Of a stretch of DNA of 64,000 nucleotides, positions 1 to 64,000 are shown one piece after another (position 1 is the stretch's first letter; every line of letters begins with the position of its first letter). The DNA is from Alphaproteobacteria bacterium (GTDB lineage Bacteria > Pseudomonadota > Alphaproteobacteria > UBA828). The notes beneath the pieces were generated by a model. That model was not told the DNA's origin. It made no database searches and saw only the letters and a program-made list of their open reading frames with translations. Location of the stretch: NCBI GenBank assembly GCA_965214705.1, contig OZ243972.1:2528001-2592000 (forward strand). The letters run 5' to 3'. Both the position numbers and the translations under genes were made by a program.

Positions 1-444
1 CACGGCGGTGCCGCCGATCCGCAGGCCACCGTGCCTGGGATCGGCGGCGATGGTGCGCAGGGTCTCGGCCACCGTCCTGAACAGGATGTCGAAGACGACC
101 CTCCGGTTGCCGAAGGCGATCTGGACGATCTCCCTCGGCAGGGTGAAGACGACATGGAAGTAGGGCACCGGCAGGATGTCCGCGGCCCGCGCCTCGCTCC
201 ATCGGTTTGCGGCGAGGCCCTGGCAGGTCGGGCAGTGCCGGTTGCGGCACGAGTTGAACAGCGGATGCTCGCGCCCACAGCCGTCGCAGGCGTACATGTG
301 CCCACCCAGCACGGCGGTGCGGCACGCCTCGATGTCGGCCATGACCTTGAGCCGGCCGGCGTCGATGCGCCCTTCCCGGCGCTCACGGAAGGCGCCGGCG
401 GCGCAGCGGAAGATCTCCGCCACGCCGGCGCGCTCGCGCGCCAC
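1..444 (-). CDS. IS91-family (Y2/HUH) transposase, N-terminal zinc-binding domain; runs off the window edge
   Basis: Not in the ORF track. Minus-strand translation from GTG at 444 gives VARERAGVAEIFR...IEACRTAVLGGHMYACDGCGREHPLFNSCRNRHCPTCQG, the IS91 zinc-binding signature; starts 6 bp after the integrase stop. Confidence 0.9.
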   Translation of the reverse strand, partial: MARERAGVAEIFRCAAGAFRERREGRIDAGRLKVMADIEACRTAVLGGHMYACDGCGREHPLFNSCRNRHCPTCQGLAANRWSEARAADILPVPYFHVVFTLPREIVQIAFGNRRVVFDILFRTVAETLRTIAADPRHGGLRIGGTAV

Positions 445-450
445 GGCGGT

Positions 451-1332
451 TTAGCTGCGCAGGACCGGGAAGCCCGAGAGGGGGTGGTCGAGGGCCTCGA
501 ACATCTTGCCGGTGGCGCGCGCGTAGCCGCGGGTCGTGTCGGCGCTTCGATGCCCGAGCGCGTCGCGGATCACCTCGATGTTGCCGCCGCGCTCAAGCAG
601 ATGGGTCGCGGCCGAATGACGCAGGCTGTGGAAGCTGTGGCAGGGGGCGATGCCAACCCGCTCGCGGGCCTTCTTGAAGGCACGGTGCAGGGCCGCCGCC
701 GAGATGTGCTCGTCGAGCGAAGCGCCGTAAAATAGCCAGCTTGCCGGCTGCGGCCAGATGTTCTTGAAGTAGCTGCGCAGGTAATGGATGACCCCGTCGG
801 GCAGCGGGGCCATCCTCTCTGTACCGCCCTTGCCGGACGGGATGTGCAGGCACTTCCTGTCCGCCTTGATGTCGCCGATCTTGACGGTGACGGTCTCGGA
901 GACCCGCAGGCCGGCGCCGTAAGCGGTGACGAAGGCGGCACGGTGTTGGAGGTCGGGCGTCGCCAGGATCAGGCGCTCGACCTCCTGCTCCGTCATGGAT
1001 CGCGGCAACTGGGAGGGCAGCTTTCGATTGCGCACCCCGGCCACGCGCTCGGGACATCCCAGCGTGTCGACGTACAGGAACCTGAGGGCGGAGAGCGTGC
1101 TGTTCGTTGTGGCGGGGCTGAGACCCCTGTCGATCAGTGTGAGAACGAAGTCGCGCACCTGCTCTGCGTCGAGGTCGGCCGGCGAAGCCCCATAGTGCTT
1201 GGCCATGCGCTCGACCTCGAAGAGGTAGGCAGTTTGTGTGCTCGCGGCCAGATTGGCGATGCGCATCTGGTCGATCATCCGCTGACGAAGCGGGCTACCC
1301 TTCGCCCCGCAAGTCGCCTTCTCAGTCATCAT
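451..1332 (-). CDS. Tyrosine recombinase/integrase (N-terminal SAM-like domain), IS91-associated type
   Basis: SPLRQRMIDQM N-terminus; catalytic motifs GLRVSE (R), GKGG (K), HSLRH, LGH, TRGY. Confidence 0.93.
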   Translation of the reverse strand: MMTEKATCGAKGSPLRQRMIDQMRIANLAASTQTAYLFEVERMAKHYGASPADLDAEQVRDFVLTLIDRGLSPATTNSTLSALRFLYVDTLGCPERVAGVRNRKLPSQLPRSMTEQEVERLILATPDLQHRAAFVTAYGAGLRVSETVTVKIGDIKADRKCLHIPSGKGGTERMAPLPDGVIHYLRSYFKNIWPQPASWLFYGASLDEHISAAALHRAFKKARERVGIAPCHSFHSLRHSAATHLLERGGNIEVIRDALGHRSADTTRGYARATGKMFEALDHPLSGFPVLRS

Positions 1333-1514
1333 CGATCTCCCTCGATCATGACGGCGAGCCGCCGGACCGTTCCGACGGCGGACCGTCTCGGAGATCGATG
1401 CTAGCTACTGGTGATCGAAAGGCGGCCAGCGGCTCCCACACAAAATGGGTGGTCGCAACTCGACACAGGCCGCAGGGTGCGCGCCCGTCAAGAGAACCTG
1501 CGGCATCGGGAAAG

Positions 1515-1558
1515 TGAACGAAGCCTAAGCCGCCAACTCCGCGTAGCGGCTTCGTTCA
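1515..1558. repeat. 11-bp inverted repeat, probable terminal hairpin of the IS91-like element
   Basis: TGAACGAAGCC (1515-1525) and GGCTTCGTTCA (1548-1558); alternative inner stem AAGCCGC/GCGGCTT. Confidence 0.65.
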
Positions 1559-1699
1559 ATCCGCCGTCAAGTGGGTAGGAATTTTGCACCCCGAGAGGTG
1601 CATGGCCGCGAGCACTGGCAACCCATGCCTATGGATCACGAATTGAGCCAACAAGTTTGCGCCTGCCCCAGGAACGTGACGGGTCGGGACCAGCGAACG

Positions 1700-3280
1700 A
1701 TGCTCCCCAAACCGGCGTCCGTCCGGTACAACGACTGGCGGCAGGTGGACATGCTGGCGTCCGAGGTGTTCACACCCACCCTGCCGGTCAGCGTGATCCT
1801 GCCGACTTGGCAGCCTCCGGCCGGGATGCTGGAGAGGACCCTGGCGGCGCTCGAAGGCCAGACTTGGCCGCGTGATCTCTTCGAGGTGGTGATCGTTGAC
1901 GATGGGTCCGAACCGCCTGTAGAGGCGCCCCGTTCGACCCCGCTTGACGTCAAGGTGGTGCGTCAGGAACGCCGCGGGTTCGGCGCCGCCCGGGCGCGAA
2001 ACAACGGCGCGCGGGCGGCCGCCCACGACATCCTCCTTTTTCTCGACAGCGACATGCTGGCCGAGGCCGGCTGGATCGCGGCGCACGCTCGGTGGCACTA
2101 CGCCGTATCCGACGCCATGACATTGGGATTCTACGCCTTCGTGGCGGTAGACGGCCTCGACCCGGAAACGGTCCGGCGCCGACGGGGGTCACTGAAGGAG
2201 TTGTTTTCGGGCCGGCCGGCTGACCCGCCCTGGTTCGAGGGCCACATGCTCCGGACCGACGATCTCACGTCGAGGGCCGACGACCTGTTCAGGGTGGTCT
2301 CGTCGGGCAATTTCGGGATCCGCAAGCAATTCTACGAGTCGGTGGGCGGGTTCGACGAATCGTTTATGCGGTACGGGCTGGAGGACACCGAGCTCGGATA
2401 TCGGGCCTATACTCGCGGCGGATTGCTGGTCCCGGTCTGGGACGCCTTTGCCTGGCATCAGGGCCGCTGGTGCGACGGTAGAGACGCCAAGGATCGAGAT
2501 CAGCGCATCATGCGGTCGAAGGCGGCCCACCTGATCGCCCATCGCGGTTTTCGCAGAAGCGGGATTAACCGAGTTTTCGCTGTGCCTCAGTACGTCGTGA
2601 CCGTCGAGGCGGGACATTGCCCCACGGAACAGGTCATCGCGATGGTTACGACCCTCTTGGCCGATCGCGTGTACGACTTGGTGGTGAGAATCGAAACGCC
2701 GTCGCGAGACGGCGATGAGCGGCTGGCGCTGCTCCGGGGCGAATTCGGCCCAGAGCCGCGGGTGCGCGTTGCACCGGCCCGCTCCGCCCTCGACGAGTTT
2801 CCCGCGTCGTCGTTCCACGTCACGCTGCCCGCCGGCGCGACGTTCGCGAACAACCTGGTGCATCGTCTGCGGGCAAGGCTGGGAAGCGCGGTCGCCGCGA
2901 CCGCCATCCTCCCCGACGGATCCCGGGTGTCGATCACACGGACGTGGGCGCTCCACCGGGCGCGCCGCCAAGCGGCCAGCCCCGCCGACTTCGGAGAAGC
3001 GCGAACGATTTCCGCAGCGTCGCTCAAGTTCAAGAACACCGCTAACACCGCGCCGACGGTAGACGCGGTCCACAGCGTTGCGACGGATATGGCAGTCTAC
3101 CCTGCGCGGTGGGCTCTCCTGTTAGGCTGGATCCAGGACATCCGCAACCCCGGAGAGGCTTGGTCCTTATTGAGGGCGGTGGCCACAATGCTTCGGTGGC
3201 GGGCGCGCATCAAGCGGCAGTCGGTCGATCAGGATCTCGGGCGCACAATGACGAACGTCCGAAGCAAGTCCGCACCTTGA
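1700..3280 (+). CDS. Glycosyltransferase family 2 with C-terminal extension
   Basis: VSVILPT, FEVVIVDDGS, ARARNNG, LLFLDSD, GGFDESF..YGLEDTELGYR; start moved to ATG 1700 by alignment with the paralogue at 3290. Confidence 0.88.
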   Translation: MLPKPASVRYNDWRQVDMLASEVFTPTLPVSVILPTWQPPAGMLERTLAALEGQTWPRDLFEVVIVDDGSEPPVEAPRSTPLDVKVVRQERRGFGAARARNNGARAAAHDILLFLDSDMLAEAGWIAAHARWHYAVSDAMTLGFYAFVAVDGLDPETVRRRRGSLKELFSGRPADPPWFEGHMLRTDDLTSRADDLFRVVSSGNFGIRKQFYESVGGFDESFMRYGLEDTELGYRAYTRGGLLVPVWDAFAWHQGRWCDGRDAKDRDQRIMRSKAAHLIAHRGFRRSGINRVFAVPQYVVTVEAGHCPTEQVIAMVTTLLADRVYDLVVRIETPSRDGDERLALLRGEFGPEPRVRVAPARSALDEFPASSFHVTLPAGATFANNLVHRLRARLGSAVAATAILPDGSRVSITRTWALHRARRQAASPADFGEARTISAASLKFKNTANTAPTVDAVHSVATDMAVYPARWALLLGWIQDIRNPGEAWSLLRAVATMLRWRARIKRQSVDQDLGRTMTNVRSKSAP

Positions 3281-3289
3281 TCAAGAACA

Positions 3290-3720
3290 ATGAACCCGCA
3301 CCCTAATTCCGTCCGGTACAACGACTGGCGCCAAGTGGCGGTGGAGCCGCTGGAGACGTTCATGCCTGTCATGCCGGTCAGTGTGATCATGCCGTACTAC
3401 CAGACGCCCGCCGAGACGCTGGAGAGAACCCTGGCCGCGCTGGAAGGGCAGACTTGCCCGCGGGACCTCTTCGAGGTGGTGATCGTCGACGACGGATCCG
3501 AGCCGCCGTTGGAGCCGCCCCGATCGACCCCGTTGGATGTCAGGGTGGTGCGTCAGGAGCGCCGCGGATTTGGGCTGGCCCGGGCGCGCAACAGCGGCGC
3601 TCGGGCGGCTGCCCACGACGTTCTCCTCTTTCTCGACAGCGATATGCTGGTCGAAGCGGGTTGGATTGCGGCGCACGCCCGCTGGCACCACGTCGTCTCC
3701 GACTCCCTGACCATGGGATC
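3290..3720 (+). pseudogene. Second GT2 paralogue, truncated after about 143 codons
   Basis: Closely similar to the upstream GT2 N-terminus (SVRYNDWRQV...FLDSDML...HARWH); similarity stops at about 3720, where ISAs1 sequence begins. Confidence 0.85.
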
Positions 3721-3860
3721 CCGCACTCCGGCGGTCTCGACCTCACGGGCCGGATCGTCACCATGGATGCGATGCACGCCCAGCACGAGACCGCGCGCTG
3801 CCTCCTTGGGCGCCGTGCCGACTACGTGGTCAGCGCCGTCAAGGACAACCAGGAGACCAT

Positions 3861-6063
3861 CAGGGCGAATTTGTCCAAGCCTGATTTTTGAGTTCTGCGC
3901 TACGAGTTGACCTTGGGTCTGGTCAGCGCGCGCCAACCCTGCTATGGATTGAGGCGACTGGATTCGCGGTGTTCTGCTGCGGATCGGCTTCGAGCAGGGG
4001 GACGGTTTCTACGGTGGATCTTTCCGAGGTCGATGTCGCTGCTGTCCGGCCGGAGGACGAGGCCCGGTTCCGCGCGCTGATGGAGGGGCATCACTACCTG
4101 GGTGCGTCTGCGAAGGTGGGGGCGACGGCGTGGTACGTCGCCCATCGGCGCGGCGAGTGGCTGGCGCTGGCCGTGTTTTCGGCTGCGGCGCGCAAGTGCC
4201 GGGCGCGGGACGAGTGGATCGGCTGGGACTTCCGCACGCAGCACGGGCGGCTGCATCTGATCGCGAACAACGCGCGCTTCCTGATCCTGCCGGGACGGGG
4301 TGTTCCGAACCTCGGCTCGCGGGTGCTGGGGCTTTGCGCGCGGCGCTTGGCGCGCGACTGGCCGGCCCGCTTCGGCCACCCCGTGCTGATGCTGGAAACA
4401 TTCGTGGACGCGGCGAGGTTCCGGGGCACGGTCTACCGGGCGGCTGGATGGCTGGCGGTCGGCCAGACCCGCGGCTTCCGGCGCCACCGCTCGGGCTATG
4501 TCGCCGGCTCGACGCCGAAGCTTGTGCTGCTGCGCCCCCTGGTTCCCGACGCCTGCCGCCGGCTGTCCGCTGCCGGGCTGGATCGGGAGTTGTGGAAGAA
4601 AGGAGTTCCGAGAACCATGATCAGCGCCGCTCAGCAAGAGTCGCTCTACGCCTACTTCAAGGACATCGACGACCCCCGCACGCGCAAGGGACGGCGGCAT
4701 TCGCTGCCCAGCGTGCTCGCGCTTGCGAGTGGCGCGACGCTCTGCGGCATGCGAGGCTGGAAGGCCATCTCCGAGTGGGTCGACGATCTCGGCGAGAAGG
4801 CGCTGGCCCGCTTCGGCGTGCGGCTGCGCGACGGGGTGCGCCGGCCGCCTTCGATGTCGACCATCCGCAATGTGGTGATCCGGGTGGACCCGGACCAGTT
4901 GGACGAGGCGTTGCGCAAGTGGCAGGAGGCCCACGGCTCAGGCGACGCGGCGCTTGCCATCGACGGCAAGACCCTGAGGGGGGCCATCGACGAGGACGGG
5001 ACCCAGGCTCATGTCATGAGCGCGGTCGGGCACGAGACCAAGGCCACGCTCGCCCAAAAAAACTTCTCCTGAAAGTCGGGGCCGACGAGGAGACAAAGCG
5101 CACCAACGAGATCGGCACCGTGACGGCGCTGGTGGACCTGATCCCGAACATCGCGGGCAAGACGGTCACGACGGACGCGCTGCTAACCCAGCGCAAGTTC
5201 GCCCGCTACCTGCTCGACCGGGGCGCGCACTTCATGTTCATCGTGAAAGGGAACCAGAAGACCATGCGGGACGATGTGACGCTGCTCTTCGAAGAGGCGC
5301 CGGAGCGTGAGCCCGACTTCGAGGAGGAGGCCGCGCTGTCGCACGGACGCATCGAGCAGCGGGCAATCTGGACGAGCACGGAGTTGAACGGCTTTCTCGA
5401 CTTCCCGGGCGTCGGCCAGGTCTTCATGATCGAGCGCTCCCGCCAGGACAAGAAGACCGGCGAGACCGGCACCGAGACCGCCTACGGGATCTCCAGCCAC
5501 ACGCCCGGCACGGCCAACGCGCAGAGCCTGCTCGCCCTCAACCGCGGCCACTGGTGCATCGAGAACAGCTCGCACCACTGCCTCGACTGGACCTGGGACG
5601 AGGACCGCAGCCGCATACGCACAGGCTTCGGCCCCGAGAACATGACCCGCCTGCGGCGCTTCGCCATCGGCCTGATCAAGGGCCGGGGGCTCGAGGTCGC
5701 CTCGACCGTGCGCAGGCTCGCCCGCAACGTCCGCGCCGTCCTCGACTTCCTGAAAATGACCGGGAACACCCAGCCGAGGACCGCAAAGCGCGCCGCGCCG
5801 GCCTGAACCCCGGCGCCCGGCAAGCCGGGCGCAAAGATCGTACCTGCCCTCGCTCCCGACCACGCCGGTGGCGCGATCCATCATGTCGGGGCACCGCCAA
5901 ATCGCGACGGCACCGCCCGCACCGCCCACACGGTAATGCCAGAACCCTCTGACCGAACCGGATGCTCGGCCAGACCCCGCCGCAAACCCCGCAACAAAGC
6001 CGATCCGCACAACCCGTGGCCAGAACTCAACTGCCTACCAGCCGCTTGGACAAATTTGCCCTG
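3861..6063 (+). mobile_element. Complete ISAs1-family insertion sequence (2203 bp)
   Basis: IRL CAGGGCGAATTTGTCCAAGC (3861-3880); IRR GCTTGGACAAATTTGCCCTG (6044-6063), 19/20 match; 10-bp TSD AGGAGACCAT at 3851-3860 and 6064-6073. Confidence 0.95.
4014..5806 (+). CDS. DUF4338 (DruA-like) domain fused to ISAs1 DDE transposase, joined by a -1 frameshift near 5057-5063
   Basis: Frame 1: HHYLG, RDEWIGW, IANNARFLILP, NLGSRVL, ETFVD, GTVYRAAGW, then DPR..GRRHSL and AIDGKTLRG, stop at 5072. -1 frame: NEIG, TTDALLTQ, VKGNQ, HGRIEQR, HWCIEN, EDRSRIR. Start codon uncertain (3888-4014). Confidence 0.82.
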
Positions 6064-6626
6064 AGGAGACCATCCTCGAAGACCTCAAGGCGATCGACTT
6101 CAGCGATGCGGCCTGGCACGAAACCGTCGACAAGGGCCATGGCCGCATCGAGCGCCGACGCTGCGCCGTCGTCGACCTCTCCGCTGCCGAGTGGGACGGC
6201 TACGCCAACCTTCACGGGCGGCGCCAGGCGATGTGCATCGAACGTGAGCGCGAGATCATCAAGACCGGCAAGCGCAGCATCGAGGTGACCTGGAGCCTGA
6301 CCTCGCTTGGCGCAAAGCGTGCCGGACCCGAGGAGCTGCTCGATCTGGTGCGCAACCACTGGCACATCGAGAACCGGCTCCACTATGTGCGTGACTTCAC
6401 CTGCAACACGCAGCTGCATGACGACGTAGAATATGTCATGATATTCCTATGGTATTCATCGCAGCCACGCTCTTATGTCTCTATCGTGTCCTTACAGAGT
6501 GAGCCACATTGGATGCCAAGTCCATACCAGCGCTCCACGGAAAGCTCCACTACCTGTTTCCCCGAATGCAACTAATCAGTGACACAAGATCAGCCAATGT
6601 GTTCTCCAGGCCCGGCCCAACCGTTC

Positions 6627-6672
6627 TTGACGTCAACCATAACCCACTGTATCATAACCAACATACAGGAGG
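6627..6672 (+). promoter_or_regulatory. Sigma70-like promoter and SD sequence in a low-GC patch, no obvious downstream gene
   Basis: TTGACG (6627-6632), 17-bp spacer, TATCAT (6650-6655), AGGAGG (6667-6672). Confidence 0.5.
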
Positions 6673-6688
6673 AAACTGCAACCCTACG

Positions 6689-7375
6689 TCACGGTGCGCT
6701 TTTGAAATTTTCGCTAATGTAAGTGCACACCTCGCGGTTGCACGGCGTGTATAGCACCCGGCGATAGCCGTTCCACCACTCGCGGATGGTGCGGCCTTCC
6801 TCGGTGTCGGCGTAGCCCGGCTCGTGGGGTACGAGCACGCGGATGGCGCCGTCCACATGAGGCTTGCGGCTCTTCAGCAGGCCCAGCGAGTCCCGCACAT
6901 TCGAGTTGATCCCGTCCGCGCCGATGACCAGGTCCGCCGGCCACTCTTGCCCGCCCTCGGTGATGAGCACACCCTCGGGCCGCGCACCGGTCGCCTGCGA
7001 GCTGGTGATGATCTCGACGCCCGCGCGCTGCGCTGCGCCCAGGATCGCGGCCAGGAGCTGCTGGCGCGTGATGCAGAACATGCGTGAGCGATCGGTGCTG
7101 GTGATCGGCGCGAAGGGCACCTCGTCGATGTAGCGGCCCTTGGCATCGCGGCTGATGTAGGTCGGCGCCTCGGTGCAGCCTTCCAGCGCCGCGTCCGCGG
7201 CGCCGATGGCCTTGAGCACGCGCACGCCGTTATCCCAGATCCAGATGCCGGCGCCGAAGGCACGGATCTCCTCCGTGCGCTCGTGCACCCGCGCCGTCCA
7301 GCCGGCTTGGGCCAGCGCGGTGCCCAGGGCGAGGCCGGTGAAGCCGCCGCCGGCAATCTCCGCATGTCGCGTCAT
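6689..7375 (-). pseudogene. FAD-dependent monooxygenase resembling 2-methyl-3-hydroxypyridine-5-carboxylate oxygenase, C-terminally truncated at about 6725
   Basis: AEIAGGGFTG, RAFGAGIWIW, ADLVIGADG, RVLYTPCN; the GDAAH motif and C-terminal part are missing and replaced by AT-rich sequence. Confidence 0.8.
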
Positions 7376-7423
7376 GGTCGTCTCGTGCTCTACGCTTGTC
7401 GTCTCGCTGTTGCGCCTGCCGAA

Positions 7424-9154
7424 CTATACCCGGACGCAATCCAGCAGATGCTGGGTATAGGGATGGCGGGGCGCATCGAACAGGCGCTCGGTCTCGTCGA
7501 TTTCGACGATCCTGCCCGCCTGCATCACCGCCACCGTGTCGCAGTAGTGCGCTGCAATGCCGAGGTCGCCGGTGATGAGCAGCCGCGCCGTACCGGCGTC
7601 CTCGGCGAGCGTGCGGGTAAGGTCGAGCACCTGGCGCTGGATGGTCACGTCGAGCCCTGCGGTCGGCTCGTCCGCGATGAGCAGCTTGGGGTGGTACATC
7701 AGCGCCATGGCTAGGCACACCCGCTGGGCCATGCCGCCGCTCAGCTCGTGGGGGAAGGCGCTCAGCCGCTGCGCCGGATCGACGATGCCCACCATCTCCA
7801 GTAGCTGGATCGAGCGCACCTCGGCCTGCTTCGCGCTGATCTTCTCGTGGGCCTGGAGTGCACTGCGCAGCATGTCGCCGACGCTGGTGAGTGGGTTCAG
7901 CTGCGACTTCGCGTTGGGCAGGATCGCCGCGATCTGCGTCGTGCGCATCGCCCGCATCGCGCCCTTGCTCATCGTCAGCAGGTCGTGGTCGAGGTAGCGC
8001 ACCGAGCCCGAGGTGACGGCGAGCTCCGGCGGCAGCAGCTGCAGCAGCGTCTTCACCAGCACCGACTTGCCCGAGCCTGATTCGCCCACGATCCCCATGC
8101 TGTGGCCGGCCTCGAGCGCGAGATGGATCTCGCTCAGCAGCGGCTGGCGCGAGTCGACGGCGACGACGCCCAGATGCTCGACCGCGAGCACCGGCTCGCT
8201 CATGTGAGAGAGGGTGACGGTGGGGGCGTCGGGCACCTCGGGCTCGTCTCCGCCCGTCTCAAGCGCGGCCTCGCGGCGGCGGTCGGTCTCTCGCCTCACC
8301 GCGCGCGGCTCCATCACTTGCGTCATGATCTCGCCGAAGATGCCGAAGGAGAAGACGATCAGGCCAAGCGCGATGCCGGGGAAGAACGCGGCCCACCACT
8401 GCCCGATCTCCAGGTATTTGGCGCCCGAGGCGATCATGGCGCCGAGCTCGGGCGTCGGCGGCTTGACGCCGGCGCCGACGAAGCTGAGCCCCGCCGTGAG
8501 CAGGATGGCGAAACCCACCGTGACCGAGACCTGCACGATCACCGTCGGCAGCGCATTGGGCAGCACGTGGCGGAAGCCGATGCGCACCTCGCGGTTGCCG
8601 ACGGCACGCGCCGCCTCGGAGAAGGGGCGCTGCACCAGCGAGAGCACGTCCGAGCGCACAATTCTCACGAACACCGGCGTGTTTACGAAGGCGATGGCGA
8701 TGATGATGTTGGTGACGCTGCCGCCGAAGACCGCCACCAGCACCATCGCGAAGACGAACACGGGGAAGGACTGGATCACCTCCAGCAGCCGCATGAAGGT
8801 CTCGGCGAAGGCGGTGGAGCCTGCGCCACCCCGGCTCTCGTAGAGCGCGACGATGACACCGAGCGGCGTGCCGATCACGACCGAGAGCGCGGTTGCGACC
8901 ACGCCGATCACCACGTCGGTGCGCGGTGCCGCCAGCACGCGAGAGAAGATGTCGATCCCGTTCTCGTCGGTGCCGAACGGGTACGTGCCGCTGGGCGGCA
9001 GCAGGCGGGTGGTGGGCTCGGCGACCTCGGTGGGGAAGGGCGCGAGATAGGGGCCGAAGATGGTGAGGAAGATCCACCCAAAGAACATCACCAGCACGGC
9101 GAGCTGCCATTTCGGCAGCGCCAGGAGCGTGCGCTTGATGCGGAGCCAGACCAT
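7424..9154 (-). CDS. Fused peptide/nickel ABC permease (DppC-like) + ATPase (DppD-like)
   Basis: PFGTDENGIDIFSR and EAA loop SEAARAVG; then GESGSGKS, LSGGMAQR, LIADEPT. H-loop reads ITGD rather than ITHD. Confidence 0.9.
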   Translation of the reverse strand: MVWLRIKRTLLALPKWQLAVLVMFFGWIFLTIFGPYLAPFPTEVAEPTTRLLPPSGTYPFGTDENGIDIFSRVLAAPRTDVVIGVVATALSVVIGTPLGVIVALYESRGGAGSTAFAETFMRLLEVIQSFPVFVFAMVLVAVFGGSVTNIIIAIAFVNTPVFVRIVRSDVLSLVQRPFSEAARAVGNREVRIGFRHVLPNALPTVIVQVSVTVGFAILLTAGLSFVGAGVKPPTPELGAMIASGAKYLEIGQWWAAFFPGIALGLIVFSFGIFGEIMTQVMEPRAVRRETDRRREAALETGGDEPEVPDAPTVTLSHMSEPVLAVEHLGVVAVDSRQPLLSEIHLALEAGHSMGIVGESGSGKSVLVKTLLQLLPPELAVTSGSVRYLDHDLLTMSKGAMRAMRTTQIAAILPNAKSQLNPLTSVGDMLRSALQAHEKISAKQAEVRSIQLLEMVGIVDPAQRLSAFPHELSGGMAQRVCLAMALMYHPKLLIADEPTAGLDVTIQRQVLDLTRTLAEDAGTARLLITGDLGIAAHYCDTVAVMQAGRIVEIDETERLFDAPRHPYTQHLLDCVRV

Positions 9155-9166
9155 CCCGCGCTGTCC

Positions 9167-10222
9167 CTAGGCCTGGGTTCCGCCGATCTTGATGCGGGGG
9201 TCCATCGCGAAGTGGATCAGGTCCACGGCGAGATAGACCAGCATCGTGAAGATCGCGGCGAAGCAGACGAAGCCCTGGATCGGCGCGTAATCGGCGGTGA
9301 CGATGCCGTTGATCGCGTACTGGCCGAGCCCGACGTAGTTGAACACCCGCTCGACCAGGACCGCGCCGCCGAGCAGGAACATCACCACCACGCCCGTGAT
9401 CACCAGCGTCGGGCCGGCGGCGACCCGCGCGGCGCGCGTGAGCACGATCCTGGGGGCAAGGCCCACGGCCTCCGCATAGGTCGTGTAGTCGGCCTTGAGC
9501 GCGCCTTCCATCTGGCTGCGCAGCATCTTGAAGATCGGCGCGCCGTAGACGAAGGCCAGCGTGAAGACCGGCATGATCAGGTGCATGAAGCCCGACCAGA
9601 AAATCTCGAAGTCGCCCGCGATCAGCGAGTCGATCAGGATCGAGCCGGTCACGAAGGGCGGCTCGAAGTCCAGGATGCCGAGCCGTCCCTCCGGCCCCGG
9701 CAATATCTCCGCCGGCATCAGCCCCGCGGCGCCCGCAAACAGGAAGAAGATCAGCACCAGGCCAAGCAGGAAGTCCGGCAGCGCGCCGGCCAGCATGCCG
9801 TAGCCGAAGGTGAGGTTCTGGAAGATCCGCACGATCCAGTTCCGGGTGCGGCTCGCGGTGATGATCGCGAGCGGAACCAGCACCACGAAGACGACGAGCA
9901 GCGCGAGGAAGATGAGCTCCAGGGTCACCGGAATGCGGTGAACCAGATCGTCGATCACCTCGGTGTTGTTGACCCAGGACTCGCCGAGATCGCCCTGAAA
10001 GGCGTTCTCCAGCCAGATCAGGTATTGCTCGGGGATCGGCCGGTCCAGGTACATCTTGGCACGTAGCGCCTCGACCGAGGATTCGGGCGCGAGCGGCCCA
10101 AGCGAAAGGCGCGCCGGATCGCCCGGCAGCAAGCGCACCAGCACGAAGGTGATGAACGAGATCAGAAAGACCTGGGGAATCAGGAAGAGAAAGCGGCGCC
10201 CGATATAGAGTGCGAGCCGCAT
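9167..10222 (-). CDS. Peptide/nickel ABC permease (DppB-like)
   Basis: LLPGDPA, LDRPIPEQY, GDLGESW, HLIMPVFTL, GAVLVERVF. Confidence 0.93.
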   Translation of the reverse strand: MRLALYIGRRFLFLIPQVFLISFITFVLVRLLPGDPARLSLGPLAPESSVEALRAKMYLDRPIPEQYLIWLENAFQGDLGESWVNNTEVIDDLVHRIPVTLELIFLALLVVFVVLVPLAIITASRTRNWIVRIFQNLTFGYGMLAGALPDFLLGLVLIFFLFAGAAGLMPAEILPGPEGRLGILDFEPPFVTGSILIDSLIAGDFEIFWSGFMHLIMPVFTLAFVYGAPIFKMLRSQMEGALKADYTTYAEAVGLAPRIVLTRAARVAAGPTLVITGVVVMFLLGGAVLVERVFNYVGLGQYAINGIVTADYAPIQGFVCFAAIFTMLVYLAVDLIHFAMDPRIKIGGTQA

Positions 10223-10299
10223 GGCCGCGCCCGCCTAGCCCGTGACGCCGCGCCCGGCGGACGCGTCACGCGCCGCCGAAGCCACGGGCCGGTACGAAA

Positions 10300-10332
10300 G
10301 CCGGGGCGGCGGGGGGAACCCGCCGCCCCGGC
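10300..10332 (-). terminator. GC-rich 14-bp stem-loop after the binding-protein gene (attenuator or mRNA stabiliser)
   Basis: GCCGGGGCGGCGGG / CCCGCCGCCCCGGC with 5-nt loop; followed by TTT on the minus strand. Confidence 0.6.
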
Positions 10333-10382
10333 CGGGCGCCTTCATCGGCGCTCGTCCCGAGGGACGCTCTACAGCAGCCCCA

Positions 10383-12050
10383 TCAGTCGGCGATGCTCAT
10401 TTCCGCCACGTGGTAGTACTGAGTTGTGTACCAGCGGAAGTTGCTGACCTTCCGCGAGAGGCCGACGGCGAAGTAGTGCTCGCCGATCCAGCCCAGCGGG
10501 GCCTGGTCGTGGATATGCTCCTGGATCCCGGCGTGCGCCGCAATGCGCGCCTCCGCATCCACCACGCCCTGGCCGTCCTGCAGCACCTGGTCGACCAGCG
10601 GGTCGGAGAAGTTGTGGTAGTTGACCAGCGCGTTGGTCGGCCACACCAGCTTCAGCGCGTAGTTGATGTCGGGCTGAATCGGCATGTCCGTCCACAGCGC
10701 GAGCGAGCCCTGCTTGCTCATCACGTTATCCGAGTTCGCAGCGGTCGGCAGCTTCCTCAGCGAGAGATTGATGCCGGCCTTCTTGAAGTCGCTCTGCAGC
10801 AGGACGCCGATCGATTCCATCGCCGCCACGGCCGCGTCGAACGAGAGCTCGGCGTCGAAGCCGTCGGGATAACCTGCCTCGGCGAGCAACGCCTTGGCCT
10901 TCTCCGGGTTGAAGTCGTACTTCATGTGCTGCTCGTAGCCCGGATAGGTGCTCGGCATCACGCCTTGCCACGCGTTCATCATGCCGTGGTAGATGTCGCG
11001 AATGATCGCCTCCTGGTTGATGAGGTGATTCATCGCCTGGCGCACCTTCACGTTGTCGTAGGGCGGCAGCGTGTTGTTGATCATCATCCACATGGATTGG
11101 TTGCCGCGTACCGCAACGCCGCGCGCATTCGGATCGTCAGCGAGCGCCACGATCTCGTCCGGCGACAGTCCCTCGGCCATGTGCACCTTGCCCTGCTTGA
11201 GCAGCGCGACGCGGTTGGCCGATTCCGGCACCACCAGATAGATGATGCGCTTGATCTCCGGCGCACCGCGCCAGTAGTTCTCGTTGGCCTCCATGACGAC
11301 CCGCTTGCCGGCGGTCCATTCGATCACCCGGTAGCCGCCGAAGCCGCCGCCGTTGGTCGCGACCCACTTGTCGCCCCAGGGGTCCTCCTCCGTGGCGTGG
11401 CTCATGATCTCGGTGCTATCGAGCCAGGCGTTGTAGTAGTTGGTCAGCCCCTTGCAGGCGAGCGGCATGGGCCGGGACGAAGTGAGCTCGACGGTATAAT
11501 CGTCGATCTTCGCGTAGCCGCCGCTCTCCGGCGGGTCGATGGTCTGACCCGGCATGCTGAGCAGGAACTCGAGGAAGTTGTTGATCGCCTGCGTGGCCTT
11601 GCCGCGCTCGATCCGCCAGAGCACGTCGTCGGCGGTGAACTCGTTGCCCCAGGGCGAGATCACGCCCTTGCGCAGGTGATAGACGGCGCGCAGGCCATCC
11701 GGCTCCATCTCGCACTTCTCGATGATGCCCGGCACCAGAGTCTTCTGGCCCATGTAGTCGGGATACATGAAGCCCGGAATAGTGGAGGGGTCCCAGGCGT
11801 CGCCGGTCGAGAAGGGGAAGTCGATCGACTCCCAATTCATCCCGTCCTCGAACACCTGCGCGCCCATGCTCCAGGTCTGCGGGCTCACATGCTTGTCGAG
11901 GTCGATGCCCTGCGGCAGGGCGCCGATGGCGATCACCATCGTGTCCTGATTTGCGGCGGCCGGCTTCGGCGGCGCCGCTGCCACCAGCGCGGCGAGCGCT
12001 GCCGTGGCCGCGACCGCGAGGCCGCGTCTTGTGATGTCACCCAAGGTCAT
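10383..12050 (-). CDS. Family 5 ABC substrate-binding protein, probable Tat signal
   Basis: ITRRGL twin-arginine N-terminus; LRKGV..FTADDV, ANENYWRG, KVRQAMNH, KAKALLAEAGY. Confidence 0.92.
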   Translation of the reverse strand: MTLGDITRRGLAVAATAALAALVAAAPPKPAAANQDTMVIAIGALPQGIDLDKHVSPQTWSMGAQVFEDGMNWESIDFPFSTGDAWDPSTIPGFMYPDYMGQKTLVPGIIEKCEMEPDGLRAVYHLRKGVISPWGNEFTADDVLWRIERGKATQAINNFLEFLLSMPGQTIDPPESGGYAKIDDYTVELTSSRPMPLACKGLTNYYNAWLDSTEIMSHATEEDPWGDKWVATNGGGFGGYRVIEWTAGKRVVMEANENYWRGAPEIKRIIYLVVPESANRVALLKQGKVHMAEGLSPDEIVALADDPNARGVAVRGNQSMWMMINNTLPPYDNVKVRQAMNHLINQEAIIRDIYHGMMNAWQGVMPSTYPGYEQHMKYDFNPEKAKALLAEAGYPDGFDAELSFDAAVAAMESIGVLLQSDFKKAGINLSLRKLPTAANSDNVMSKQGSLALWTDMPIQPDINYALKLVWPTNALVNYHNFSDPLVDQVLQDGQGVVDAEARIAAHAGIQEHIHDQAPLGWIGEHYFAVGLSRKVSNFRWYTTQYYHVAEMSIAD

Positions 12051-12218
12051 GTCGTCTCTCCTCAGTCTCCCTCTGCGCCGCAGGGTCGGCCCGCGCGCGC
12101 GGGTGCGCGCGTCGCGGCACGCGGCCGGATATTAGAAGAAAATTGAAACAAGCGCTCGTTCAAATTTTGCCGAGAGCGCATTCCGACGCCAGGCCCGCGA
12201 ATCGGGCGCAGCGATGCG

Positions 12219-13199
12219 CTACGCAGCACCGCGCGCGTCCGCCATCGAGGCCGCCACGTCGTCCCAGCGCCGGCAGGCGGAGTAGTGCACCGCCTCCACC
12301 TCCACCAGCGGCGGCACCGCGTCGCGGCAAGCGTCTTCGCGGATCGGGCAGCGGCCGTAGAGCGGGCACTCGGGCTTCGGGTTGATCGCCGTCGGAATCT
12401 CGCCCTCGATCACGTAGGGGTCGGGCCGGCGGTGCGGATCGGGGAACAGCACGGCGGAGAGCAGGGCGCGGCTATAAGGATGGCGCTGGCTCTCCATGAT
12501 GATCTCGGTCGGCGCGTGCTCGACGATGTGGCCGAGATACATGATCGCGATGCGATGGCTGATCTTCGCGACCGAGGTCAGGTCGTGGGAGATGAAGATG
12601 TAGGCGGTCTCGGTCTCGTTCTGGATCGCCTTGAGCAGATCCAGGATCTCGGCCCGCGCCGAGGGGTCGAGCATGGAGGTCGGCTCGTCGAGCATCACGA
12701 ACTCGGGCTCCGTGACTAGCGCGCGCGCGATCCCCACACGCTGTTGCTCGCTCGCGGTGAGGTCGGCCGGGTAGTAGGTGAAGACCTCGCTGCCGAGGCC
12801 CACGCGCTCCAGCATCGCGGCCACGCGGGGTCTGCGCTCGGCCCGCCCCACGCCGTGCAGCGCCAGCGGCTCGTCCACGGTTTGATAAACGGTGAGTCTG
12901 GGATTGAGGGAGCCGAAGGGGTCCTGGAAGACGAGCTGCATTCGCGCCCTGAGCGCCCTGAGCCCCGCCGGGTCGAGCTCGCTGATCTCCTGGTCGCCGA
13001 GGGCGATGCGCCCCTCGGTAGGCTCGATCAGGCGGAGTACGCAGCGGCCGACCGTGGTCTTGCCCGAGCCACTCTCGCCGACCAGGCCCAGCGTCTCGCC
13101 ACGCTCCAGCGTGAACGAGACGTTGTTGACCGCGATCAGGTCCTCGTCCTTGCCGACCGTGAATATCTTGGTCAGGTTTTCGACCGTGAGCAGCGCCAC
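12219..13199 (-). CDS. Peptide ABC ATPase (DppF/OppF-like)
   Basis: [38 protein letters not shown]-terminal Cys motif; signature divergent (LTASEQQR). Confidence 0.92.
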
Positions 13200-13343
13200 C
13201 GCCCCTCGTCCCCCTGCGCGGCGCGCCGCTCTCGCCGCTCGGCCGTCTCCCTATCGTAACCACCGGGTGCGGGCAAGGGCGGCGCTGCGCTCGCTCCGGT
13301 TCGCCCTTTCAAGAACCGGGTGGTTCCGGCTAAGACGGCGCCC

Positions 13344-14123
13344 ATGACCGAGCAACCCTTCACTGCCGACGAGATGATGACCGTCGCCGCGGCGCGGCTC
13401 ATCGATAACGGCACGGTGTGCTTCGTGGGCATCGGCCTGCCGAGCGCCGCTGCCAACCTCGCCCGCGCCACCCACGCGCCGGACGCCGTGCTGATCTACG
13501 AGTCCGGCACCGTCGGCGCGAAGCCCGCCGTGCTTCCGCTCTCCATCGGCGACAACGAGCTCGCCGAGACCGCCGACTTCGTGGTCTCCACCGCGGAGAT
13601 CTTTCGTTACTGGCTGCAGGGTGGGCGCATCACGGTGGGCTTCCTCGGCGCAGCGCAGATCGACCGCTTCGGCAACATCAACACGACCGTGATCGGCGAT
13701 TACGCGCAGCCCAGGACCCGGCTGCCCGGCGCCGGCGGCGCACCGGAGATCGCCGGGCTCGCCGGCGAGGTCTTCATCATCATGCGCCAGTCGAAGCGCG
13801 GCTTCGTGGACAAGGTGGAGTTCGTGACCTCGGCCGGACACCTGACCGGCGGCGACTGGCGCGAGCGCTCGGGCCTCCCCGGCCGCGGGCCCAGCACGGT
13901 CATCACCGACCTCGGCGTGCTGGAACCCCATCCCGAGAGCCGCGAGCTGGTCCTCACCCACACCCATCCGGGTGTCGCACTCGACGATGTGGTGGCCGCC
14001 ACCGGCTGGCCGCTTGCGATCGCCGACAATCTCGCCGAGACCCCGGCACCGACGGCGGACGAGCTGGGCGCCCTGCGCGGGCTGCACGAGCGCACCGCAG
14101 CCGCGCGTGCGCTCGCAGGTTAA
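13344..14123 (+). CDS. CoA-transferase beta subunit (glutaconate / 3-oxoadipate CatJ-like)
   Basis: [44 protein letters not shown]. Confidence 0.88.
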
Positions 14124-14137
14124 TCCGGCGGGGAAGA

Positions 14138-14803
14138 CTACGGAGCGAGCAGCGGGAGCGCCCGCAGCGCGGCGCAGGCGGCGCCATAGCCGTTGTCGAT
14201 GTTGACCACCATCACCCCCGGCGCACAGGAGGCGAGCATGGCCGCCATCGCGGTGGTTCCGCCCTTGGCGACGCCGTAGCCGGTGGACGTCGGCACCGCG
14301 ATCACCATGCCCGGCACCAGCCCGCCCACCACCGAGGGCAACGCGGCGTCCATGCCGGCAACCACGATGACGATGGGGAAGGCGCGGATCTCGTCGATCC
14401 GGTCCATCAGCCGCCAGAGGCCCGCGACCCCCACGTCGCCGATTTCTGCCGAAGAATGGCCGTGATAGGCGAGGGTGCGAGCGGCCTCATGGCATACCGG
14501 CTGGTCCGAGGTCCCGGCGGAGACGATCGCGACCCTCGGCGCCCCCGCAGGTGCGGCGACCGTGCCGAACACCCCGGTGCGCGACAGCGCCTCGTAGTCG
14601 ATGCGCTCAGCCAGCGCTGCAGGCAGGGCGTCGCGCTGGGCCGCGTCGAGGCGGGTCAGCAGCAGGCTCCGCTCCGCCTCCTCCGCACGCGCGAGGACGT
14701 CCGCCAGCTGCGCCGGCGTCTTGCCCGCACAGAGCACGGCCTCCTCGATGCCGATGCGCGCGCGGCGTTCCAGATCGAGGGTGATGGCGGTGGGCGTGCT
14801 CAC
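14138..14803 (-). CDS. larB: Nickel-pincer cofactor biosynthesis protein LarB
   Basis: LDLERRARIGIEEAVLCAGKT, AGTSD, DVGVAGLWRL, VAGMDAALPSVVGG, AVPTSTGYG, VVNIDNGYGAA. Confidence 0.93.
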   Translation of the reverse strand: MSTPTAITLDLERRARIGIEEAVLCAGKTPAQLADVLARAEEAERSLLLTRLDAAQRDALPAALAERIDYEALSRTGVFGTVAAPAGAPRVAIVSAGTSDQPVCHEAARTLAYHGHSSAEIGDVGVAGLWRLMDRIDEIRAFPIVIVVAGMDAALPSVVGGLVPGMVIAVPTSTGYGVAKGGTTAMAAMLASCAPGVMVVNIDNGYGAACAALRALPLLAP

Positions 14804-15630
14804 GCCGGGTGCGCGGGCCTCAGGAAGGCGCTGCCCACCCGGTAGGGCGCGAAGCTGACCGGCCGGGTCTCGTCGCCCGTGGCGAACATGCCGGCGACGG
14901 TGTCGCCGAGGGCGGCGCGGCGGCTCTCGCTCAGCGCATCGAGGGTCGGCGCGTCGAGCTCGATCACGATGCCGGCCTTGCGCCTGCGGCAGCGCACGGT
15001 CTCGGGCTCCAGCCGCCGCAGCTGGCGCGCAAGGTAACGCTCGGCGGCGTGGATCGAGGCGAGGTCGTCGGCCTCCACGCGCAGCCCGGTCTCGATGCGG
15101 CTGGAAAGGCAGGGCGCCGCCGGCAACCGCGACAGGTCGTCGAAGCCCAGATCCGCCGCGATGGCGCGGACCCCTGCCTTGTCGATGCCGGCCTCGACGA
15201 AGGGATGGCGCACGCCGTGTTCCTCGGCGGCCCTGAGCCCCGGCCGCCAGTCGCCCAGATCGTCCAGGTTCGTGCCGGAGAGCAGCGTGGCGTCGGTCCG
15301 CGCGGCGAGCGCGCCGTAGAGGTTTGTCTTGCAGTAGAAGCAGCGGTTGGCCGGGTTTGCGCGGTAGGCGGGGTCGTCGAACTCGCCCGCATCAAGGACC
15401 GTGAGCCGCCACCCCTCACGCGCGGCGAAGGCGCGCACCCGCTCGGTCGCCTCCGGCGGTACCGCCGGCGAGATGGCATGGAACATCGCGCTCTCCGCGC
15501 CCAAGCGGCGCCCGGCGAGCAGCGCCAGCGTCATGCTATCCACCCCGCCGCTGACCGCCACGGCCGCGCGGCCGATGCCGTCGAGCACAGCGCCCACCGC
15601 GTCGACACCGGGGAGCATCGGCTCAGCCAT
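14800..15630 (-). CDS. larE: LarE-like ATP-dependent sulfur insertase (PP-loop, CxxC...C type)
   Basis: SGGVDS, NRCFYCK, GTNLDDLGDWRPG, PCLSSRI; overlaps larB and larC. Confidence 0.88.
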   Translation of the reverse strand: MAEPMLPGVDAVGAVLDGIGRAAVAVSGGVDSMTLALLAGRRLGAESAMFHAISPAVPPEATERVRAFAAREGWRLTVLDAGEFDDPAYRANPANRCFYCKTNLYGALAARTDATLLSGTNLDDLGDWRPGLRAAEEHGVRHPFVEAGIDKAGVRAIAADLGFDDLSRLPAAPCLSSRIETGLRVEADDLASIHAAERYLARQLRRLEPETVRCRRRKAGIVIELDAPTLDALSESRRAALGDTVAGMFATGDETRPVSFAPYRVGSAFLRPAHPA

Positions 15631-16891
15631 TCTTGCCCCGCCCGAGCGCCGCCGCCTCCGCGCTGCGGCGCCGCACCTCGCGCACCGTGTGGCCCGCGCT
15701 GCCCGCGAGGTCGTCGAGCTCCGCCTTGGCGGTCACGGTGCCCGCCGGCCGGCGCGCGCGCTTCACCCGGACCGTGCCGAGCGCATCGGCATGGGTCGCC
15801 GTGTCCCGCGCAAGCGCGCTGCGGAAAACTTTGGACCAGCGCACGCCGAGCGTGGTGGTCTCGTCGAAGACCGCATCGAGCGCGCCGTCGAGCGCGTCTT
15901 CCTCGGCAAGCACCTGAATCGCAGCTACCAGGCGGCCCTTCTTGCCGTAGGCCGGCCACTGTAGGACATCGAGAATGCCCGGCCGCGCCCGCAGGCGGTC
16001 GAGGCCGAGCGCCAGGTCCTCGGGCGTCTGGTCGTCGATCTCGAAGCGCAGCACCGCGACCTGTTCCTGCTCGGCCACCGGCGCGATGGGTGCGAACTCC
16101 AGGACGCGCAACACGTTGCTGAGGCCCGGCAGGGTCCGGCTGCCGAAGCCGGTGCCGACACCCGCCAGCGTTTCCGGCTCCCCGGACGCCACCTGGGCCG
16201 GCTCGAGATGCTTCAGAATTGCCGCGCCGGTGGGCGTCACCCGCTCGCCCTCGATACCGTCGTCGTAGGTGGCGAGCCCCTGCAGAAGATGGACCACCGC
16301 GGGCGCCGGCACCGGCAGCAGGCCGTGGGCGCAGCGCACCCGGCCCGAGCCGAGAGGAATGGCGCCCACCGACCAGCGCGCCGGGCCCAACGCCTCGATC
16401 AAGTGCGCGGCGGCGACGATATCGACAGTCGAGTCCCAGGCACCTACCTCGTGGAAGGTGACTTCCGCCGGGTCCATCCCATGCACCGCGCCCTCGGCCT
16501 CGGCAAGCAGCGTGAAGATCGCGAGCGCTCGCTTGCGCATGGCAGGTTTGATGCGGGCGGCCTTCAGCCGCGCGCGCACATCCGCCAGCCGCACGTGGCC
16601 ATGGCCCTCGTCTTCGGGCGCCGTCACCGTGAAGCGCATGCCGGTGAGCGCTGCGTCCCCGCACGGGTCGATCGCGATCTCCACCGAGGGAGGCGGCTGG
16701 AGCGCAACGAGCGCACGCCACAATCCGTCGGCCAACTCCGGCCGGGCGTCGAGCAGCGCCGCGGCGAACATGTCGCCGGCGATGCCACCCACCGGATCCA
16801 GGTGAAAGCGGGGCAGGCGGGCGGGAGCGGCCGAGCCCTCCGATACGTCCGTATCCGCGTCCGTCGCTGCGGGGGGCGGAGCGTCGTCCAT
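15623..16891 (-). CDS. larC: LarC nickel insertase
   Basis: GIAGDMF, FHEVGAWDS, CAHGLLPVPAPA, VTPTGAAIL, IDDQTPE, TTLGVR; start at ATG 16891, the ORF-track extension overlaps the upstream gene. Confidence 0.9.
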   Translation of the reverse strand: MDDAPPPAATDADTDVSEGSAAPARLPRFHLDPVGGIAGDMFAAALLDARPELADGLWRALVALQPPPSVEIAIDPCGDAALTGMRFTVTAPEDEGHGHVRLADVRARLKAARIKPAMRKRALAIFTLLAEAEGAVHGMDPAEVTFHEVGAWDSTVDIVAAAHLIEALGPARWSVGAIPLGSGRVRCAHGLLPVPAPAVVHLLQGLATYDDGIEGERVTPTGAAILKHLEPAQVASGEPETLAGVGTGFGSRTLPGLSNVLRVLEFAPIAPVAEQEQVAVLRFEIDDQTPEDLALGLDRLRARPGILDVLQWPAYGKKGRLVAAIQVLAEEDALDGALDAVFDETTTLGVRWSKVFRSALARDTATHADALGTVRVKRARRPAGTVTAKAELDDLAGSAGHTVREVRRRSAEAAALGRGKNG

Positions 16892-16898
16892 GCGAGCG

Positions 16899-17690
16899 CT
16901 ACTCTCCCTTGAAGGCCGGCTTGCGTTTTTCGGCGAAGGAGGCCACGCCTTCCGCGAAGTCGGCCGATGAGCGCAGCCTACCATAGGCCTCGCCTTCGAG
17001 GGCGATGGCCACGCTGAGCGGCGCGTCCTCCGCCGCGTTGAGGAGCTTCTTCGCGGTGCGCTGGGCGAGCGGCGAGAAGGCCTTGAGCTCGTCCACCAGG
17101 GCATCGGTCGCGTCCGCAAGCCCGTCTTCGGGCACGCAGTCGAGCGCGATGCCCCAGGCGTGCGCCTCCGGGCCCGGCAGCCGCCTTGCCCGCATCACCA
17201 GGTCCTTGGTGCGTCCGATACCGATCATCCGCGCGAGCCGGGCCGAGCCGCCGGAGCCCGGAATCATGCCGATGCGCTGCTCCGGCAGGCCGAGCAGCGC
17301 GTTCTCGGTGACGATGCGAAAGTCGCAGGCGAGCGAAAGCTCGAAGGCGACGCCGAAGCAGTAGCCGTGGATCGCCGCGATCACCGGCTGGCAGCAACGC
17401 TCGGGCGCAGCCACGTTGCGCGCCAGCACCGCGAGCTGCTCCGGCGTGCGCGTCATGAAGCCCGGAATGTCGCCGCCGCTGGAGAAGTGCTTGCCCCGCG
17501 CCCGCAGCACGATCACGCGCACGCCTTCATCGGCGTCGAGCGCGGCGAAGACGGCGGCAAGCTGGTCCCGCTGCGGCATGCTCACGACGTTGAGCGGCGG
17601 GCGGTCGAGCACGATGTCGGCGCGCGCCGCCGCGCGGTCCACCTCCACGCGGAAGCCGTCGAGATCGTCGTAAGGACCACCGGTCGTCAC
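16899..17690 (-). CDS. hmfE: Enoyl-CoA hydratase-fold protein, HmfE-like (2-oxoglutaroyl-CoA hydrolase)
   Basis: LDGFRVE..RADIVLDRPPLNVVSMPQRDQL, FSSGGDI, LACDFRI, LPEQRIGMIPGSGGS; GTGA overlap with ligase stop; last gene of an A-B-C-D-E order. Confidence 0.78.
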   Translation of the reverse strand: MTTGGPYDDLDGFRVEVDRAAARADIVLDRPPLNVVSMPQRDQLAAVFAALDADEGVRVIVLRARGKHFSSGGDIPGFMTRTPEQLAVLARNVAAPERCCQPVIAAIHGYCFGVAFELSLACDFRIVTENALLGLPEQRIGMIPGSGGSARLARMIGIGRTKDLVMRARRLPGPEAHAWGIALDCVPEDGLADATDALVDELKAFSPLAQRTAKKLLNAAEDAPLSVAIALEGEAYGRLRSSADFAEGVASFAEKRKPAFKGE

Positions 17691-19231
17691 GCGCTTCTCC
17701 TGACCTCGGACTCTTCGTCTTCCTCGTACTCGCCCGCGATCAGCAGGCGGCGCAGCACCTTGCCTACCGGCGACTTCGGGATCGCGCGAACGAAGACGTA
17801 CGCGCGCGGCCGCTTGAAATCGGCCAGTGTCGAAGCGCGGCAGTGGGCGTCCAATGCCTCGGCATCTACCGGGCCGCTCCGCACCACGAAGGCCGCGACC
17901 TGTTGCCCCCAGCGCTCGTTCGCGAGCCCCGCCACCGCTGCTTCCGCCACCGCCGGGTGGACCGAGAGCACGCTCTCGATCTCGGCGGGCAGCACGTTCT
18001 CGCCGCCGGTGATGATCATGTCGTCGACCCGGCCCGTCACGAAAAGATCGCCGTCGGCGTCGCAATAGCCGACATCGCCGGTGAAATACCAGCCTTGCTT
18101 CAGCGCGCGGGCGTCCGCATCCGGCCGCTGCCAGTAGCCCGCGAAGGCCTCCTCGCTCTCCAGGCTCGCGATCACCTCGCCTTCCACGCCCGCGCCGACG
18201 GTACGCTCGGGATCGTCCGTGCCGATCTCCACCACGCGGATGCGCTGGTTGATGCCGGCCTTGCCCGCCGAGCCCGGCTTGGCCGCCGCGTTCTGGTCGA
18301 TGGTGAAGGAGTAGATCTCCGACGAGCCGTAGTGGTTGACGAAGAGCTCGGGCCGGAAGGCGCTTTCGGCCCGACGCAGCAGTCCCTCGGCCATCGGAGC
18401 CCCGGCGAAACCCAATTTGCGCGCCGAGGAGACATCTGCGCTGGCGAACTCCGGGCTTTCCAGCAGGTCGTAGTAGAGCGTCGGCACCAGATAGAGGCAG
18501 GTTAGCCGCTCGGCCTCGATCAGCCGGAGCGCGCCGGCCGCATCAAAGCGGTGCTGGCAGACGAAGGCGCCACCCACCGGCGCCATCGCGAGCAGCGAGC
18601 GCACGCCCATGGTGTGGTAGAGCGGCATCACGCCCAGGGTGCGCTCGCCCGGGCGGTAGCAATTCTGCGCGATGTGGGCCAGCGCCGCCGCGCGCTCTGC
18701 GCGATGCGTGCGCGGCACGCCCTTGCCGCGCCCGGTGGTGCCGGAGGTGTAGAGCATGAGCGAGAGGTCGTTCTCGCTGGCATTAGGTGCGGACTCCGCC
18801 GGCGCCGTCAGCAGCTCGCCGAAATCGACCGTGCCTCCGGTCGCGTCGCCGGCCGCGATGCGGCGCAGTCGGGCCGAGCGGGTGGAACCCGCGACGGCAT
18901 CGACGGCGGACTCGTCGAAGGCCAGCGCTGCCGCGCCCGAATCCTCCAGAAAGTAATCCAGCTCGTCGGCGGTGCTCCGCCAGTTGAGCGGCACCACGAC
19001 AACGCCCGCAAGCTGGCAGGCCCAGTGCAGTGCCGCCATCTGCCACCGGTTCTGCATGATGACTGCGAGCCGGTCGCCGCGCCCGAGCCCCAGGCCGCCG
19101 AGGCCCGCGGCGAGGCGCGCGGCCGTATCGAGCCACGCGGCGTAATCGAAGCGCCGCGCGCCATCGACGACGGCGAGCGCACGCGGGTTCCGCTCCGCCG
19201 CCGCGATTAACGTGCGGCCCAGGTCGGTCAT
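17687..19231 (-). CDS. hmfD: Aryl-CoA ligase, HmfD-like (2-furoate-CoA ligase)
   Basis: YTSGTTGRGKG, MPLYH, YGSSE, TGD, GRVDDMIITGGENV, PKSPVGK; resembles 4-chlorobenzoate-CoA ligase; gene order. Confidence 0.78.
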   Translation of the reverse strand: MTDLGRTLIAAAERNPRALAVVDGARRFDYAAWLDTAARLAAGLGGLGLGRGDRLAVIMQNRWQMAALHWACQLAGVVVVPLNWRSTADELDYFLEDSGAAALAFDESAVDAVAGSTRSARLRRIAAGDATGGTVDFGELLTAPAESAPNASENDLSLMLYTSGTTGRGKGVPRTHRAERAAALAHIAQNCYRPGERTLGVMPLYHTMGVRSLLAMAPVGGAFVCQHRFDAAGALRLIEAERLTCLYLVPTLYYDLLESPEFASADVSSARKLGFAGAPMAEGLLRRAESAFRPELFVNHYGSSEIYSFTIDQNAAAKPGSAGKAGINQRIRVVEIGTDDPERTVGAGVEGEVIASLESEEAFAGYWQRPDADARALKQGWYFTGDVGYCDADGDLFVTGRVDDMIITGGENVLPAEIESVLSVHPAVAEAAVAGLANERWGQQVAAFVVRSGPVDAEALDAHCRASTLADFKRPRAYVFVRAIPKSPVGKVLRRLLIAGEYEEDEESEVRRSA

Positions 19232-19731
19232 GAGTCATTCCCGCGCTGCCGCGCCTCCGCAGCGTCGAGTGCGGCCGCGACGATCCCGGTATAGCCGGTG
19301 CAACGGCAGAGGTGGCCGCTGAGCAGCGCCCGGACTTCGCCTTCGTCGGGCGCCGGCCGGCTTTCGAGCCAGGCGTCGAGGGACATCAGGATGCCGGCGG
19401 TGCAGAAGCCGCATTGCAGCGCGTGGTGGCGGCGGAACGCCGCCTGCAGGTCGTTCAGCTCACCGTTGGGGGCGAGACCCTCCACCGTGTCCACGCGCCG
19501 GCCGTCGGCCTGCACCGCGAGCGTCAGGCAGGCGCGCACCGGGGCGCCGTCGAGGCGCACGGTGCAGGCGCCGCAGACCCCGTGCTCGCAGCCGACATGG
19601 GTGCCGGTGGCGCCCAGCTCGTGGCGCAGAAAGTCGCTCAGCAGCATGCGCGGCTCGGCCCAGCCGCTCGCCTCGCAGCCATTGAGGGTGAGCCCGACCC
19701 GATGGCGGCTCTCCGCGTCGAGCCGCTTCAT
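19228..19731 (-). CDS. hmfC: Molybdo-hydroxylase 2Fe-2S subunit, HmfC-like
   Basis: GCEHGVCGAC, QCGFC, LCRCTGY; start at ATG 19731 overlapping the upstream stop. Confidence 0.82.
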   Translation of the reverse strand: MKRLDAESRHRVGLTLNGCEASGWAEPRMLLSDFLRHELGATGTHVGCEHGVCGACTVRLDGAPVRACLTLAVQADGRRVDTVEGLAPNGELNDLQAAFRRHHALQCGFCTAGILMSLDAWLESRPAPDEGEVRALLSGHLCRCTGYTGIVAAALDAAEARQRGNDS

Positions 19732-20555
19732 GGCCGCGCCTCCAACGCCGCCGTGACCGTCTGTTTGCCCAGGCGGCGTACCAGCTCGCGCCGGTAGCGG
19801 GCGCTGGCGTGAACATCGTCGGCGGCGTCCAGAGACCAGGCCAGCGCGTTGAGCGCGTCGTCGAGCGCGCTGCCGGCGAGGAGCGGCCAGTCCTGGACGA
19901 CCGGTTGCTCGGCCACGCCACCGACGCCGATCCTGATCCCGTTCGCCCGCGCGATGACGGCAATGGCGACGATAGCGAAGTCCCCGTGCCGGCGCGCAAA
20001 CTCGGTGAAGGCATAGCCAGCGCTCGGCTCGGCGGCGGGGAAGCGCACCGCCGACACCATCTCGTCCTCTCGGCACGCGGTCGACAGCATCCCGGTCTGG
20101 AACTCGGAGGCCGACAGCGTCCGCGTTCCCGCGCGCGAGCGCAGCACAACTTCGCCGCCCAGCGTCGCGAGGCAGAGCGGCAGCTCCGCGCTCGGGTCGG
20201 CGAAGGCGATGGAGCCGCACACCGTGCCCCGGCTCCGGGTCTGAACGTGGCCGAGCAGGGGCAGCGCCTGGGCCAGCAGGGGCGTGCGCTCGGCAAGCGT
20301 GGGCCAGGTCTCCAGGGCGGCCTGGGTCGCTGCCGCCCCGACCTCGATGGCCTCGCCGCCGTCCTCGATCCCGGCGCGGCCCACCAGCCGGGAGATGTCG
20401 ATGAGCACTCCCGGCTCCACCAGCCGCATGTTGAGCATCGGCATCAGGGTTTGGCCACCCGCGAGCAGCCGCGCGTCGTCCCCTGCCTCGGCGAGGGCCT
20501 CCAGGGTCTCCTCCTCGTCGTCGGGACGCAGATAATCGAAGGGCGCGGGCTTCAT
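19728..20555 (-). CDS. hmfB: Molybdo-hydroxylase FAD subunit, HmfB-like
   Basis: MKPAPFDY, LAGGQTL, RGTVCGS, ADPSAELP, RRHGDFA. Confidence 0.82.
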   Translation of the reverse strand: MKPAPFDYLRPDDEEETLEALAEAGDDARLLAGGQTLMPMLNMRLVEPGVLIDISRLVGRAGIEDGGEAIEVGAAATQAALETWPTLAERTPLLAQALPLLGHVQTRSRGTVCGSIAFADPSAELPLCLATLGGEVVLRSRAGTRTLSASEFQTGMLSTACREDEMVSAVRFPAAEPSAGYAFTEFARRHGDFAIVAIAVIARANGIRIGVGGVAEQPVVQDWPLLAGSALDDALNALAWSLDAADDVHASARYRRELVRRLGKQTVTAALEARP

Positions 20556-20645
20556 GGCGTCCCTATACCCGGATCAGGGGCGCGTTGGTATCATGGCGCG
20601 ATCCCCCGAGCCCGCCGGCAGGGCGGTATCCGCGAGGAGCGTGCC

Positions 20646-20849
20646 ATGAAATTGAAGGTGATCGTGCATGAAGCGGAAGAGGGGGGCTACTGGGCCGAGG
20701 TGCCCGCAATCCCCGGCTGTGCGACGCAAGGCGAGACCTTCGAGGAACTGCTGAGCAATCTCTACGAGGCGGTCGAAGGCTGCCTCTCCGTGGATGTCCG
20801 CGATATCCCCACCTCCGGCAGCGACAGAATCGTCGAGATCGCCGTGTGA
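20646..20849 (+). CDS. hicB: Short HicB-family antitoxin without DNA-binding domain
   Basis: MKLKVIVHEAEEGGYWAEVPAIPGCATQGETFEE; SD GAGGAG upstream. Confidence 0.9.
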   Translation: MKLKVIVHEAEEGGYWAEVPAIPGCATQGETFEELLSNLYEAVEGCLSVDVRDIPTSGSDRIVEIAV

Positions 20850-21052
20850 AAACCGTCAGTGGGCGGCAGTTTTGTCGTGTGTTGGAGTTGCGGGGGTGGA
20901 AGATGATGCGCATCAGCGGAAGCCACCGCATCTACGCGAAAGCAGGGTCGGACGTCCGCATCTCGGTTCCTGTCCACGGCGCCAAGTCGCTCAAGCGTGG
21001 CTTGCAGAAGCATTTGATGAAGCTCGCCGATATCGATGAGTCTGAGCTGTAG
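20846..21052 (+). CDS. hicA: HicA-family mRNA interferase toxin
   Basis: LELRGW..RISGSHRIY...SVPVHG..LKRG; GTGA overlap with hicB. Confidence 0.9.
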   Translation: MKTVSGRQFCRVLELRGWKMMRISGSHRIYAKAGSDVRISVPVHGAKSLKRGLQKHLMKLADIDESEL

Positions 21053-21079
21053 TCCCCAGCGTCCAGTTGCGCCTCTCAC

Positions 21080-23482
21080 CTACGGCGCCAGCTTTTCCGG
21101 CCCGTGGATCAGGTCGCCGATCCGGGCGGGCGTGAGCGGCAGGTCGAGGCTCCCGACCCCCAGTGCGTCCGCCACGGCGTTGGCGAGGCAGACGGGTGTG
21201 GTCATGCAGTTGCCTTCGCCCACGCCCTTCGCTCCCAAAGGCGTCGCCGGTGTCGGGATGTCGCGGTGCAGGATGAGCGGATCGGGCACCTCGCAGGCGG
21301 TCGGCACCAGATAGTCGGCCAGCGTGCCGGAGAGGAAGCTTCCGTCCTCGGAATAGGCGAGCTCCTCGTAGAACGCGGCGCCCACGGCGTGGGCGAAGGC
21401 GCCCCGAATCTGGCCGTCCACCAGCGCCGGGTTGAGGCGCCGGCCGGTATCGTGGGTGGTGACGTAGCGGTCGATGGCGACGGCGCCGGTTGCGCGGTCC
21501 ACCTCCACCCCGCAGAAATCGAAGATGAAGCTATACGCCGCCGAGTTGTTGATCCGATCGTCGTCATCGGGTGGGGTGAGCTGGGGCGGCGTCCAGCGCG
21601 CGGTTTCGCGTAGCGCCGGCGGCACGCCCTCCGGCAGGCTGCCCGGCGACCAGTGGACGAGCGATGCCACCCGCCGGAAGTCGAGGTCGTTCTCGGGATT
21701 GCCCATGGCGAAGACGCGCCCCTGCTCGAAGCGCACGTCCTCGGGCCGAGCGTTGAGCTGCTGGCTCGCGATCCGCGCGAGGCGTTCGCGCACCCGCACC
21801 GCTGCGAGGTGTGCGGCACCCGCGACCGCGCCCGAAAAGCGGCTCGAATAGTTGCCCGCGGCGATCGACCAGGCATCCCGCTGTGTGTCGTGCTCAAGCG
21901 CGACCGTAACTTGAGCCGGCGCGAGGCCCAACGCGTCGCCCACCACCTGCGCCAGCACCGTGCGGTGGCCCTGCCCCTGCGGGATCGAATCGGCGGTCAC
22001 GGTGACGGCGCCGAGGGGGTCCACCGCAACCGTGGCGTGGCTGACGGCGCCGTCCTTCGGCCCCGCCTTGCGCCGCTCTTCGGCGCTGAGCACGGTTGTG
22101 ATGTAGCCCATGTTGGAGATGCTGGACTCCACCGCGGCGGCGAAGCCGATGCCATAGAGCCGGCCCTCCGCCCGCGCCGCGTCGCGCTTGGCGCGCAACG
22201 CGTCGAGCGCGCCTTCCGCCACGCCGTGATCCACGGTGGCGGGAAAGTCGCCGGCATCGAGCACCGCGCCGGCGGCGGCGCGATAGGGCATGGCGTCGGC
22301 CGGTACCAGATTGCGCCTCATGACCTCCAGCGGGTCGAGGTCGAGGGTTGCGGCCACCCGTTGCATCAGCCGCTCCAGTGCGTAGTAGAGCTGCGGCCCC
22401 CCAAAACCCCGGTTGAGCCCCGTGGGCGTCTTGTTGGTCACGACCACGCGGTTGTTCACCGCGAGATGGGGGATGCAGTAGGGGCCGGTGAGGTTGCCGT
22501 GGTTGCGGTAGAGCGTCGCGGGCTCGGGCGCACGCAGGTAGGCGCCGCAGTCCTCCAGTTGGTCGAGGCGAAGCGCGGTTATTCTCCCGTCTGCCTCCAC
22601 CGCCGCTTCGATCCGTGTCATCCGGTTGGTCGCCGATGTCGCCGCCAGCAGGTGCTCCAGCCGGTCCTCGATCCACTTGACCGGGCGCGCGGCCTTCCGC
22701 GCCGCGAGCGCCATCGCGACGATGAGCGGGAAGACCGCCTGCTTGATGCCGAAGCTGCCGCCTGAATCCGGCACCGAGCGCAGCCGGAGCCGCGGCCCCG
22801 GCACCTTGAGCGCCCGCGCCATGACCGGGTGCAGCGTGAGCGGCCCCTGGAAGTGGGAGAGCACGTCGTAGGCGTCGTCACCAGGGTCGTACTCAGCGAT
22901 CAGACCAAGGCATTCGATGGGGGTGCAGGAGTTGCGCGGATAGCGCACCGTGGTCGCGACCATGTGCGCCGCCGTGTCGAACGCCGCCTCCGGCTCGCCG
23001 TAGCGGAACGACCGATCGCTGACGAGGTTGCTGCCGACCTTCTCGTGCAGCACCGGCGCATCGCTGTTGAGCGTGGCCTCGGGATCGACGACGGCGTCAA
23101 GCGGCTCGTAGCGCACGTCAATCAACGCGAGCGCGTCCTCCGCCCGGTAGCGGTCCTCCGCCACGACGATGGCGACCGGCTCGCCGGCGTAGCGCACCCG
23201 GTCGGTGGCGATGCACCAGTGCTCCATGGGCTGGCGCACGCTGACGATGAAGGGCGTGGACCAGGCGCGCGCGTCTTCGCCGGTGACCAGGGCATGGACG
23301 CCCGGCAGCGCCTCTGCTGCCGCCGCGTCGATACCGGCAAGGCGAGCATGAGCATGGGGCGAGCGCAGGATGGCGGCATGTCCGGTGCCGGGCGCCACCG
23401 GCATGTCGTCGATGTAGCGGCCGCGGCCCATGAGGAGCGCCGCATCCTCGACGCGTTCCAGCGCCGTGCCGAGCGTGCTCAT
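21080..23482 (-). CDS. hmfA: Molybdopterin large subunit, HmfA-like (2-furoyl-CoA dehydrogenase)
   Basis: RVEDAALLMGRG, LRSPHAHA, GGSFGIK, NRGFGG, QGQGH, AAGNYSSR, GAKGVGEG; leads the A-B-C-D-E order. Confidence 0.8.
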   Translation of the reverse strand: MSTLGTALERVEDAALLMGRGRYIDDMPVAPGTGHAAILRSPHAHARLAGIDAAAAEALPGVHALVTGEDARAWSTPFIVSVRQPMEHWCIATDRVRYAGEPVAIVVAEDRYRAEDALALIDVRYEPLDAVVDPEATLNSDAPVLHEKVGSNLVSDRSFRYGEPEAAFDTAAHMVATTVRYPRNSCTPIECLGLIAEYDPGDDAYDVLSHFQGPLTLHPVMARALKVPGPRLRLRSVPDSGGSFGIKQAVFPLIVAMALAARKAARPVKWIEDRLEHLLAATSATNRMTRIEAAVEADGRITALRLDQLEDCGAYLRAPEPATLYRNHGNLTGPYCIPHLAVNNRVVVTNKTPTGLNRGFGGPQLYYALERLMQRVAATLDLDPLEVMRRNLVPADAMPYRAAAGAVLDAGDFPATVDHGVAEGALDALRAKRDAARAEGRLYGIGFAAAVESSISNMGYITTVLSAEERRKAGPKDGAVSHATVAVDPLGAVTVTADSIPQGQGHRTVLAQVVGDALGLAPAQVTVALEHDTQRDAWSIAAGNYSSRFSGAVAGAAHLAAVRVRERLARIASQQLNARPEDVRFEQGRVFAMGNPENDLDFRRVASLVHWSPGSLPEGVPPALRETARWTPPQLTPPDDDDRINNSAAYSFIFDFCGVEVDRATGAVAIDRYVTTHDTGRRLNPALVDGQIRGAFAHAVGAAFYEELAYSEDGSFLSGTLADYLVPTACEVPDPLILHRDIPTPATPLGAKGVGEGNCMTTPVCLANAVADALGVGSLDLPLTPARIGDLIHGPEKLAP

Positions 23483-23571
23483 GCGTTGCCGAGCCGTGCC
23501 TGCGCTGCCATCGAACACCAGTGGTCCAATGCACCAACCGACCACCCCGGTTCACGACGGCCCGGACAACG

Positions 23572-23679
23572 CCCACCTCCCCCTGTCCCCCTCCCCCAAA
23601 GGCGGAGGGGGGACGCAGACGGCGCCGCCCGTTCTCCCTCTCCGCCCCTGGGGGCGGAGAGGGCCGGGGTGAGGTGGGG
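23572..23679. repeat. Inverted pair of GC-rich REP-like palindromes
   Basis: CCCACCTCCCCCTGTCCCCCTCCCCCAAAGGCGGAGGGGGGAC (23572-23614) and inverted CCCTCTCCGCCCCTGGGGGCGGAGAGGGCCGGGGTGAGGTGGGG (23636-23679), each with an internal hairpin. Confidence 0.75.
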
Positions 23680-23740
23680 GTTTGTCAGACTGCTCTGCAT
23701 GCGAGACAGGGACGATGCGCCAACCAGGTACGATCCCGTT

Positions 23741-24967
23741 CTAGTTGTCTGACCAGCCGGGAATCAGGCGGTTGGACGGCAGCGTCTCGTCAGCGGCCTT
23801 GTGCGCGGTCTCGACGCCGCCGACCGGCAGCCCTCCCGGCTCCAGCAGGCCGATCTGCACCAGCACCGAGGCCTGATCCCAATAAATATGCTCGTGGTGG
23901 AGCCTGTCGCCGCGGAAGGCGACGATCGCCACCAGCGGCACGCTGACCTTCTTGCCGGTAGGGGCCACGCCGGGAAGCATCCAGTCGATCTCCTCGTTGT
24001 GGGTGAAGCTGAAGATCAGCTCGTCCACCACCCGGTCGGCGCCCACGGTACGCGAAAGCGGGGTCAGCGTCGTGTCCTTGGGCATCTTCGGGATGAAGTG
24101 CTCGGTATAGAAGCGGCTCAGCGCGTCGGCGCCGGTGCCCCCGGTCATGGTCGGGATGTGGTTGACGTAGGGCTCGGCCACCATGGTGGCCATGGTCTTG
24201 GCGGTGTCCCGCGTCGTGAACTCGTAGTCGAGGTGACGCTCCCACAGCCTCTCGAGGTCGTAGCCAGGGCCGATTGCACCCCGCAGCAGCGCGATGGTGC
24301 GCGAATGGGCGATCATGGCGGACGGCCGGTGATAAACCTCGCTGCGGTCGTGGTTGTAGAAGGCGTGATCGACGCCGGGATAGACGTGGATCCGCACCTC
24401 CGGCCGGTCCGCGAAATGGGCCGTGACGGCGTCCACCGCCGACTGCGGCACGAACGCATCCTCGCCCGCGAAGTGCATGAGCATCGGGCAGCCGATGCCG
24501 CCTGACTCGTCCAGCGCCTCCTCGATGCCGACACCGTAGAACGAGACCGCCGCATCGATATCGTGCCGTGTGGCGGTGAGGTAGGCGAGCTTGCCACCAA
24601 GGCAGAAGCCCATGGCAGCCACTTGGCCCGTGCACTCCGGCCGCGCCCGCAACGCCTCCACCGCGGCGCCGATATCCGCGACGCCTTGGTCCACGTCGAA
24701 GCGCTGGTAGAACGCGAAGGCCTTGGCAAAGTCGGCCTCGCTGTAGCCGAGGTCCACGCCGGGCTCCATGCGCCAGAAGAGATCGGGCACGAGGCAGACA
24801 TAGCCTTCCTCGGCGTAAAGGTCGGCGATCGCCCGCAGGCTCGCGTTGACCCCGAAAATTTCCTGTTCGATCAGGAGGCCCGGCCCGCTGCCCGCCTCCG
24901 GAACCGTCAGATAGCCCCTGAACGCGCCGCCACCAGCGACGGGAATATCGATCATTGCACCTGCCAT
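23741..24967 (-). CDS. Dienelactone hydrolase fused to a SnoaL/NTF2-like ester-cyclase domain
   Basis: QEIFGVN, PDLFWR, GFCLGG (Cys nucleophile), YPGVDHAF; then WERHLDYEF, PYVNHIPT, VVDE, HEHIYWDQASVL. Confidence 0.88.
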   Translation of the reverse strand: MAGAMIDIPVAGGGAFRGYLTVPEAGSGPGLLIEQEIFGVNASLRAIADLYAEEGYVCLVPDLFWRMEPGVDLGYSEADFAKAFAFYQRFDVDQGVADIGAAVEALRARPECTGQVAAMGFCLGGKLAYLTATRHDIDAAVSFYGVGIEEALDESGGIGCPMLMHFAGEDAFVPQSAVDAVTAHFADRPEVRIHVYPGVDHAFYNHDRSEVYHRPSAMIAHSRTIALLRGAIGPGYDLERLWERHLDYEFTTRDTAKTMATMVAEPYVNHIPTMTGGTGADALSRFYTEHFIPKMPKDTTLTPLSRTVGADRVVDELIFSFTHNEEIDWMLPGVAPTGKKVSVPLVAIVAFRGDRLHHEHIYWDQASVLVQIGLLEPGGLPVGGVETAHKAADETLPSNRLIPGWSDN

Positions 24968-25501
24968 GAGAGGCTCTCCGCTCCCTTTGCACGGTCCGTG
25001 TCGGCCCATTCCATTCTGCGTCCGCTCCGCCTTTGCCGCAACGCGCGGGACAGCACACCGGCGCTCGGACAATTCTCTGTCAAATCAATGCCATTCGGGC
25101 ATAAGGGGTGCTTATGCCCTGCATGAGAATTCGGTATTGGACCGGATCAAGGCATCCAGGCACTGTCGACCGCGTGGCTGAGAGCCGTCGTCGAGAGCGG
25201 CCCGGTCACAGGGAGCGGAGCAGGAAGGCATCTCGTAGTCTGCGCCCCAGTACAGGGGGGCAGGGCGAGCGGAGGAGACGACAGAGCGATCCGTCATAGC
25301 CCGCGAAGCGAGGCATCCGAGCGCTACGGGATCGCATGTCGGCTCATCCGGTTCCGAGAGACATCGAGCTCCACGCGTAGACGAACACGAGGGACCGGGC
25401 CCAGGACAGAACGCGGGCCCAGCGAGGGGGGACGGCTGCCTCCAGAGCACGGAGGCGGTCGTCCCTGTTTCTGCGGGCCTTCGATGCTCCTGGCCGTGGC
25501 C

Positions 25502-26926
25502 TCAGCCGGCGCGGAAAGGCCCGCCAAAACTTTCTGCGGTGAAACGGGAGACGCGCAGGCCTTCGGACCGGTGATCGGGCGCGACTTCGGCCTTGCGCTT
25601 GAGCTTGTCAACGAACTGTGCGGCGACCGGAAAGCGCTCCCAGACGCTGGGCAGGAACACGGCGCGGCGATCGCCGTCCTCCAGGACCAGGCCATCGCCG
25701 TCCGGCCTGATCTGGCGCAACAGGTCGGCCTCGTCGGCGAAGCGGATCGGGCGCGGAGTCGAAAGCACCGAGACGCTCGCATCCACTCTACCAAGCTCCG
25801 CCGCCGTCATCGGGCCGAAGCGCGGGTCTTCGAAGCCGGCCTTGTAGGCGTTGGCGGCGACATCGAGCAGCAGCGGCTCTCGCGCCGCGATCGTCCCGCA
25901 GCAGCCCCTGAGCTCGCCCGCGACCCTGAGCGTGATGAATGAGGCCCGTACCGCCCTGAGCGCTGGCGGCAGATCGGCGTCGAGAGTCGCGGCCATCGGC
26001 CGGCCGTTCTCAACTCCGAAGGCCAAGGCAGCCCGCGCGGTGTCGAGGAGCCGATCCCGGTCGTCATCCGAGAGCCGGGCGGACTCGGCGTATTCCATCG
26101 CGAAGGCGCCGTAGCCCACCACGCGGCCCTCGGTCCCGCTCGTGTCGCCGGAATTGCGGACATCCAGCGCCGTGACCCGCAGATCGAGTTCCTGAGCACG
26201 CTTGAGCGCGCCACCGAGGCCCCGGTAGCCGCAGGCGCGCTCGCCGTCGATATCCTCCGGCTGCATGAGCTCGATCCGCCTCGCCGTCTCGCCATCGAGC
26301 CGCCTTGCCGTGTCGTAGTCGTGGAAGTGCGAGAGGTCCGTGGAAATCAGGATCAGCGTCTCCGGCCCGCCCCAGAGCGCCTCCAGTACCTCCGCCACCT
26401 CGTCTTGGCTCGCGGCGCCCACGAGGACCGGCACGATCGAAAAACCATCCAGTACCCGCTGCAGGAAGGGGAGCTGCACCTCCAGGCAGTGCTCGCGCTC
26501 GAAGGCGGCATCGGCAACGCGAAAGCCCGGCCGCGTAAGCAGGGGCTTCATCGCCGGCCAATCAACCGGGACGGTGCCGAGTGGCGAAGCCCAGGCGTCG
26601 GCGGCGGTGGTCGCCACGCCGGCGAAGTCCACGCGATGCGCGGGCCCCAGCATCACGACGCGCGTGATGCGGCCGCTCCGTTTCGCGAGGGGCGCGTACG
26701 CGGTGCCGGCGATGGGGCCGGAATACACGTGGCCGGCGTGAGGGGCTACGATCACCTTGGGCTCGCCCGGTGGCGCCGGTCGGGCGCCTTCGAGGCAGCG
26801 CGTCACCAGATCGGCGCATGCGCCGGCATCGGCCGGGTAGAAGGTGCCCGCCACCTCCGGCTGCCGCACGGTCGCGGGTCCCGCAGCGGAAGACATGGCC
26901 GGAGCATGAGCTACATCGTCTGTCAT
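25502..26926 (-). CDS. amrB: AmmeMemoRadiSam protein B (MEMO) - protein A (AMMECR1) fusion
   Basis: RQPEVAGTFYP, PHAGHVYSG, EHCLEVQLPFLQ, STDLSH, VVGY; then ASFITL..LRGCCG, DPRF, FLPSVW. Confidence 0.92.
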   Translation of the reverse strand: MTDDVAHAPAMSSAAGPATVRQPEVAGTFYPADAGACADLVTRCLEGARPAPPGEPKVIVAPHAGHVYSGPIAGTAYAPLAKRSGRITRVVMLGPAHRVDFAGVATTAADAWASPLGTVPVDWPAMKPLLTRPGFRVADAAFEREHCLEVQLPFLQRVLDGFSIVPVLVGAASQDEVAEVLEALWGGPETLILISTDLSHFHDYDTARRLDGETARRIELMQPEDIDGERACGYRGLGGALKRAQELDLRVTALDVRNSGDTSGTEGRVVGYGAFAMEYAESARLSDDDRDRLLDTARAALAFGVENGRPMAATLDADLPPALRAVRASFITLRVAGELRGCCGTIAAREPLLLDVAANAYKAGFEDPRFGPMTAAELGRVDASVSVLSTPRPIRFADEADLLRQIRPDGDGLVLEDGDRRAVFLPSVWERFPVAAQFVDKLKRKAEVAPDHRSEGLRVSRFTAESFGGPFRAG

Positions 26927-27000
26927 GTGCCCCCTGCCCACACAGGCCCGGTCACATGAGGTGATCCGGCTTCGATGTTAGTTGAGCAACAGGAGCAGAG

Positions 27001-29496
27001 TCACACGATGCCGAGCGCCGCGACAAACTCGCGATAGGGCGCGAATGCCTCGTTCACGCCCTCCGGCGTGAGGTCGTAGTCCTCCAACTGATACTCGTGC
27101 CGCGGCTCTTGCCGGCGTTGCTCCTCTTGGAGCGTGAGCCACTCCTGCATGGCGCGGGCGGAGGCCGCCTCCAGGGGCCAGCCGAGGCGCGCGTAGATGT
27201 CGTTCACGACCGCCATCGGATCGTCGACCAGATCGGTATAACGCACGTCGACCCAGCGTTCTTCGAGCGCGGGTTTGGAGGCGCGGAACTGCATCGCGCC
27301 GTTCAGCACGCCACTCATGAAGGCCAACTGCTCGGCGCCGGCCTCGTGCGGCGGTCTCGGCTCTGTGGAAAAGCCTCGAATCCGCTCCACTATACTGTTC
27401 CACGAGCCCATAACCTCGACGGGCTCGCGATGGGTCTGGATGAAGACGGCATCCGGGTAGGTCTCCAGCAGCACCTCCAATTCTATGAGATGAAAAGGCA
27501 TCTTGAGCAGCCAGTGCCGCTCTCCTTCCGACTCCCGTTGCCGCCGCTGCCAGGTGAAGTGCTGCATGACGCGCCGGTGATGCGCGTAGGCATTGCGTGA
27601 CCCGGTTTCTGCGAGCCAACGGCCATAGGCCGGTACGTGATACGCGGTCGCAAATATCCAAGTCGAGAAGGTAAGCCAGAGTATCCACAAGTCCTCCTCT
27701 GGCTCGTCGATATCGGTGCGGTGGAGTCCGGCGAGCGTATCGACGACATTGGTCGCGCCCAACAGCTCTTTCGCGTAGGCCCGGCGGGGATCGTCGGCCG
27801 TGCCTGCGACAGTGGCATATTCGCCTGAAGGCAACACCGGCTCGGTCAACTCGTAGCGTCGTAGCGCCCAGAACTGCGGATCGCGCGACAGCAGGCGATG
27901 CAGAAAAGTCGTGCCGGTGCGGTTGATGCCGACGATGAAGACCGGCCGTGTGATCCGCTCCCGCTCGATCTCGGGGTGCTGCCGCCGTTCGCGGGCGAGC
28001 GCCGCATTGCTGCGGAGTGCGCGGGTCAGTCCGTAGATGATGTGGCTGAGCCGCGTATCCCGCAGTCCGGCCTCCGGGGATTTCAGCGCCTCCACGAGTT
28101 GCTGGAGGCCGGCGCGCATCCACGAAGGGTAGGTTGGCTCGAAGGGCACGCCCATTCGTTGGGCGAAGCGCTCTGCCTGAGCGATGAGACCGTCGAAGTC
28201 CAGGTTGCCCTGCGGAATTGGATAGGGCCATCCCTCCCGATGACGCCTGACCCAGTCGTAGGAACGCGCATGGCGTATCAGCAGTGCCGGCCACTTGATC
28301 GGGTGGGGGCAGTCCGCCCGAATGGCGCGGTCGCAGACCATCGCCGTGCGCCGGGCCTTGTCCTCGCTGAACCAGTAGGGCGCAAAATGGTCGATCAGCA
28401 CCCACTGGCCGCGCAACGGAGACTCCTCCCCGAGGGCCTGGCACGAACGCCTGAAGGATGCGTAGGGAACGCTCTGCCAATAATAGCCTAGATCGGCGAC
28501 TTCCAGATCTTCGTAAGGGGGCTCTGGATCGCAGCAATGGTAGATGGTGAAGCGGCGGTTGGGGTTGAGCGAAATCGCCGTGCAGATTTCGCTGACCGTG
28601 TCGACCGGCTCGGCGTTTCTTTGTATCGAAAAGCCATGCGGTGCCTTTCCCAGTTGCGTCGCGGCGGCAAACAGGCGGGCTGGAAGGTCGTTCGCTTGCG
28701 TATACCCCGTGCTGGAGAGCCCCATCTGCGGCAGGCGAAAGATCGCGACCGGCACGCCCGCCGCCTGCGCGATCAGGACGCCTTGCTCGGCCACCAGCTT
28801 GCTCCACGGGTACCCGATGGCGCCGAGCGGAAAGGTTATTTTCATGTCGGCGAGGTCGGGCTGCATCTGATCGTCGATGCGGCTGCGGCTGTGCTCTTCA
28901 CCAAAATCGCAGAAATACGCCGGGAAAATTCCCATGGTGGAGCCGTAAAACAGATGCTTGAGGCGGGTCCGCAAGCAGAGCTCGAGCACGGAACGAAGGC
29001 CGAGCGTGTTTTCCTCGCGAATATCGGCGTAGGACATGACGAGGCCCACGTTGGCGGCAAGATGGTAGACCGCGTCGATCCGCCGGCAGAGCTCGTCGAA
29101 CGCGGGCTCGCCTAGACCGAAGCGTTCCTCGCAGGCGTCGCCGGGCACCACGCGCAGCCGCGGGGCGAACTCCTCCTCCCAGACCTCGGCGCACTCCAGT
29201 GCGTCGCGTATCCGCCCCAGCCCATGCTCGGCGCTCTTGGCACGGACCAGGCAGTGCACGATCAGCCGATCGTTCTGCCGCAGGAGCTCGCGCAGGAAGA
29301 AGCGCCCCACGAAGCCGGTCGCCCCGGTCACAAAAACCTCCTGAAAGTTGTTTGGGGATACCGCCGGAGCTGGGGCCCCCTGCGCGAGCGTCTCGTGAAC
29401 AACGCGACGCAGCGCGTCCACGTCCTTGCGGCATTGCGGCGGCAATTCGCCGATAAGAGGCGGCACCGCTCGGTCGGCGGCAACTGGCACGTTCAT
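27001..29496 (-). CDS. swfB: Thioester reductase + sulfotransferase didomain, SwfB-like
   Basis: VTGATGFVG, YHLAA, YPWSK (reductase); FIVGINRTGTTFLH, PEED, WLLKMPFH, THREP (sulfotransferase). Confidence 0.85.
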   Translation of the reverse strand: MNVPVAADRAVPPLIGELPPQCRKDVDALRRVVHETLAQGAPAPAVSPNNFQEVFVTGATGFVGRFFLRELLRQNDRLIVHCLVRAKSAEHGLGRIRDALECAEVWEEEFAPRLRVVPGDACEERFGLGEPAFDELCRRIDAVYHLAANVGLVMSYADIREENTLGLRSVLELCLRTRLKHLFYGSTMGIFPAYFCDFGEEHSRSRIDDQMQPDLADMKITFPLGAIGYPWSKLVAEQGVLIAQAAGVPVAIFRLPQMGLSSTGYTQANDLPARLFAAATQLGKAPHGFSIQRNAEPVDTVSEICTAISLNPNRRFTIYHCCDPEPPYEDLEVADLGYYWQSVPYASFRRSCQALGEESPLRGQWVLIDHFAPYWFSEDKARRTAMVCDRAIRADCPHPIKWPALLIRHARSYDWVRRHREGWPYPIPQGNLDFDGLIAQAERFAQRMGVPFEPTYPSWMRAGLQQLVEALKSPEAGLRDTRLSHIIYGLTRALRSNAALARERRQHPEIERERITRPVFIVGINRTGTTFLHRLLSRDPQFWALRRYELTEPVLPSGEYATVAGTADDPRRAYAKELLGATNVVDTLAGLHRTDIDEPEEDLWILWLTFSTWIFATAYHVPAYGRWLAETGSRNAYAHHRRVMQHFTWQRRQRESEGERHWLLKMPFHLIELEVLLETYPDAVFIQTHREPVEVMGSWNSIVERIRGFSTEPRPPHEAGAEQLAFMSGVLNGAMQFRASKPALEERWVDVRYTDLVDDPMAVVNDIYARLGWPLEAASARAMQEWLTLQEEQRRQEPRHEYQLEDYDLTPEGVNEAFAPYREFVAALGIV

Positions 29497-29558
29497 CGTA
29501 TCGTCCCAGGCTCTTTCATGTGCCGCAGCGGGGTCCGTTCTCCTGTCGCCGGATCGTG

Positions 29559-32500
29559 CTACTCAGCGGCCAGGGCTCCCACGGCGCCTTTTCCGGAACA
29601 GGGGGCCGGCGGGAAGTGGTCTTCGGGCGGGCTGGCGAACACCGACGGCTTGCGGCGAACGCGGCGCTGCTCAGAGAGGGGTGCATCCTCGATCCCGCCG
29701 CCTTCATTGTCGGCTTCCGCCTCCTCATCGCTCTTCGTGCCGAAGACGATGGCGTGCGCCAGCGACTGGCACGAAGCCGTGGTCATCAATTCGAGCGCAC
29801 TCGCCTGGAAGTTGAACTCGCTCTGGATGAACGCCCCCAGCTCGGCGACGGAGATGGAGTTGAGCCCGAAGCTGGAGAGGGGCTCTTCCAGACCGCCTTC
29901 GTCGTGGCCGCAGAGCTCGGCGACCTTGGCCGCGATCTGCGCCATGACCCCGTCCACCGTCAGCTGCTCGTCGGTGCCGACCGCGAACGCATCCTGATTG
30001 CTCATTAGGCGGCCGGACCGCATGTAGTCGGGGGAATCGACGCTCCAGAGCACGCGCTTGAAGAGCGCGGTGATCAGGTGGTCGCTATCGCCCATCGTGC
30101 GGAGCGCGTAGTCGAGGTTGGCGATGGCGCAATAGCTGCTCACCGGGGGTATACCGGCGGCCTTCATCAATCGCAGCAGGCCGAGGTTGCGCGCGGCCAT
30201 GCCGGCATCCGCGACCGCCGCCAGGTTGTAGGACAAGGCCGGCAGTCCTTGCCGGCGGCGACAGGCGGCGAGGCCGTCCAGGAAGGCGTTGGCGGCGCCG
30301 TAGTTGATCTGACCCGGATTGCCGAACGCCGACGAGAGTGACGACACCATGACGAAGTGATCGAGGGCGAGCCCTTCGGTGGCACGGTGGAGATGGAGCG
30401 CGCCGTTGGCCTTGGGCGCGAAGACCCGGGCGATGGACTGCGCCGTCAGATCCGCCAGCAAGCAGTCGTCCAGCGTGCCGGCGAGGTGGAACACGCCCTT
30501 GAGCGGCTTCTTCACGTTGGCGACGCAGCGGCGTACGTCGGCCTCGATCGCAACGTCGCCCTGGACTAGGTCGATTTCGACTCCTTCGCCCACGTCCGCG
30601 AGAGTCGTGGACTGCCGCAGCCAATACTCGCTGCGATGGCGTTCGGGGTCGCGGTCCATGAGGGTGAGGTGGCAAGCGCCGGCAGTCACGAGATAGGGCA
30701 AGAGCCTCCGGCCGAACCCGCCCAGGCCGCCGGTCACGAGATAGGTCGCGTCGGGATCCAGCAGCGGCCGCCGGTCGTCGATCGGGAAGTCCGGAGGTTG
30801 CGAAGCCGGCGGCGCCTTCAGCACCAGCTTCCCCTGGTGCTGGCCGCTGGTCATCAGGCGGAGCGCCTTCGCGTAGTCGCCGTAGGAGAAGACGGTGACC
30901 GGTAACGGCGGCACCACGCCGCGATCGAGCAAGTCGAGACAAGCCTGGGAGAGCTCGCGCGAGAGCAGCGGGTCGTCCACCATCAGGCGGTCGAGGTCGA
31001 TGGCCGCGAAGCACAGATTCTTGCGGAAGACGCGGAGGCCGAGGGCGCTGTCGGCGTAAATGTCGACCTTGCCGATCTCGCAGTGCCAGCCGCCCGCGCG
31101 CAGGGCCTCAAGGCAGAGGGACACGTGACGGCCGGCGAGCGAGTTCAGCACGACATCGACGCCCTGGCCGCCGGTCGCCTTCATCAGCCCGTCGTACCAG
31201 TCCTCGCTGTGGGAATCGAAGGCCGCCCGGACTCCCAGCGCGAGCAACTGGTCGCGTTTTTTCTCGCTGCCTGCCGTGGCGTAGATCTCGGCGCCCACGT
31301 CGTTCGCGAGCGCGATGGCGGCTTGCCCGATTCCGCCCATGGCCGAGTGGATCAGGACGCGCTGGCCCTTGCGCAGCCGGGCCAGGTGAATCAACGAGTA
31401 ATACGCGGTGACGTAGACCGAGAGCGACGATGCGGCCTCTTCCATGGTGAGGCCCGCAGGCTTGGGGAACACGCGGTGCTGGCCCACCACCGTGCGATTG
31501 GCGATACAGCCGCCGTCGACGAAGACCACCTCGTCGCCGGGCTCGAGTTCTTCCACAGCTGTACCGGCGCGGCGGACCACGCCGCTCGCCTCCATGCCCA
31601 CCTCGCGGCCCAGCGCCGAGCGCTCGTAGGCCAGCGCCGGAAGCAGCCCGAGCGTTACCATGACGTCGCGGAAGTTGAGCGCCGACGCGGCGACGTCGAT
31701 CTCCACGGCGTGCGGGGCCAGCGGCGGAGGATCGAAGGTCTTCATCCTGAGGCCGGCGATCTGCCCCGCGTTATCCAGGAAGAGCCGATAGGGCGGGTCT
31801 TCACCGGCGGGGACGCGCGGGTGCTGATCACGATTGCTTACGACGCGCGGCGCCCACAATTGGCCTTCGTGCACAGCAAGCTCCCGCTCGCGCAGGTCGT
31901 GACGCGCGATCCACGCCAGCGTTTCGAGATCATCGGCGGCGCCCAGATCCACCAGGCGGAAATCGAGCTGGGCCTCCTCGCCGACCTCCATGGCCATGGT
32001 GCGCACCGCCCCCCAGAGCGCGCTCCCGCGCGCATCTTCCGCCTCGAACACCGCTTTGCGGGTCGCCACGGTGATGCGGCATTGGCAACTGGCCTGGTCC
32101 ATCCTGTAGGGCACCAGCGACTGAATCAGGGCGACGAATTGCGAGACCGCCCGCTCGCCGGTCGGGTCCTCCGGATCCCAGTCGCAGAACACATCGATCG
32201 CCTGCACGTCCGTCGCCTGCGGCCACGTCTCGACCTCAAAGATGTCGCCTGACGAGAGGCCGTCGAAGGGGATTGGATAGACCGCAGGATCGTCGAGCAA
32301 GGTTGCCCAGGCCCCCGCCAGGCTATCGGGCGCCCCCATCACCCAGCGGGGAGCCGGCAGAGGCGTCTCGCTCCTATCGTCCGTGCGCTTCGGCGGCGCC
32401 TGAAGCAGCGTCGCGCGCCGGCCCGTCCTCAGCGCGGTCCAGCCCGCGCCGGGCTCGATGATCGCGCCGTCAGCGTGGGAAACCAGCGCCAATCCACCCG

Positions 32501-35500
32501 CAACCGCCACCTCCCGCCAGAGCCGCCAGTCCTCTGGCGCAAACGCATCCTCATCGTGGTGGAGGAACAGGACTTCCGCCGCACCGGAGCGCAGCAGGCC
32601 GGTATCGAGCGCGGAGGCCTGCCGCTCCGCCGGATCGAGGCAGTCGAAGCGCAGCGCGGCGTCTTGCGCATGGAAGGCGTCAAAGCACGTCCGCGCGCCC
32701 TCCTCATCGTCGGCGACGAGCCAGAACTCGCTTTGCGTCTCCTCTCGCGATAGATGGTCGACGCACGTCTGAAGCACCGTCTGCTCAGGCTCCCTGGAGC
32801 CTGCGAACTCCAATGCGTGGCAGGCACGCATGGCGGCTCCGGTGTCGTCTGCCCGCTCCAGGGCGGCAAGCAGGGCCGATGGCTCGATCTCGCCCTCGGG
32901 CAGCCGGTCTGCGATCGCGGGGCCGTCGGCGACGAACTTCGGCTGCCAGGCGATGCGGTGCTTGCTGTGCGGCAGGTCGACCCGCCTGGGATAAGAGATG
33001 AAGGAGATGTACTTCTCGACGTGAAGGCTGAGCGCACCGGTCGCCTCGTCGTAGAAGTTCAACCGGCCGGAAACCCACTCCCCATTGGGAACATTGTATT
33101 GACCCTTGTCATCGACCTCGTACCGCTTGCCGCCGGGATAGGTCAGTTGGCAAACGAGGCGCGGCACCGTCGGCGCGCCCAGGAACGTCACGTTTTCGGC
33201 CCGCAGGGGAATGGCAAAGCGATCAGCGCCGAGCATCAGGTCGTAAAGAAACGACTGCAACCCGCCGTCGAGGAGGGGCGGAAAGGAGACATATCCCTCT
33301 TCTCTTGCTCCTGCCCATAGCGCCTCGTCGACGCCGACATCCAGCAGGAGGCGGCCGGTCTCCCGCTCACGCCTGAGCTTCCGAATATTCCTGAAGTGGG
33401 GGCCGTACTGGAAGGTTTCCCCGAGAACCACTTCGAAACGCTCGTAGATTTCGTCGTCGGCCGCATACTGAAGAGGTTCGTAGCCCGACGTGTTCAGGTC
33501 CGACAGCGTTTCCGGTGCGTCCAGCTCTGGTCGGGCGCTGATCAAACGCACCCTTCCGCTGCAGTGCAGCTCGCTCTTCGGATCAACCTCGTAAGGCAAC
33601 GTCGAAATCTGGAAGGTGAATTCACCGTCAGAATTGGGAACCGGATAAAGGGCTGTTTGCAGCCTGACAGGCGTCCTCGGGATGGGACAGGGCTGCAGAA
33701 ACTCGAGCACGTCGAAATGGACCGGAACGCCGCCGAGAGCCTGCAATATCAGCTCGATATAGCCGGCGGCGGGCATGATCGGCGCGTGATGGACGCGGTG
33801 TTCCGCCAGCCACGGAAAGGCTGCCTCGGAGAGCCGCGCTTCGAACAGGAGGTGATCGCTCGCGATCCGGTGGCCGACCAGCGGGCCGTGCGCGTAGTCG
33901 CTTTGTTTCAGGAAAAACTCGTCGTCCAGCCTGTCGTCGACGATCTTCTGCTCGTCTCTCGGGTGCCCCGGCAGTAGATGGACGATGGGGTCGGGGCGCG
34001 GATACTGCGCCGCGAAGTCCAGAGACACGCCCGTTTTGAAGAGGTTGCCCAGGGCCTCATGAAAGCCGAGGCAGGTATCGGTGTCCCGCATCAGCGTCGG
34101 AATGGAAACGGGCGGCGATACGGCGTCTTCCACGCACTGCGCGACGATGGGCTGCAGGGCCGAGTGAGGCGCGAGCTCCAGCACCACGTCGGGCCGGTGG
34201 TCGCGCTTGACCGTCTCCATCGCTGCTGCGAAGCGGACCGGATGGCGGATGTTGGACCACCAGTAGGCGCTGTCCAGCCGCGCCGTCTCGGCACCCGTCA
34301 CCGACGAGATGAAGGGCACGTCGGCGTCGAAGTGGAGATCGTTGAGGAAGGAGAGCGCGTCGAAAGCATCGTCGTTGATGGCGTCCATCGCCCGGGAGTG
34401 GAAGGCGATGTTGCCCGGGATCAGCCGGTTCTGGAGGCTGCGCCGGTCCAGTTCCTCGATCACCGGCTGCAGGTCGTCTCCACGACCGCAGATCACCGTG
34501 TTCGCCGGTGCGTTCTCGCAGGCGATCTCGACCTGAATGGGCCGGTCGCCGTCTAGGCGGAAGGGAATGTCCAGCCCGTCCAACAAATCCTCGACGCCCG
34601 GCCGGTCGAGGCCGATCGCCAGCATGCGGCCGGACCCGGCCACGCGCTGCTGCAGGGTGGCACGGTGGTAGACCAGGCGCGTCGCATCGACGAGCGAAAG
34701 CGCGCCGCACGCGTACGCCGCGGCCACCTCGCCGGAGCTGTGTCCCACCACGCAGTCGGGATAGACGCCCCAGGTCTTGAACAATTCCACCAGCGCGCAC
34801 TGAATCATGAAGATAGCGGGCTGGGCGAGTTGAACTTCGTCGAGCGCCGATTGGGGAGCCGTGAAGCAGGCCTCGCGCAACGAAGTGCTCGCGTGCGTGC
34901 GCCAATGCTCGTCGATGGCATCGATGGCGCGGCGGAAGACAGGATGGGCCTCGTAGAGGTCGCGCCCGCAACCGGCCCACTGCGTCCCTTGCCCGGCGAA
35001 CACCATGACCAGCCGACGCTCGCCCTCCTCCGCCGTGGCGATGGGGGCTTCCTCTTCCACGAAGGTGTCTAGCGCCCCGGTCAGATCGGGCAGACTGCGC
35101 GCCGCGAACGCGGTCCGTGCGGCGAAATGGGTGCGGCGGCGGCTGAGATTGCCGGCCAGCGCGTAGAGGTCCAGCGGCTGCTCGTCGAGCAGGTGGCGCA
35201 ACCGGCGCGCGCTCTCTGTCAGCGCCTTGGGCGTGCGTGCCGAGAGCGGGACCATGAAACCCGCTTGCGGCGCCAGCGGCATCGACCAGAGCCTGGGCAA
35301 TGCCGGCCGGTACTCGCGCACCACGCAGTGGCCGTTGGCGCCGCCGAAGCCGAACGAGTTGATCCCGACGGCCACGGGATGGTCGGGGAACGACTCGCAT
35401 TCCGTCTGCACCTGCATGGGGCAGGAATCGAAGTCGATCTCCGGATTGGGCACCTGGAAGTTGCTCGATGTCGGCGCGAAGGTGCGCCGCTGCATCATCA

Positions 35501-36626
35501 GAACGACCTTGAGCAGGGCGCAATGGAAGGCAGCAGCCTCCATGTGTCCCACGTTGCTCTTGACGCTTGACACGCGCAGCGGGACTTCGCGCTCGAAACC
35601 ACCGAAGGCCTCGGCGATGGCGTTGCCCTCAATGGGGTCGCCGACAGCGGTCCCGGTCGCGTGCGCCTCGATGTAGTCGAAGTCGAGAGGAGCGAGGCCG
35701 GCGCGGGCAGAGGCCTCGCGCATCAGCGCCACCTGGCCGTGGTGGGTGGGCGCGCTGATGAAACGGCCGGGCGCGAGGCCGGGAGTGCCGTCAGCCGTCC
35801 CTGCCGCATTGACCGCGGTCGCCTCGATCACGGCGTAGATCGGGTCCCCGTCCCGCTCGGCCGCCGCCAGGGGCTTGATGGCAAAGACGAACGAGCCTTC
35901 GGAGCGCATGTAGCCGTTGGCTTCGGCATCGAAGGAATGGCACTTGCCCTCCGGGCTGATGACCCCCATGAGGTTGAAGCCGCTGCTCATCCTGGCGCTG
36001 CCCAGATAGGTGACGGCGCCGACCAGCGCCTGGTCACAATCGCCGCACGCCAGCGCGTTCATCGCCGCGTGCAGGGCGCTCATGCCGGCGGAGCACGCCG
36101 TGCAATAGGTCGCGGACGATCCCATGAGGTTGAAGTGATAGGAGACCCGATTGGCCAGCATCGCGAGGCTGATGCCGGAGACGGAATTCTCCGTGACGCC
36201 ATGCTGCGGCCGCCAGTTGGACACGGCCGGAACCTGAGAGCCGATGAAGACCCCGGTGGGGCTGTTGCGCAAGGAGTGAAGATCCCAGCCGGCGTGCTCG
36301 ATGGCCTCCCACGCGCAATTCAGCAGCATCCTGACCTGCGGCTCGGTCTGCCGCAGCTCGTTGTGGGACATGCCGAAGAACGCGCGGTCGAAGAGCAACT
36401 CCTCTTCGTCTCGGATCAGCCCCTCGTAAGGGCTCGCGAGGCGCCCCGGGCCCGAGAATTCACCGATGGGCAGATGACCCTTGCCGTAGCGATCGGTGAT
36501 CGGCTCCTGGACGATCTCGCGCTCGGCGAGCAGGCGCCAGAAATCAGAGTCCGAGTGAATGCCGCCGGGCAACCGGTAGCCATACCCGGTGATTGCAACT
36601 CCGTCGCTGATGTCGTAAGCGCCCAT
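29559..36626 (-). CDS. swfA: Monomodular type I PKS/FAS, KS-AT-DH-ER-KR-ACP, SwfA-like
   Basis: KS TACSAG, HATGT, GHME; AT FAGQGTQW, QCALVEL, GHSSG, AFHS; DH HRVHHAPIMP; ER HSAMGGIG; KR TGGLGGFG, YGAAN; ACP GLNSIS; no thioesterase. Confidence 0.9.
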   Translation of the reverse strand: MGAYDISDGVAITGYGYRLPGGIHSDSDFWRLLAEREIVQEPITDRYGKGHLPIGEFSGPGRLASPYEGLIRDEEELLFDRAFFGMSHNELRQTEPQVRMLLNCAWEAIEHAGWDLHSLRNSPTGVFIGSQVPAVSNWRPQHGVTENSVSGISLAMLANRVSYHFNLMGSSATYCTACSAGMSALHAAMNALACGDCDQALVGAVTYLGSARMSSGFNLMGVISPEGKCHSFDAEANGYMRSEGSFVFAIKPLAAAERDGDPIYAVIEATAVNAAGTADGTPGLAPGRFISAPTHHGQVALMREASARAGLAPLDFDYIEAHATGTAVGDPIEGNAIAEAFGGFEREVPLRVSSVKSNVGHMEAAAFHCALLKVVLMMQRRTFAPTSSNFQVPNPEIDFDSCPMQVQTECESFPDHPVAVGINSFGFGGANGHCVVREYRPALPRLWSMPLAPQAGFMVPLSARTPKALTESARRLRHLLDEQPLDLYALAGNLSRRRTHFAARTAFAARSLPDLTGALDTFVEEEAPIATAEEGERRLVMVFAGQGTQWAGCGRDLYEAHPVFRRAIDAIDEHWRTHASTSLREACFTAPQSALDEVQLAQPAIFMIQCALVELFKTWGVYPDCVVGHSSGEVAAAYACGALSLVDATRLVYHRATLQQRVAGSGRMLAIGLDRPGVEDLLDGLDIPFRLDGDRPIQVEIACENAPANTVICGRGDDLQPVIEELDRRSLQNRLIPGNIAFHSRAMDAINDDAFDALSFLNDLHFDADVPFISSVTGAETARLDSAYWWSNIRHPVRFAAAMETVKRDHRPDVVLELAPHSALQPIVAQCVEDAVSPPVSIPTLMRDTDTCLGFHEALGNLFKTGVSLDFAAQYPRPDPIVHLLPGHPRDEQKIVDDRLDDEFFLKQSDYAHGPLVGHRIASDHLLFEARLSEAAFPWLAEHRVHHAPIMPAAGYIELILQALGGVPVHFDVLEFLQPCPIPRTPVRLQTALYPVPNSDGEFTFQISTLPYEVDPKSELHCSGRVRLISARPELDAPETLSDLNTSGYEPLQYAADDEIYERFEVVLGETFQYGPHFRNIRKLRRERETGRLLLDVGVDEALWAGAREEGYVSFPPLLDGGLQSFLYDLMLGADRFAIPLRAENVTFLGAPTVPRLVCQLTYPGGKRYEVDDKGQYNVPNGEWVSGRLNFYDEATGALSLHVEKYISFISYPRRVDLPHSKHRIAWQPKFVADGPAIADRLPEGEIEPSALLAALERADDTGAAMRACHALEFAGSREPEQTVLQTCVDHLSREETQSEFWLVADDEEGARTCFDAFHAQDAALRFDCLDPAERQASALDTGLLRSGAAEVLFLHHDEDAFAPEDWRLWREVAVAGGLALVSHADGAIIEPGAGWTALRTGRRATLLQAPPKRTDDRSETPLPAPRWVMGAPDSLAGAWATLLDDPAVYPIPFDGLSSGDIFEVETWPQATDVQAIDVFCDWDPEDPTGERAVSQFVALIQSLVPYRMDQASCQCRITVATRKAVFEAEDARGSALWGAVRTMAMEVGEEAQLDFRLVDLGAADDLETLAWIARHDLRERELAVHEGQLWAPRVVSNRDQHPRVPAGEDPPYRLFLDNAGQIAGLRMKTFDPPPLAPHAVEIDVAASALNFRDVMVTLGLLPALAYERSALGREVGMEASGVVRRAGTAVEELEPGDEVVFVDGGCIANRTVVGQHRVFPKPAGLTMEEAASSLSVYVTAYYSLIHLARLRKGQRVLIHSAMGGIGQAAIALANDVGAEIYATAGSEKKRDQLLALGVRAAFDSHSEDWYDGLMKATGGQGVDVVLNSLAGRHVSLCLEALRAGGWHCEIGKVDIYADSALGLRVFRKNLCFAAIDLDRLMVDDPLLSRELSQACLDLLDRGVVPPLPVTVFSYGDYAKALRLMTSGQHQGKLVLKAPPASQPPDFPIDDRRPLLDPDATYLVTGGLGGFGRRLLPYLVTAGACHLTLMDRDPERHRSEYWLRQSTTLADVGEGVEIDLVQGDVAIEADVRRCVANVKKPLKGVFHLAGTLDDCLLADLTAQSIARVFAPKANGALHLHRATEGLALDHFVMVSSLSSAFGNPGQINYGAANAFLDGLAACRRRQGLPALSYNLAAVADAGMAARNLGLLRLMKAAGIPPVSSYCAIANLDYALRTMGDSDHLITALFKRVLWSVDSPDYMRSGRLMSNQDAFAVGTDEQLTVDGVMAQIAAKVAELCGHDEGGLEEPLSSFGLNSISVAELGAFIQSEFNFQASALELMTTASCQSLAHAIVFGTKSDEEAEADNEGGGIEDAPLSEQRRVRRKPSVFASPPEDHFPPAPCSGKGAVGALAAE

Positions 36627-36964
36627 GCAAACAAGCCCCGATAAACAGCATCATTGACGCAGCACTTGCGTCCATTTCAACACAAGTCGGTAATGCCAAA
36701 TTTCCGACTTGTGTCAGGCAATTGTACCGCGTTCCAGGTCTTTTCGATTGCACCTCCTCGCGCGATTCGAACCCCCATGTTGGAATCGTATAGCCAACAC
36801 CGCCATCAACTCCAATATCGATTTCTTGGTTGTTCCATAAGTATCGCTGATCGCGGACGGGGAGCGCGACCGCGGCTCCCGGCAGTGTCAGGGCACCGAC
36901 AGTCGGCGCTTGTGTGCCCCCGGTCTCCTCCCGTATCACACTCCTGCGTGGCGTGGAGGCGCCC

Positions 36965-38101
<1,137 letters not shown>

Positions 38102-38124
38102 CCGCGCGTGCACAGGTGGCGAGC

Positions 38125-38171
38125 ACGGACGGGTCTTGACGGACGCGGTCTTGTCCGTATCTAATCCGTAC
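38125..38171 (+). promoter_or_regulatory. Candidate promoter/operator of the TA module
   Basis: Tandem ACGGACG(C)GGTCTTG (38125-38153), TTGACG at 38136, TCTAAT at 38160, repeated TCCGTA. Confidence 0.45.
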
Positions 38172-38198
38172 ATCTCACTTGAGGTCGAGGAGGGTACC

Positions 38199-38477
38199 AT
38201 GCCGGCGACTGCGGCACCGCGCGGAGAGCGGATCGAGCTTCGAGCGACCAGCGAGGAGAAGCGGCTGCTGGCCGCCGCCGCCGCTCACGAGCGACTGGAC
38301 CTCACCAGCTTCATCATGCGCAATGCGCTGCCCGCCGCGCGGGAGGTGGTGGATCGCGCGGAGCGCATCGTTCTCTCCGAGCGCGATAGCGAGCGTGTGC
38401 TGGCGCTGCTGGAGTATCCGCCCGAGCCGACGCCTGTGCTGATGGCAGCCGCGCGGCGGCGTTCTGCCCGCGCGTAG
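38199..38477 (+). CDS. DUF1778 (TacA-like) RHH antitoxin
   Basis: ERIELRATSEEKRLL..AA..LDLTSFI..A...IVLSERD...L..PPEP. Confidence 0.9.
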   Translation: MPATAAPRGERIELRATSEEKRLLAAAAAHERLDLTSFIMRNALPAAREVVDRAERIVLSERDSERVLALLEYPPEPTPVLMAAARRRSARA

Positions 38478-38482
38478 CCCCC

Positions 38483-39013
38483 TTGCTGGACTGGCGGGAA
38501 GAGCCGATCGGCCGCCATCACGACCGCAGATGCTTCGATTGCGGGGTCGAGGACCTCAACATCTATCTCAGCCGCTACGCCCGGCAGAACCACGAGTCAG
38601 GCGGCGCCAAGACCTTTGTCGCCGTGCCCGCGGCGGAACCGGCCCGTGTTCTCGGCTTCTATACAATCAGCCCCGGCGCCATCGCGTTCGCCGACGTGCC
38701 CGGCGCCTTGACCAGAAAGCTCGGCCGCTACGATGTGCCTGTCTTTCGCCTCGGGCGCCTCGCGATCGATCGATCCGTGCAGGGCAGGGGGCTCGGAGGC
38801 GACCTGCTACTGGCCGCCAGCGTGCGGGCTCTTGCCGTTGCCGCAGAGGTGGGGGGCGTTGCTCTTGCCATCGATGCAAAGGACCGGAGCGCGGTGCGAT
38901 GGTATGAGCGTTTCGGCGCCATGCCCCTGCTCGACGATCCACTCAAGCTCATCCTGCCCCTCGCCGTCATCGCCGAGGCGGTCTCCGCAGAGAGCTTGCC
39001 AGAAGGCGGCTAA
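38483..39013 (+). CDS. GNAT acetyltransferase toxin (TacT/AtaT-like)
   Basis: HDRRCFDCGVEDLN.YL, LGRLAID..QGRGLG, IDAKD, WYERFG. Confidence 0.9.
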   Translation: MLDWREEPIGRHHDRRCFDCGVEDLNIYLSRYARQNHESGGAKTFVAVPAAEPARVLGFYTISPGAIAFADVPGALTRKLGRYDVPVFRLGRLAIDRSVQGRGLGGDLLLAASVRALAVAAEVGGVALAIDAKDRSAVRWYERFGAMPLLDDPLKLILPLAVIAEAVSAESLPEGG

Positions 39014-39059
39014 TCCGGGTCCACTGCGCCGGGCTTCCCTCAACCGCGAAGGTTACCCC

Positions 39060-40205
39060 ATGACGCTCACCGCCAACTGGTCCTATCCCACTGCCATCCG
39101 CTTCGGCGCAGGCCGCGTTGCCGAGCTGCCGGCCGCCTGTGCCGACGCCGGCATCCAAAGGCCGCTCTTCGTGACCGACCGCGGCTTGGCCTCGCTGCCC
39201 ATGACGCAGGCCGCACTCGACATCCTGGAGGAAAGCGGTCTCGGTCGCGCGGCCTTCACCGAGGTCGACGCCAATCCCACCGACAAGAACCTCGATGCCG
39301 GCGTCGCCGCCTTTCGCGAAGGCGGCCATGACGGCGTGGTTGCCTTTGGCGGCGGCTCGGCGCTCGACCTCGGCAAGATGGTCGCCTTCATGGCCGGCCA
39401 GACCCGCCCGGTCTGGGACTTCGAGGACGTGGGCGACTGGTGGACCCGCGCGGACGCGGACGCTATCGCGCCGAGCGTGGCAGTGCCCACCACCGCCGGC
39501 ACCGGGTCCGAGGTGGGCCGCGCCAGCGTCGTCACCAACTCCGAGACGCGGGTGAAGAAAATTATTTTTCACCCAAATGTGCTGCCCGTGGTGGTCATCT
39601 CCGACCCCGAGCTCACCGTCGGCATGCCGAAGCCGATCACGGCGGGCACGGGGATGGACGCCCTGGCTCACTGCCTGGAGGCCTATTGCTCGCCCTTCTA
39701 TCACCCGATGGGGCAGGGCATCGCGCTGGAGGGGATGCGCCTCGTCCACGAAAACCTGTGCCGCGCCTACGCCGATGGAGGCGACCTAGAGGCACGCGGC
39801 CACATGATGGCCGCCGCCAGCATGGGAGCCACGGCGTTCCAGAAGGGCCTCGGCGCGATCCATGCGCTGAGCCACCCGGTGGGCGCGGTGTTCGACACTC
39901 ACCACGGCACCACCAACGCCTGTGTCATGCCCTACGTGCTCGACATGAACCGGCCTGCGGTGGAGGAAAGGCTCACGCATGCCGCCGCCTATCTCGGGAT
40001 CAAGGGCGGCTATATGGGCTTCCACGAGCGTGTGCTGGAGCTGCGCGAGACGCTGGGCATCCCTAAGACGCTGAGCGCGATGGGCGTCACCGCCGACCGC
40101 CTCGACGACCTCACTCGGATGGCCCTCGACGACCCCACGGCCGGCGGCAACCCGGTGCCCATGACGGCGGAGAACACGCGGGCGCTATTGGAGGCGTGTT
40201 TCTAG
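39060..40205 (+). CDS. Iron-containing alcohol dehydrogenase
   Basis: NWSYPTAIRFG, FGGGS, PTTAGTGSE, GMDALAH, HALSH, HHG; start at ATG 39060. Confidence 0.92.
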   Translation: MTLTANWSYPTAIRFGAGRVAELPAACADAGIQRPLFVTDRGLASLPMTQAALDILEESGLGRAAFTEVDANPTDKNLDAGVAAFREGGHDGVVAFGGGSALDLGKMVAFMAGQTRPVWDFEDVGDWWTRADADAIAPSVAVPTTAGTGSEVGRASVVTNSETRVKKIIFHPNVLPVVVISDPELTVGMPKPITAGTGMDALAHCLEAYCSPFYHPMGQGIALEGMRLVHENLCRAYADGGDLEARGHMMAAASMGATAFQKGLGAIHALSHPVGAVFDTHHGTTNACVMPYVLDMNRPAVEERLTHAAAYLGIKGGYMGFHERVLELRETLGIPKTLSAMGVTADRLDDLTRMALDDPTAGGNPVPMTAENTRALLEACF

Positions 40206-40288
40206 GCTCCCGCCGGGGCGCCAAGGCGTCGGCGGCGTTCCACCGCCGACACTGGCCTTGGCCGTTTACGCCCGCTACCGTGCGGCCG

Positions 40289-41296
40289 ATGCCGGCAGCG
40301 CCGCCAGAGAATAAGAACGCCAACCAAGGCGGCGCGCCGGATGGAGGCACGGCCGACACGGGGCGTCTGCGCGGGCGCGCCCTGGTCGTGCCGACGCTGC
40401 TCCTCCTCCTCGGCGGTATCTCCTACGGCGGTATCTTCTCGGCCAACAAGCTCGCGGCCGGGGTTTCCTTCCCCGTCTTTGCCTATACCTTCTGGATCGC
40501 GCTCTTCGCCGGCCTCGCGCTGCTGATGGTGTGTGCCGTCACCCGCAATCTGCCGCCCGTAAGTCGGGCGCACCTCCTGCAATATCTCCGCCTCGCCCTG
40601 CTCGCGGTGATGCTGCCGGTGCTGGCGACCGCCTTCGCCGCGCGCGAGCTGCCGGCCGGAGTCATCACCCTGGTGCTCACCCTGGTGCCGGGGGTCACTT
40701 ATCTGATGTCCTTCGCCATACGGATGGAGCGCTTCGAGGCGCTGAGCCTCGCAGGCCTCGCCCTCGGCGCAGGCGGCGTGCTGCTGATCGTGTTGCCCGA
40801 GCAGAGCCTGCCGGACGCCGGCGCCTGGGTCTGGATGCTGGTCGCGCTGGTGGCGGCTATCGCCGCGGCGGGCTCCAACGTCGTGGCCGCCGCCTACCGC
40901 CCGCCGCAGACGCATTCGCTCGCGCTCGCCTGCGGCATCCTGCTCGCCGCTGCGGTGGTGATGCTGCCGGTGATGCTGGTGGCGGACGGTCCCTATCTCT
41001 TCGCCGACGCGGGCTGGCCGGGCATTGCCGGCATGGCCTGGGCTGCGGCGATCCACTGCGTCACCTTCTACTGCTTCCAGGAGGTGACGCGGCGCGCCGG
41101 CGCGGTCTTCTTCGCGCAGTTCAACTACTTGGTGGTCGCCGCCGGCATCTTCTGGGCGCTCCTGCTCTTCAATGAAACGCTCAGCATCTGGGTGTGGGCG
41201 GCGCTCGGGTGCATGGTGGTCGGCATCTGGCTGGTCAACACCGGAGCCCGGCGCCGCACGGCCGGTGCCCCGCGGCGCGCAGAGGGCGCCTCGTGA
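40289..41296 (+). CDS. DMT/EamA-family transporter
   Basis: About 10 hydrophobic segments in two repeats, ERF and LFNE motifs; start uncertain. Confidence 0.85.
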   Translation: MPAAPPENKNANQGGAPDGGTADTGRLRGRALVVPTLLLLLGGISYGGIFSANKLAAGVSFPVFAYTFWIALFAGLALLMVCAVTRNLPPVSRAHLLQYLRLALLAVMLPVLATAFAARELPAGVITLVLTLVPGVTYLMSFAIRMERFEALSLAGLALGAGGVLLIVLPEQSLPDAGAWVWMLVALVAAIAAAGSNVVAAAYRPPQTHSLALACGILLAAAVVMLPVMLVADGPYLFADAGWPGIAGMAWAAAIHCVTFYCFQEVTRRAGAVFFAQFNYLVVAAGIFWALLLFNETLSIWVWAALGCMVVGIWLVNTGARRRTAGAPRRAEGAS

Positions 41297-41373
41297 TCGG
41301 CGCCGCATGCCCGATCGCGCTCACGGCTACGGTGCCTGCTACAATCGGCGGTACATAGCGATCCTGGAGGCGA

Positions 41374-42327
41374 GTGGTGCGCGCGATCTTCTTCGACTGT
41401 CCTTCCTTCCTGGCCGAGCTCTACGACGACGAGCTCAAGGCGATTGTCCCCGATCTGGCCATGACCATCGACGACGTGCCGGGCGATGACGTTGCGGCCT
41501 ACGTCGGCGATGCGGTCGGCGTCATCAACGACCACACCTACATGACGGAGGAGGTGCTCGCCGCCTGCCGCGCGTTGAAGGTCATTGTCTTCATGGGCAC
41601 CGGCGCCTCGAGCTACATCGACGTGGCGGCGACGCAAAAGCTCGGCATCGAGGTGCGCACCATCAAGGGCTACGGCGACGTCACGGTGGCCGAGCACGCG
41701 CTCGCGCTGATGTTCGATTGCGGCCGCCAGACCGCGCGGATGGACCGCGCGCTGCGCGGCGGCTCGTGGCGCACGCTGGACGGCGTCGAGTTCGCGGGCA
41801 AGACCCTGGGCGTGGTCGGCACCGGCGGCGTCGGCCGCGAGATGGTGCGCCTCGGCAACGGGATTGGCATGAACGTCATCGCCTGGAACCGGAGCGGCGT
41901 ACCCGCCGACCTCCCGTGCCAGGCGGCGGAGACCCTCGACGCGCTGCTCGGAGAGTCCCACGTTGTCTCGCTTCATCTCGGCCTCAACGACGAGACCAGG
42001 GGCATCATCGACGCGCGCCGCCTCGCCCTGATGCGCCCCGGCGCCATGCTCATCAACACCGCGCGCGGCGCCGTCATCGACGAGGCGGCCCTGATCGAGA
42101 CCATGCAGGCCGGCAGGATCCGGGCAGCCGGCCTCGATGTTTTCGCCGACGAGCCAATCGACGGGACTCATCCCCTGGCGCAACTGGAGAACGTGACGCT
42201 GACGCCCCACGCCGCCTTCATGACCGCCGAGGCCTCCTACCGCCTGTTGCGCATGGCACTGGAGCTGATGCGCGACGCGCTGGATGGCCTGGGCCTGCCG
42301 GCGCCAAGCGCAGGCGGCGGCGCATGA
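41374..42327 (+). CDS. D-isomer-specific 2-hydroxyacid dehydrogenase family
   Basis: VAEHA, GVVGTGGVG, SLH, INTARG, LDVF..EP, TPH. Confidence 0.9.
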   Translation: MVRAIFFDCPSFLAELYDDELKAIVPDLAMTIDDVPGDDVAAYVGDAVGVINDHTYMTEEVLAACRALKVIVFMGTGASSYIDVAATQKLGIEVRTIKGYGDVTVAEHALALMFDCGRQTARMDRALRGGSWRTLDGVEFAGKTLGVVGTGGVGREMVRLGNGIGMNVIAWNRSGVPADLPCQAAETLDALLGESHVVSLHLGLNDETRGIIDARRLALMRPGAMLINTARGAVIDEAALIETMQAGRIRAAGLDVFADEPIDGTHPLAQLENVTLTPHAAFMTAEASYRLLRMALELMRDALDGLGLPAPSAGGGA

Positions 42328-45300
42328 GCATGGCACCCGCCCGCGGCCGGCTCGGGGTCGATGTCGGCGGCACCTTCACCGACCTGCTGCTGGTCGATCC
42401 GGACTCGGCGGGCATGCGCATCGCCAAGGTGCCCTCGACCCCGGCCGACCAATCGGACGGCTTCATGGCGGGCCTCGCCGCGCTCGGAGATGGGACAGCG
42501 GGCGGGTTCGAGACGGTCGTTCACGGCACCACGGTCGGCACCAACGCCGTGCTGGAGCGCAAGGGCGTGCGCTGCGCCCTCGTCACCACCCAGGGCTTTC
42601 GCGACACGCTGGAGCTCGGCCGGCGCACGCGGCCCAACCCGTGGGGCATGTTCGGCAGCTTCGCCCCCATCGTGCCACGCGAGCGCCGCTTCGAGGTGGC
42701 GGAGAGGATCGACGCCTCGGGCGCGGTGGTGACCCCGCTCGACGAAGACGAGGTCCGTGTGGCGGTCGAGGCGGCCCGCGCGGCCGGTGCCGAGGCTTTG
42801 GTCATTCACTTCGTCCACGCCTACCTCAATCCCGATCACGAGCGACGGGCCGGCGCGATTGCCCGTGAGGTCTGGCCCGATGCCCTGATCACGCTGGGCT
42901 CCGACATCTTGCGGGAGGTGCGGGAGTTCGAGCGGGGCAGCACCGCCGCGCTCAACGGCTACATCCAGCCCATCATGACCCGCTATCTCGAACGCATTGC
43001 GGGCCGGCTCAAGACCGGCGCGGTCGAGTCCGAGCTGCTGGTGATGCAGGGCAACGGCGGCATGATGACCGCCGGCATTGCGGGCGAGAAGGCGGTGCAG
43101 ACGGTCATGTCGGGGCCGGCCGCCGGCGTCATCGCCGCTGCCCACCTGGGTGCCGCCGCCGGCTTCCCCAACCTCATCAGCTGCGACATGGGCGGCACCA
43201 GCTTCGACATCGCCATCGTGCAGGGCGGCGTGCCGGCCACCACGACGGAGAAGGACATCGCCTACGGCATGCCGCTTCGCGTGCCGATGGTGGACATTCA
43301 GACCATCGGCGCCGGCGGGGGCAGCATCGCGCGGGTCGACGAGGGCGGCATCCTGCGCGTAGGCCCTGAGAGCGCGGGCGCGGCGCCGGGGCCGATCTGC
43401 TACGGCAGGGGCGGGCAGGAGCCCACGGTGACCGACGCCAATCTGCTGCTCGGCCGCATCGACCCCGGCGCTATCGGCGGCCTGGAGAGCCCACCGGATA
43501 TCGACGAGGTGCGCCGCATCGTCCGCGGGAAGATCGGCGACCCGCTCGGCCTCGACGAGGCGGAGGCGGCGGCCGCGATCCTGCGCGTGGTGGACCATCA
43601 GATGGCGGGCGCGGCGCGGCTGGTCTCCGTGGACAAGGGTCACGACCCGCGCGATTTCGCCCTCTTCGCCTTCGGCGGCGCGGGGCCGATGCACGCCACG
43701 GCCATCGCCCGCGAGCTCGGCGTGCCCCACGTGCTGGTACCGCGCTATCCCGGCATCACGTCGGCGCTCGGCTGCGTGCTGGCCGACGTGCGCCATGACT
43801 TCGTGCGCACCCTACACCAGCCGCTCGAAGACGTGGACCCCGAGGCAGCCGACCGCATCCTGGCGGAGCAGGCGGCGGACGGCCGCACCCTGCTCGCGCA
43901 GGAGGGGGTGACGGTCGCTGCCGTGGAGGTGGAGCGCGAAGCGGACCTCTTCTACCGCGGGCAGAGTCATGTCTTCCGCGTGTCGGTGGGAGACGAGGGC
44001 TTCGACGCGGCGGCTGTCCGCGACGCCTTCGCGGCGCTCTACCGCGAGCGCTTCGACATCGTGCTGCCGGAGATGCAGCCGATCCTGGTCAACCTGCGGA
44101 CCACCGTGCGCGGCATCCGCCCGCCGCTCGACCTCACGCTCTCCGCCGACAGGACCGGGACGACGGTGGAGGCGGCGCTGGTCGAAACCCGCCCGGTCTA
44201 CTTCGACGGCGCCTGGGTCGATACGCCCATTTATCAGCGCGAACGGCTGCCGGCCGAAGCGGCGCTAACCGGGCCTGCGGTCATCCAACAGCTCGACACC
44301 ACGATCCTGGTAGAGCCCGGCTCGCAAGCTCGCTCAGACGCCCTCGGCAACCTTGTCCTTACCGTGCCCCAAGCCAAGGAGGAGGCTCAAGCCGGTGCCG
44401 CCGGCGCTTTCGACCCGGTCACGCTTGCGGTGATCGAGAGCGGCCTGCAGCAGGTCTCGAGCGAGATGGACCTGGTGCACCAGCGCACCTCGTTCTCCCC
44501 GGTGATCTCGGAGGGCTTCGACCGCTCCAACGGCATCTACGATCCCGAAACCGGTCAGATCATCGCGCAGGGCGAGCTCGGCCTGCCCATCTTCCTCGGT
44601 GTCATGCAGTCGACCACCCAGGCGGTGATCGAGGCGCGCGACGACCTGGAACCCGGCGACATCGTGATGGTCAACGACCCCTATTTCGGCGGCACCCATC
44701 TGATGGACGTCAAGATGGTGAAGCCCTTCTTCTACAGGGGCCGGCTCTGGGCCTATCTCTCCAACACCGGCCACTGGCCCGACACCGGCGGCATGGTGCC
44801 GGGCGGTTTTCCCTCCCAGGCTACGGAAATCCAGCAGGAGGGGCTCAGGCTGCCACCGGTGAAGCTCCACCGGCGCGGCGTGCTCGACGACGACATCATG
44901 CAGATCGTGCTCGCCAACATCCGCGTGCCGGAGGAGCGCATCGGCGATATCCGCGCCCAGATCGGCGCGCTCTCGGTCGGCGAGCGGCGCCTTACCCAGC
45001 TTCTGGACAAGCACGGCGAGGAGACCGTGAACGCCGCCATCGAGGTGCTCAAGGAGCGTTCGGAGCGCCGGATGCGCGCTCACATCGCCTCCGTCCCCGA
45101 CGGCGAGTACGTCTTCTCAAGTTATATGGACTCAGACGGCGTCGACGACGCGCCGCTGGAAGTCTGCGCCAGGGTCACGGTGGAGGGCAGCGACCTGAGC
45201 GTGGACTTCTCGGACTCCAGCCCGCTTTGCCGAGGGCCGGTCAACTCGGTCTGGGCGACCACGCTGGCCTCGGTTTACTGCGCGATCAAGCACATCTTCC

Positions 45301-46094
45301 CGGACGTGCCGATCAACGCCGGCTGCTTCCGCCCCATCGCCGTGACGCCGCCGCACGGCACCTTCCTCTATGCCGAATACCCGAGGCCGGTCTCGGGCTG
45401 CGCGGCGGAGACGGCGCAGCGCATCATGGAGGCGGTGTTCGGCGCCATGGGCCAGGCCATGCCGGAACGCATGTTCGCAGCACCCGCCGGCACCAGCGGC
45501 AATTTCAGCCTCGGCGGCGAGGACCCTGCCGAGGGGCGCCGCTACGTCATGTACATCTTCTCGGGCGGCGGCTACGGCGGCTGGTGGGAGGACGACGGCC
45601 TCACCAACGGCTGTTCGTCCGTCGGCATCTCCAAGACCCAGCCGGCGGAAATCCTGGAGCAGCACTACCCGATCCTCTTCGAGGAATACGCGCTGCGCGA
45701 GGGCTCCGGCGGCGCCGGGCGGCATCGGGGCGGGTTCGGCGTGAGCTACCGCGTGCGCCTGCTGCGTGGCGAAGCCAAGGCGTCCTTCATGATGGACCAC
45801 GGCCGCACCGGCCCGCATGGCCTGGCCGGCGGCCTGCCGGGCGCCTGCAACCAAATCGAAGTCCGCCGCGGCAACCAAGTGGAGGAGCCGCCCCATCTCT
45901 CCAAGGGTGAGGGCTACGACTTGAAGCCGGGCGACACGGTGCAGGTGCGAACCCCTGGCGGCGGCGGTCTCGGTGATCCGCGCACCCGCTTGCGTTCGCG
46001 CGTCACCACCGACCTAAGCCGCGGCTACCTGACCGAGGCCGAGGCGGCGCGCGACTACGGCTACGACCCAGGCGCGGACGAGGCAGCGGAATAG
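42324..46094 (+). CDS. Fused hydantoinase A + B (5-oxoprolinase-like, ATP-dependent)
   Basis: GVDVGGTFTD, HGTT, SGPAAG, DMGGTS, GAGGGS; then NDPYFGGTHLMD, HWPDTGG, GGAGRHRGG, TPGGGG; ATGA overlap at 42324. Confidence 0.92.
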   Translation: MSMAPARGRLGVDVGGTFTDLLLVDPDSAGMRIAKVPSTPADQSDGFMAGLAALGDGTAGGFETVVHGTTVGTNAVLERKGVRCALVTTQGFRDTLELGRRTRPNPWGMFGSFAPIVPRERRFEVAERIDASGAVVTPLDEDEVRVAVEAARAAGAEALVIHFVHAYLNPDHERRAGAIAREVWPDALITLGSDILREVREFERGSTAALNGYIQPIMTRYLERIAGRLKTGAVESELLVMQGNGGMMTAGIAGEKAVQTVMSGPAAGVIAAAHLGAAAGFPNLISCDMGGTSFDIAIVQGGVPATTTEKDIAYGMPLRVPMVDIQTIGAGGGSIARVDEGGILRVGPESAGAAPGPICYGRGGQEPTVTDANLLLGRIDPGAIGGLESPPDIDEVRRIVRGKIGDPLGLDEAEAAAAILRVVDHQMAGAARLVSVDKGHDPRDFALFAFGGAGPMHATAIARELGVPHVLVPRYPGITSALGCVLADVRHDFVRTLHQPLEDVDPEAADRILAEQAADGRTLLAQEGVTVAAVEVEREADLFYRGQSHVFRVSVGDEGFDAAAVRDAFAALYRERFDIVLPEMQPILVNLRTTVRGIRPPLDLTLSADRTGTTVEAALVETRPVYFDGAWVDTPIYQRERLPAEAALTGPAVIQQLDTTILVEPGSQARSDALGNLVLTVPQAKEEAQAGAAGAFDPVTLAVIESGLQQVSSEMDLVHQRTSFSPVISEGFDRSNGIYDPETGQIIAQGELGLPIFLGVMQSTTQAVIEARDDLEPGDIVMVNDPYFGGTHLMDVKMVKPFFYRGRLWAYLSNTGHWPDTGGMVPGGFPSQATEIQQEGLRLPPVKLHRRGVLDDDIMQIVLANIRVPEERIGDIRAQIGALSVGERRLTQLLDKHGEETVNAAIEVLKERSERRMRAHIASVPDGEYVFSSYMDSDGVDDAPLEVCARVTVEGSDLSVDFSDSSPLCRGPVNSVWATTLASVYCAIKHIFPDVPINAGCFRPIAVTPPHGTFLYAEYPRPVSGCAAETAQRIMEAVFGAMGQAMPERMFAAPAGTSGNFSLGGEDPAEGRRYVMYIFSGGGYGGWWEDDGLTNGCSSVGISKTQPAEILEQHYPILFEEYALREGSGGAGRHRGGFGVSYRVRLLRGEAKASFMMDHGRTGPHGLAGGLPGACNQIEVRRGNQVEEPPHLSKGEGYDLKPGDTVQVRTPGGGGLGDPRTRLRSRVTTDLSRGYLTEAEAARDYGYDPGADEAAE

Positions 46095-46220
46095 ACCCGA
46101 GAGAAGGTCGCTAGCATCTGCCTGGTGCACTGCACAACGTTGACTCGCACGGCCTTCCTCTCCACACTCCGCCCGCTTGCTGAGGGCCGGCGGCAGAAGC
46201 CGGACGAGGAGGGAGACGGC

Positions 46221-46436
46221 ATGCGCTTTTCCGACAACGGGTATTACATCGAGCGCTACGTGAAGTGCGACAACTGCGGCGTGCTCATCTACGACGAGGG
46301 CATCTCCGCTACGGTGAAGGGCAAGGACCAGCTCTTCTGCTCCGATTGGTGCGTCCAGTGGTTCACGGCGCGGGCCAACGGCGTCGAGCAGCCGCGCATT
46401 CCGCTTCCCAAGCAGGGCATCCACGAGACCGGCTGA
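46221..46436 (+). CDS. 71-aa Cys-rich protein, TRASH/YHS-like metal-binding
   Basis: KCDNCG...LFCSDWC; SD GAGGAGGGAG before ATG 46221; typical codon usage. Confidence 0.75.
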   Translation: MRFSDNGYYIERYVKCDNCGVLIYDEGISATVKGKDQLFCSDWCVQWFTARANGVEQPRIPLPKQGIHETG

Positions 46437-46493
46437 GCGCGCGGCACCGCGCAACGCATCCGATCAACCCACCGGCCGACGGGGTAGGGCACC

Positions 46494-48533
46494 ATGAGCG
46501 ATCTGGTCGGGATCGACGTGGGCGGAACCTTCACGGACTTCGTTCGCTACGATCCCGAGACCCAGGCCGTCGACGTCTGGAAAACGCTGTCCACCCCGGC
46601 GGACCCGATCGACGGCATTGTCGACGGGCTGGACCGCTCCGGCGACGTGAGCGGCATCGGCAACATTCGCTTCGGCACCACCATCGCCACCAACGCGATC
46701 CTGGAGCGCAAGGGCGCGACGGTCGCCTACCTGACGACCACCGGGTTTCGCGACGTGCCCTTCATCCAGCGGGGCAAGCGCAAGAGCCATTACGACATCA
46801 CCTGGGTCAAGGCCAAGCCGCTGGTGATGCGGCGCCACTGCTACGAGGTTGACGAGCGAATTCTGGCGCGGGGCGAGGTCTACCACCCGCTCGATACCGA
46901 GCGCGTCCGCGCCATCGCCCGCGAGATCAAGGCCCTCGGTCGTGTCGAGGCAGTCGCCATCAACTTCCTCTTCTCCTTCGTGACGCCCGACCATGAGCGC
47001 ACGGCCCGGCAAATCTTCGCCGAAGAGTGCCCCGACATCCCGGTCAGCATCTCCTATGAGGTGCTGCCCAAGTGGAAGGAGTTCGAGCGCTCGTCCACAA
47101 CCATCACCGACGCCTACATCAAGCCCGTCGTGGGCCACCATCTCGGCGCCATGCGGACGCGGCTCGACGAGAAGGGCATCACCCGCCAGATCGCGGTCAT
47201 CAGATCCAACGGCGGCGAGATGACCCTGGAGGGGGCCGCCCGCCACCCCATTCAGATGACCCTATCAGGCCCAACCGGAGGCGTGGTCGGCGCCAAGCAG
47301 ATCGCCCGCAGCGTCGGCGTCGATCACCTGGTCACCCTCGACATGGGCGGCACATCGACGGATGTCTCCACCGTGGTCGGCGGCAACGAGAGCTTCACCA
47401 CGAGCTTCGAGATCGAGTTCGGCCTGCCGATCCAGATTCCCATGATCGACATCCGCACCATGGGCGCGGGCGGCGGCTCTCTGGCCTGGATCGACAAGGG
47501 CGGCATGCTGCGCATGGGGCCGGAGAGCGCGGGCGCCAATCCGGGGCCTGCCTGCTACGGCCTCGGCGGCACCCAGGCGACCGCGACCGACGCCAACCTC
47601 GTGCTCGGGCGCATCAATCCCGCAAACTTCCTCGGTGGCGCCATGGCGCTCGACGCAGGCGCCGCGTCGAAGGCCATCTCGGAGGTCGCGTCGGCGATCG
47701 ACAGGCCGGTCGAAGCAACCGCGCTCGCCATGGTGCAGATCGCCAACAACAACATGATCGGCGCGCTGCGCTCAGTGCTTACCGAGCGCGGCCTCGACCC
47801 GCGCGACTTCACCCTGCTGGCCTTCGGCGGTGCCGGCCCGGTGCATGTTGCCGATCTCATGGTCCACGCCAATATCCCGAGTGGCATCGTGCCCAACCAT
47901 CCGGGCCAGTTCTCGGCCTTCGGCTTCCTGATGACCGACGCCAGGGTCGACCTGGAGCGGACGGCGCAGATGACCTCGGCAGCCTTCGATGCGGACCATG
48001 CCAACCGCGTGCTCTCGGACCTGATCCGCGAGAGCATCGCCGCGCTCGAGGAGCAGGGCTACACCGAGAACATCGAGATCCACCGCTCGCTGGAGATGCG
48101 CTATCTCGGGCAGAACCACGAGCTCGACGTGCCCATCGCCTTCGACCGCTTCGACGAGAGCACAATGCCGGGGCTGTGGGAGGCATTCCATCGGGCGCAC
48201 CACGACCGCTTCAATTTCGACATTCCCGGCGAGAAGATCGAGATGACCTCGGTCAAGGTTACCGCAGTGTCGGTGACCGACAAGCTGCAGCTTGCCGAGA
48301 TCGGCGAGACCAAAGGCGAGCCGGAGCCGGCGGCCACGCGCCGCGTTCTGTTCGAGGAAGGCTGGGCGGAGACTCCGGTCCACGACCGCGCCCAACTCCG
48401 CGAGGGCCACCGCTTCGAGGGCCCGGCGCTGATCGAGGAACCCGCCTCGGTCACGGTCATCCGCCCCGGCCAGCCGGTGCGCATCGACCGTTACGGCAAT
48501 ATCTTGATCGGCGAGATCGCGCGTCGAGCTTGA
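46494..48533 (+). CDS. Hydantoinase/oxoprolinase subunit A (ATP-binding)
   Basis: GIDVGGTFTD, SGPTGG, DMGGTSTD, GAGGGS, GPESAGA.PGP. Confidence 0.92.
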   Translation: MSDLVGIDVGGTFTDFVRYDPETQAVDVWKTLSTPADPIDGIVDGLDRSGDVSGIGNIRFGTTIATNAILERKGATVAYLTTTGFRDVPFIQRGKRKSHYDITWVKAKPLVMRRHCYEVDERILARGEVYHPLDTERVRAIAREIKALGRVEAVAINFLFSFVTPDHERTARQIFAEECPDIPVSISYEVLPKWKEFERSSTTITDAYIKPVVGHHLGAMRTRLDEKGITRQIAVIRSNGGEMTLEGAARHPIQMTLSGPTGGVVGAKQIARSVGVDHLVTLDMGGTSTDVSTVVGGNESFTTSFEIEFGLPIQIPMIDIRTMGAGGGSLAWIDKGGMLRMGPESAGANPGPACYGLGGTQATATDANLVLGRINPANFLGGAMALDAGAASKAISEVASAIDRPVEATALAMVQIANNNMIGALRSVLTERGLDPRDFTLLAFGGAGPVHVADLMVHANIPSGIVPNHPGQFSAFGFLMTDARVDLERTAQMTSAAFDADHANRVLSDLIRESIAALEEQGYTENIEIHRSLEMRYLGQNHELDVPIAFDRFDESTMPGLWEAFHRAHHDRFNFDIPGEKIEMTSVKVTAVSVTDKLQLAEIGETKGEPEPAATRRVLFEEGWAETPVHDRAQLREGHRFEGPALIEEPASVTVIRPGQPVRIDRYGNILIGEIARRA

Positions 48534-48575
48534 CCCCTATCGGAGCCCGCGTGCGGGCGAGGAAAGGAACCGGTC

Positions 48576-50315
48576 ATGGACATGGTTGCGATGAACATCA
48601 TCGAATCCGCCATGATCGCGATCTGCCGCGAGATGGGCGTCAACGTGCAGAAGACCGCCTATTCCACGGTTTTCTCCGAGGCAGAGGACTTCACCTGCGC
48701 GCTGGCCAACACCGAGGGCGAACTGATCGCGGTGGCCGATTTCTGCCCGGCCCAGATTGGTGGCGTGCCGCTGCTCGTCCGCTCGATGGTGAAAGAAATC
48801 TCGCTCTCCGAGATCGACGAGGGCGACGTCATCGTCCACAACGATCCCTACCGCGGCGGCCTGCACACGCCCGAGCACACCATGTTCAAGCCCTACTTCG
48901 TCGATGGCGAGCTGATGGGCTTCGCCGTTGCCATCGGCCACTTCGTCGAGGTGGGCGGCATGGTGCCGGGCGGCTTTCCCGGCGAGGCCACCGAGATCTT
49001 TCATGAAGGCCTGCGTGTACCCCCGGTCAAGATCAAGAAGCGCGGCGAGGATGTGGTCGAGGTCTGGAAGCTGATGCTCGCGAACGTCCGCACGCCGCGC
49101 CAGAACTACGGTGACATTCGGGCGATGATCTCCGCCGTCGATCTCGGCGAAGCCCGGATGAAGGAGCTAATCGGCAGGTACGGCCGCGAGACCTTCCGCC
49201 GCACCGTCACCGACCTCATGGACTATTCCGAGGCCCGGATGCGCGCCGAGATCCGGGCCTTCCCCGATGGCTGCTACCGCTTCGAGGACGCGCTGGAAGA
49301 CGACGGTATCGAGGACAAGGAGTACACCATCCGCTGCGCGGTCCACGTCCAGGGCGACGAGGTGGTGATCGACTACACCGGCTCATCGCCGCAGGCACTG
49401 GGTCCGATCAATGCCACCCTCGGCGTGGCCTGGTCGGCCTCCTACAACGCGATGTTGCACCTGACCGATCAGACGATCCCGAAGAACTCGGGCTGCTTCC
49501 GTCCGATCCGGGTGATTGCGCCCGCCGGCTCGGTGATGAACGTGGACTATCCGGGCTCCGAGGTCGGCGGTAACACCGAGACCCACCCGGTCATCGTCGC
49601 CACCATCCTGGGCGCGATGGCGCCGGCAGCGCCCGACCGCGTGATGGCCTCGGAGGGCACCACGCACGGCTGCCTGGTCTTCGGCGGCTACGATGCGCGC
49701 AACGACGAGCCCTTCGGTGCCCTGGACATTTCCTACGTCGGCTACGGCGGTCGCAGCTTCGCCGATGGCAACGACGCCACCGATTCCATCAACGGCAACT
49801 GCGCCAACACGCCGGTCGAGGTGTTCGAGACCCGCTTCCCGTGGATCGTCGAGGAGTACGGGCTGTGTCCGGATTCGGGCGGGGCCGGCGCTCATCGCGG
49901 CGGCTTGGGCACGTCCAAGACCATGCTTTGCACCGGCGAGTTGATGATCAGCCAGATGACCAACAAGCACAAGAAGACCGCCTGGGGCCTGAACGGCGGC
50001 GCTGATGGCCTGCCCGGTGCTACGCTGTATCAAGGGGAAGGCGCCAATCGTTGGACCACGGTCGGCGAGGCCTTCGGCAAGGTCTCGACCACCAAGTACT
50101 CGAACGTGCCGATCCGCCCCGGCGAGCGGGTCTCGGTCAAGGTGCCGGGCGGTGGCGGCTATGGCGAGCCGCGCGAGCGCGATCCCCGTGCTGTGGTGGA
50201 GGACGTGCTGGAGGGTTACGTCAGCGCCGAGGCTGCGGCGCGGGACTACGGCTACGATCCGTCCTGGATCGCGCGCTATGGTAAGGATACGCCGCTGCCG
50301 GAGGCGGCTGAATAA
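48576..50315 (+). CDS. Hydantoinase/oxoprolinase subunit B, copy 1
   Basis: AYSTVFSEAEDF, NDPYRGGLH, GHFVEVGG, EGLRVPP, NTPVE, PGGGGYG. Confidence 0.92.
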   Translation: MDMVAMNIIESAMIAICREMGVNVQKTAYSTVFSEAEDFTCALANTEGELIAVADFCPAQIGGVPLLVRSMVKEISLSEIDEGDVIVHNDPYRGGLHTPEHTMFKPYFVDGELMGFAVAIGHFVEVGGMVPGGFPGEATEIFHEGLRVPPVKIKKRGEDVVEVWKLMLANVRTPRQNYGDIRAMISAVDLGEARMKELIGRYGRETFRRTVTDLMDYSEARMRAEIRAFPDGCYRFEDALEDDGIEDKEYTIRCAVHVQGDEVVIDYTGSSPQALGPINATLGVAWSASYNAMLHLTDQTIPKNSGCFRPIRVIAPAGSVMNVDYPGSEVGGNTETHPVIVATILGAMAPAAPDRVMASEGTTHGCLVFGGYDARNDEPFGALDISYVGYGGRSFADGNDATDSINGNCANTPVEVFETRFPWIVEEYGLCPDSGGAGAHRGGLGTSKTMLCTGELMISQMTNKHKKTAWGLNGGADGLPGATLYQGEGANRWTTVGEAFGKVSTTKYSNVPIRPGERVSVKVPGGGGYGEPRERDPRAVVEDVLEGYVSAEAAARDYGYDPSWIARYGKDTPLPEAAE

Positions 50316-50345
50316 CCCGAACGGGGACAGAGAAAGGAACCCGTC

Positions 50346-52085
50346 ATGGACATGGTCACGATGAACATCATCGAATCCGCCATGGTCGCGATTTGTCGCG
50401 AGATGGGCGTCAACGTGCAGAAGACGGCCTACTCCACGATCTTCTCGGAGGCCGAGGACTTCACCTGCGCGCTGGCCAACACCGAAGGAGAGATGATCGC
50501 CGTGGCCGAGTTTTGTCCGGCGCAGATCGGCGGCGTGCCCCTGCTGGTTCGCTCGATGGTGAAGGAGATTTCTCTCTCCGAGATCGACGAGGGCGATGTC
50601 ATCGTCCACAACGACCCCTACCGGGGCGGCCTGCACACGCCCGAGCACACCATGTTCAAGCCAATCTTCGTCGATGGCGAGTTGATGGGCTTCGCCGTCG
50701 CCATCGGCCATTTCGTCGAAGTCGGCGGCATGGTGCCGGGCGGCTTTCCAGGCGAGGCCACAGAGATCTTCCACGAGGGCCTGCGCGTGCCTCCGGTCAA
50801 GATCAAGAAGCGCGGCGAGGACGTGGTCGAGGTCTGGAAGCTGATGCTCGCGAACGTCCGCACGCCGCGTCAGAACTACGGCGACATCAGGGCGATGATC
50901 TCCGCCGTCGATCTCGGCGAAGCGCGGATGAAGGAGCTGATCGGCAAGTACGGACGCGAGACCTTCCAGCGCACCGTCATCGACCTGATGGACTACTCCG
51001 AAGCCCGGATGCGGGCCGAGATCCGGGCCTTCCCTGACGGCTGCTACCGCTTCGAGGACGGGCTGGAAGACGACGGCATAGAGGACAAGGAGTACACCAT
51101 CCGCTGCGCGGTCCACGTCCAGGGCGACGAGGTGGTGATCGACTACACCGGTTCCTCGCCGCAGGCGCTGGGTCCGATCAACGCCACACTTGGCGTGGCC
51201 TGGTCGGCCTCCTACAACGCGATGCTGCACCTGACCGACCAGACGATCCCGAAGAACTCCGGCTGCTTCCGCCCGATCCGGGTGATTGCGCCGGCCGGCT
51301 CCGTGATGAACGTTGACTATCCGGGTTCCGAGGTCGGCGGCAACACCGAGACCCATCCCCTCATCGTCGCCATCATCCTGGGCGCGATGGCGCCGGCGGC
51401 GCCCGATCGCGTGATGGCCTCGGAAGGCACCACCCACGGTTGCTTCGTCTTCGGCGGCTACGATGAGCGCAACGACGAGCCCATCGGCGCCTTCGACTTC
51501 TCCTATGTCGGCTATGGTGGGCGCAGCTTCGCAGACGGCAACGACGCCACGGATTCGATCAACGGCAACTGCGCCAACACGCCGACCGAGGTGTTCGAAA
51601 CCCGCTTCCCGTGGATCGTGGAGGAATATGCGCTGCGCCCGGATTCGGGCGGCGCCGGCGCCCATCGCGGCGGTCTGAGCATCTCCAAGACCATGCTCTG
51701 CACCGGCGATGTGATGATCAGCCAGATGACCAACAAGCATAAGAAGGTGGCCTGGGGTCTGAACGGCGGCGGCGAAGGCATTGCGGGTGCCACGCTCTAT
51801 CAGGAGGAGGGCGCCAATCGCTGGACCACGGTGGGCGAGGCCTTCGGCAAGGTCTCGACCACCAAGTACTCGAACGTACCGATCCGCCCCGGCGAACGGG
51901 TCTCGGTCAAGGCGCCGGGTGGCGGCGGCTACGGCGAGCCCCGCGAGCGCGACCCGCGAGCGGTGGTAGAGGACGTGCTGGAGGGTTACGTCAGCGCCGA
52001 GGCAGCGGCGCGGGACTACGGCTACGAGCCAGCCTGGGTCGCGCGCTACGGGGAGGACGCGCCGCTGCCGGAGGCGGCTGAATAG
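50346..52085 (+). CDS. Hydantoinase/oxoprolinase subunit B, copy 2
   Basis: Same 579-aa length; about 36 substitutions versus copy 1 by manual comparison. Confidence 0.92.
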   Translation: MDMVTMNIIESAMVAICREMGVNVQKTAYSTIFSEAEDFTCALANTEGEMIAVAEFCPAQIGGVPLLVRSMVKEISLSEIDEGDVIVHNDPYRGGLHTPEHTMFKPIFVDGELMGFAVAIGHFVEVGGMVPGGFPGEATEIFHEGLRVPPVKIKKRGEDVVEVWKLMLANVRTPRQNYGDIRAMISAVDLGEARMKELIGKYGRETFQRTVIDLMDYSEARMRAEIRAFPDGCYRFEDGLEDDGIEDKEYTIRCAVHVQGDEVVIDYTGSSPQALGPINATLGVAWSASYNAMLHLTDQTIPKNSGCFRPIRVIAPAGSVMNVDYPGSEVGGNTETHPLIVAIILGAMAPAAPDRVMASEGTTHGCFVFGGYDERNDEPIGAFDFSYVGYGGRSFADGNDATDSINGNCANTPTEVFETRFPWIVEEYALRPDSGGAGAHRGGLSISKTMLCTGDVMISQMTNKHKKVAWGLNGGGEGIAGATLYQEEGANRWTTVGEAFGKVSTTKYSNVPIRPGERVSVKAPGGGGYGEPRERDPRAVVEDVLEGYVSAEAAARDYGYEPAWVARYGEDAPLPEAAE

Positions 52086-52105
52086 CCCGAGCGGGGGCCG
52101 GGGAG

Positions 52106-52723
52106 ATGGCCGCGACCGACGGGGGCGACGAGGCGGCTCAAGCGACCATTACAATCAAGAAGTACGCGAACCGCCGGCTCTACAACACCGCCACCAGCAG
52201 CTATGTGACCCTCGACGACCTCTGCGACATGGTGCGGAACGGCCAGGACTTCGTGGTCCGCGATGCGAAGTCCGGCGACGATATCACCCGCCAGGTGCTG
52301 ACCCAGATCATCGTCGAGCAGGAAGCCAAGGGACAGAACATGCTGCCGCTCAGCTTCCTGCGGCAGCTGATCCAGCTTTACGGCGACAACGTCCAGGCGT
52401 TCGTCCCCCGTTATCTCGAAGTCGCCATGGAGACCTTCGCGCGCAATCAGGGAGACATGCGCAAGCGGATGAACGACAGCTTCGGCGGCATGTTCCCGGT
52501 CGACGAGTTCGAGGCCATGGCCGAGCGCAACATGGCGCTGATGCAGCGCACCATGGAGATGTTCTCGGGCTATCCCGCGGGCGAGCGTCGAGAGGAGCCG
52601 AAGCCCGATGGAGACGGCGACGAGTCGGTCGATGTCGGCGCCGTCCTCGACAGGCTCGACAAGATGCAGGCCCAGCTCGACGCTCTGAGCGGGCGCGGCA
52701 GCAAGGGCGCGGACGACGACTGA
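52106..52723 (+). CDS. phaR: Polyhydroxyalkanoate synthesis repressor PhaR
   Basis: IKKYANRRLYNTATSSYVTL, DAKSGDDITR.VLTQII, FLRQLI..YG. Confidence 0.95.
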   Translation: MAATDGGDEAAQATITIKKYANRRLYNTATSSYVTLDDLCDMVRNGQDFVVRDAKSGDDITRQVLTQIIVEQEAKGQNMLPLSFLRQLIQLYGDNVQAFVPRYLEVAMETFARNQGDMRKRMNDSFGGMFPVDEFEAMAERNMALMQRTMEMFSGYPAGERREEPKPDGDGDESVDVGAVLDRLDKMQAQLDALSGRGSKGADDD

Positions 52724-52839
52724 CCACGCGTGACGCATTCGTGCCACGACCAGCCACACTTGCCTTTGGCCTCGGTTGCTCCGACGGCGTTCGCGCCCGT
52801 ACCATCCCGCCATCGATCACCCGACAGGCGAGGACTGGG

Positions 52840-53343
52840 ATGGTTTCAGCGACGAAGATGACCGCGGCGCTTGTCGCCGGGGCAGCGATACTGGGTGCGG
52901 CGCACATCGCGACGGCCGAGGAGAGCGGCAGCCTCCGCCTCATCCGCACCTACGTGCAGGACTACACCACCATCGAGCACGGCGACGCGCGCTACACCGG
53001 CGGCCCGCTTCAGGGGTCGGTCACCGTCCTTGAGAGCAGCGGCAGCCCGTTCGTCGCGGGCACGCATCAACGGATCACGTGCGTGGTCTTTGCCAAGAGC
53101 ACGGAGGCGGGCATCGATCTCGACGCCCCCTGCACGATGACCGCCCCATCGGGCGACAGGTGGTACATCCACTCGAAACGGCGTTCGGGTACCGTCGAGA
53201 CGGGCGGCGGCGGCCCCGGCACCATGGAGATCCTGGGCGGCACCGGCGTCTACGCCGGCATCAGCGGCACCTGCACCTACGATGTCGGCTATATGCCGGA
53301 CAACTGGGTCGCCATGATCGCGGACTGCACTTGGCAGAAGTAG
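52840..53343 (+). CDS. Hypothetical secreted beta-rich protein
   Basis: Signal-peptide-like N-terminus, four Cys, ILGGTGVYAGISG motif reminiscent of dirigent/allene-oxide-cyclase barrels. Confidence 0.7.
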   Translation: MVSATKMTAALVAGAAILGAAHIATAEESGSLRLIRTYVQDYTTIEHGDARYTGGPLQGSVTVLESSGSPFVAGTHQRITCVVFAKSTEAGIDLDAPCTMTAPSGDRWYIHSKRRSGTVETGGGGPGTMEILGGTGVYAGISGTCTYDVGYMPDNWVAMIADCTWQK

Positions 53344-53381
53344 CGCGGGCCGAGGCGGGCCGGTAGGGAAGGGCTTGAGCG

Positions 53382-53648
53382 ATGGTCGAGCTGGTCGCCT
53401 ATGTCGCGCTCCAGCGTCTGATCGAAGCGGCGGAGGCGGTCGGGGAGAGCCTCATGCCCAACGAGCGCGAGATGCTGCACAGCCTCAAGTCGAAGTACGC
53501 CGCGCCGATGGACGTCGATCCGTTCGACACGACCGCACTCGAAGTCATCCTGCGCAACGTCGAGGTGCGCAAAGGATACGATTTCGATCCGCGCAAGGAC
53601 GGCGGCCGGGTCATCGACCTGCCGCGCACCGGGGACAAGAAGGCGTGA
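53382..53648 (+). CDS. Hypothetical protein (88 aa)
   Basis: Typical codon bias and globular composition; family not recognised. Confidence 0.7.
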   Translation: MVELVAYVALQRLIEAAEAVGESLMPNEREMLHSLKSKYAAPMDVDPFDTTALEVILRNVEVRKGYDFDPRKDGGRVIDLPRTGDKKA

Positions 53649-53743
53649 ACGACGCCTCCCTGGTCATGCTGGAGGGAGACGGGCTAATTTCACTTAGGGA
53701 GTCCCTGGCAACGACAACAATCAGTCGAAAGGACGCTTGAACC

Positions 53744-54319
53744 ATGCTCAAACGCACTCTCGGGGCTGCCCTGGCCGCAACCATCCTGGCTTTCTCGGCA
53801 CCAGCCGCCAAGGCCGCCGACTACACGATCGATTCGGGCCATAGCTTCGTTCAGTTCAAGATCTCCCACGTCGGCGTGTCCTGGATGATCGGCACCTTCG
53901 AGAGGATTTCGGGCAGCTTCACGTTCGATTCGGAGGCAGGGCCGGAGGCTCAGTCGATCACGGTCGAGATCGACACGGCCAGCGTCGATACCAACCACGC
54001 GGAGCGCGACAAGCACCTGCGCTCGGCGGACTTTCTGAACGTCGACGAGTTCCCCATCGCCACCTTCGTCAGCACCGGCTACGAGGGCGATGCCGAGAGC
54101 GGCGTGATGACGGGAGACCTGATGCTCCACGGCGTCACCAAGCCGATCGCCATCGCCGTCAAGAAGGTGGGGGAGGGCAAGGACCCCTGGGGCGGCTATC
54201 GCGCCGGTTTCGAGGGCTCGGTGACAATCACCCGCAAGGATTTCGGCATGGGCTACAACCTGGGGCCCGCGTCCGAATCCATGGAGCTCTTCCTCTTCAT
54301 CGAGGGCACCCGCAACTAG
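53744..54319 (+). CDS. yceI: YceI-family periplasmic lipid-binding protein
   Basis: YTIDSGHS, SVDTNHAERDKHLRSADF, LHGVTK, DPWGGYRAGF. Confidence 0.93.
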   Translation: MLKRTLGAALAATILAFSAPAAKAADYTIDSGHSFVQFKISHVGVSWMIGTFERISGSFTFDSEAGPEAQSITVEIDTASVDTNHAERDKHLRSADFLNVDEFPIATFVSTGYEGDAESGVMTGDLMLHGVTKPIAIAVKKVGEGKDPWGGYRAGFEGSVTITRKDFGMGYNLGPASESMELFLFIEGTRN

Positions 54320-54354
54320 CGCCTGCGGGGTTCCGCCTTCCGTAGGGAGCGGTC

Positions 54355-54933
54355 ATGTGGCGAAGCGGTCGAGACCATTACGGGCTCGTCGCCATCGGCT
54401 TTCACTGGTCCATCGCCATCGTCTTCACGGGCCTCGTCGGGCTCGGCGCCTGGATGGTGGGCCTCACCTATTACGATCCCTGGTACAACGATTCCCTCGC
54501 GCTCCATAAGGCCATCGGAATCGTGGTGCTGGCGCTCGCGCTGGCCAAGTTCGGCTGGAAGCTGGTCGATCGCAAACCCGGCTACGGGCCGGAGGTACGC
54601 GCTTACGAACGCGCCGGCGCCACCGCCACGCACTGGATTCTCAGTGCGCTCCTGGTCGTGCTGCCGGTCACCGGCTACCTGATCTCGACCTCCGAGGGTG
54701 CGGGCATCGACATGTTCGGGCTCTTCGAGGTGCCCGCGTTCTTCGACGTCACGGCCGGGACCCGCGACCTCACCATCGACCTCCACTACTACCTGGCCTA
54801 CGGCGGCATCGCCCTGGTCGGCATCCACGCCATTGCGGCCCTCAAGCACACCTTCATCGACAAGGGATCGACGCTGATCCGCATGCTGATCCCGCGCTCG
54901 CGCTCAGAGCACGTTGATCGGTCCATGAAATAG
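54355..54933 (+). CDS. yceJ: Cytochrome b561 (YceJ-like)
   Basis: YG..AIGFHW, LHKAIG, HW..., LHYYLA, HAIAALKH; adjacent to yceI. Confidence 0.9.
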   Translation: MWRSGRDHYGLVAIGFHWSIAIVFTGLVGLGAWMVGLTYYDPWYNDSLALHKAIGIVVLALALAKFGWKLVDRKPGYGPEVRAYERAGATATHWILSALLVVLPVTGYLISTSEGAGIDMFGLFEVPAFFDVTAGTRDLTIDLHYYLAYGGIALVGIHAIAALKHTFIDKGSTLIRMLIPRSRSEHVDRSMK

Positions 54934-55034
54934 AGTGGCGTTAGCCTGTAATTGCCGGCAGGGTCGTCATCGGCACGGCGCACCCATGACTGCCCGCCGG
55001 CCGACCACGCGCTGACGAGTACGACGGGCTTCCG

Positions 55035-55673
55035 ATGACCGAATTCCCGCATTCGCTGCTGCACGGCTACCAATCGTTCAAGAACGACCGCTACGCCCGG
55101 GAGCACGCCCGCTACCGCTCGCTCGCCGAGGACGGGCAGAAACCCGAGGTCATGATCGTCGCCTGCTGCGACTCCCGGTCGGCGCCGGAGACCATCTTCA
55201 ACGCGGCACCGGGCGAGATCTTCGTCGTCCGCAATGTCGCCAATCTGGTGCCGCCTTATGAGCCGGACGGCGCCTACGACAGTACCTCGGCCGCGCTCGA
55301 GTTCGCCGTGCAGAGCCTGAAGGTCCGGCACATCGTGGTGCTCGGCCATGGGCGCTGCGGCGGTATCAGTGCGGTCCTGCATCCGGCGGCGGAACCGCTC
55401 TCTCCGGGCGATTTCATCGGTAAGTGGATGAAGCTGCTCGGCCCCGCCGCAAGCGAGATCGAAGCCGGCGGCCCGATGTCCGATGCCGAGCGGCAAACCG
55501 CTCTTGAGCGCGCTTCCATCCGTCACTCGATCGCGAACCTTCGGACGTTCCCGTGCGTCTCGATCCTGGAGGACCGGAACCGTCTCAGCCTGCATGGTGC
55601 CTGGTTCGACATCGCCCACGGTGAACTCTGGACCATGAACCCGGCCACCGGAGACTTCTCCAAGGCCATGTAG
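55035..55673 (+). CDS. Beta carbonic anhydrase
   Basis: GQKP, CCDSR, FVVRNVAN, LEFAV, GHGRCGG. Confidence 0.95.
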   Translation: MTEFPHSLLHGYQSFKNDRYAREHARYRSLAEDGQKPEVMIVACCDSRSAPETIFNAAPGEIFVVRNVANLVPPYEPDGAYDSTSAALEFAVQSLKVRHIVVLGHGRCGGISAVLHPAAEPLSPGDFIGKWMKLLGPAASEIEAGGPMSDAERQTALERASIRHSIANLRTFPCVSILEDRNRLSLHGAWFDIAHGELWTMNPATGDFSKAM

Positions 55674-55706
55674 CGCCCGCGAGAGCGCAAACAGGAAGAG
55701 GAACCT

Positions 55707-56183
55707 ATGCTGCTGGAAGGCTCGTGCCACTGCCGCGCGGTGCGGTTTTCGCTCCGGTCGAGGACGCCGCTTCCATACATGCATTGCTACTGCTCGATCT
55801 GCCGGAAGACCGCTGGTGGTGGCGGCTACGCCATCAATCTCGGCGGCGAGGCGGAGACGCTGAGCGTCACGGGCAAGCGCTCGCTGAAGGTCTATCGGGC
55901 GCGGCTCGAGGACGATAGCGAGAGCCCGGCGGAGCGGCGCTTCTGCGGCCGCTGCGGCAGCGCGCTCTGGGTCTGGGACCCGCGCTGGCCGGAGCTGATC
56001 CATCCCTTCGCGTCGGCCATCGACACGCCGCTGCCGGTACTGCCCGAGCGCTGCCATATCATGGTGGACTACGCGCCGGGCTGGGTCAGGATTCCGTCGG
56101 GCAAGCGGGACCCGCACTTTCCCGAGTACCCGGACCAGTCGATCGAGGACTGGCACCGCAGCCGCGACCTCCTCGGCCCATGA
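55707..56183 (+). CDS. GFA/CENP-V family protein
   Basis: GSCHC, CYCSICRK, RFCGRCGS. Confidence 0.9.
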   Translation: MLLEGSCHCRAVRFSLRSRTPLPYMHCYCSICRKTAGGGGYAINLGGEAETLSVTGKRSLKVYRARLEDDSESPAERRFCGRCGSALWVWDPRWPELIHPFASAIDTPLPVLPERCHIMVDYAPGWVRIPSGKRDPHFPEYPDQSIEDWHRSRDLLGP

Positions 56184-56232
56184 TGTGGGCACTACCGAAC
56201 GACGACTCACTGGCAGCAAAGAAAGGGCGATC

Positions 56233-57084
56233 ATGGCATCGCAGGGAACGAACGGCGGCACCGTCAAGGCGCTCTGGCGCTATCCGATCAAGTCCATGGC
56301 CGGCACCAAGCTTGACGAGGCGTTGATCACCGAGGGCGGCATCCTGGGCGACCGGGGCTATGCCGTGATCGACAAGGCCAGCGGCCGGGTGGGGAGCGCC
56401 AAGACGCCCAAGAAGTGGGCCGGTCTGATGGCGCTTGCCGCCGATTTCGTCGAGCCGCCGAAGCTCGGCGAAGTGCTCCCCCCGGTAAGCATCGTCTGGC
56501 CCGACGGCACAGCGATTTCGAGCGACGGCGGCGACCCCGATGCGCGCCTTTCCGAGACCCTGGGACGGCCGGTCACGCTCACGACGGAGCGCCCGGAGGC
56601 GCCCAGCCTCGAACGCCTCGACCCGCTCGCCGCCGATGAGGTCATCGTCGATATAGGTGAGCTGATGATGGCCGGCCGGTTCTCCGACTACGCGGCGCTG
56701 CATCTGATCACCACGGCGACGATGGCGCGCCTTGCCGAGCTCCGCCCCGACTCCCAGTTCAGTGCCCGCCGCTTTCGCCCCAATGTGACGATCGCGACTC
56801 CCGACGGCCAGACGGGTTTCGTCGAGAACGACTGGGTCGGCCGCGAGCTCACCATCGGCGACGAGGTGCGGCTCCGCATCTCCGACCCGACGCCGCGCTG
56901 CTCCGTGCCCACGCTGGCGCAGGAGAGCTTGGAGAAGGACCCGCAAGTTCTCCGCGCCCTGGTCGAGCACAACACGCTCCCCGTCCCCGTGCTGGACGGC
57001 GAGACGCTTCCCTGCGCGGGTGTCTACGGCTTCGTCATCCAGGGCGGCACGGTGAAGAGAGGCGATAAGGTGCGGGTCGTCTAG
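56233..57084 (+). CDS. MOSC domain protein
   Basis: LWRYPIKSM, GDRGYA, RRFRPN, PRC. Confidence 0.9.
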   Translation: MASQGTNGGTVKALWRYPIKSMAGTKLDEALITEGGILGDRGYAVIDKASGRVGSAKTPKKWAGLMALAADFVEPPKLGEVLPPVSIVWPDGTAISSDGGDPDARLSETLGRPVTLTTERPEAPSLERLDPLAADEVIVDIGELMMAGRFSDYAALHLITTATMARLAELRPDSQFSARRFRPNVTIATPDGQTGFVENDWVGRELTIGDEVRLRISDPTPRCSVPTLAQESLEKDPQVLRALVEHNTLPVPVLDGETLPCAGVYGFVIQGGTVKRGDKVRVV

Positions 57085-57350
57085 CCCGCATTTCTCACCA
57101 TGGTCACGGCCTGCGTCGCGCACTAGGCGTTCGATCCGCCAGGAGCGGGCCGAAAAGCGTATCGGGGAATACGGTTGAGGCCCGCAACGCCGCGGGCGGG
57201 CGCCTGGGCGCGACCCGAAGGGCGGCGCCTTCAGGGCGACAGGGTGCGTCGCGCCGTTTGCCCGATGTGCCCGCATCGCGCTGCACGGCGCTCCTGCCCT
57301 CTCGCCCTGAATGCGCCGCGCAGACCATGACCATGGTGAGATATGCGGGC
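57084..57350. mobile_element. MITE-like element (267 bp) with terminal inverted repeats
   Basis: GCCCGCATTTCTCACCATGGTCA (57084-57106) and TGACCATGGTGAGATATGCGGGC (57328-57350), 22/23 match; internal stem TTCAGGGCGA/TCGCCCTGAA. Confidence 0.75.
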
Positions 57351-57449
57351 AAGGGTACGCGGCGTCACGCGTCCAGACGCGACGCTGGGCACATCGTGGC
57401 GTGCAAACCCGAGAGAGGAGGGGAGGCGGGTATTCCCGCGCGGCGCCCG

Positions 57450-58319
57450 TCAGGCGGCCGCTGCTTCGGCCTCCCTGTACGCGCGCTCGATCTGTCGCTT
57501 GACCGTTATGACGGCCTCGGAATGAGGGGCCGGCCCCTCCAGCAACTGGATGCTGCCCCTGCCCAGCGGCGGCAGGGTCGAGGGCACGGACATCACGCTC
57601 AATGGCCTGGGTATGGTCCCCTCGGCCATGACGGTGACGCCCATTCCGGCTTCGACCGCAGCCTGGACGATCCGCGGGTCGGCGCTGCGCAGCACCTCGC
57701 GATAGGCGATACCCCGATCCTCAAACGCAGTCGCCGCCGCGGCCTGCAGGAAGCAGTTGTCCGTATTCCAGGCGACCGGGACCGGCATCGACGGGTCGAG
57801 CGCGAAGCCGGGCGCACACACCCAATGAAGCCGTGGGCGACTCAGCACCGCTTCCGCCAGCGCCTTCTCGGTCAACATGACGACGGCGAGATCCAGCGAA
57901 TGGGCCTCGGTCATCTGCTGCAGCCGCCAGCTCGGCAGGCAATGGATGTCGAGCTCGGCAGCGGCGTGGTTTCGCAGCATGTAGCCGAGAAGCTCCGGCA
58001 GAAGCGCCGTCTCGAAGCCCTCGGCAATGCCGAGTCTGACCTCGCCGATGACCCGTTTGGACTGCAAACGCCGCGCCATTCGGTCCTGCAGATCGATGAG
58101 CGAACGGATGTCGGGTAGCAGATCACGCCCTTCCGCCGTCAGGCTCACCTCGTGATGGCCCCGTTCGAACAGCAGGGCGCCGAATGCTTCCTCCAGCTTT
58201 TGGATCCGAACCGACATCGTGGCCTGCGAGCAGCCGATCTGCCGGGCAGCCTTGGAGAAGCTGCCGGTCTCCACAAGACGCAGGAACGAATGAAGCTGCT
58301 TGGTATCCAGGTCGATCAT
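57450..58319 (-). CDS. LysR-family transcriptional regulator
   Basis: GSFSKAA...SQATMS.RIQKLEE, LFER, LTAEG, GEVRLG. Confidence 0.93.
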   Translation of the reverse strand: MIDLDTKQLHSFLRLVETGSFSKAARQIGCSQATMSVRIQKLEEAFGALLFERGHHEVSLTAEGRDLLPDIRSLIDLQDRMARRLQSKRVIGEVRLGIAEGFETALLPELLGYMLRNHAAAELDIHCLPSWRLQQMTEAHSLDLAVVMLTEKALAEAVLSRPRLHWVCAPGFALDPSMPVPVAWNTDNCFLQAAAATAFEDRGIAYREVLRSADPRIVQAAVEAGMGVTVMAEGTIPRPLSVMSVPSTLPPLGRGSIQLLEGPAPHSEAVITVKRQIERAYREAEAAAA

Positions 58320-58528
58320 TCAATTCAGGTATTCCCATATGAACTATAAGTCAACGATTGGCCCCTTTTGGTTAATTGACATGCGCCCGGCGCCTCACCT
58401 GCCCGCAGCGCCCCGTGACCACGCCTGCCGACGTCCTTCGCGGCCGCTAAACGTACTCAAGCGAGCCCTGACGCGGGCGGTCTGCTATACATCCCTAGCG
58501 CACCCATCCGCTCGTTGGCATTTCCCGG

Positions 58529-59521
58529 ATGATCACGACTCCTCCCTGCATTCTCGTCACCCACGACCCGCCGCCGGAGGCGCGCGCCGCCTATCGCCAG
58601 CAGCTCGGCTCCCAATCCGAATTGCTTTTCAAACCCGATCTCTCGCCTGAGAGCTGGGACGCGGCGCGGGCGCGGGCGCGTGTGCTGATCGCCCTGAATC
58701 CCCGGATCGAGATCACGGCCGACGATGTCGCAGCGATGACGTCGCTCGGCTTCGTGCAGCTCTTGACCGCAGGCGTCGATCACGTGCCGCTGCATCTCTT
58801 TCCGCGCGATCTGCCCATTGCCTCGAACGCGGGCGCCTACGCCGGCCCGATGGCGGAGTTCGTGCTGGCCATCACGCTGGCCGCGGTCAAGCGCCTGCCA
58901 GTCGAGCACCAGGAGATGCGGGAAGGGCGGTTCAACCAGTTCGTCGACAACAAGACGCTCAGGGGAGCCGCTTGCGCGATCCTCGGCTTCGGCGGCGCCG
59001 GGCGCGCCGCAGCCCAGCTGTTCCGGGCGCTGGGTGCAGAAATCCACGCCATCAACCGCAGCGGCGAGACCGATGAGGAGGTGGCGTTCATCGGCACCGT
59101 GGCGGCGCTGGAAGATGTGCTCCGCCGCGCCGATGTCGTCGTCGTCTCGATGTCGCTGACCGGCGCGACGGCGGGGCTGATCGGCGCGCGCGAGCTCGGC
59201 TGGATGAAGGAGGACGCGATCCTGGTCAATGTCGCGCGCGGCGAGATCATCGACCAGGACGCGCTCTATCGCCACCTGGTCGAAAACGAGCGGTTCTTCG
59301 CGTGCCTTGAATCGTGGTGGATCGAGCCGGTGCGGCATGGCGTGTTCCGCATCGAACACCCGTTCCTCGACCTGCCCAACGTGATCGCCGCGCCACATAA
59401 CTCGGCGAGCGTGGCGGGCGCGCAGGTTGAGGCGATGCGCCAGGGCGCACGCAACGTGCGCCGATGGCTGGACGGCGAGGTGCCCCGAAACCTGCTCGGC
59501 GCTGACGAACGCGGAGGCTGA
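58529..59521 (+). CDS. D-isomer-specific 2-hydroxyacid dehydrogenase family
   Basis: TAGVDH, MAE, ILGFGGAG, LVNVARG, W.EP, APH. Confidence 0.9.
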   Translation: MITTPPCILVTHDPPPEARAAYRQQLGSQSELLFKPDLSPESWDAARARARVLIALNPRIEITADDVAAMTSLGFVQLLTAGVDHVPLHLFPRDLPIASNAGAYAGPMAEFVLAITLAAVKRLPVEHQEMREGRFNQFVDNKTLRGAACAILGFGGAGRAAAQLFRALGAEIHAINRSGETDEEVAFIGTVAALEDVLRRADVVVVSMSLTGATAGLIGARELGWMKEDAILVNVARGEIIDQDALYRHLVENERFFACLESWWIEPVRHGVFRIEHPFLDLPNVIAAPHNSASVAGAQVEAMRQGARNVRRWLDGEVPRNLLGADERGG

Positions 59522-59681
59522 GGAGCCAGGCGTCGGTTCGCGCCCAAGCGTGGGCCATTGCTGCGGATGCAGGGCGGGTGCCGCCACCAATCCGGCAGCC
59601 GGATATGCGGGTCAGGAAACGAACGCGATGCCGTCCACGTCCGCCGCTACGCCGTCATCGGCGGCGGCCGAAGCGGGGTCG

Positions 59682-60935
59682 TCATCGATACGTCTGATCG
59701 TCCCGCCCCACGGCCTCATGCAGCCCAGCCACGAATGACGACAGGCCGGCGGTGCGGAGCGGCACGAAAGGCTTGGCGGCTTGCTTGCAGAGCGCCTTGG
59801 CCTTGAGGCAGGCGCCGTGGCCGACGCAATCGACGGGGCAGAGCACCACGTCCGCCTGGCTGAGCACGCCGCCCAGGCGCCCGATGTTGTCGTCGACCCC
59901 GCCGTCGTGGTGGCTGAAACGGCCGTTCAGGCTCTCAACCACAGCACGGAAGCGGCCGACCGCGTTGGCTCTTCCGCCGACGTAGGCGATGCGGCGGCCG
60001 CAGAGGTCGATTGCGGGTGTTTCCGCTTGTGCCAGGGTGGTCTCTCCGTCGACGTCCGCCCTTACCAACGTCTCCAGCGCCGCACATTCGTCGCGGAGAG
60101 CTTCAAGGCTGGCAGCCGCCTCCCGGTAGGCGGGCCGTAGCTCCGACAGCTCCCGCTCCAGGTTGTCGCAGCGGTGCCGCGCCCTCTCGCCCTCCCGCCG
60201 TGCGTCTTCCAACTCCGCCGCAAGCGTCTCGTTGGTGCGCTCCAGGGTGCTGTGCGCCTCGCCGCTCTCGTATTCGCGGAGCCGGGTCTCAGCTGCCGCG
60301 AGCGCCTCGCCGGCCGCTTCGGCAGCTCTGAGCCGGCTCTCCAAGGCCGCCCTTTCGTCCACATGCCGTGCCGCCGTCTGCCTGTGCTCGGCGGCCTGAG
60401 CCGCGAGATTGCGCTTGGCCTCGGCGAGTGCGGTCTCCAGGCTTTGCAGCCTCTTCGCATTGGCCCGATTGGCTGAGCCGGTCAGGTGCGAGAGCATGTG
60501 CACGTCGCCGAAGGCCCGGACGATCAACCGGTCCGTCACGAGCGGGTGCGTCACCAACGCCCAGTAGGGTCCGGGGATGTCGCCCTTGTCGACGGCGCGG
60601 GACCAGAACGCATCCAGGCTCTCCTCGCACCGCGCCATCTGGGAGGTGTGAATGGCGGCCCGGTACTTGGCATCGAGCGCCTTGTGCATCAGCCGCGCGA
60701 GCCGGTCCGGCTCCTCAGCCCGGTGCACGAAGTAGTTGTGCACATCGTACTCGGTCGCCTGCTCTGCGGGCACGAATCCGGCCTTGCGGCCGATCTTGAG
60801 CAGGTCGGCATAGCTGAGGCAGGTTCCGAGAATGCTGCAATGCAGGTCCGGCCGGATCTCCCACAGCTTGCGGCGTTGCCCTTGCGCCGATGGGGACGGG
60901 GCAATGCAGGGTTCGCACATGGCGGGATTGTCCAT
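59682..60935 (-). CDS. DUF2325 domain protein with coiled coil
   Basis: RRKLWEI...HCSILGTC, GPYWALVTHP, FGDVHMLSH, coiled coil, YVGGR, HHDGG, CPVDCVGH.AC. Confidence 0.85.
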   Translation of the reverse strand: MDNPAMCEPCIAPSPSAQGQRRKLWEIRPDLHCSILGTCLSYADLLKIGRKAGFVPAEQATEYDVHNYFVHRAEEPDRLARLMHKALDAKYRAAIHTSQMARCEESLDAFWSRAVDKGDIPGPYWALVTHPLVTDRLIVRAFGDVHMLSHLTGSANRANAKRLQSLETALAEAKRNLAAQAAEHRQTAARHVDERAALESRLRAAEAAGEALAAAETRLREYESGEAHSTLERTNETLAAELEDARREGERARHRCDNLERELSELRPAYREAAASLEALRDECAALETLVRADVDGETTLAQAETPAIDLCGRRIAYVGGRANAVGRFRAVVESLNGRFSHHDGGVDDNIGRLGGVLSQADVVLCPVDCVGHGACLKAKALCKQAAKPFVPLRTAGLSSFVAGLHEAVGRDDQTYR

Positions 60936-61005
60936 TATTGTGCAGTCCGGTCATCGCCGAGGCGGTGCTCGCCGCCTGCGGCAATAGAGCGGATGGACCG
61001 GCTTG

Positions 61006-61041
61006 GGGGCCGCCCCGCAGGGGGTTGAGCGGGGCGGCCCC
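61006..61041 (-). terminator. 13-bp GC stem-loop downstream of the imelysin gene
   Basis: GGGGCCGCCCCGC / GCGGGGCGGCCCC; no clear U tract. Confidence 0.5.
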
Positions 61042-61084
61042 GGTCTGCCGTGCTGCTCTGCTCAGCAGACCGCCGGGAAAGCGC

Positions 61085-62344
<1,260 letters not shown>

Positions 62345-62368
62345 CGTCAGTACTCCTTCTTCAATGCT

Positions 62369-63418
62369 CTAGAACTCGGCCGCGAGCAGTACGGTAACGG
62401 CGGCGTCGGCGTCGTCCGCGCCGTAGGCTTCGCTCTGCGACCATTCGAGGCCGATCCCGACGCCATCCCAGACGCCCACGGAGATCCCGAGAAGCATGAG
62501 TGTCTCCGCCAGCTCTGCGGCCTCGCCGTCATCCGTTCCGCCTCCCCCGATGGCGAGGGTTGCTTCCCTGCCCATCAAGTCGAAACCGTAGGCAATCTCG
62601 GCACTCCAGGCCGTCGGTGTTGCCCCGTCCTCCGGCGTTTCGAGGGTGGTCACGTACTCGACCAGTGCCGACGCGGGGCCGAGACTGCCGCGAGCGCTGA
62701 CAGCCATGCCCTGGACGTCAATTTCATTGCCGATGCCGGTGATCCACGACACGTCGAGGCCGAACTCCGTCCCGTCGCCCTCCACGGCGAAGCCGACGGC
62801 GGCGCCATAATTCTCGGCGATTTCACCCTCCTCGGGTTGGAGGGCAAAGAGGTTCCAGTTCAACTGGCCGGCCTCGCCGCCGAGCACCAGCGACACCCCA
62901 TCTGTGTCACCGAGGTCCTTCGTGAGCGGATCGGTAATCAGGTTGGTGTCGTAGACGCCGAAGGGCACACCCTGCTGGCCCATCGCGGCGGAAAGTCCGC
63001 CACTCGCCGGCTCGTAAGTCAGGAACGCGTCGGCGAGCGCAATTGTGCCCTCGTCGTTCTCCACGACGATCTCGCCGCCCCACTCGTCGTTGATCGCAGC
63101 CGCAATGGCGAGCTCTGCCGTGTCCACGCTCCCCGTTGTACTGCTGTCACCCTCGGCCGGGCTCTCGCCAACCAACAGGAGCTCGATGGCGCCGCCGATC
63201 TCTACGCTGTTGAACCAGCCGTCGGAGAGAGCAGCCATCTCGCCTTCTTTCTCGACGATCATCTGGTCCTGAGAGGCAATACGATCCTCCAGGTACTCGA
63301 TGCGCTGTTCCATGGTCGCGAGCTTGTCCTCGACCATGTCGTCCGCCATCGCCGGCGCGTTCCAAGCGAGCGCCGCGACGGTCGCCACGCCCAATCCTGT
63401 CAAACCTATACGCTTCAT
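62369..63418 (-). CDS. Outer-membrane porin, LbtU-like
   Basis: Signal peptide, N-terminal coiled coil, GQQGVPFGVYDTNLITDPLT, terminal Phe. Confidence 0.75.
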   Translation of the reverse strand: MKRIGLTGLGVATVAALAWNAPAMADDMVEDKLATMEQRIEYLEDRIASQDQMIVEKEGEMAALSDGWFNSVEIGGAIELLLVGESPAEGDSSTTGSVDTAELAIAAAINDEWGGEIVVENDEGTIALADAFLTYEPASGGLSAAMGQQGVPFGVYDTNLITDPLTKDLGDTDGVSLVLGGEAGQLNWNLFALQPEEGEIAENYGAAVGFAVEGDGTEFGLDVSWITGIGNEIDVQGMAVSARGSLGPASALVEYVTTLETPEDGATPTAWSAEIAYGFDLMGREATLAIGGGGTDDGEAAELAETLMLLGISVGVWDGVGIGLEWSQSEAYGADDADAAVTVLLAAEF

Positions 63419-63550
63419 CGGTCGTCCCCTTTGCTGCAGCTAGCGCGGTGTTGCCAACGCTGGCCGGCAGCGAACCGACCTACCGCCGAGGGATGCGATA
63501 CCCCTCGCGCGGCTATCCTCCCACGCGTGGCGGCGTTGACAGCCTTATCC

Positions 63551-63620
63551 TGCGACTGATAATCGTTCCTAGAATGCTCGTCAACCTAATTGCGAAAGAT
63601 TCTCAGTGTTATTCTCAAAT
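63551..63620. promoter_or_regulatory. Fur-like iron boxes in the divergent promoter
   Basis: TGCGAAAGATTCTCA (63591-63605, near 7-1-7 TGAGAATnATTCTCA), second ATTCTCA half-site (63611-63617), TGATAATCGTT (63557-63567). Confidence 0.55.
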
Positions 63621-63686
63621 CGTTTCAGCACCGAGCTAGGCGTCGGCCGCGCCCAGATTGCGAGAGCGGCCCGGCCCGCGACGCGG

Positions 63687-64000
63687 GTGCTCGCCGGCGC
63701 GGTCGTGCTCGTGGCCGTGGCTCACGCCCTGCCGGCAGCGGAACCGAAGGACGAGCGGGCGCGCATCGCGGCGGTCACGCAGCCCACGCAGAATTTCTCC
63801 AAGGCCGAGCCCTACGAGCGCAGGCCGGCGGGCGCGGCGACGGTGTTCAAGCGGCTGAATCGGGACGCGTTTTCGCACCCCTCCGCCAATATGCCTTTCA
63901 AACTCCAGCGCGACTTCAGGGTCGGCAACGGCATCTTCAGAAAAATCTGGGTGTCGGCGCCAAGCTCGACCACCTCGTCGGACGGCCTCGGCCCGCTCTT
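63687..64000 (+). CDS. Di-haem oxidoreductase (DUF1111) family, 5' part only
   Basis: Not in the ORF track; frame reads AFSHPSANM...FRVGNGIFRKIWVSAPSSTTSSDGLGPL; usual partner of imelysin; start codon uncertain. Confidence 0.85.
   Translation, partial: MLAGAVVLVAVAHALPAAEPKDERARIAAVTQPTQNFSKAEPYERRPAGAATVFKRLNRDAFSHPSANMPFKLQRDFRVGNGIFRKIWVSAPSSTTSSDGLGPL

Follow-up and report, generated by a model that had tools for sequence, protein, structure and literature searches.

The window, a 64-kb stretch of DNA, carries on its minus strand eight genes that Pfam and NCBIfam profiles identified, in order, as hmfA, hmfB, hmfC, hmfD, hmfE, larC, larE, and larB. hmfA (positions 21080 to 23482) encodes an 800-amino-acid Mo-binding large subunit (MoCoBD_1/2 and hammerhead domains) of a hydroxylase of the 2-furoyl-CoA dehydrogenase type, and a 524-bp noncoding gap (20556 to 21079), present in one copy in the genome by blastn, separates it from hmfB (19728 to 20555), the gene for the FAD-binding subunit (FAD_binding_5, CO_deh_flav_C). 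Each of the next three genes overlaps its predecessor by 4 nt: hmfC (19228 to 19731), encoding the 2Fe-2S subunit (Fer2_2/Fer2); hmfD (17687 to 19231), encoding an AMP-binding enzyme of the 2-furoate-CoA ligase type (Pfam AMP-binding); and hmfE (16899 to 17690), encoding a crotonase-fold protein of the 2-oxoglutaroyl-CoA hydrolase type (ECH_1). larC (15623 to 16891), for a fused LarC1+LarC2 nickel insertase, begins 7 nt beyond hmfE and is overlapped by 8 nt by larE (14800 to 15630), for a CXXC-C ([4Fe-4S]-type) sulfur insertase, which in turn is overlapped by 4 nt by larB (14138 to 14803), for a NaAD carboxylase/hydrolase. The initial annotation had described this gene order on one strand with tight spacing from hmfB to larB, and the junctions in that interval, −8 to +7 nt, bear it out.

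A further gene on the same strand (23741 to 25072), 258 bp upstream of hmfA, encodes a fusion of dienelactone-hydrolase and SnoaL-like domains (Pfam DLH, 154 bits; SnoaL_2/SnoaL, ~32 bits) and is a candidate lactone hydrolase/tautomerase. In the window's clade it keeps its place ahead of hmfA (76 to 93% identity), as it does in the alphaproteobacterial genome G063 (70%), and we infer that it belongs to the hmf-lar unit. The hmfA-hmfB gap is absent in four relatives (L014, L017, L019, and L023) and ~2.1 kb long in another locus (L013); a tblastn search of the window's 524-bp gap with CoxG domains found no CoxG remnant.

All five Hmf proteins were reciprocal best hits (50 to 73% identity) of those encoded by the hmfABCDE clusters of Dinoroseobacter shibae DFL12 (plasmid pDSHI01) and Cupriavidus pinatubonensis HN-2 (p2), so that the orthology proposed initially held up on this check. 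HmfA was 61% identical to the D. shibae protein and 64% identical to the C. pinatubonensis protein (next paralogue in the genome, ≤36%), HmfB 50 to 54%, HmfC 67 to 73%, HmfD 60 to 62% (next paralogue, ≤34%), and HmfE 62 to 68% (next paralogue, ≤33%). A FastTree phylogeny placed the window HmfA and both reference HmfAs in one proteobacterial subclade with 100% support, and homologues 66 to 79% identical to it are named “2-furoyl-CoA dehydrogenase large subunit” by JGI. D. shibae DFL12 is named as a furfural degrader in the available part of a review (PMC3223595), which also gives 54% as the HmfA identity between two confirmed degraders; furoate growth is reported, in the available text of PMC8091172, for C. 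pinatubonensis JMP134, whereas the strain compared here is HN-2. The window HmfA lacks the C-terminal CoxG/SRPBCC domain of the references, which are 983 and 1,012 amino acids long, but HmfA forms of ~800 amino acids without it also occur among the homologues that JGI names HmfA, and the domain may therefore not define the family.

The layout matches that of the lower furoate pathway of the Cupriavidus basilensis HMF14 type, with the same five genes in A-B-C-D-E order on one strand. It differs in the missing CoxG domain and the gap after hmfA, and in the addition of the DLH-SnoaL gene upstream and of translationally coupled larC-larE-larB downstream; in the accessible text of the hmf paper PMC8091172, the terms nickel and LarA have 0 occurrences each. 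By this route, 2-furoate would be converted to furoyl-CoA, which the Mo enzyme would hydroxylate at C5 before ring opening and release of 2-oxoglutarate. We concluded from the sequence comparisons that the window holds a genuine hmfABCDE operon, and furoate use is predicted for this uncultured, MAG-type genome.

The three Lar proteins all scored above the curated equivalog cutoffs: LarC1, 181.6 bits (cutoff, 90), and LarC2, 102.8 bits (cutoff, 50), for the two parts of LarC, which also matched PF01969 (311.8 bits) and exceeded the cutoffs of TIGR00299 and NF052512; LarE, 229.9 bits against TIGR00268 (cutoff, 150); and LarB, 250.4 bits against NF033503 (cutoff, 175). The genome has no other larC, and its larE and larB are the only ones above cutoff. 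The initial annotation had singled out LarC for having GHGH as its sole His-rich stretch and LarE for its CxxC...C pattern. Both are there, LarE carrying an SGGVDS PP-loop, CFYC, and PCLSSR, yet both are ordinary, the LarE set being that of the common CXXC-C type (PMC9283937, in the part available). Compared with the lar system of Lactiplantibacillus plantarum, the same three families that make NPN, the nickel-pincer nucleotide cofactor, are present and the client would likewise belong to the LarA superfamily; the window LarC, however, consists of one fused chain nearly free of His-rich sequence, LarE belongs to the [4Fe-4S] rather than the sacrificial Cys176 type, and the gene for the genome's candidate client does not adjoin larBCE.

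The annotation had also stated that there was no larA. This is correct for the 64-kb window, in which a Lar_N search found no LarA gene, but does not extend to the genome as a whole, where the same search gave three matches, all outside the window. They include a canonical LarA, encoded on contig C3 and matching both Lar_N (192 bits) and LarA_C, and an atypical homologue, here called LarAh (Lar_N, 112.9 bits), at positions 777075 to 778490 of the operon's own contig (G000:C1:777075-778490), 1.75 Mb away. LarAh lies in IS-rich surroundings, flanked by transposases, and in the window's clade it stands apart from hmf, beside an OYE/FadH-like gene. Its AlphaFold2 model (pLDDT, 77; pTM, 0.82) has the two-domain LarA fold; in a Foldseek search with this model, the 14 matches listed, out of 19 at an E value of ≤0.001, were all LarA family, with TMq values of up to 0.77 (2yjg).

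The residues that anchor NPN in LarA, namely, Arg75, Lys184 (the thioamide tether), and His200 (the Ni ligand), correspond to R93, K205, and H221 of LarAh, and their equivalents are invariant in an alignment of 17 LarAh orthologues and canonical LarA. In contrast to L. plantarum LarA, however, LarAh lacks His108, Gln295, and Lys298; overall, half of the residues that serve catalysis and substrate binding in the racemase are missing from it. The GxHR motif is replaced by GKVF, with Val aligned to His108 both by HMMER against 5huq, 9eid, and 6d6z and by MAFFT. At the His174 site, the three HMMER pairwise alignments gave Asn followed one residue on by an invariant His, which MAFFT pairs with His174 itself; the model has low confidence here (residues 198 to 202). 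The invariant LarAh motif FAPTDHLFFHTGWGCMS puts Phe, His, and Trp at Tyr294, Gln295, and Lys298, which are listed as substrate-carboxylate residues in the available header of Dataset S2 of PMC7583248. Without His108 and the Gln295 and Lys298 that bind the substrate carboxylate, LarAh probably does not act as an ordinary racemase.

A LarA subfamily with a single catalytic His is represented by proteins of Blautia wexlerae and Streptococcus plurextorum (PDB 9q2u/9q3k/9q3j; PMC12611868). Like LarAh, it has the LarA fold, keeps the NPN-anchoring Lys and His, and has lost one canonical catalytic His, but the two are only weakly related in sequence (46.5 and 42.6 bits). In that subfamily, the counterpart of His108 is retained, Asn replaces His174, and the gene context is glycolytic rather than Hmf type, whereas in LarAh Val replaces His108 and an invariant Asn-His pair occupies the His174 position.

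The surroundings of LarAh in other genomes connect it to Hmf-type clusters. Its orthologues elsewhere, 69 to 80% identical, lie beside such clusters, often with larBCE, and on many metagenome contigs, as in Actinomycetota, the orthologue is directly beside an Hmf-type cluster, larBCE, and a Liv-type ABC importer. In five actinobacterial genomes, hmfD-A-E-B-C(CoxG)-larAh clusters end in a LarA homologue to which LarAh is 70% identical; larBCE adjoins four of them (L052, L057, L067, and L071), and no lar genes are present on the 16-kb contig of the fifth (L066). A metagenome scan with LarAh as the query yielded 80 loci. An HmfA-like gene was present in 13 of the 18 with at least 6 kb downstream (13/14 once the four window-clade loci were removed), and 24 of the 26 loci that extended 3 kb or more downstream and showed <77% identity had HmfA-like or lar genes; these loci, like the sampled genomes, are partly kin, and the counts therefore overstate independence.

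Among 401 genomes drawn evenly from one actinobacterial class, 13 had LarAh and 14 an HmfA-like gene; 13 had both and none had LarAh alone, although Hmf-without-LarAh genomes may be undercounted because two candidates were scored per genome. The two genes were on one contig within ~6 kb in 11 of the 13. LarAh occurred in 1 of 400 other Alphaproteobacteria, G063, which also carries a contiguous hmfDE-larCEB with hmfABC moved 10 kb off. Close relatives with the hmf-lar operon all have LarAh (5/5; 93 to 99% identity), and a sister genus has larCEB and neither hmf nor LarAh. Overall, each of the three major HmfA subclades shows linkage to Lar or LarAh, which comes in no fewer than five gene orders; the hmf-lar association that the initial annotation had noticed at a single locus thus recurs in distant lineages. 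As counterevidence, 35 of 49 genome loci with an Hmf cluster have no nearby lar genes or LarAh, and LarAh was not found in three gammaproteobacterial and four Pseudonocardiaceae genomes bearing the cluster. Beyond Proteobacteria, HmfA-like proteins linked to LarAh share 45 to 53% identity with the window HmfA, and the substrate of those clusters may therefore differ.

Various other genes adjoin LarAh elsewhere: a PfkB sugar kinase (L163), a GlcDEF-like 2-hydroxyacid oxidase (L144), LutBC (L057), a D-2-hydroxyacid dehydrogenase with an AKR (L052), and amidases. A marine LarAh group has nearby a different XDH-family enzyme (31 to 34% identity), CoA ligases, an acyl-CoA dehydrogenase, and a thiolase.

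From the observed gene identities, orthology, neighborhood pattern, and co-occurrence, we infer NPN binding by LarAh and a role for it in a furoate-type pathway, and we put at roughly 60% the probability that nickel-pincer chemistry is linked to furoate-type catabolism through this divergent LarA-family client. The nickel-pincer role first proposed for furan catabolism thus remains a reasonable reading on grounds of orthology and conserved linkage, its premise of a missing LarA applying to the window only, and the distant NPN client then offered as one alternative has a counterpart in LarAh, orthologous to a LarA-family gene inside Hmf-type clusters elsewhere. LarAh would be the likely user of the NPN made by the operon's larCEB, and, as LarAh orthologues lie beside Hmf clusters with larBCE in other organisms, the lar-hmf coupling would have NPN made whenever the pathway is expressed. 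The most likely mechanism would be a hidden-redox (hydride-shuttle) isomerization and not a racemization; as a speculative example, an off-path 2-hydroxy/allylic tautomer or hydrolysis product of 5-hydroxy-2-furoyl-CoA, of the 2-hydroxyglutaconyl type, might be returned to the 2-oxoglutaryl form. That LarAh founds a new functional class of the LarA superfamily, an NPN-dependent nonracemizing hydride-shuttle isomerase acting on an intermediate from XDH-family heteroaryl-CoA hydroxylases and perhaps taking a 2-hydroxyglutaconyl-type to a 2-oxoglutaryl-type compound once furoyl-CoA has been hydroxylated, is an unlikely, speculative extension. If it were true, furoate-type catabolism would be nickel dependent in many Actinomycetota and in sponge-associated Alphaproteobacteria.

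larBCE genes are more widespread than the characterized NPN clients. LarAh, a rare LarA subfamily conserved at 69 to 80% identity across phyla, is a concrete candidate for an NPN user other than the 2-hydroxyacid racemases, and its gene neighborhoods and co-occurrence tie it to a single defined pathway whose substrate class and intermediates are known. With culturable carriers, such as Streptomyces iranensis DSM 41954, as well, its chemistry is directly testable. If the proposed link is true, the degradation of furans (or related heteroaromatic acids) would have an unsuspected nickel requirement of relevance to lignocellulose detoxification.

Counting against this proposal, the core pathway needs no nickel cofactor, a 12-kb hmf cluster of B. 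phytofirmans being sufficient in P. putida KT2440 (PMC5779731, in the part available), and larCEB may just as well supply the canonical LarA of contig C3. In a rival reading, the adjacency is incidental and has no functional tie to furoate breakdown, a clade-specific rearrangement having put hmf upstream of a preexisting larCEB that serves this 2-hydroxyacid racemase or other clients. The stand-alone larC-larE-larB of the sister genus, in the same order, fits such a history, as do the canonical LarA itself, the IS-rich DNA around LarAh, and validated hmf clusters that have no lar genes. We nevertheless regard it as quite improbable: the linkage spans the three HmfA subclades and their several gene orders, LarAh and HmfA-like genes co-occur almost perfectly in an even sample, and in G063 hmfDE-larCEB stayed together while hmfABC shifted. 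It is less probable still that NPN serves some operon protein outside the LarA family (HmfE, the DLH-SnoaL fusion, or a subunit of the Mo enzyme) or that the Lar enzymes have been repurposed for another carboxylation or sulfur insertion, as the initial annotation had also entertained. Non-LarA users of NPN do exist, as the available part of PMC13524815 reports for the NphT AKR family, found by mining larBCE neighborhoods that lack larA, the same cue that the initial annotation followed, and for an NPAD-dependent ornithine cyclodeaminase. DLH-SnoaL, moreover, is a gene peculiar to the lar-fused clade. NphT indeed illustrates that NPN enzymes can carry out nonracemizing hydride transfer, but on an unrelated TIM-barrel fold, whereas LarAh has the LarA fold, and no AKR (PF00248) was found among the operon genes and the flanking genes scanned. 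In addition, HmfA-E orthologues work in Lar-less hosts, LarB, LarC, and LarE reach equivalog scores and carry the usual motifs, with no sign of repurposing, and a conserved LarA-family client explains the pattern without a new scaffold.

Somewhat more credible, though still improbable, is that the LarAh-linked clusters, possibly including that in the window, degrade an acid other than 2-furoate, such as another five-membered heteroaromatic 2-carboxylate or a sugar-acid-derived compound, with LarAh preparing a 2-hydroxy acid or sugar acid for CoA activation. The sugar kinase, hydroxyacid-oxidizing enzymes, LutBC, AKR, and amidases beside LarAh elsewhere would suit this reading, as would the different XDH-family enzyme of the marine group and the modest identity of the LarAh-linked HmfA-like proteins to that of the window. 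Against it, no accessory neighbor beyond the importer, lar, and hmf genes is common to all LarAh loci, and the window's five proteins are 50 to 73% identical to those of furoate/furfural-degrader clusters, with HmfA above the 54% figure from the available part of PMC3223595.

Pfam and NCBIfam searches resolved nine serial genes on the minus strand of the window (14138-25072): a dienelactone-hydrolase (DLH)/SnoaL fusion (23741-25072, by Pfam); the large, FAD, and 2Fe-2S subunits of a xanthine-dehydrogenase-family Mo hydroxylase (hmfA, hmfB, and hmfC); an AMP-forming CoA ligase and then a crotonase-fold protein (hmfD and hmfE); and finally larC, larE, and larB, whose products each exceed the NCBI equivalog cut-offs, with LarC1 and LarC2 combined in a single protein. 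The junctions, computed from start codons placed by the translations, were +524 bp at hmfA-hmfB, -4 at hmfB-hmfC, hmfC-hmfD, hmfD-hmfE, and larE-larB, +7 at hmfE-larC, and -8 at larC-larE. These matches and junctions agree with the gene content, order on one strand, and tight spacing described in the initial annotation, and its descriptions of LarC as nearly lacking a His-rich stretch (GHGH only) and of LarE as the CXXC-C type also held at the level of motifs. Because CXXC-C is the commonest LarE type according to the relevant passages of PMC9283937, the LarE of the window is not unusual.

A tblastn search of plasmids with the large subunit yielded two reference clusters, a classical hmf cluster on pDSHI01 of Dinoroseobacter shibae DFL12, accompanied by UbiX/UbiD (HmfG/F-type), aldehyde dehydrogenase, and regulator genes, and a five-gene hmf cluster in Cupriavidus pinatubonensis HN-2. 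Passages of the review PMC3223595 name D. shibae DFL12 as a furfural degrader whose HmfA shares 54% identity with its C. basilensis counterpart, and a passage of PMC8091172 reports growth on furoate for C. pinatubonensis JMP134, the strain compared here being HN-2. The proposed Hmf orthology was confirmed by reciprocal search: all 10 reference proteins found the window gene as their best match in its genome, at identities of 61 and 64% for HmfA, 50 and 54% for HmfB, 67 and 73% for HmfC, 60 and 62% for HmfD, and 62 and 68% for HmfE, with the next-best genome paralogues at no more than 36, 42, 60, 34, and 33%, respectively. HmfA homologues 66 to 79% identical to that of the window carry the automatic JGI name “2-furoyl-CoA dehydrogenase large subunit.” Across the 7.9-Mb genome (three contigs, the window being C1:2528001-2592000), one larB, one larC, and one larE exceed the cut-off, all within the operon. 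We concluded that hmfABCDE forms a bona fide operon and that the larCEB genes coupled to it are the only such set in the genome.

A Lar_N search of the whole genome gave no match within the window, as had been noted, but the genome does encode LarA proteins, Lar_N matching at three places outside it. A canonical LarA (C3:1855523-1856818; Lar_N at 192 bits plus LarA_C) has glutamate-synthase-like genes on one side and a tungsten-type aldehyde:ferredoxin oxidoreductase on the other. The second match (C1:777075-778490; Lar_N at 113 bits) is an atypical homologue of 471 amino acids that we call LarAh, and the third (C3:846056) is a weak Lar_N/DUF362-like protein at 27.5 bits. The glutamate-synthase-like neighbors in the canonical locus (C3:1850039-1858759) carry GATase, Glu_synthase/GXGXG, and Fer4_20/Pyr_redox_2 domains, an unusual context for a LarA. 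At its own locus (C1:773392-784263), LarAh has DDE_Tnp_1 and IS66 transposases on either side and forms a divergent pair with a gene of OYE/FadH type (Oxidored_FMN+Pyr_redox_2), a pairing kept at 89 to 93% in clade relatives.

The initial annotation had held that a conventional larA elsewhere, together with a lack of conserved hmf-lar adjacency, would speak against it; the former was found, on C3, and the latter was not, the adjacency being conserved within the window's clade and recurring in Actinomycetota. An HmfE search of genome contigs yielded 79 loci, 49 of which contained an Hmf-like cluster (HmfE with two or more partners). Lar genes were present in 14 of these 49 and were not seen in the DNA spanned by the other 35. 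Twelve lar-bearing loci from the window's clade (sponge-type Alphaproteobacteria/Rhodospirillales MAGs) share the order hmfE-larC-larE-larB, and five further loci, with other layouts, are from Actinomycetota (one Thermoleophilia MAG, Streptomyces iranensis, and three Solirubrobacterales). By Pfam, S. iranensis and the Solirubrobacterales have hmfD-A-E-B-C, with a CoxG fusion at hmfC, and then a LarA homologue of ~480 amino acids, which in S. iranensis is separated from the hmf cluster by an MFS transporter gene; larB-larC-larE is either divergent upstream or just downstream of the hmf cluster. The fifth such locus, L066, shows the LarA homologue but, across its 16 kb, none of the lar genes. 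The LarA homologues of these actinobacterial loci are 64 to 70% identical to LarAh, and their Hmf proteins are only 42 to 49% identical to those of the window.

LarAh occurs elsewhere in the genome, at 93 to 99% identity, in all five close relatives with the hmf-lar operon. Among five proteobacterial genomes with hmf and no nearby lar, it was found in two Thalassobaculaceae (71%) and not in three Gammaproteobacteria. The query also had no match in four Pseudonocardiaceae genomes with the D-A-E-B-C cluster and was found in one relative of the Solirubrobacterales-type loci. Among 400 genomes drawn evenly from the window's class, just one other, G063 of the same family, carries LarAh; there, hmfD-hmfE-larC-larE-larB is contiguous and DLH-hmfABC lies 10 kb away. 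Two sister-genus genomes have larCEB (67 to 68% nucleotide identity) and neither hmf nor LarAh. In 401 evenly drawn genomes from the class of one actinobacterial carrier, with only two candidates scored per genome, LarAh (E ≤ 1e-100) was present in 13, every one of which also has an HmfA-like protein (E ≤ 1e-150); a single further genome has HmfA-like without LarAh, for 14 with HmfA-like in all. Relatives among the genomes in these comparisons do not count as independent. The two genes lie on the same contig within ~6 kb in 11 of the 13 carriers.

A metagenome scan for LarAh gave 80 loci at 69 to 97% identity. With HmfA-like defined as 45% or more identity to the window HmfA, 13 of the 18 loci extending at least 6 kb downstream of LarAh contain such a gene; of the remaining five, four come from the window's own clade (LarAh at least 95% identical), so that outside this clade the count is 13 of 14. 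In three of those four, LarAh is divergent beside the OYE/FadH-type flavoprotein gene, and the fourth has no sequence on that side. Among loci less than 77% identical that extend at least 3 kb downstream, HmfA-like or lar genes occur in 24 of 26. In some layouts larAh is followed by hmfABCDE directly, by an opposite-strand larE-larC-larB and then hmfABCDE, or by a large regulator gene before hmfA; in others it is divergent from the hmf cluster. The usual upstream neighbors encode a Liv-type ABC importer (Peripla_BP_6, BPD_transp_2, and two ATPases) and a PD40 beta-propeller protein, with PfkB kinase, GlcDEF-like oxidase, LutBC, amidase, and Zn-ADH genes as variable extras. A marine group (77 to 80% identity) adjoins a different XDH-family enzyme, 31 to 34% identical and with a split large subunit; one of its loci (L100, 43-14287) encodes an AraC regulator, two CoA ligases, an acyl-CoA dehydrogenase, a thiolase, and a DsbA-like protein and may represent a second LarAh-linked acyl-CoA pathway. 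The theme common to LarAh loci is a Mo hydroxylase with CoA activation. In a Thalassobaculaceae genome whose hmf cluster is 2 Mb from LarAh, LarAh lies (G010:C3:435200-455199) near genes for a PhyH dioxygenase, an Amidohydro_2 protein, and CoxD-like AAA and CoxE-like VWA proteins, the last two being maturation factors of XDH/CODH-family enzymes.

In a FastTree phylogeny of HmfA (68 rows, rooted on five own-genome paralogues and leaving out the other 10 of 15 such paralogues and rows with HSPs of <700 residues), the Hmf-like large subunits formed one clade (support 99) with three subclades, all including Lar or LarAh linkage: Actinomycetota with the D-A-E-B-C order; a metagenome A-B-C-D-E type, LarAh linked by construction because its rows were picked via LarAh; and a proteobacterial subclade (support 100) that groups the two reference clusters with the window's clade (itself supported at 100). 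LarAh is a rare and atypical member of the LarA family; strongly conserved, it accompanies Hmf-type clusters and lar genes across phyla.

By sequence, LarAh comes closest among solved structures to the malate racemase Mar2 (110 bits), with lactate racemases next (~80 bits), whereas the published single-histidine LarA subfamily scores only 46.5 and 42.6 bits. An AlphaFold2 model (pLDDT 77, pTM 0.82, confidence lowest in the active-site loops) aligned with LarA structures across both domains (TMq up to 0.77); the best 14 of 19 structure matches at E ≤ 0.001 were all LarA-family entries, and an ESM Atlas look-up also placed LarAh in the LarA superfamily. In an alignment of 17 LarAh orthologues with canonical LarA, the equivalents of Arg75, Lys184, and His200 are invariant; residue roles, including Lys184 as the tether of the nickel-pincer nucleotide (NPN) and His200 as a nickel ligand, are those given in parts of PMC12611868 and PMC7583248 Dataset S2. 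In contrast, at the positions for catalysis and substrate binding, Val takes the place of His108 as part of an invariant Gly-Lys-Val; an Asn-His pair, likewise invariant, stands at His174 and is placed in different registers by HMMER and MAFFT; Asn, immediately preceded by an Asp, aligns with Asp72; and Tyr294/Gln295/Lys298 correspond to Phe/His/Trp within an invariant 17-residue motif. The LarAh motifs were not found in the sequence portions (~400 to 530 characters) of the 354 LarA homologues in PMC7583248 Dataset S2 or in one supplement of PMC11770544, and Table S1 of PMC7583248 does not include the COG numbers of CoxL/M/S, CaiC, or CaiD. Judged from these alignments, LarAh keeps the cofactor anchors but not the carboxylate clamp, and it appears to lack the two-base machinery of the racemases.

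We infer that LarAh is the NPN client relevant to the hmf pathway of the window and that the hmf-lar fusion would co-regulate cofactor supply with that pathway. The main rival explanation is that the adjacency is incidental and the lar genes serve the canonical LarA. The independent recurrences and the co-occurrence pattern make this less likely, but it may hold for the window's clade, where LarAh does not adjoin hmf. Non-LarA NPN clients have been published: passages of PMC13524815 describe the NphT aldo-keto-reductase family, which came from mining larBCE neighborhoods without larA, and cite an NPAD-dependent ornithine cyclodeaminase as another. Our literature search found nickel-pincer, LarA, or DUF2088 linked to none of furoate, furoyl-CoA, molybdenum hydroxylases, or CoA ligases; neither nickel nor LarA occurs in the available text of PMC8091172 or is mentioned in the pathway passages of PMC3223595. 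The core pathway does not need NPN, since the 12-kb hmf cluster from B. phytofirmans is enough to let P. putida KT2440 grow on furfural and HMF, as stated in part of PMC5779731. For LarAh as an NPN client, we favor a hidden-redox isomerization of a pathway intermediate or precursor over racemization, because the anchors are kept, the carboxylate clamp is not, and the racemase machinery appears to be missing; speculatively, it might convert a 2-hydroxyglutaconyl-type to a 2-oxoglutaryl-type compound.

The DLH-SnoaL gene lies 258 bp upstream of hmfA and is kept with it in the lar-fused clade and G063, but neither the D. shibae nor the C. pinatubonensis cluster has it. Because passages of PMC3223595 leave lactone hydrolysis and tautomerization, both furoate-pathway steps, without an assigned enzyme, its product is a candidate for them. 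The 524-bp noncoding gap between hmfA and hmfB (20556-21079) is missing from relatives L014, L017, L019, and L023, is ~2.1 kb in L013, and may contain an internal promoter; a decayed CoxG domain or repeat was ruled out, as the gap is single copy in the genome and lacks CoxG similarity. A scan of 13900-25400, uninformative at 70% GC, returned no promoter-like site and a single terminator-like site, on the opposite strand. Two metatranscriptome libraries gave short contigs only, covering larB, larC, hmfE, and hmfD, mostly <95% identical to the window and so largely from relatives, with DNA carry-over possible; none bridged the hmfE-larC junction, which is evidence neither way.

The window HmfA (800 amino acids) lacks a CoxG/SRPBCC domain, whereas both reference HmfA proteins end in one. 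A stand-alone CoxG-like open reading frame (C3:1226658-1227092), 35 to 36% identical to the reference domains, may replace it. Loss of CoxG as a counterpart of LarAh presence was rejected, since Solirubrobacterales clusters have both and since Thalassobaculaceae, judged by the spacing at HmfA, have a long form of this protein while encoding LarAh at another place in the genome. Convergent with larB is a single CoA_trans (PF01144) gene (13260-14123, plus strand), behind which lies an Opp/Dpp-type ABC transporter (7424-13250, minus strand). A phage-type integrase (451-1404, minus strand) and a protein with DruA-like and DDE_Tnp_1-associated domains (3885-5072, plus strand) are signs of mobile DNA at the start of the window.
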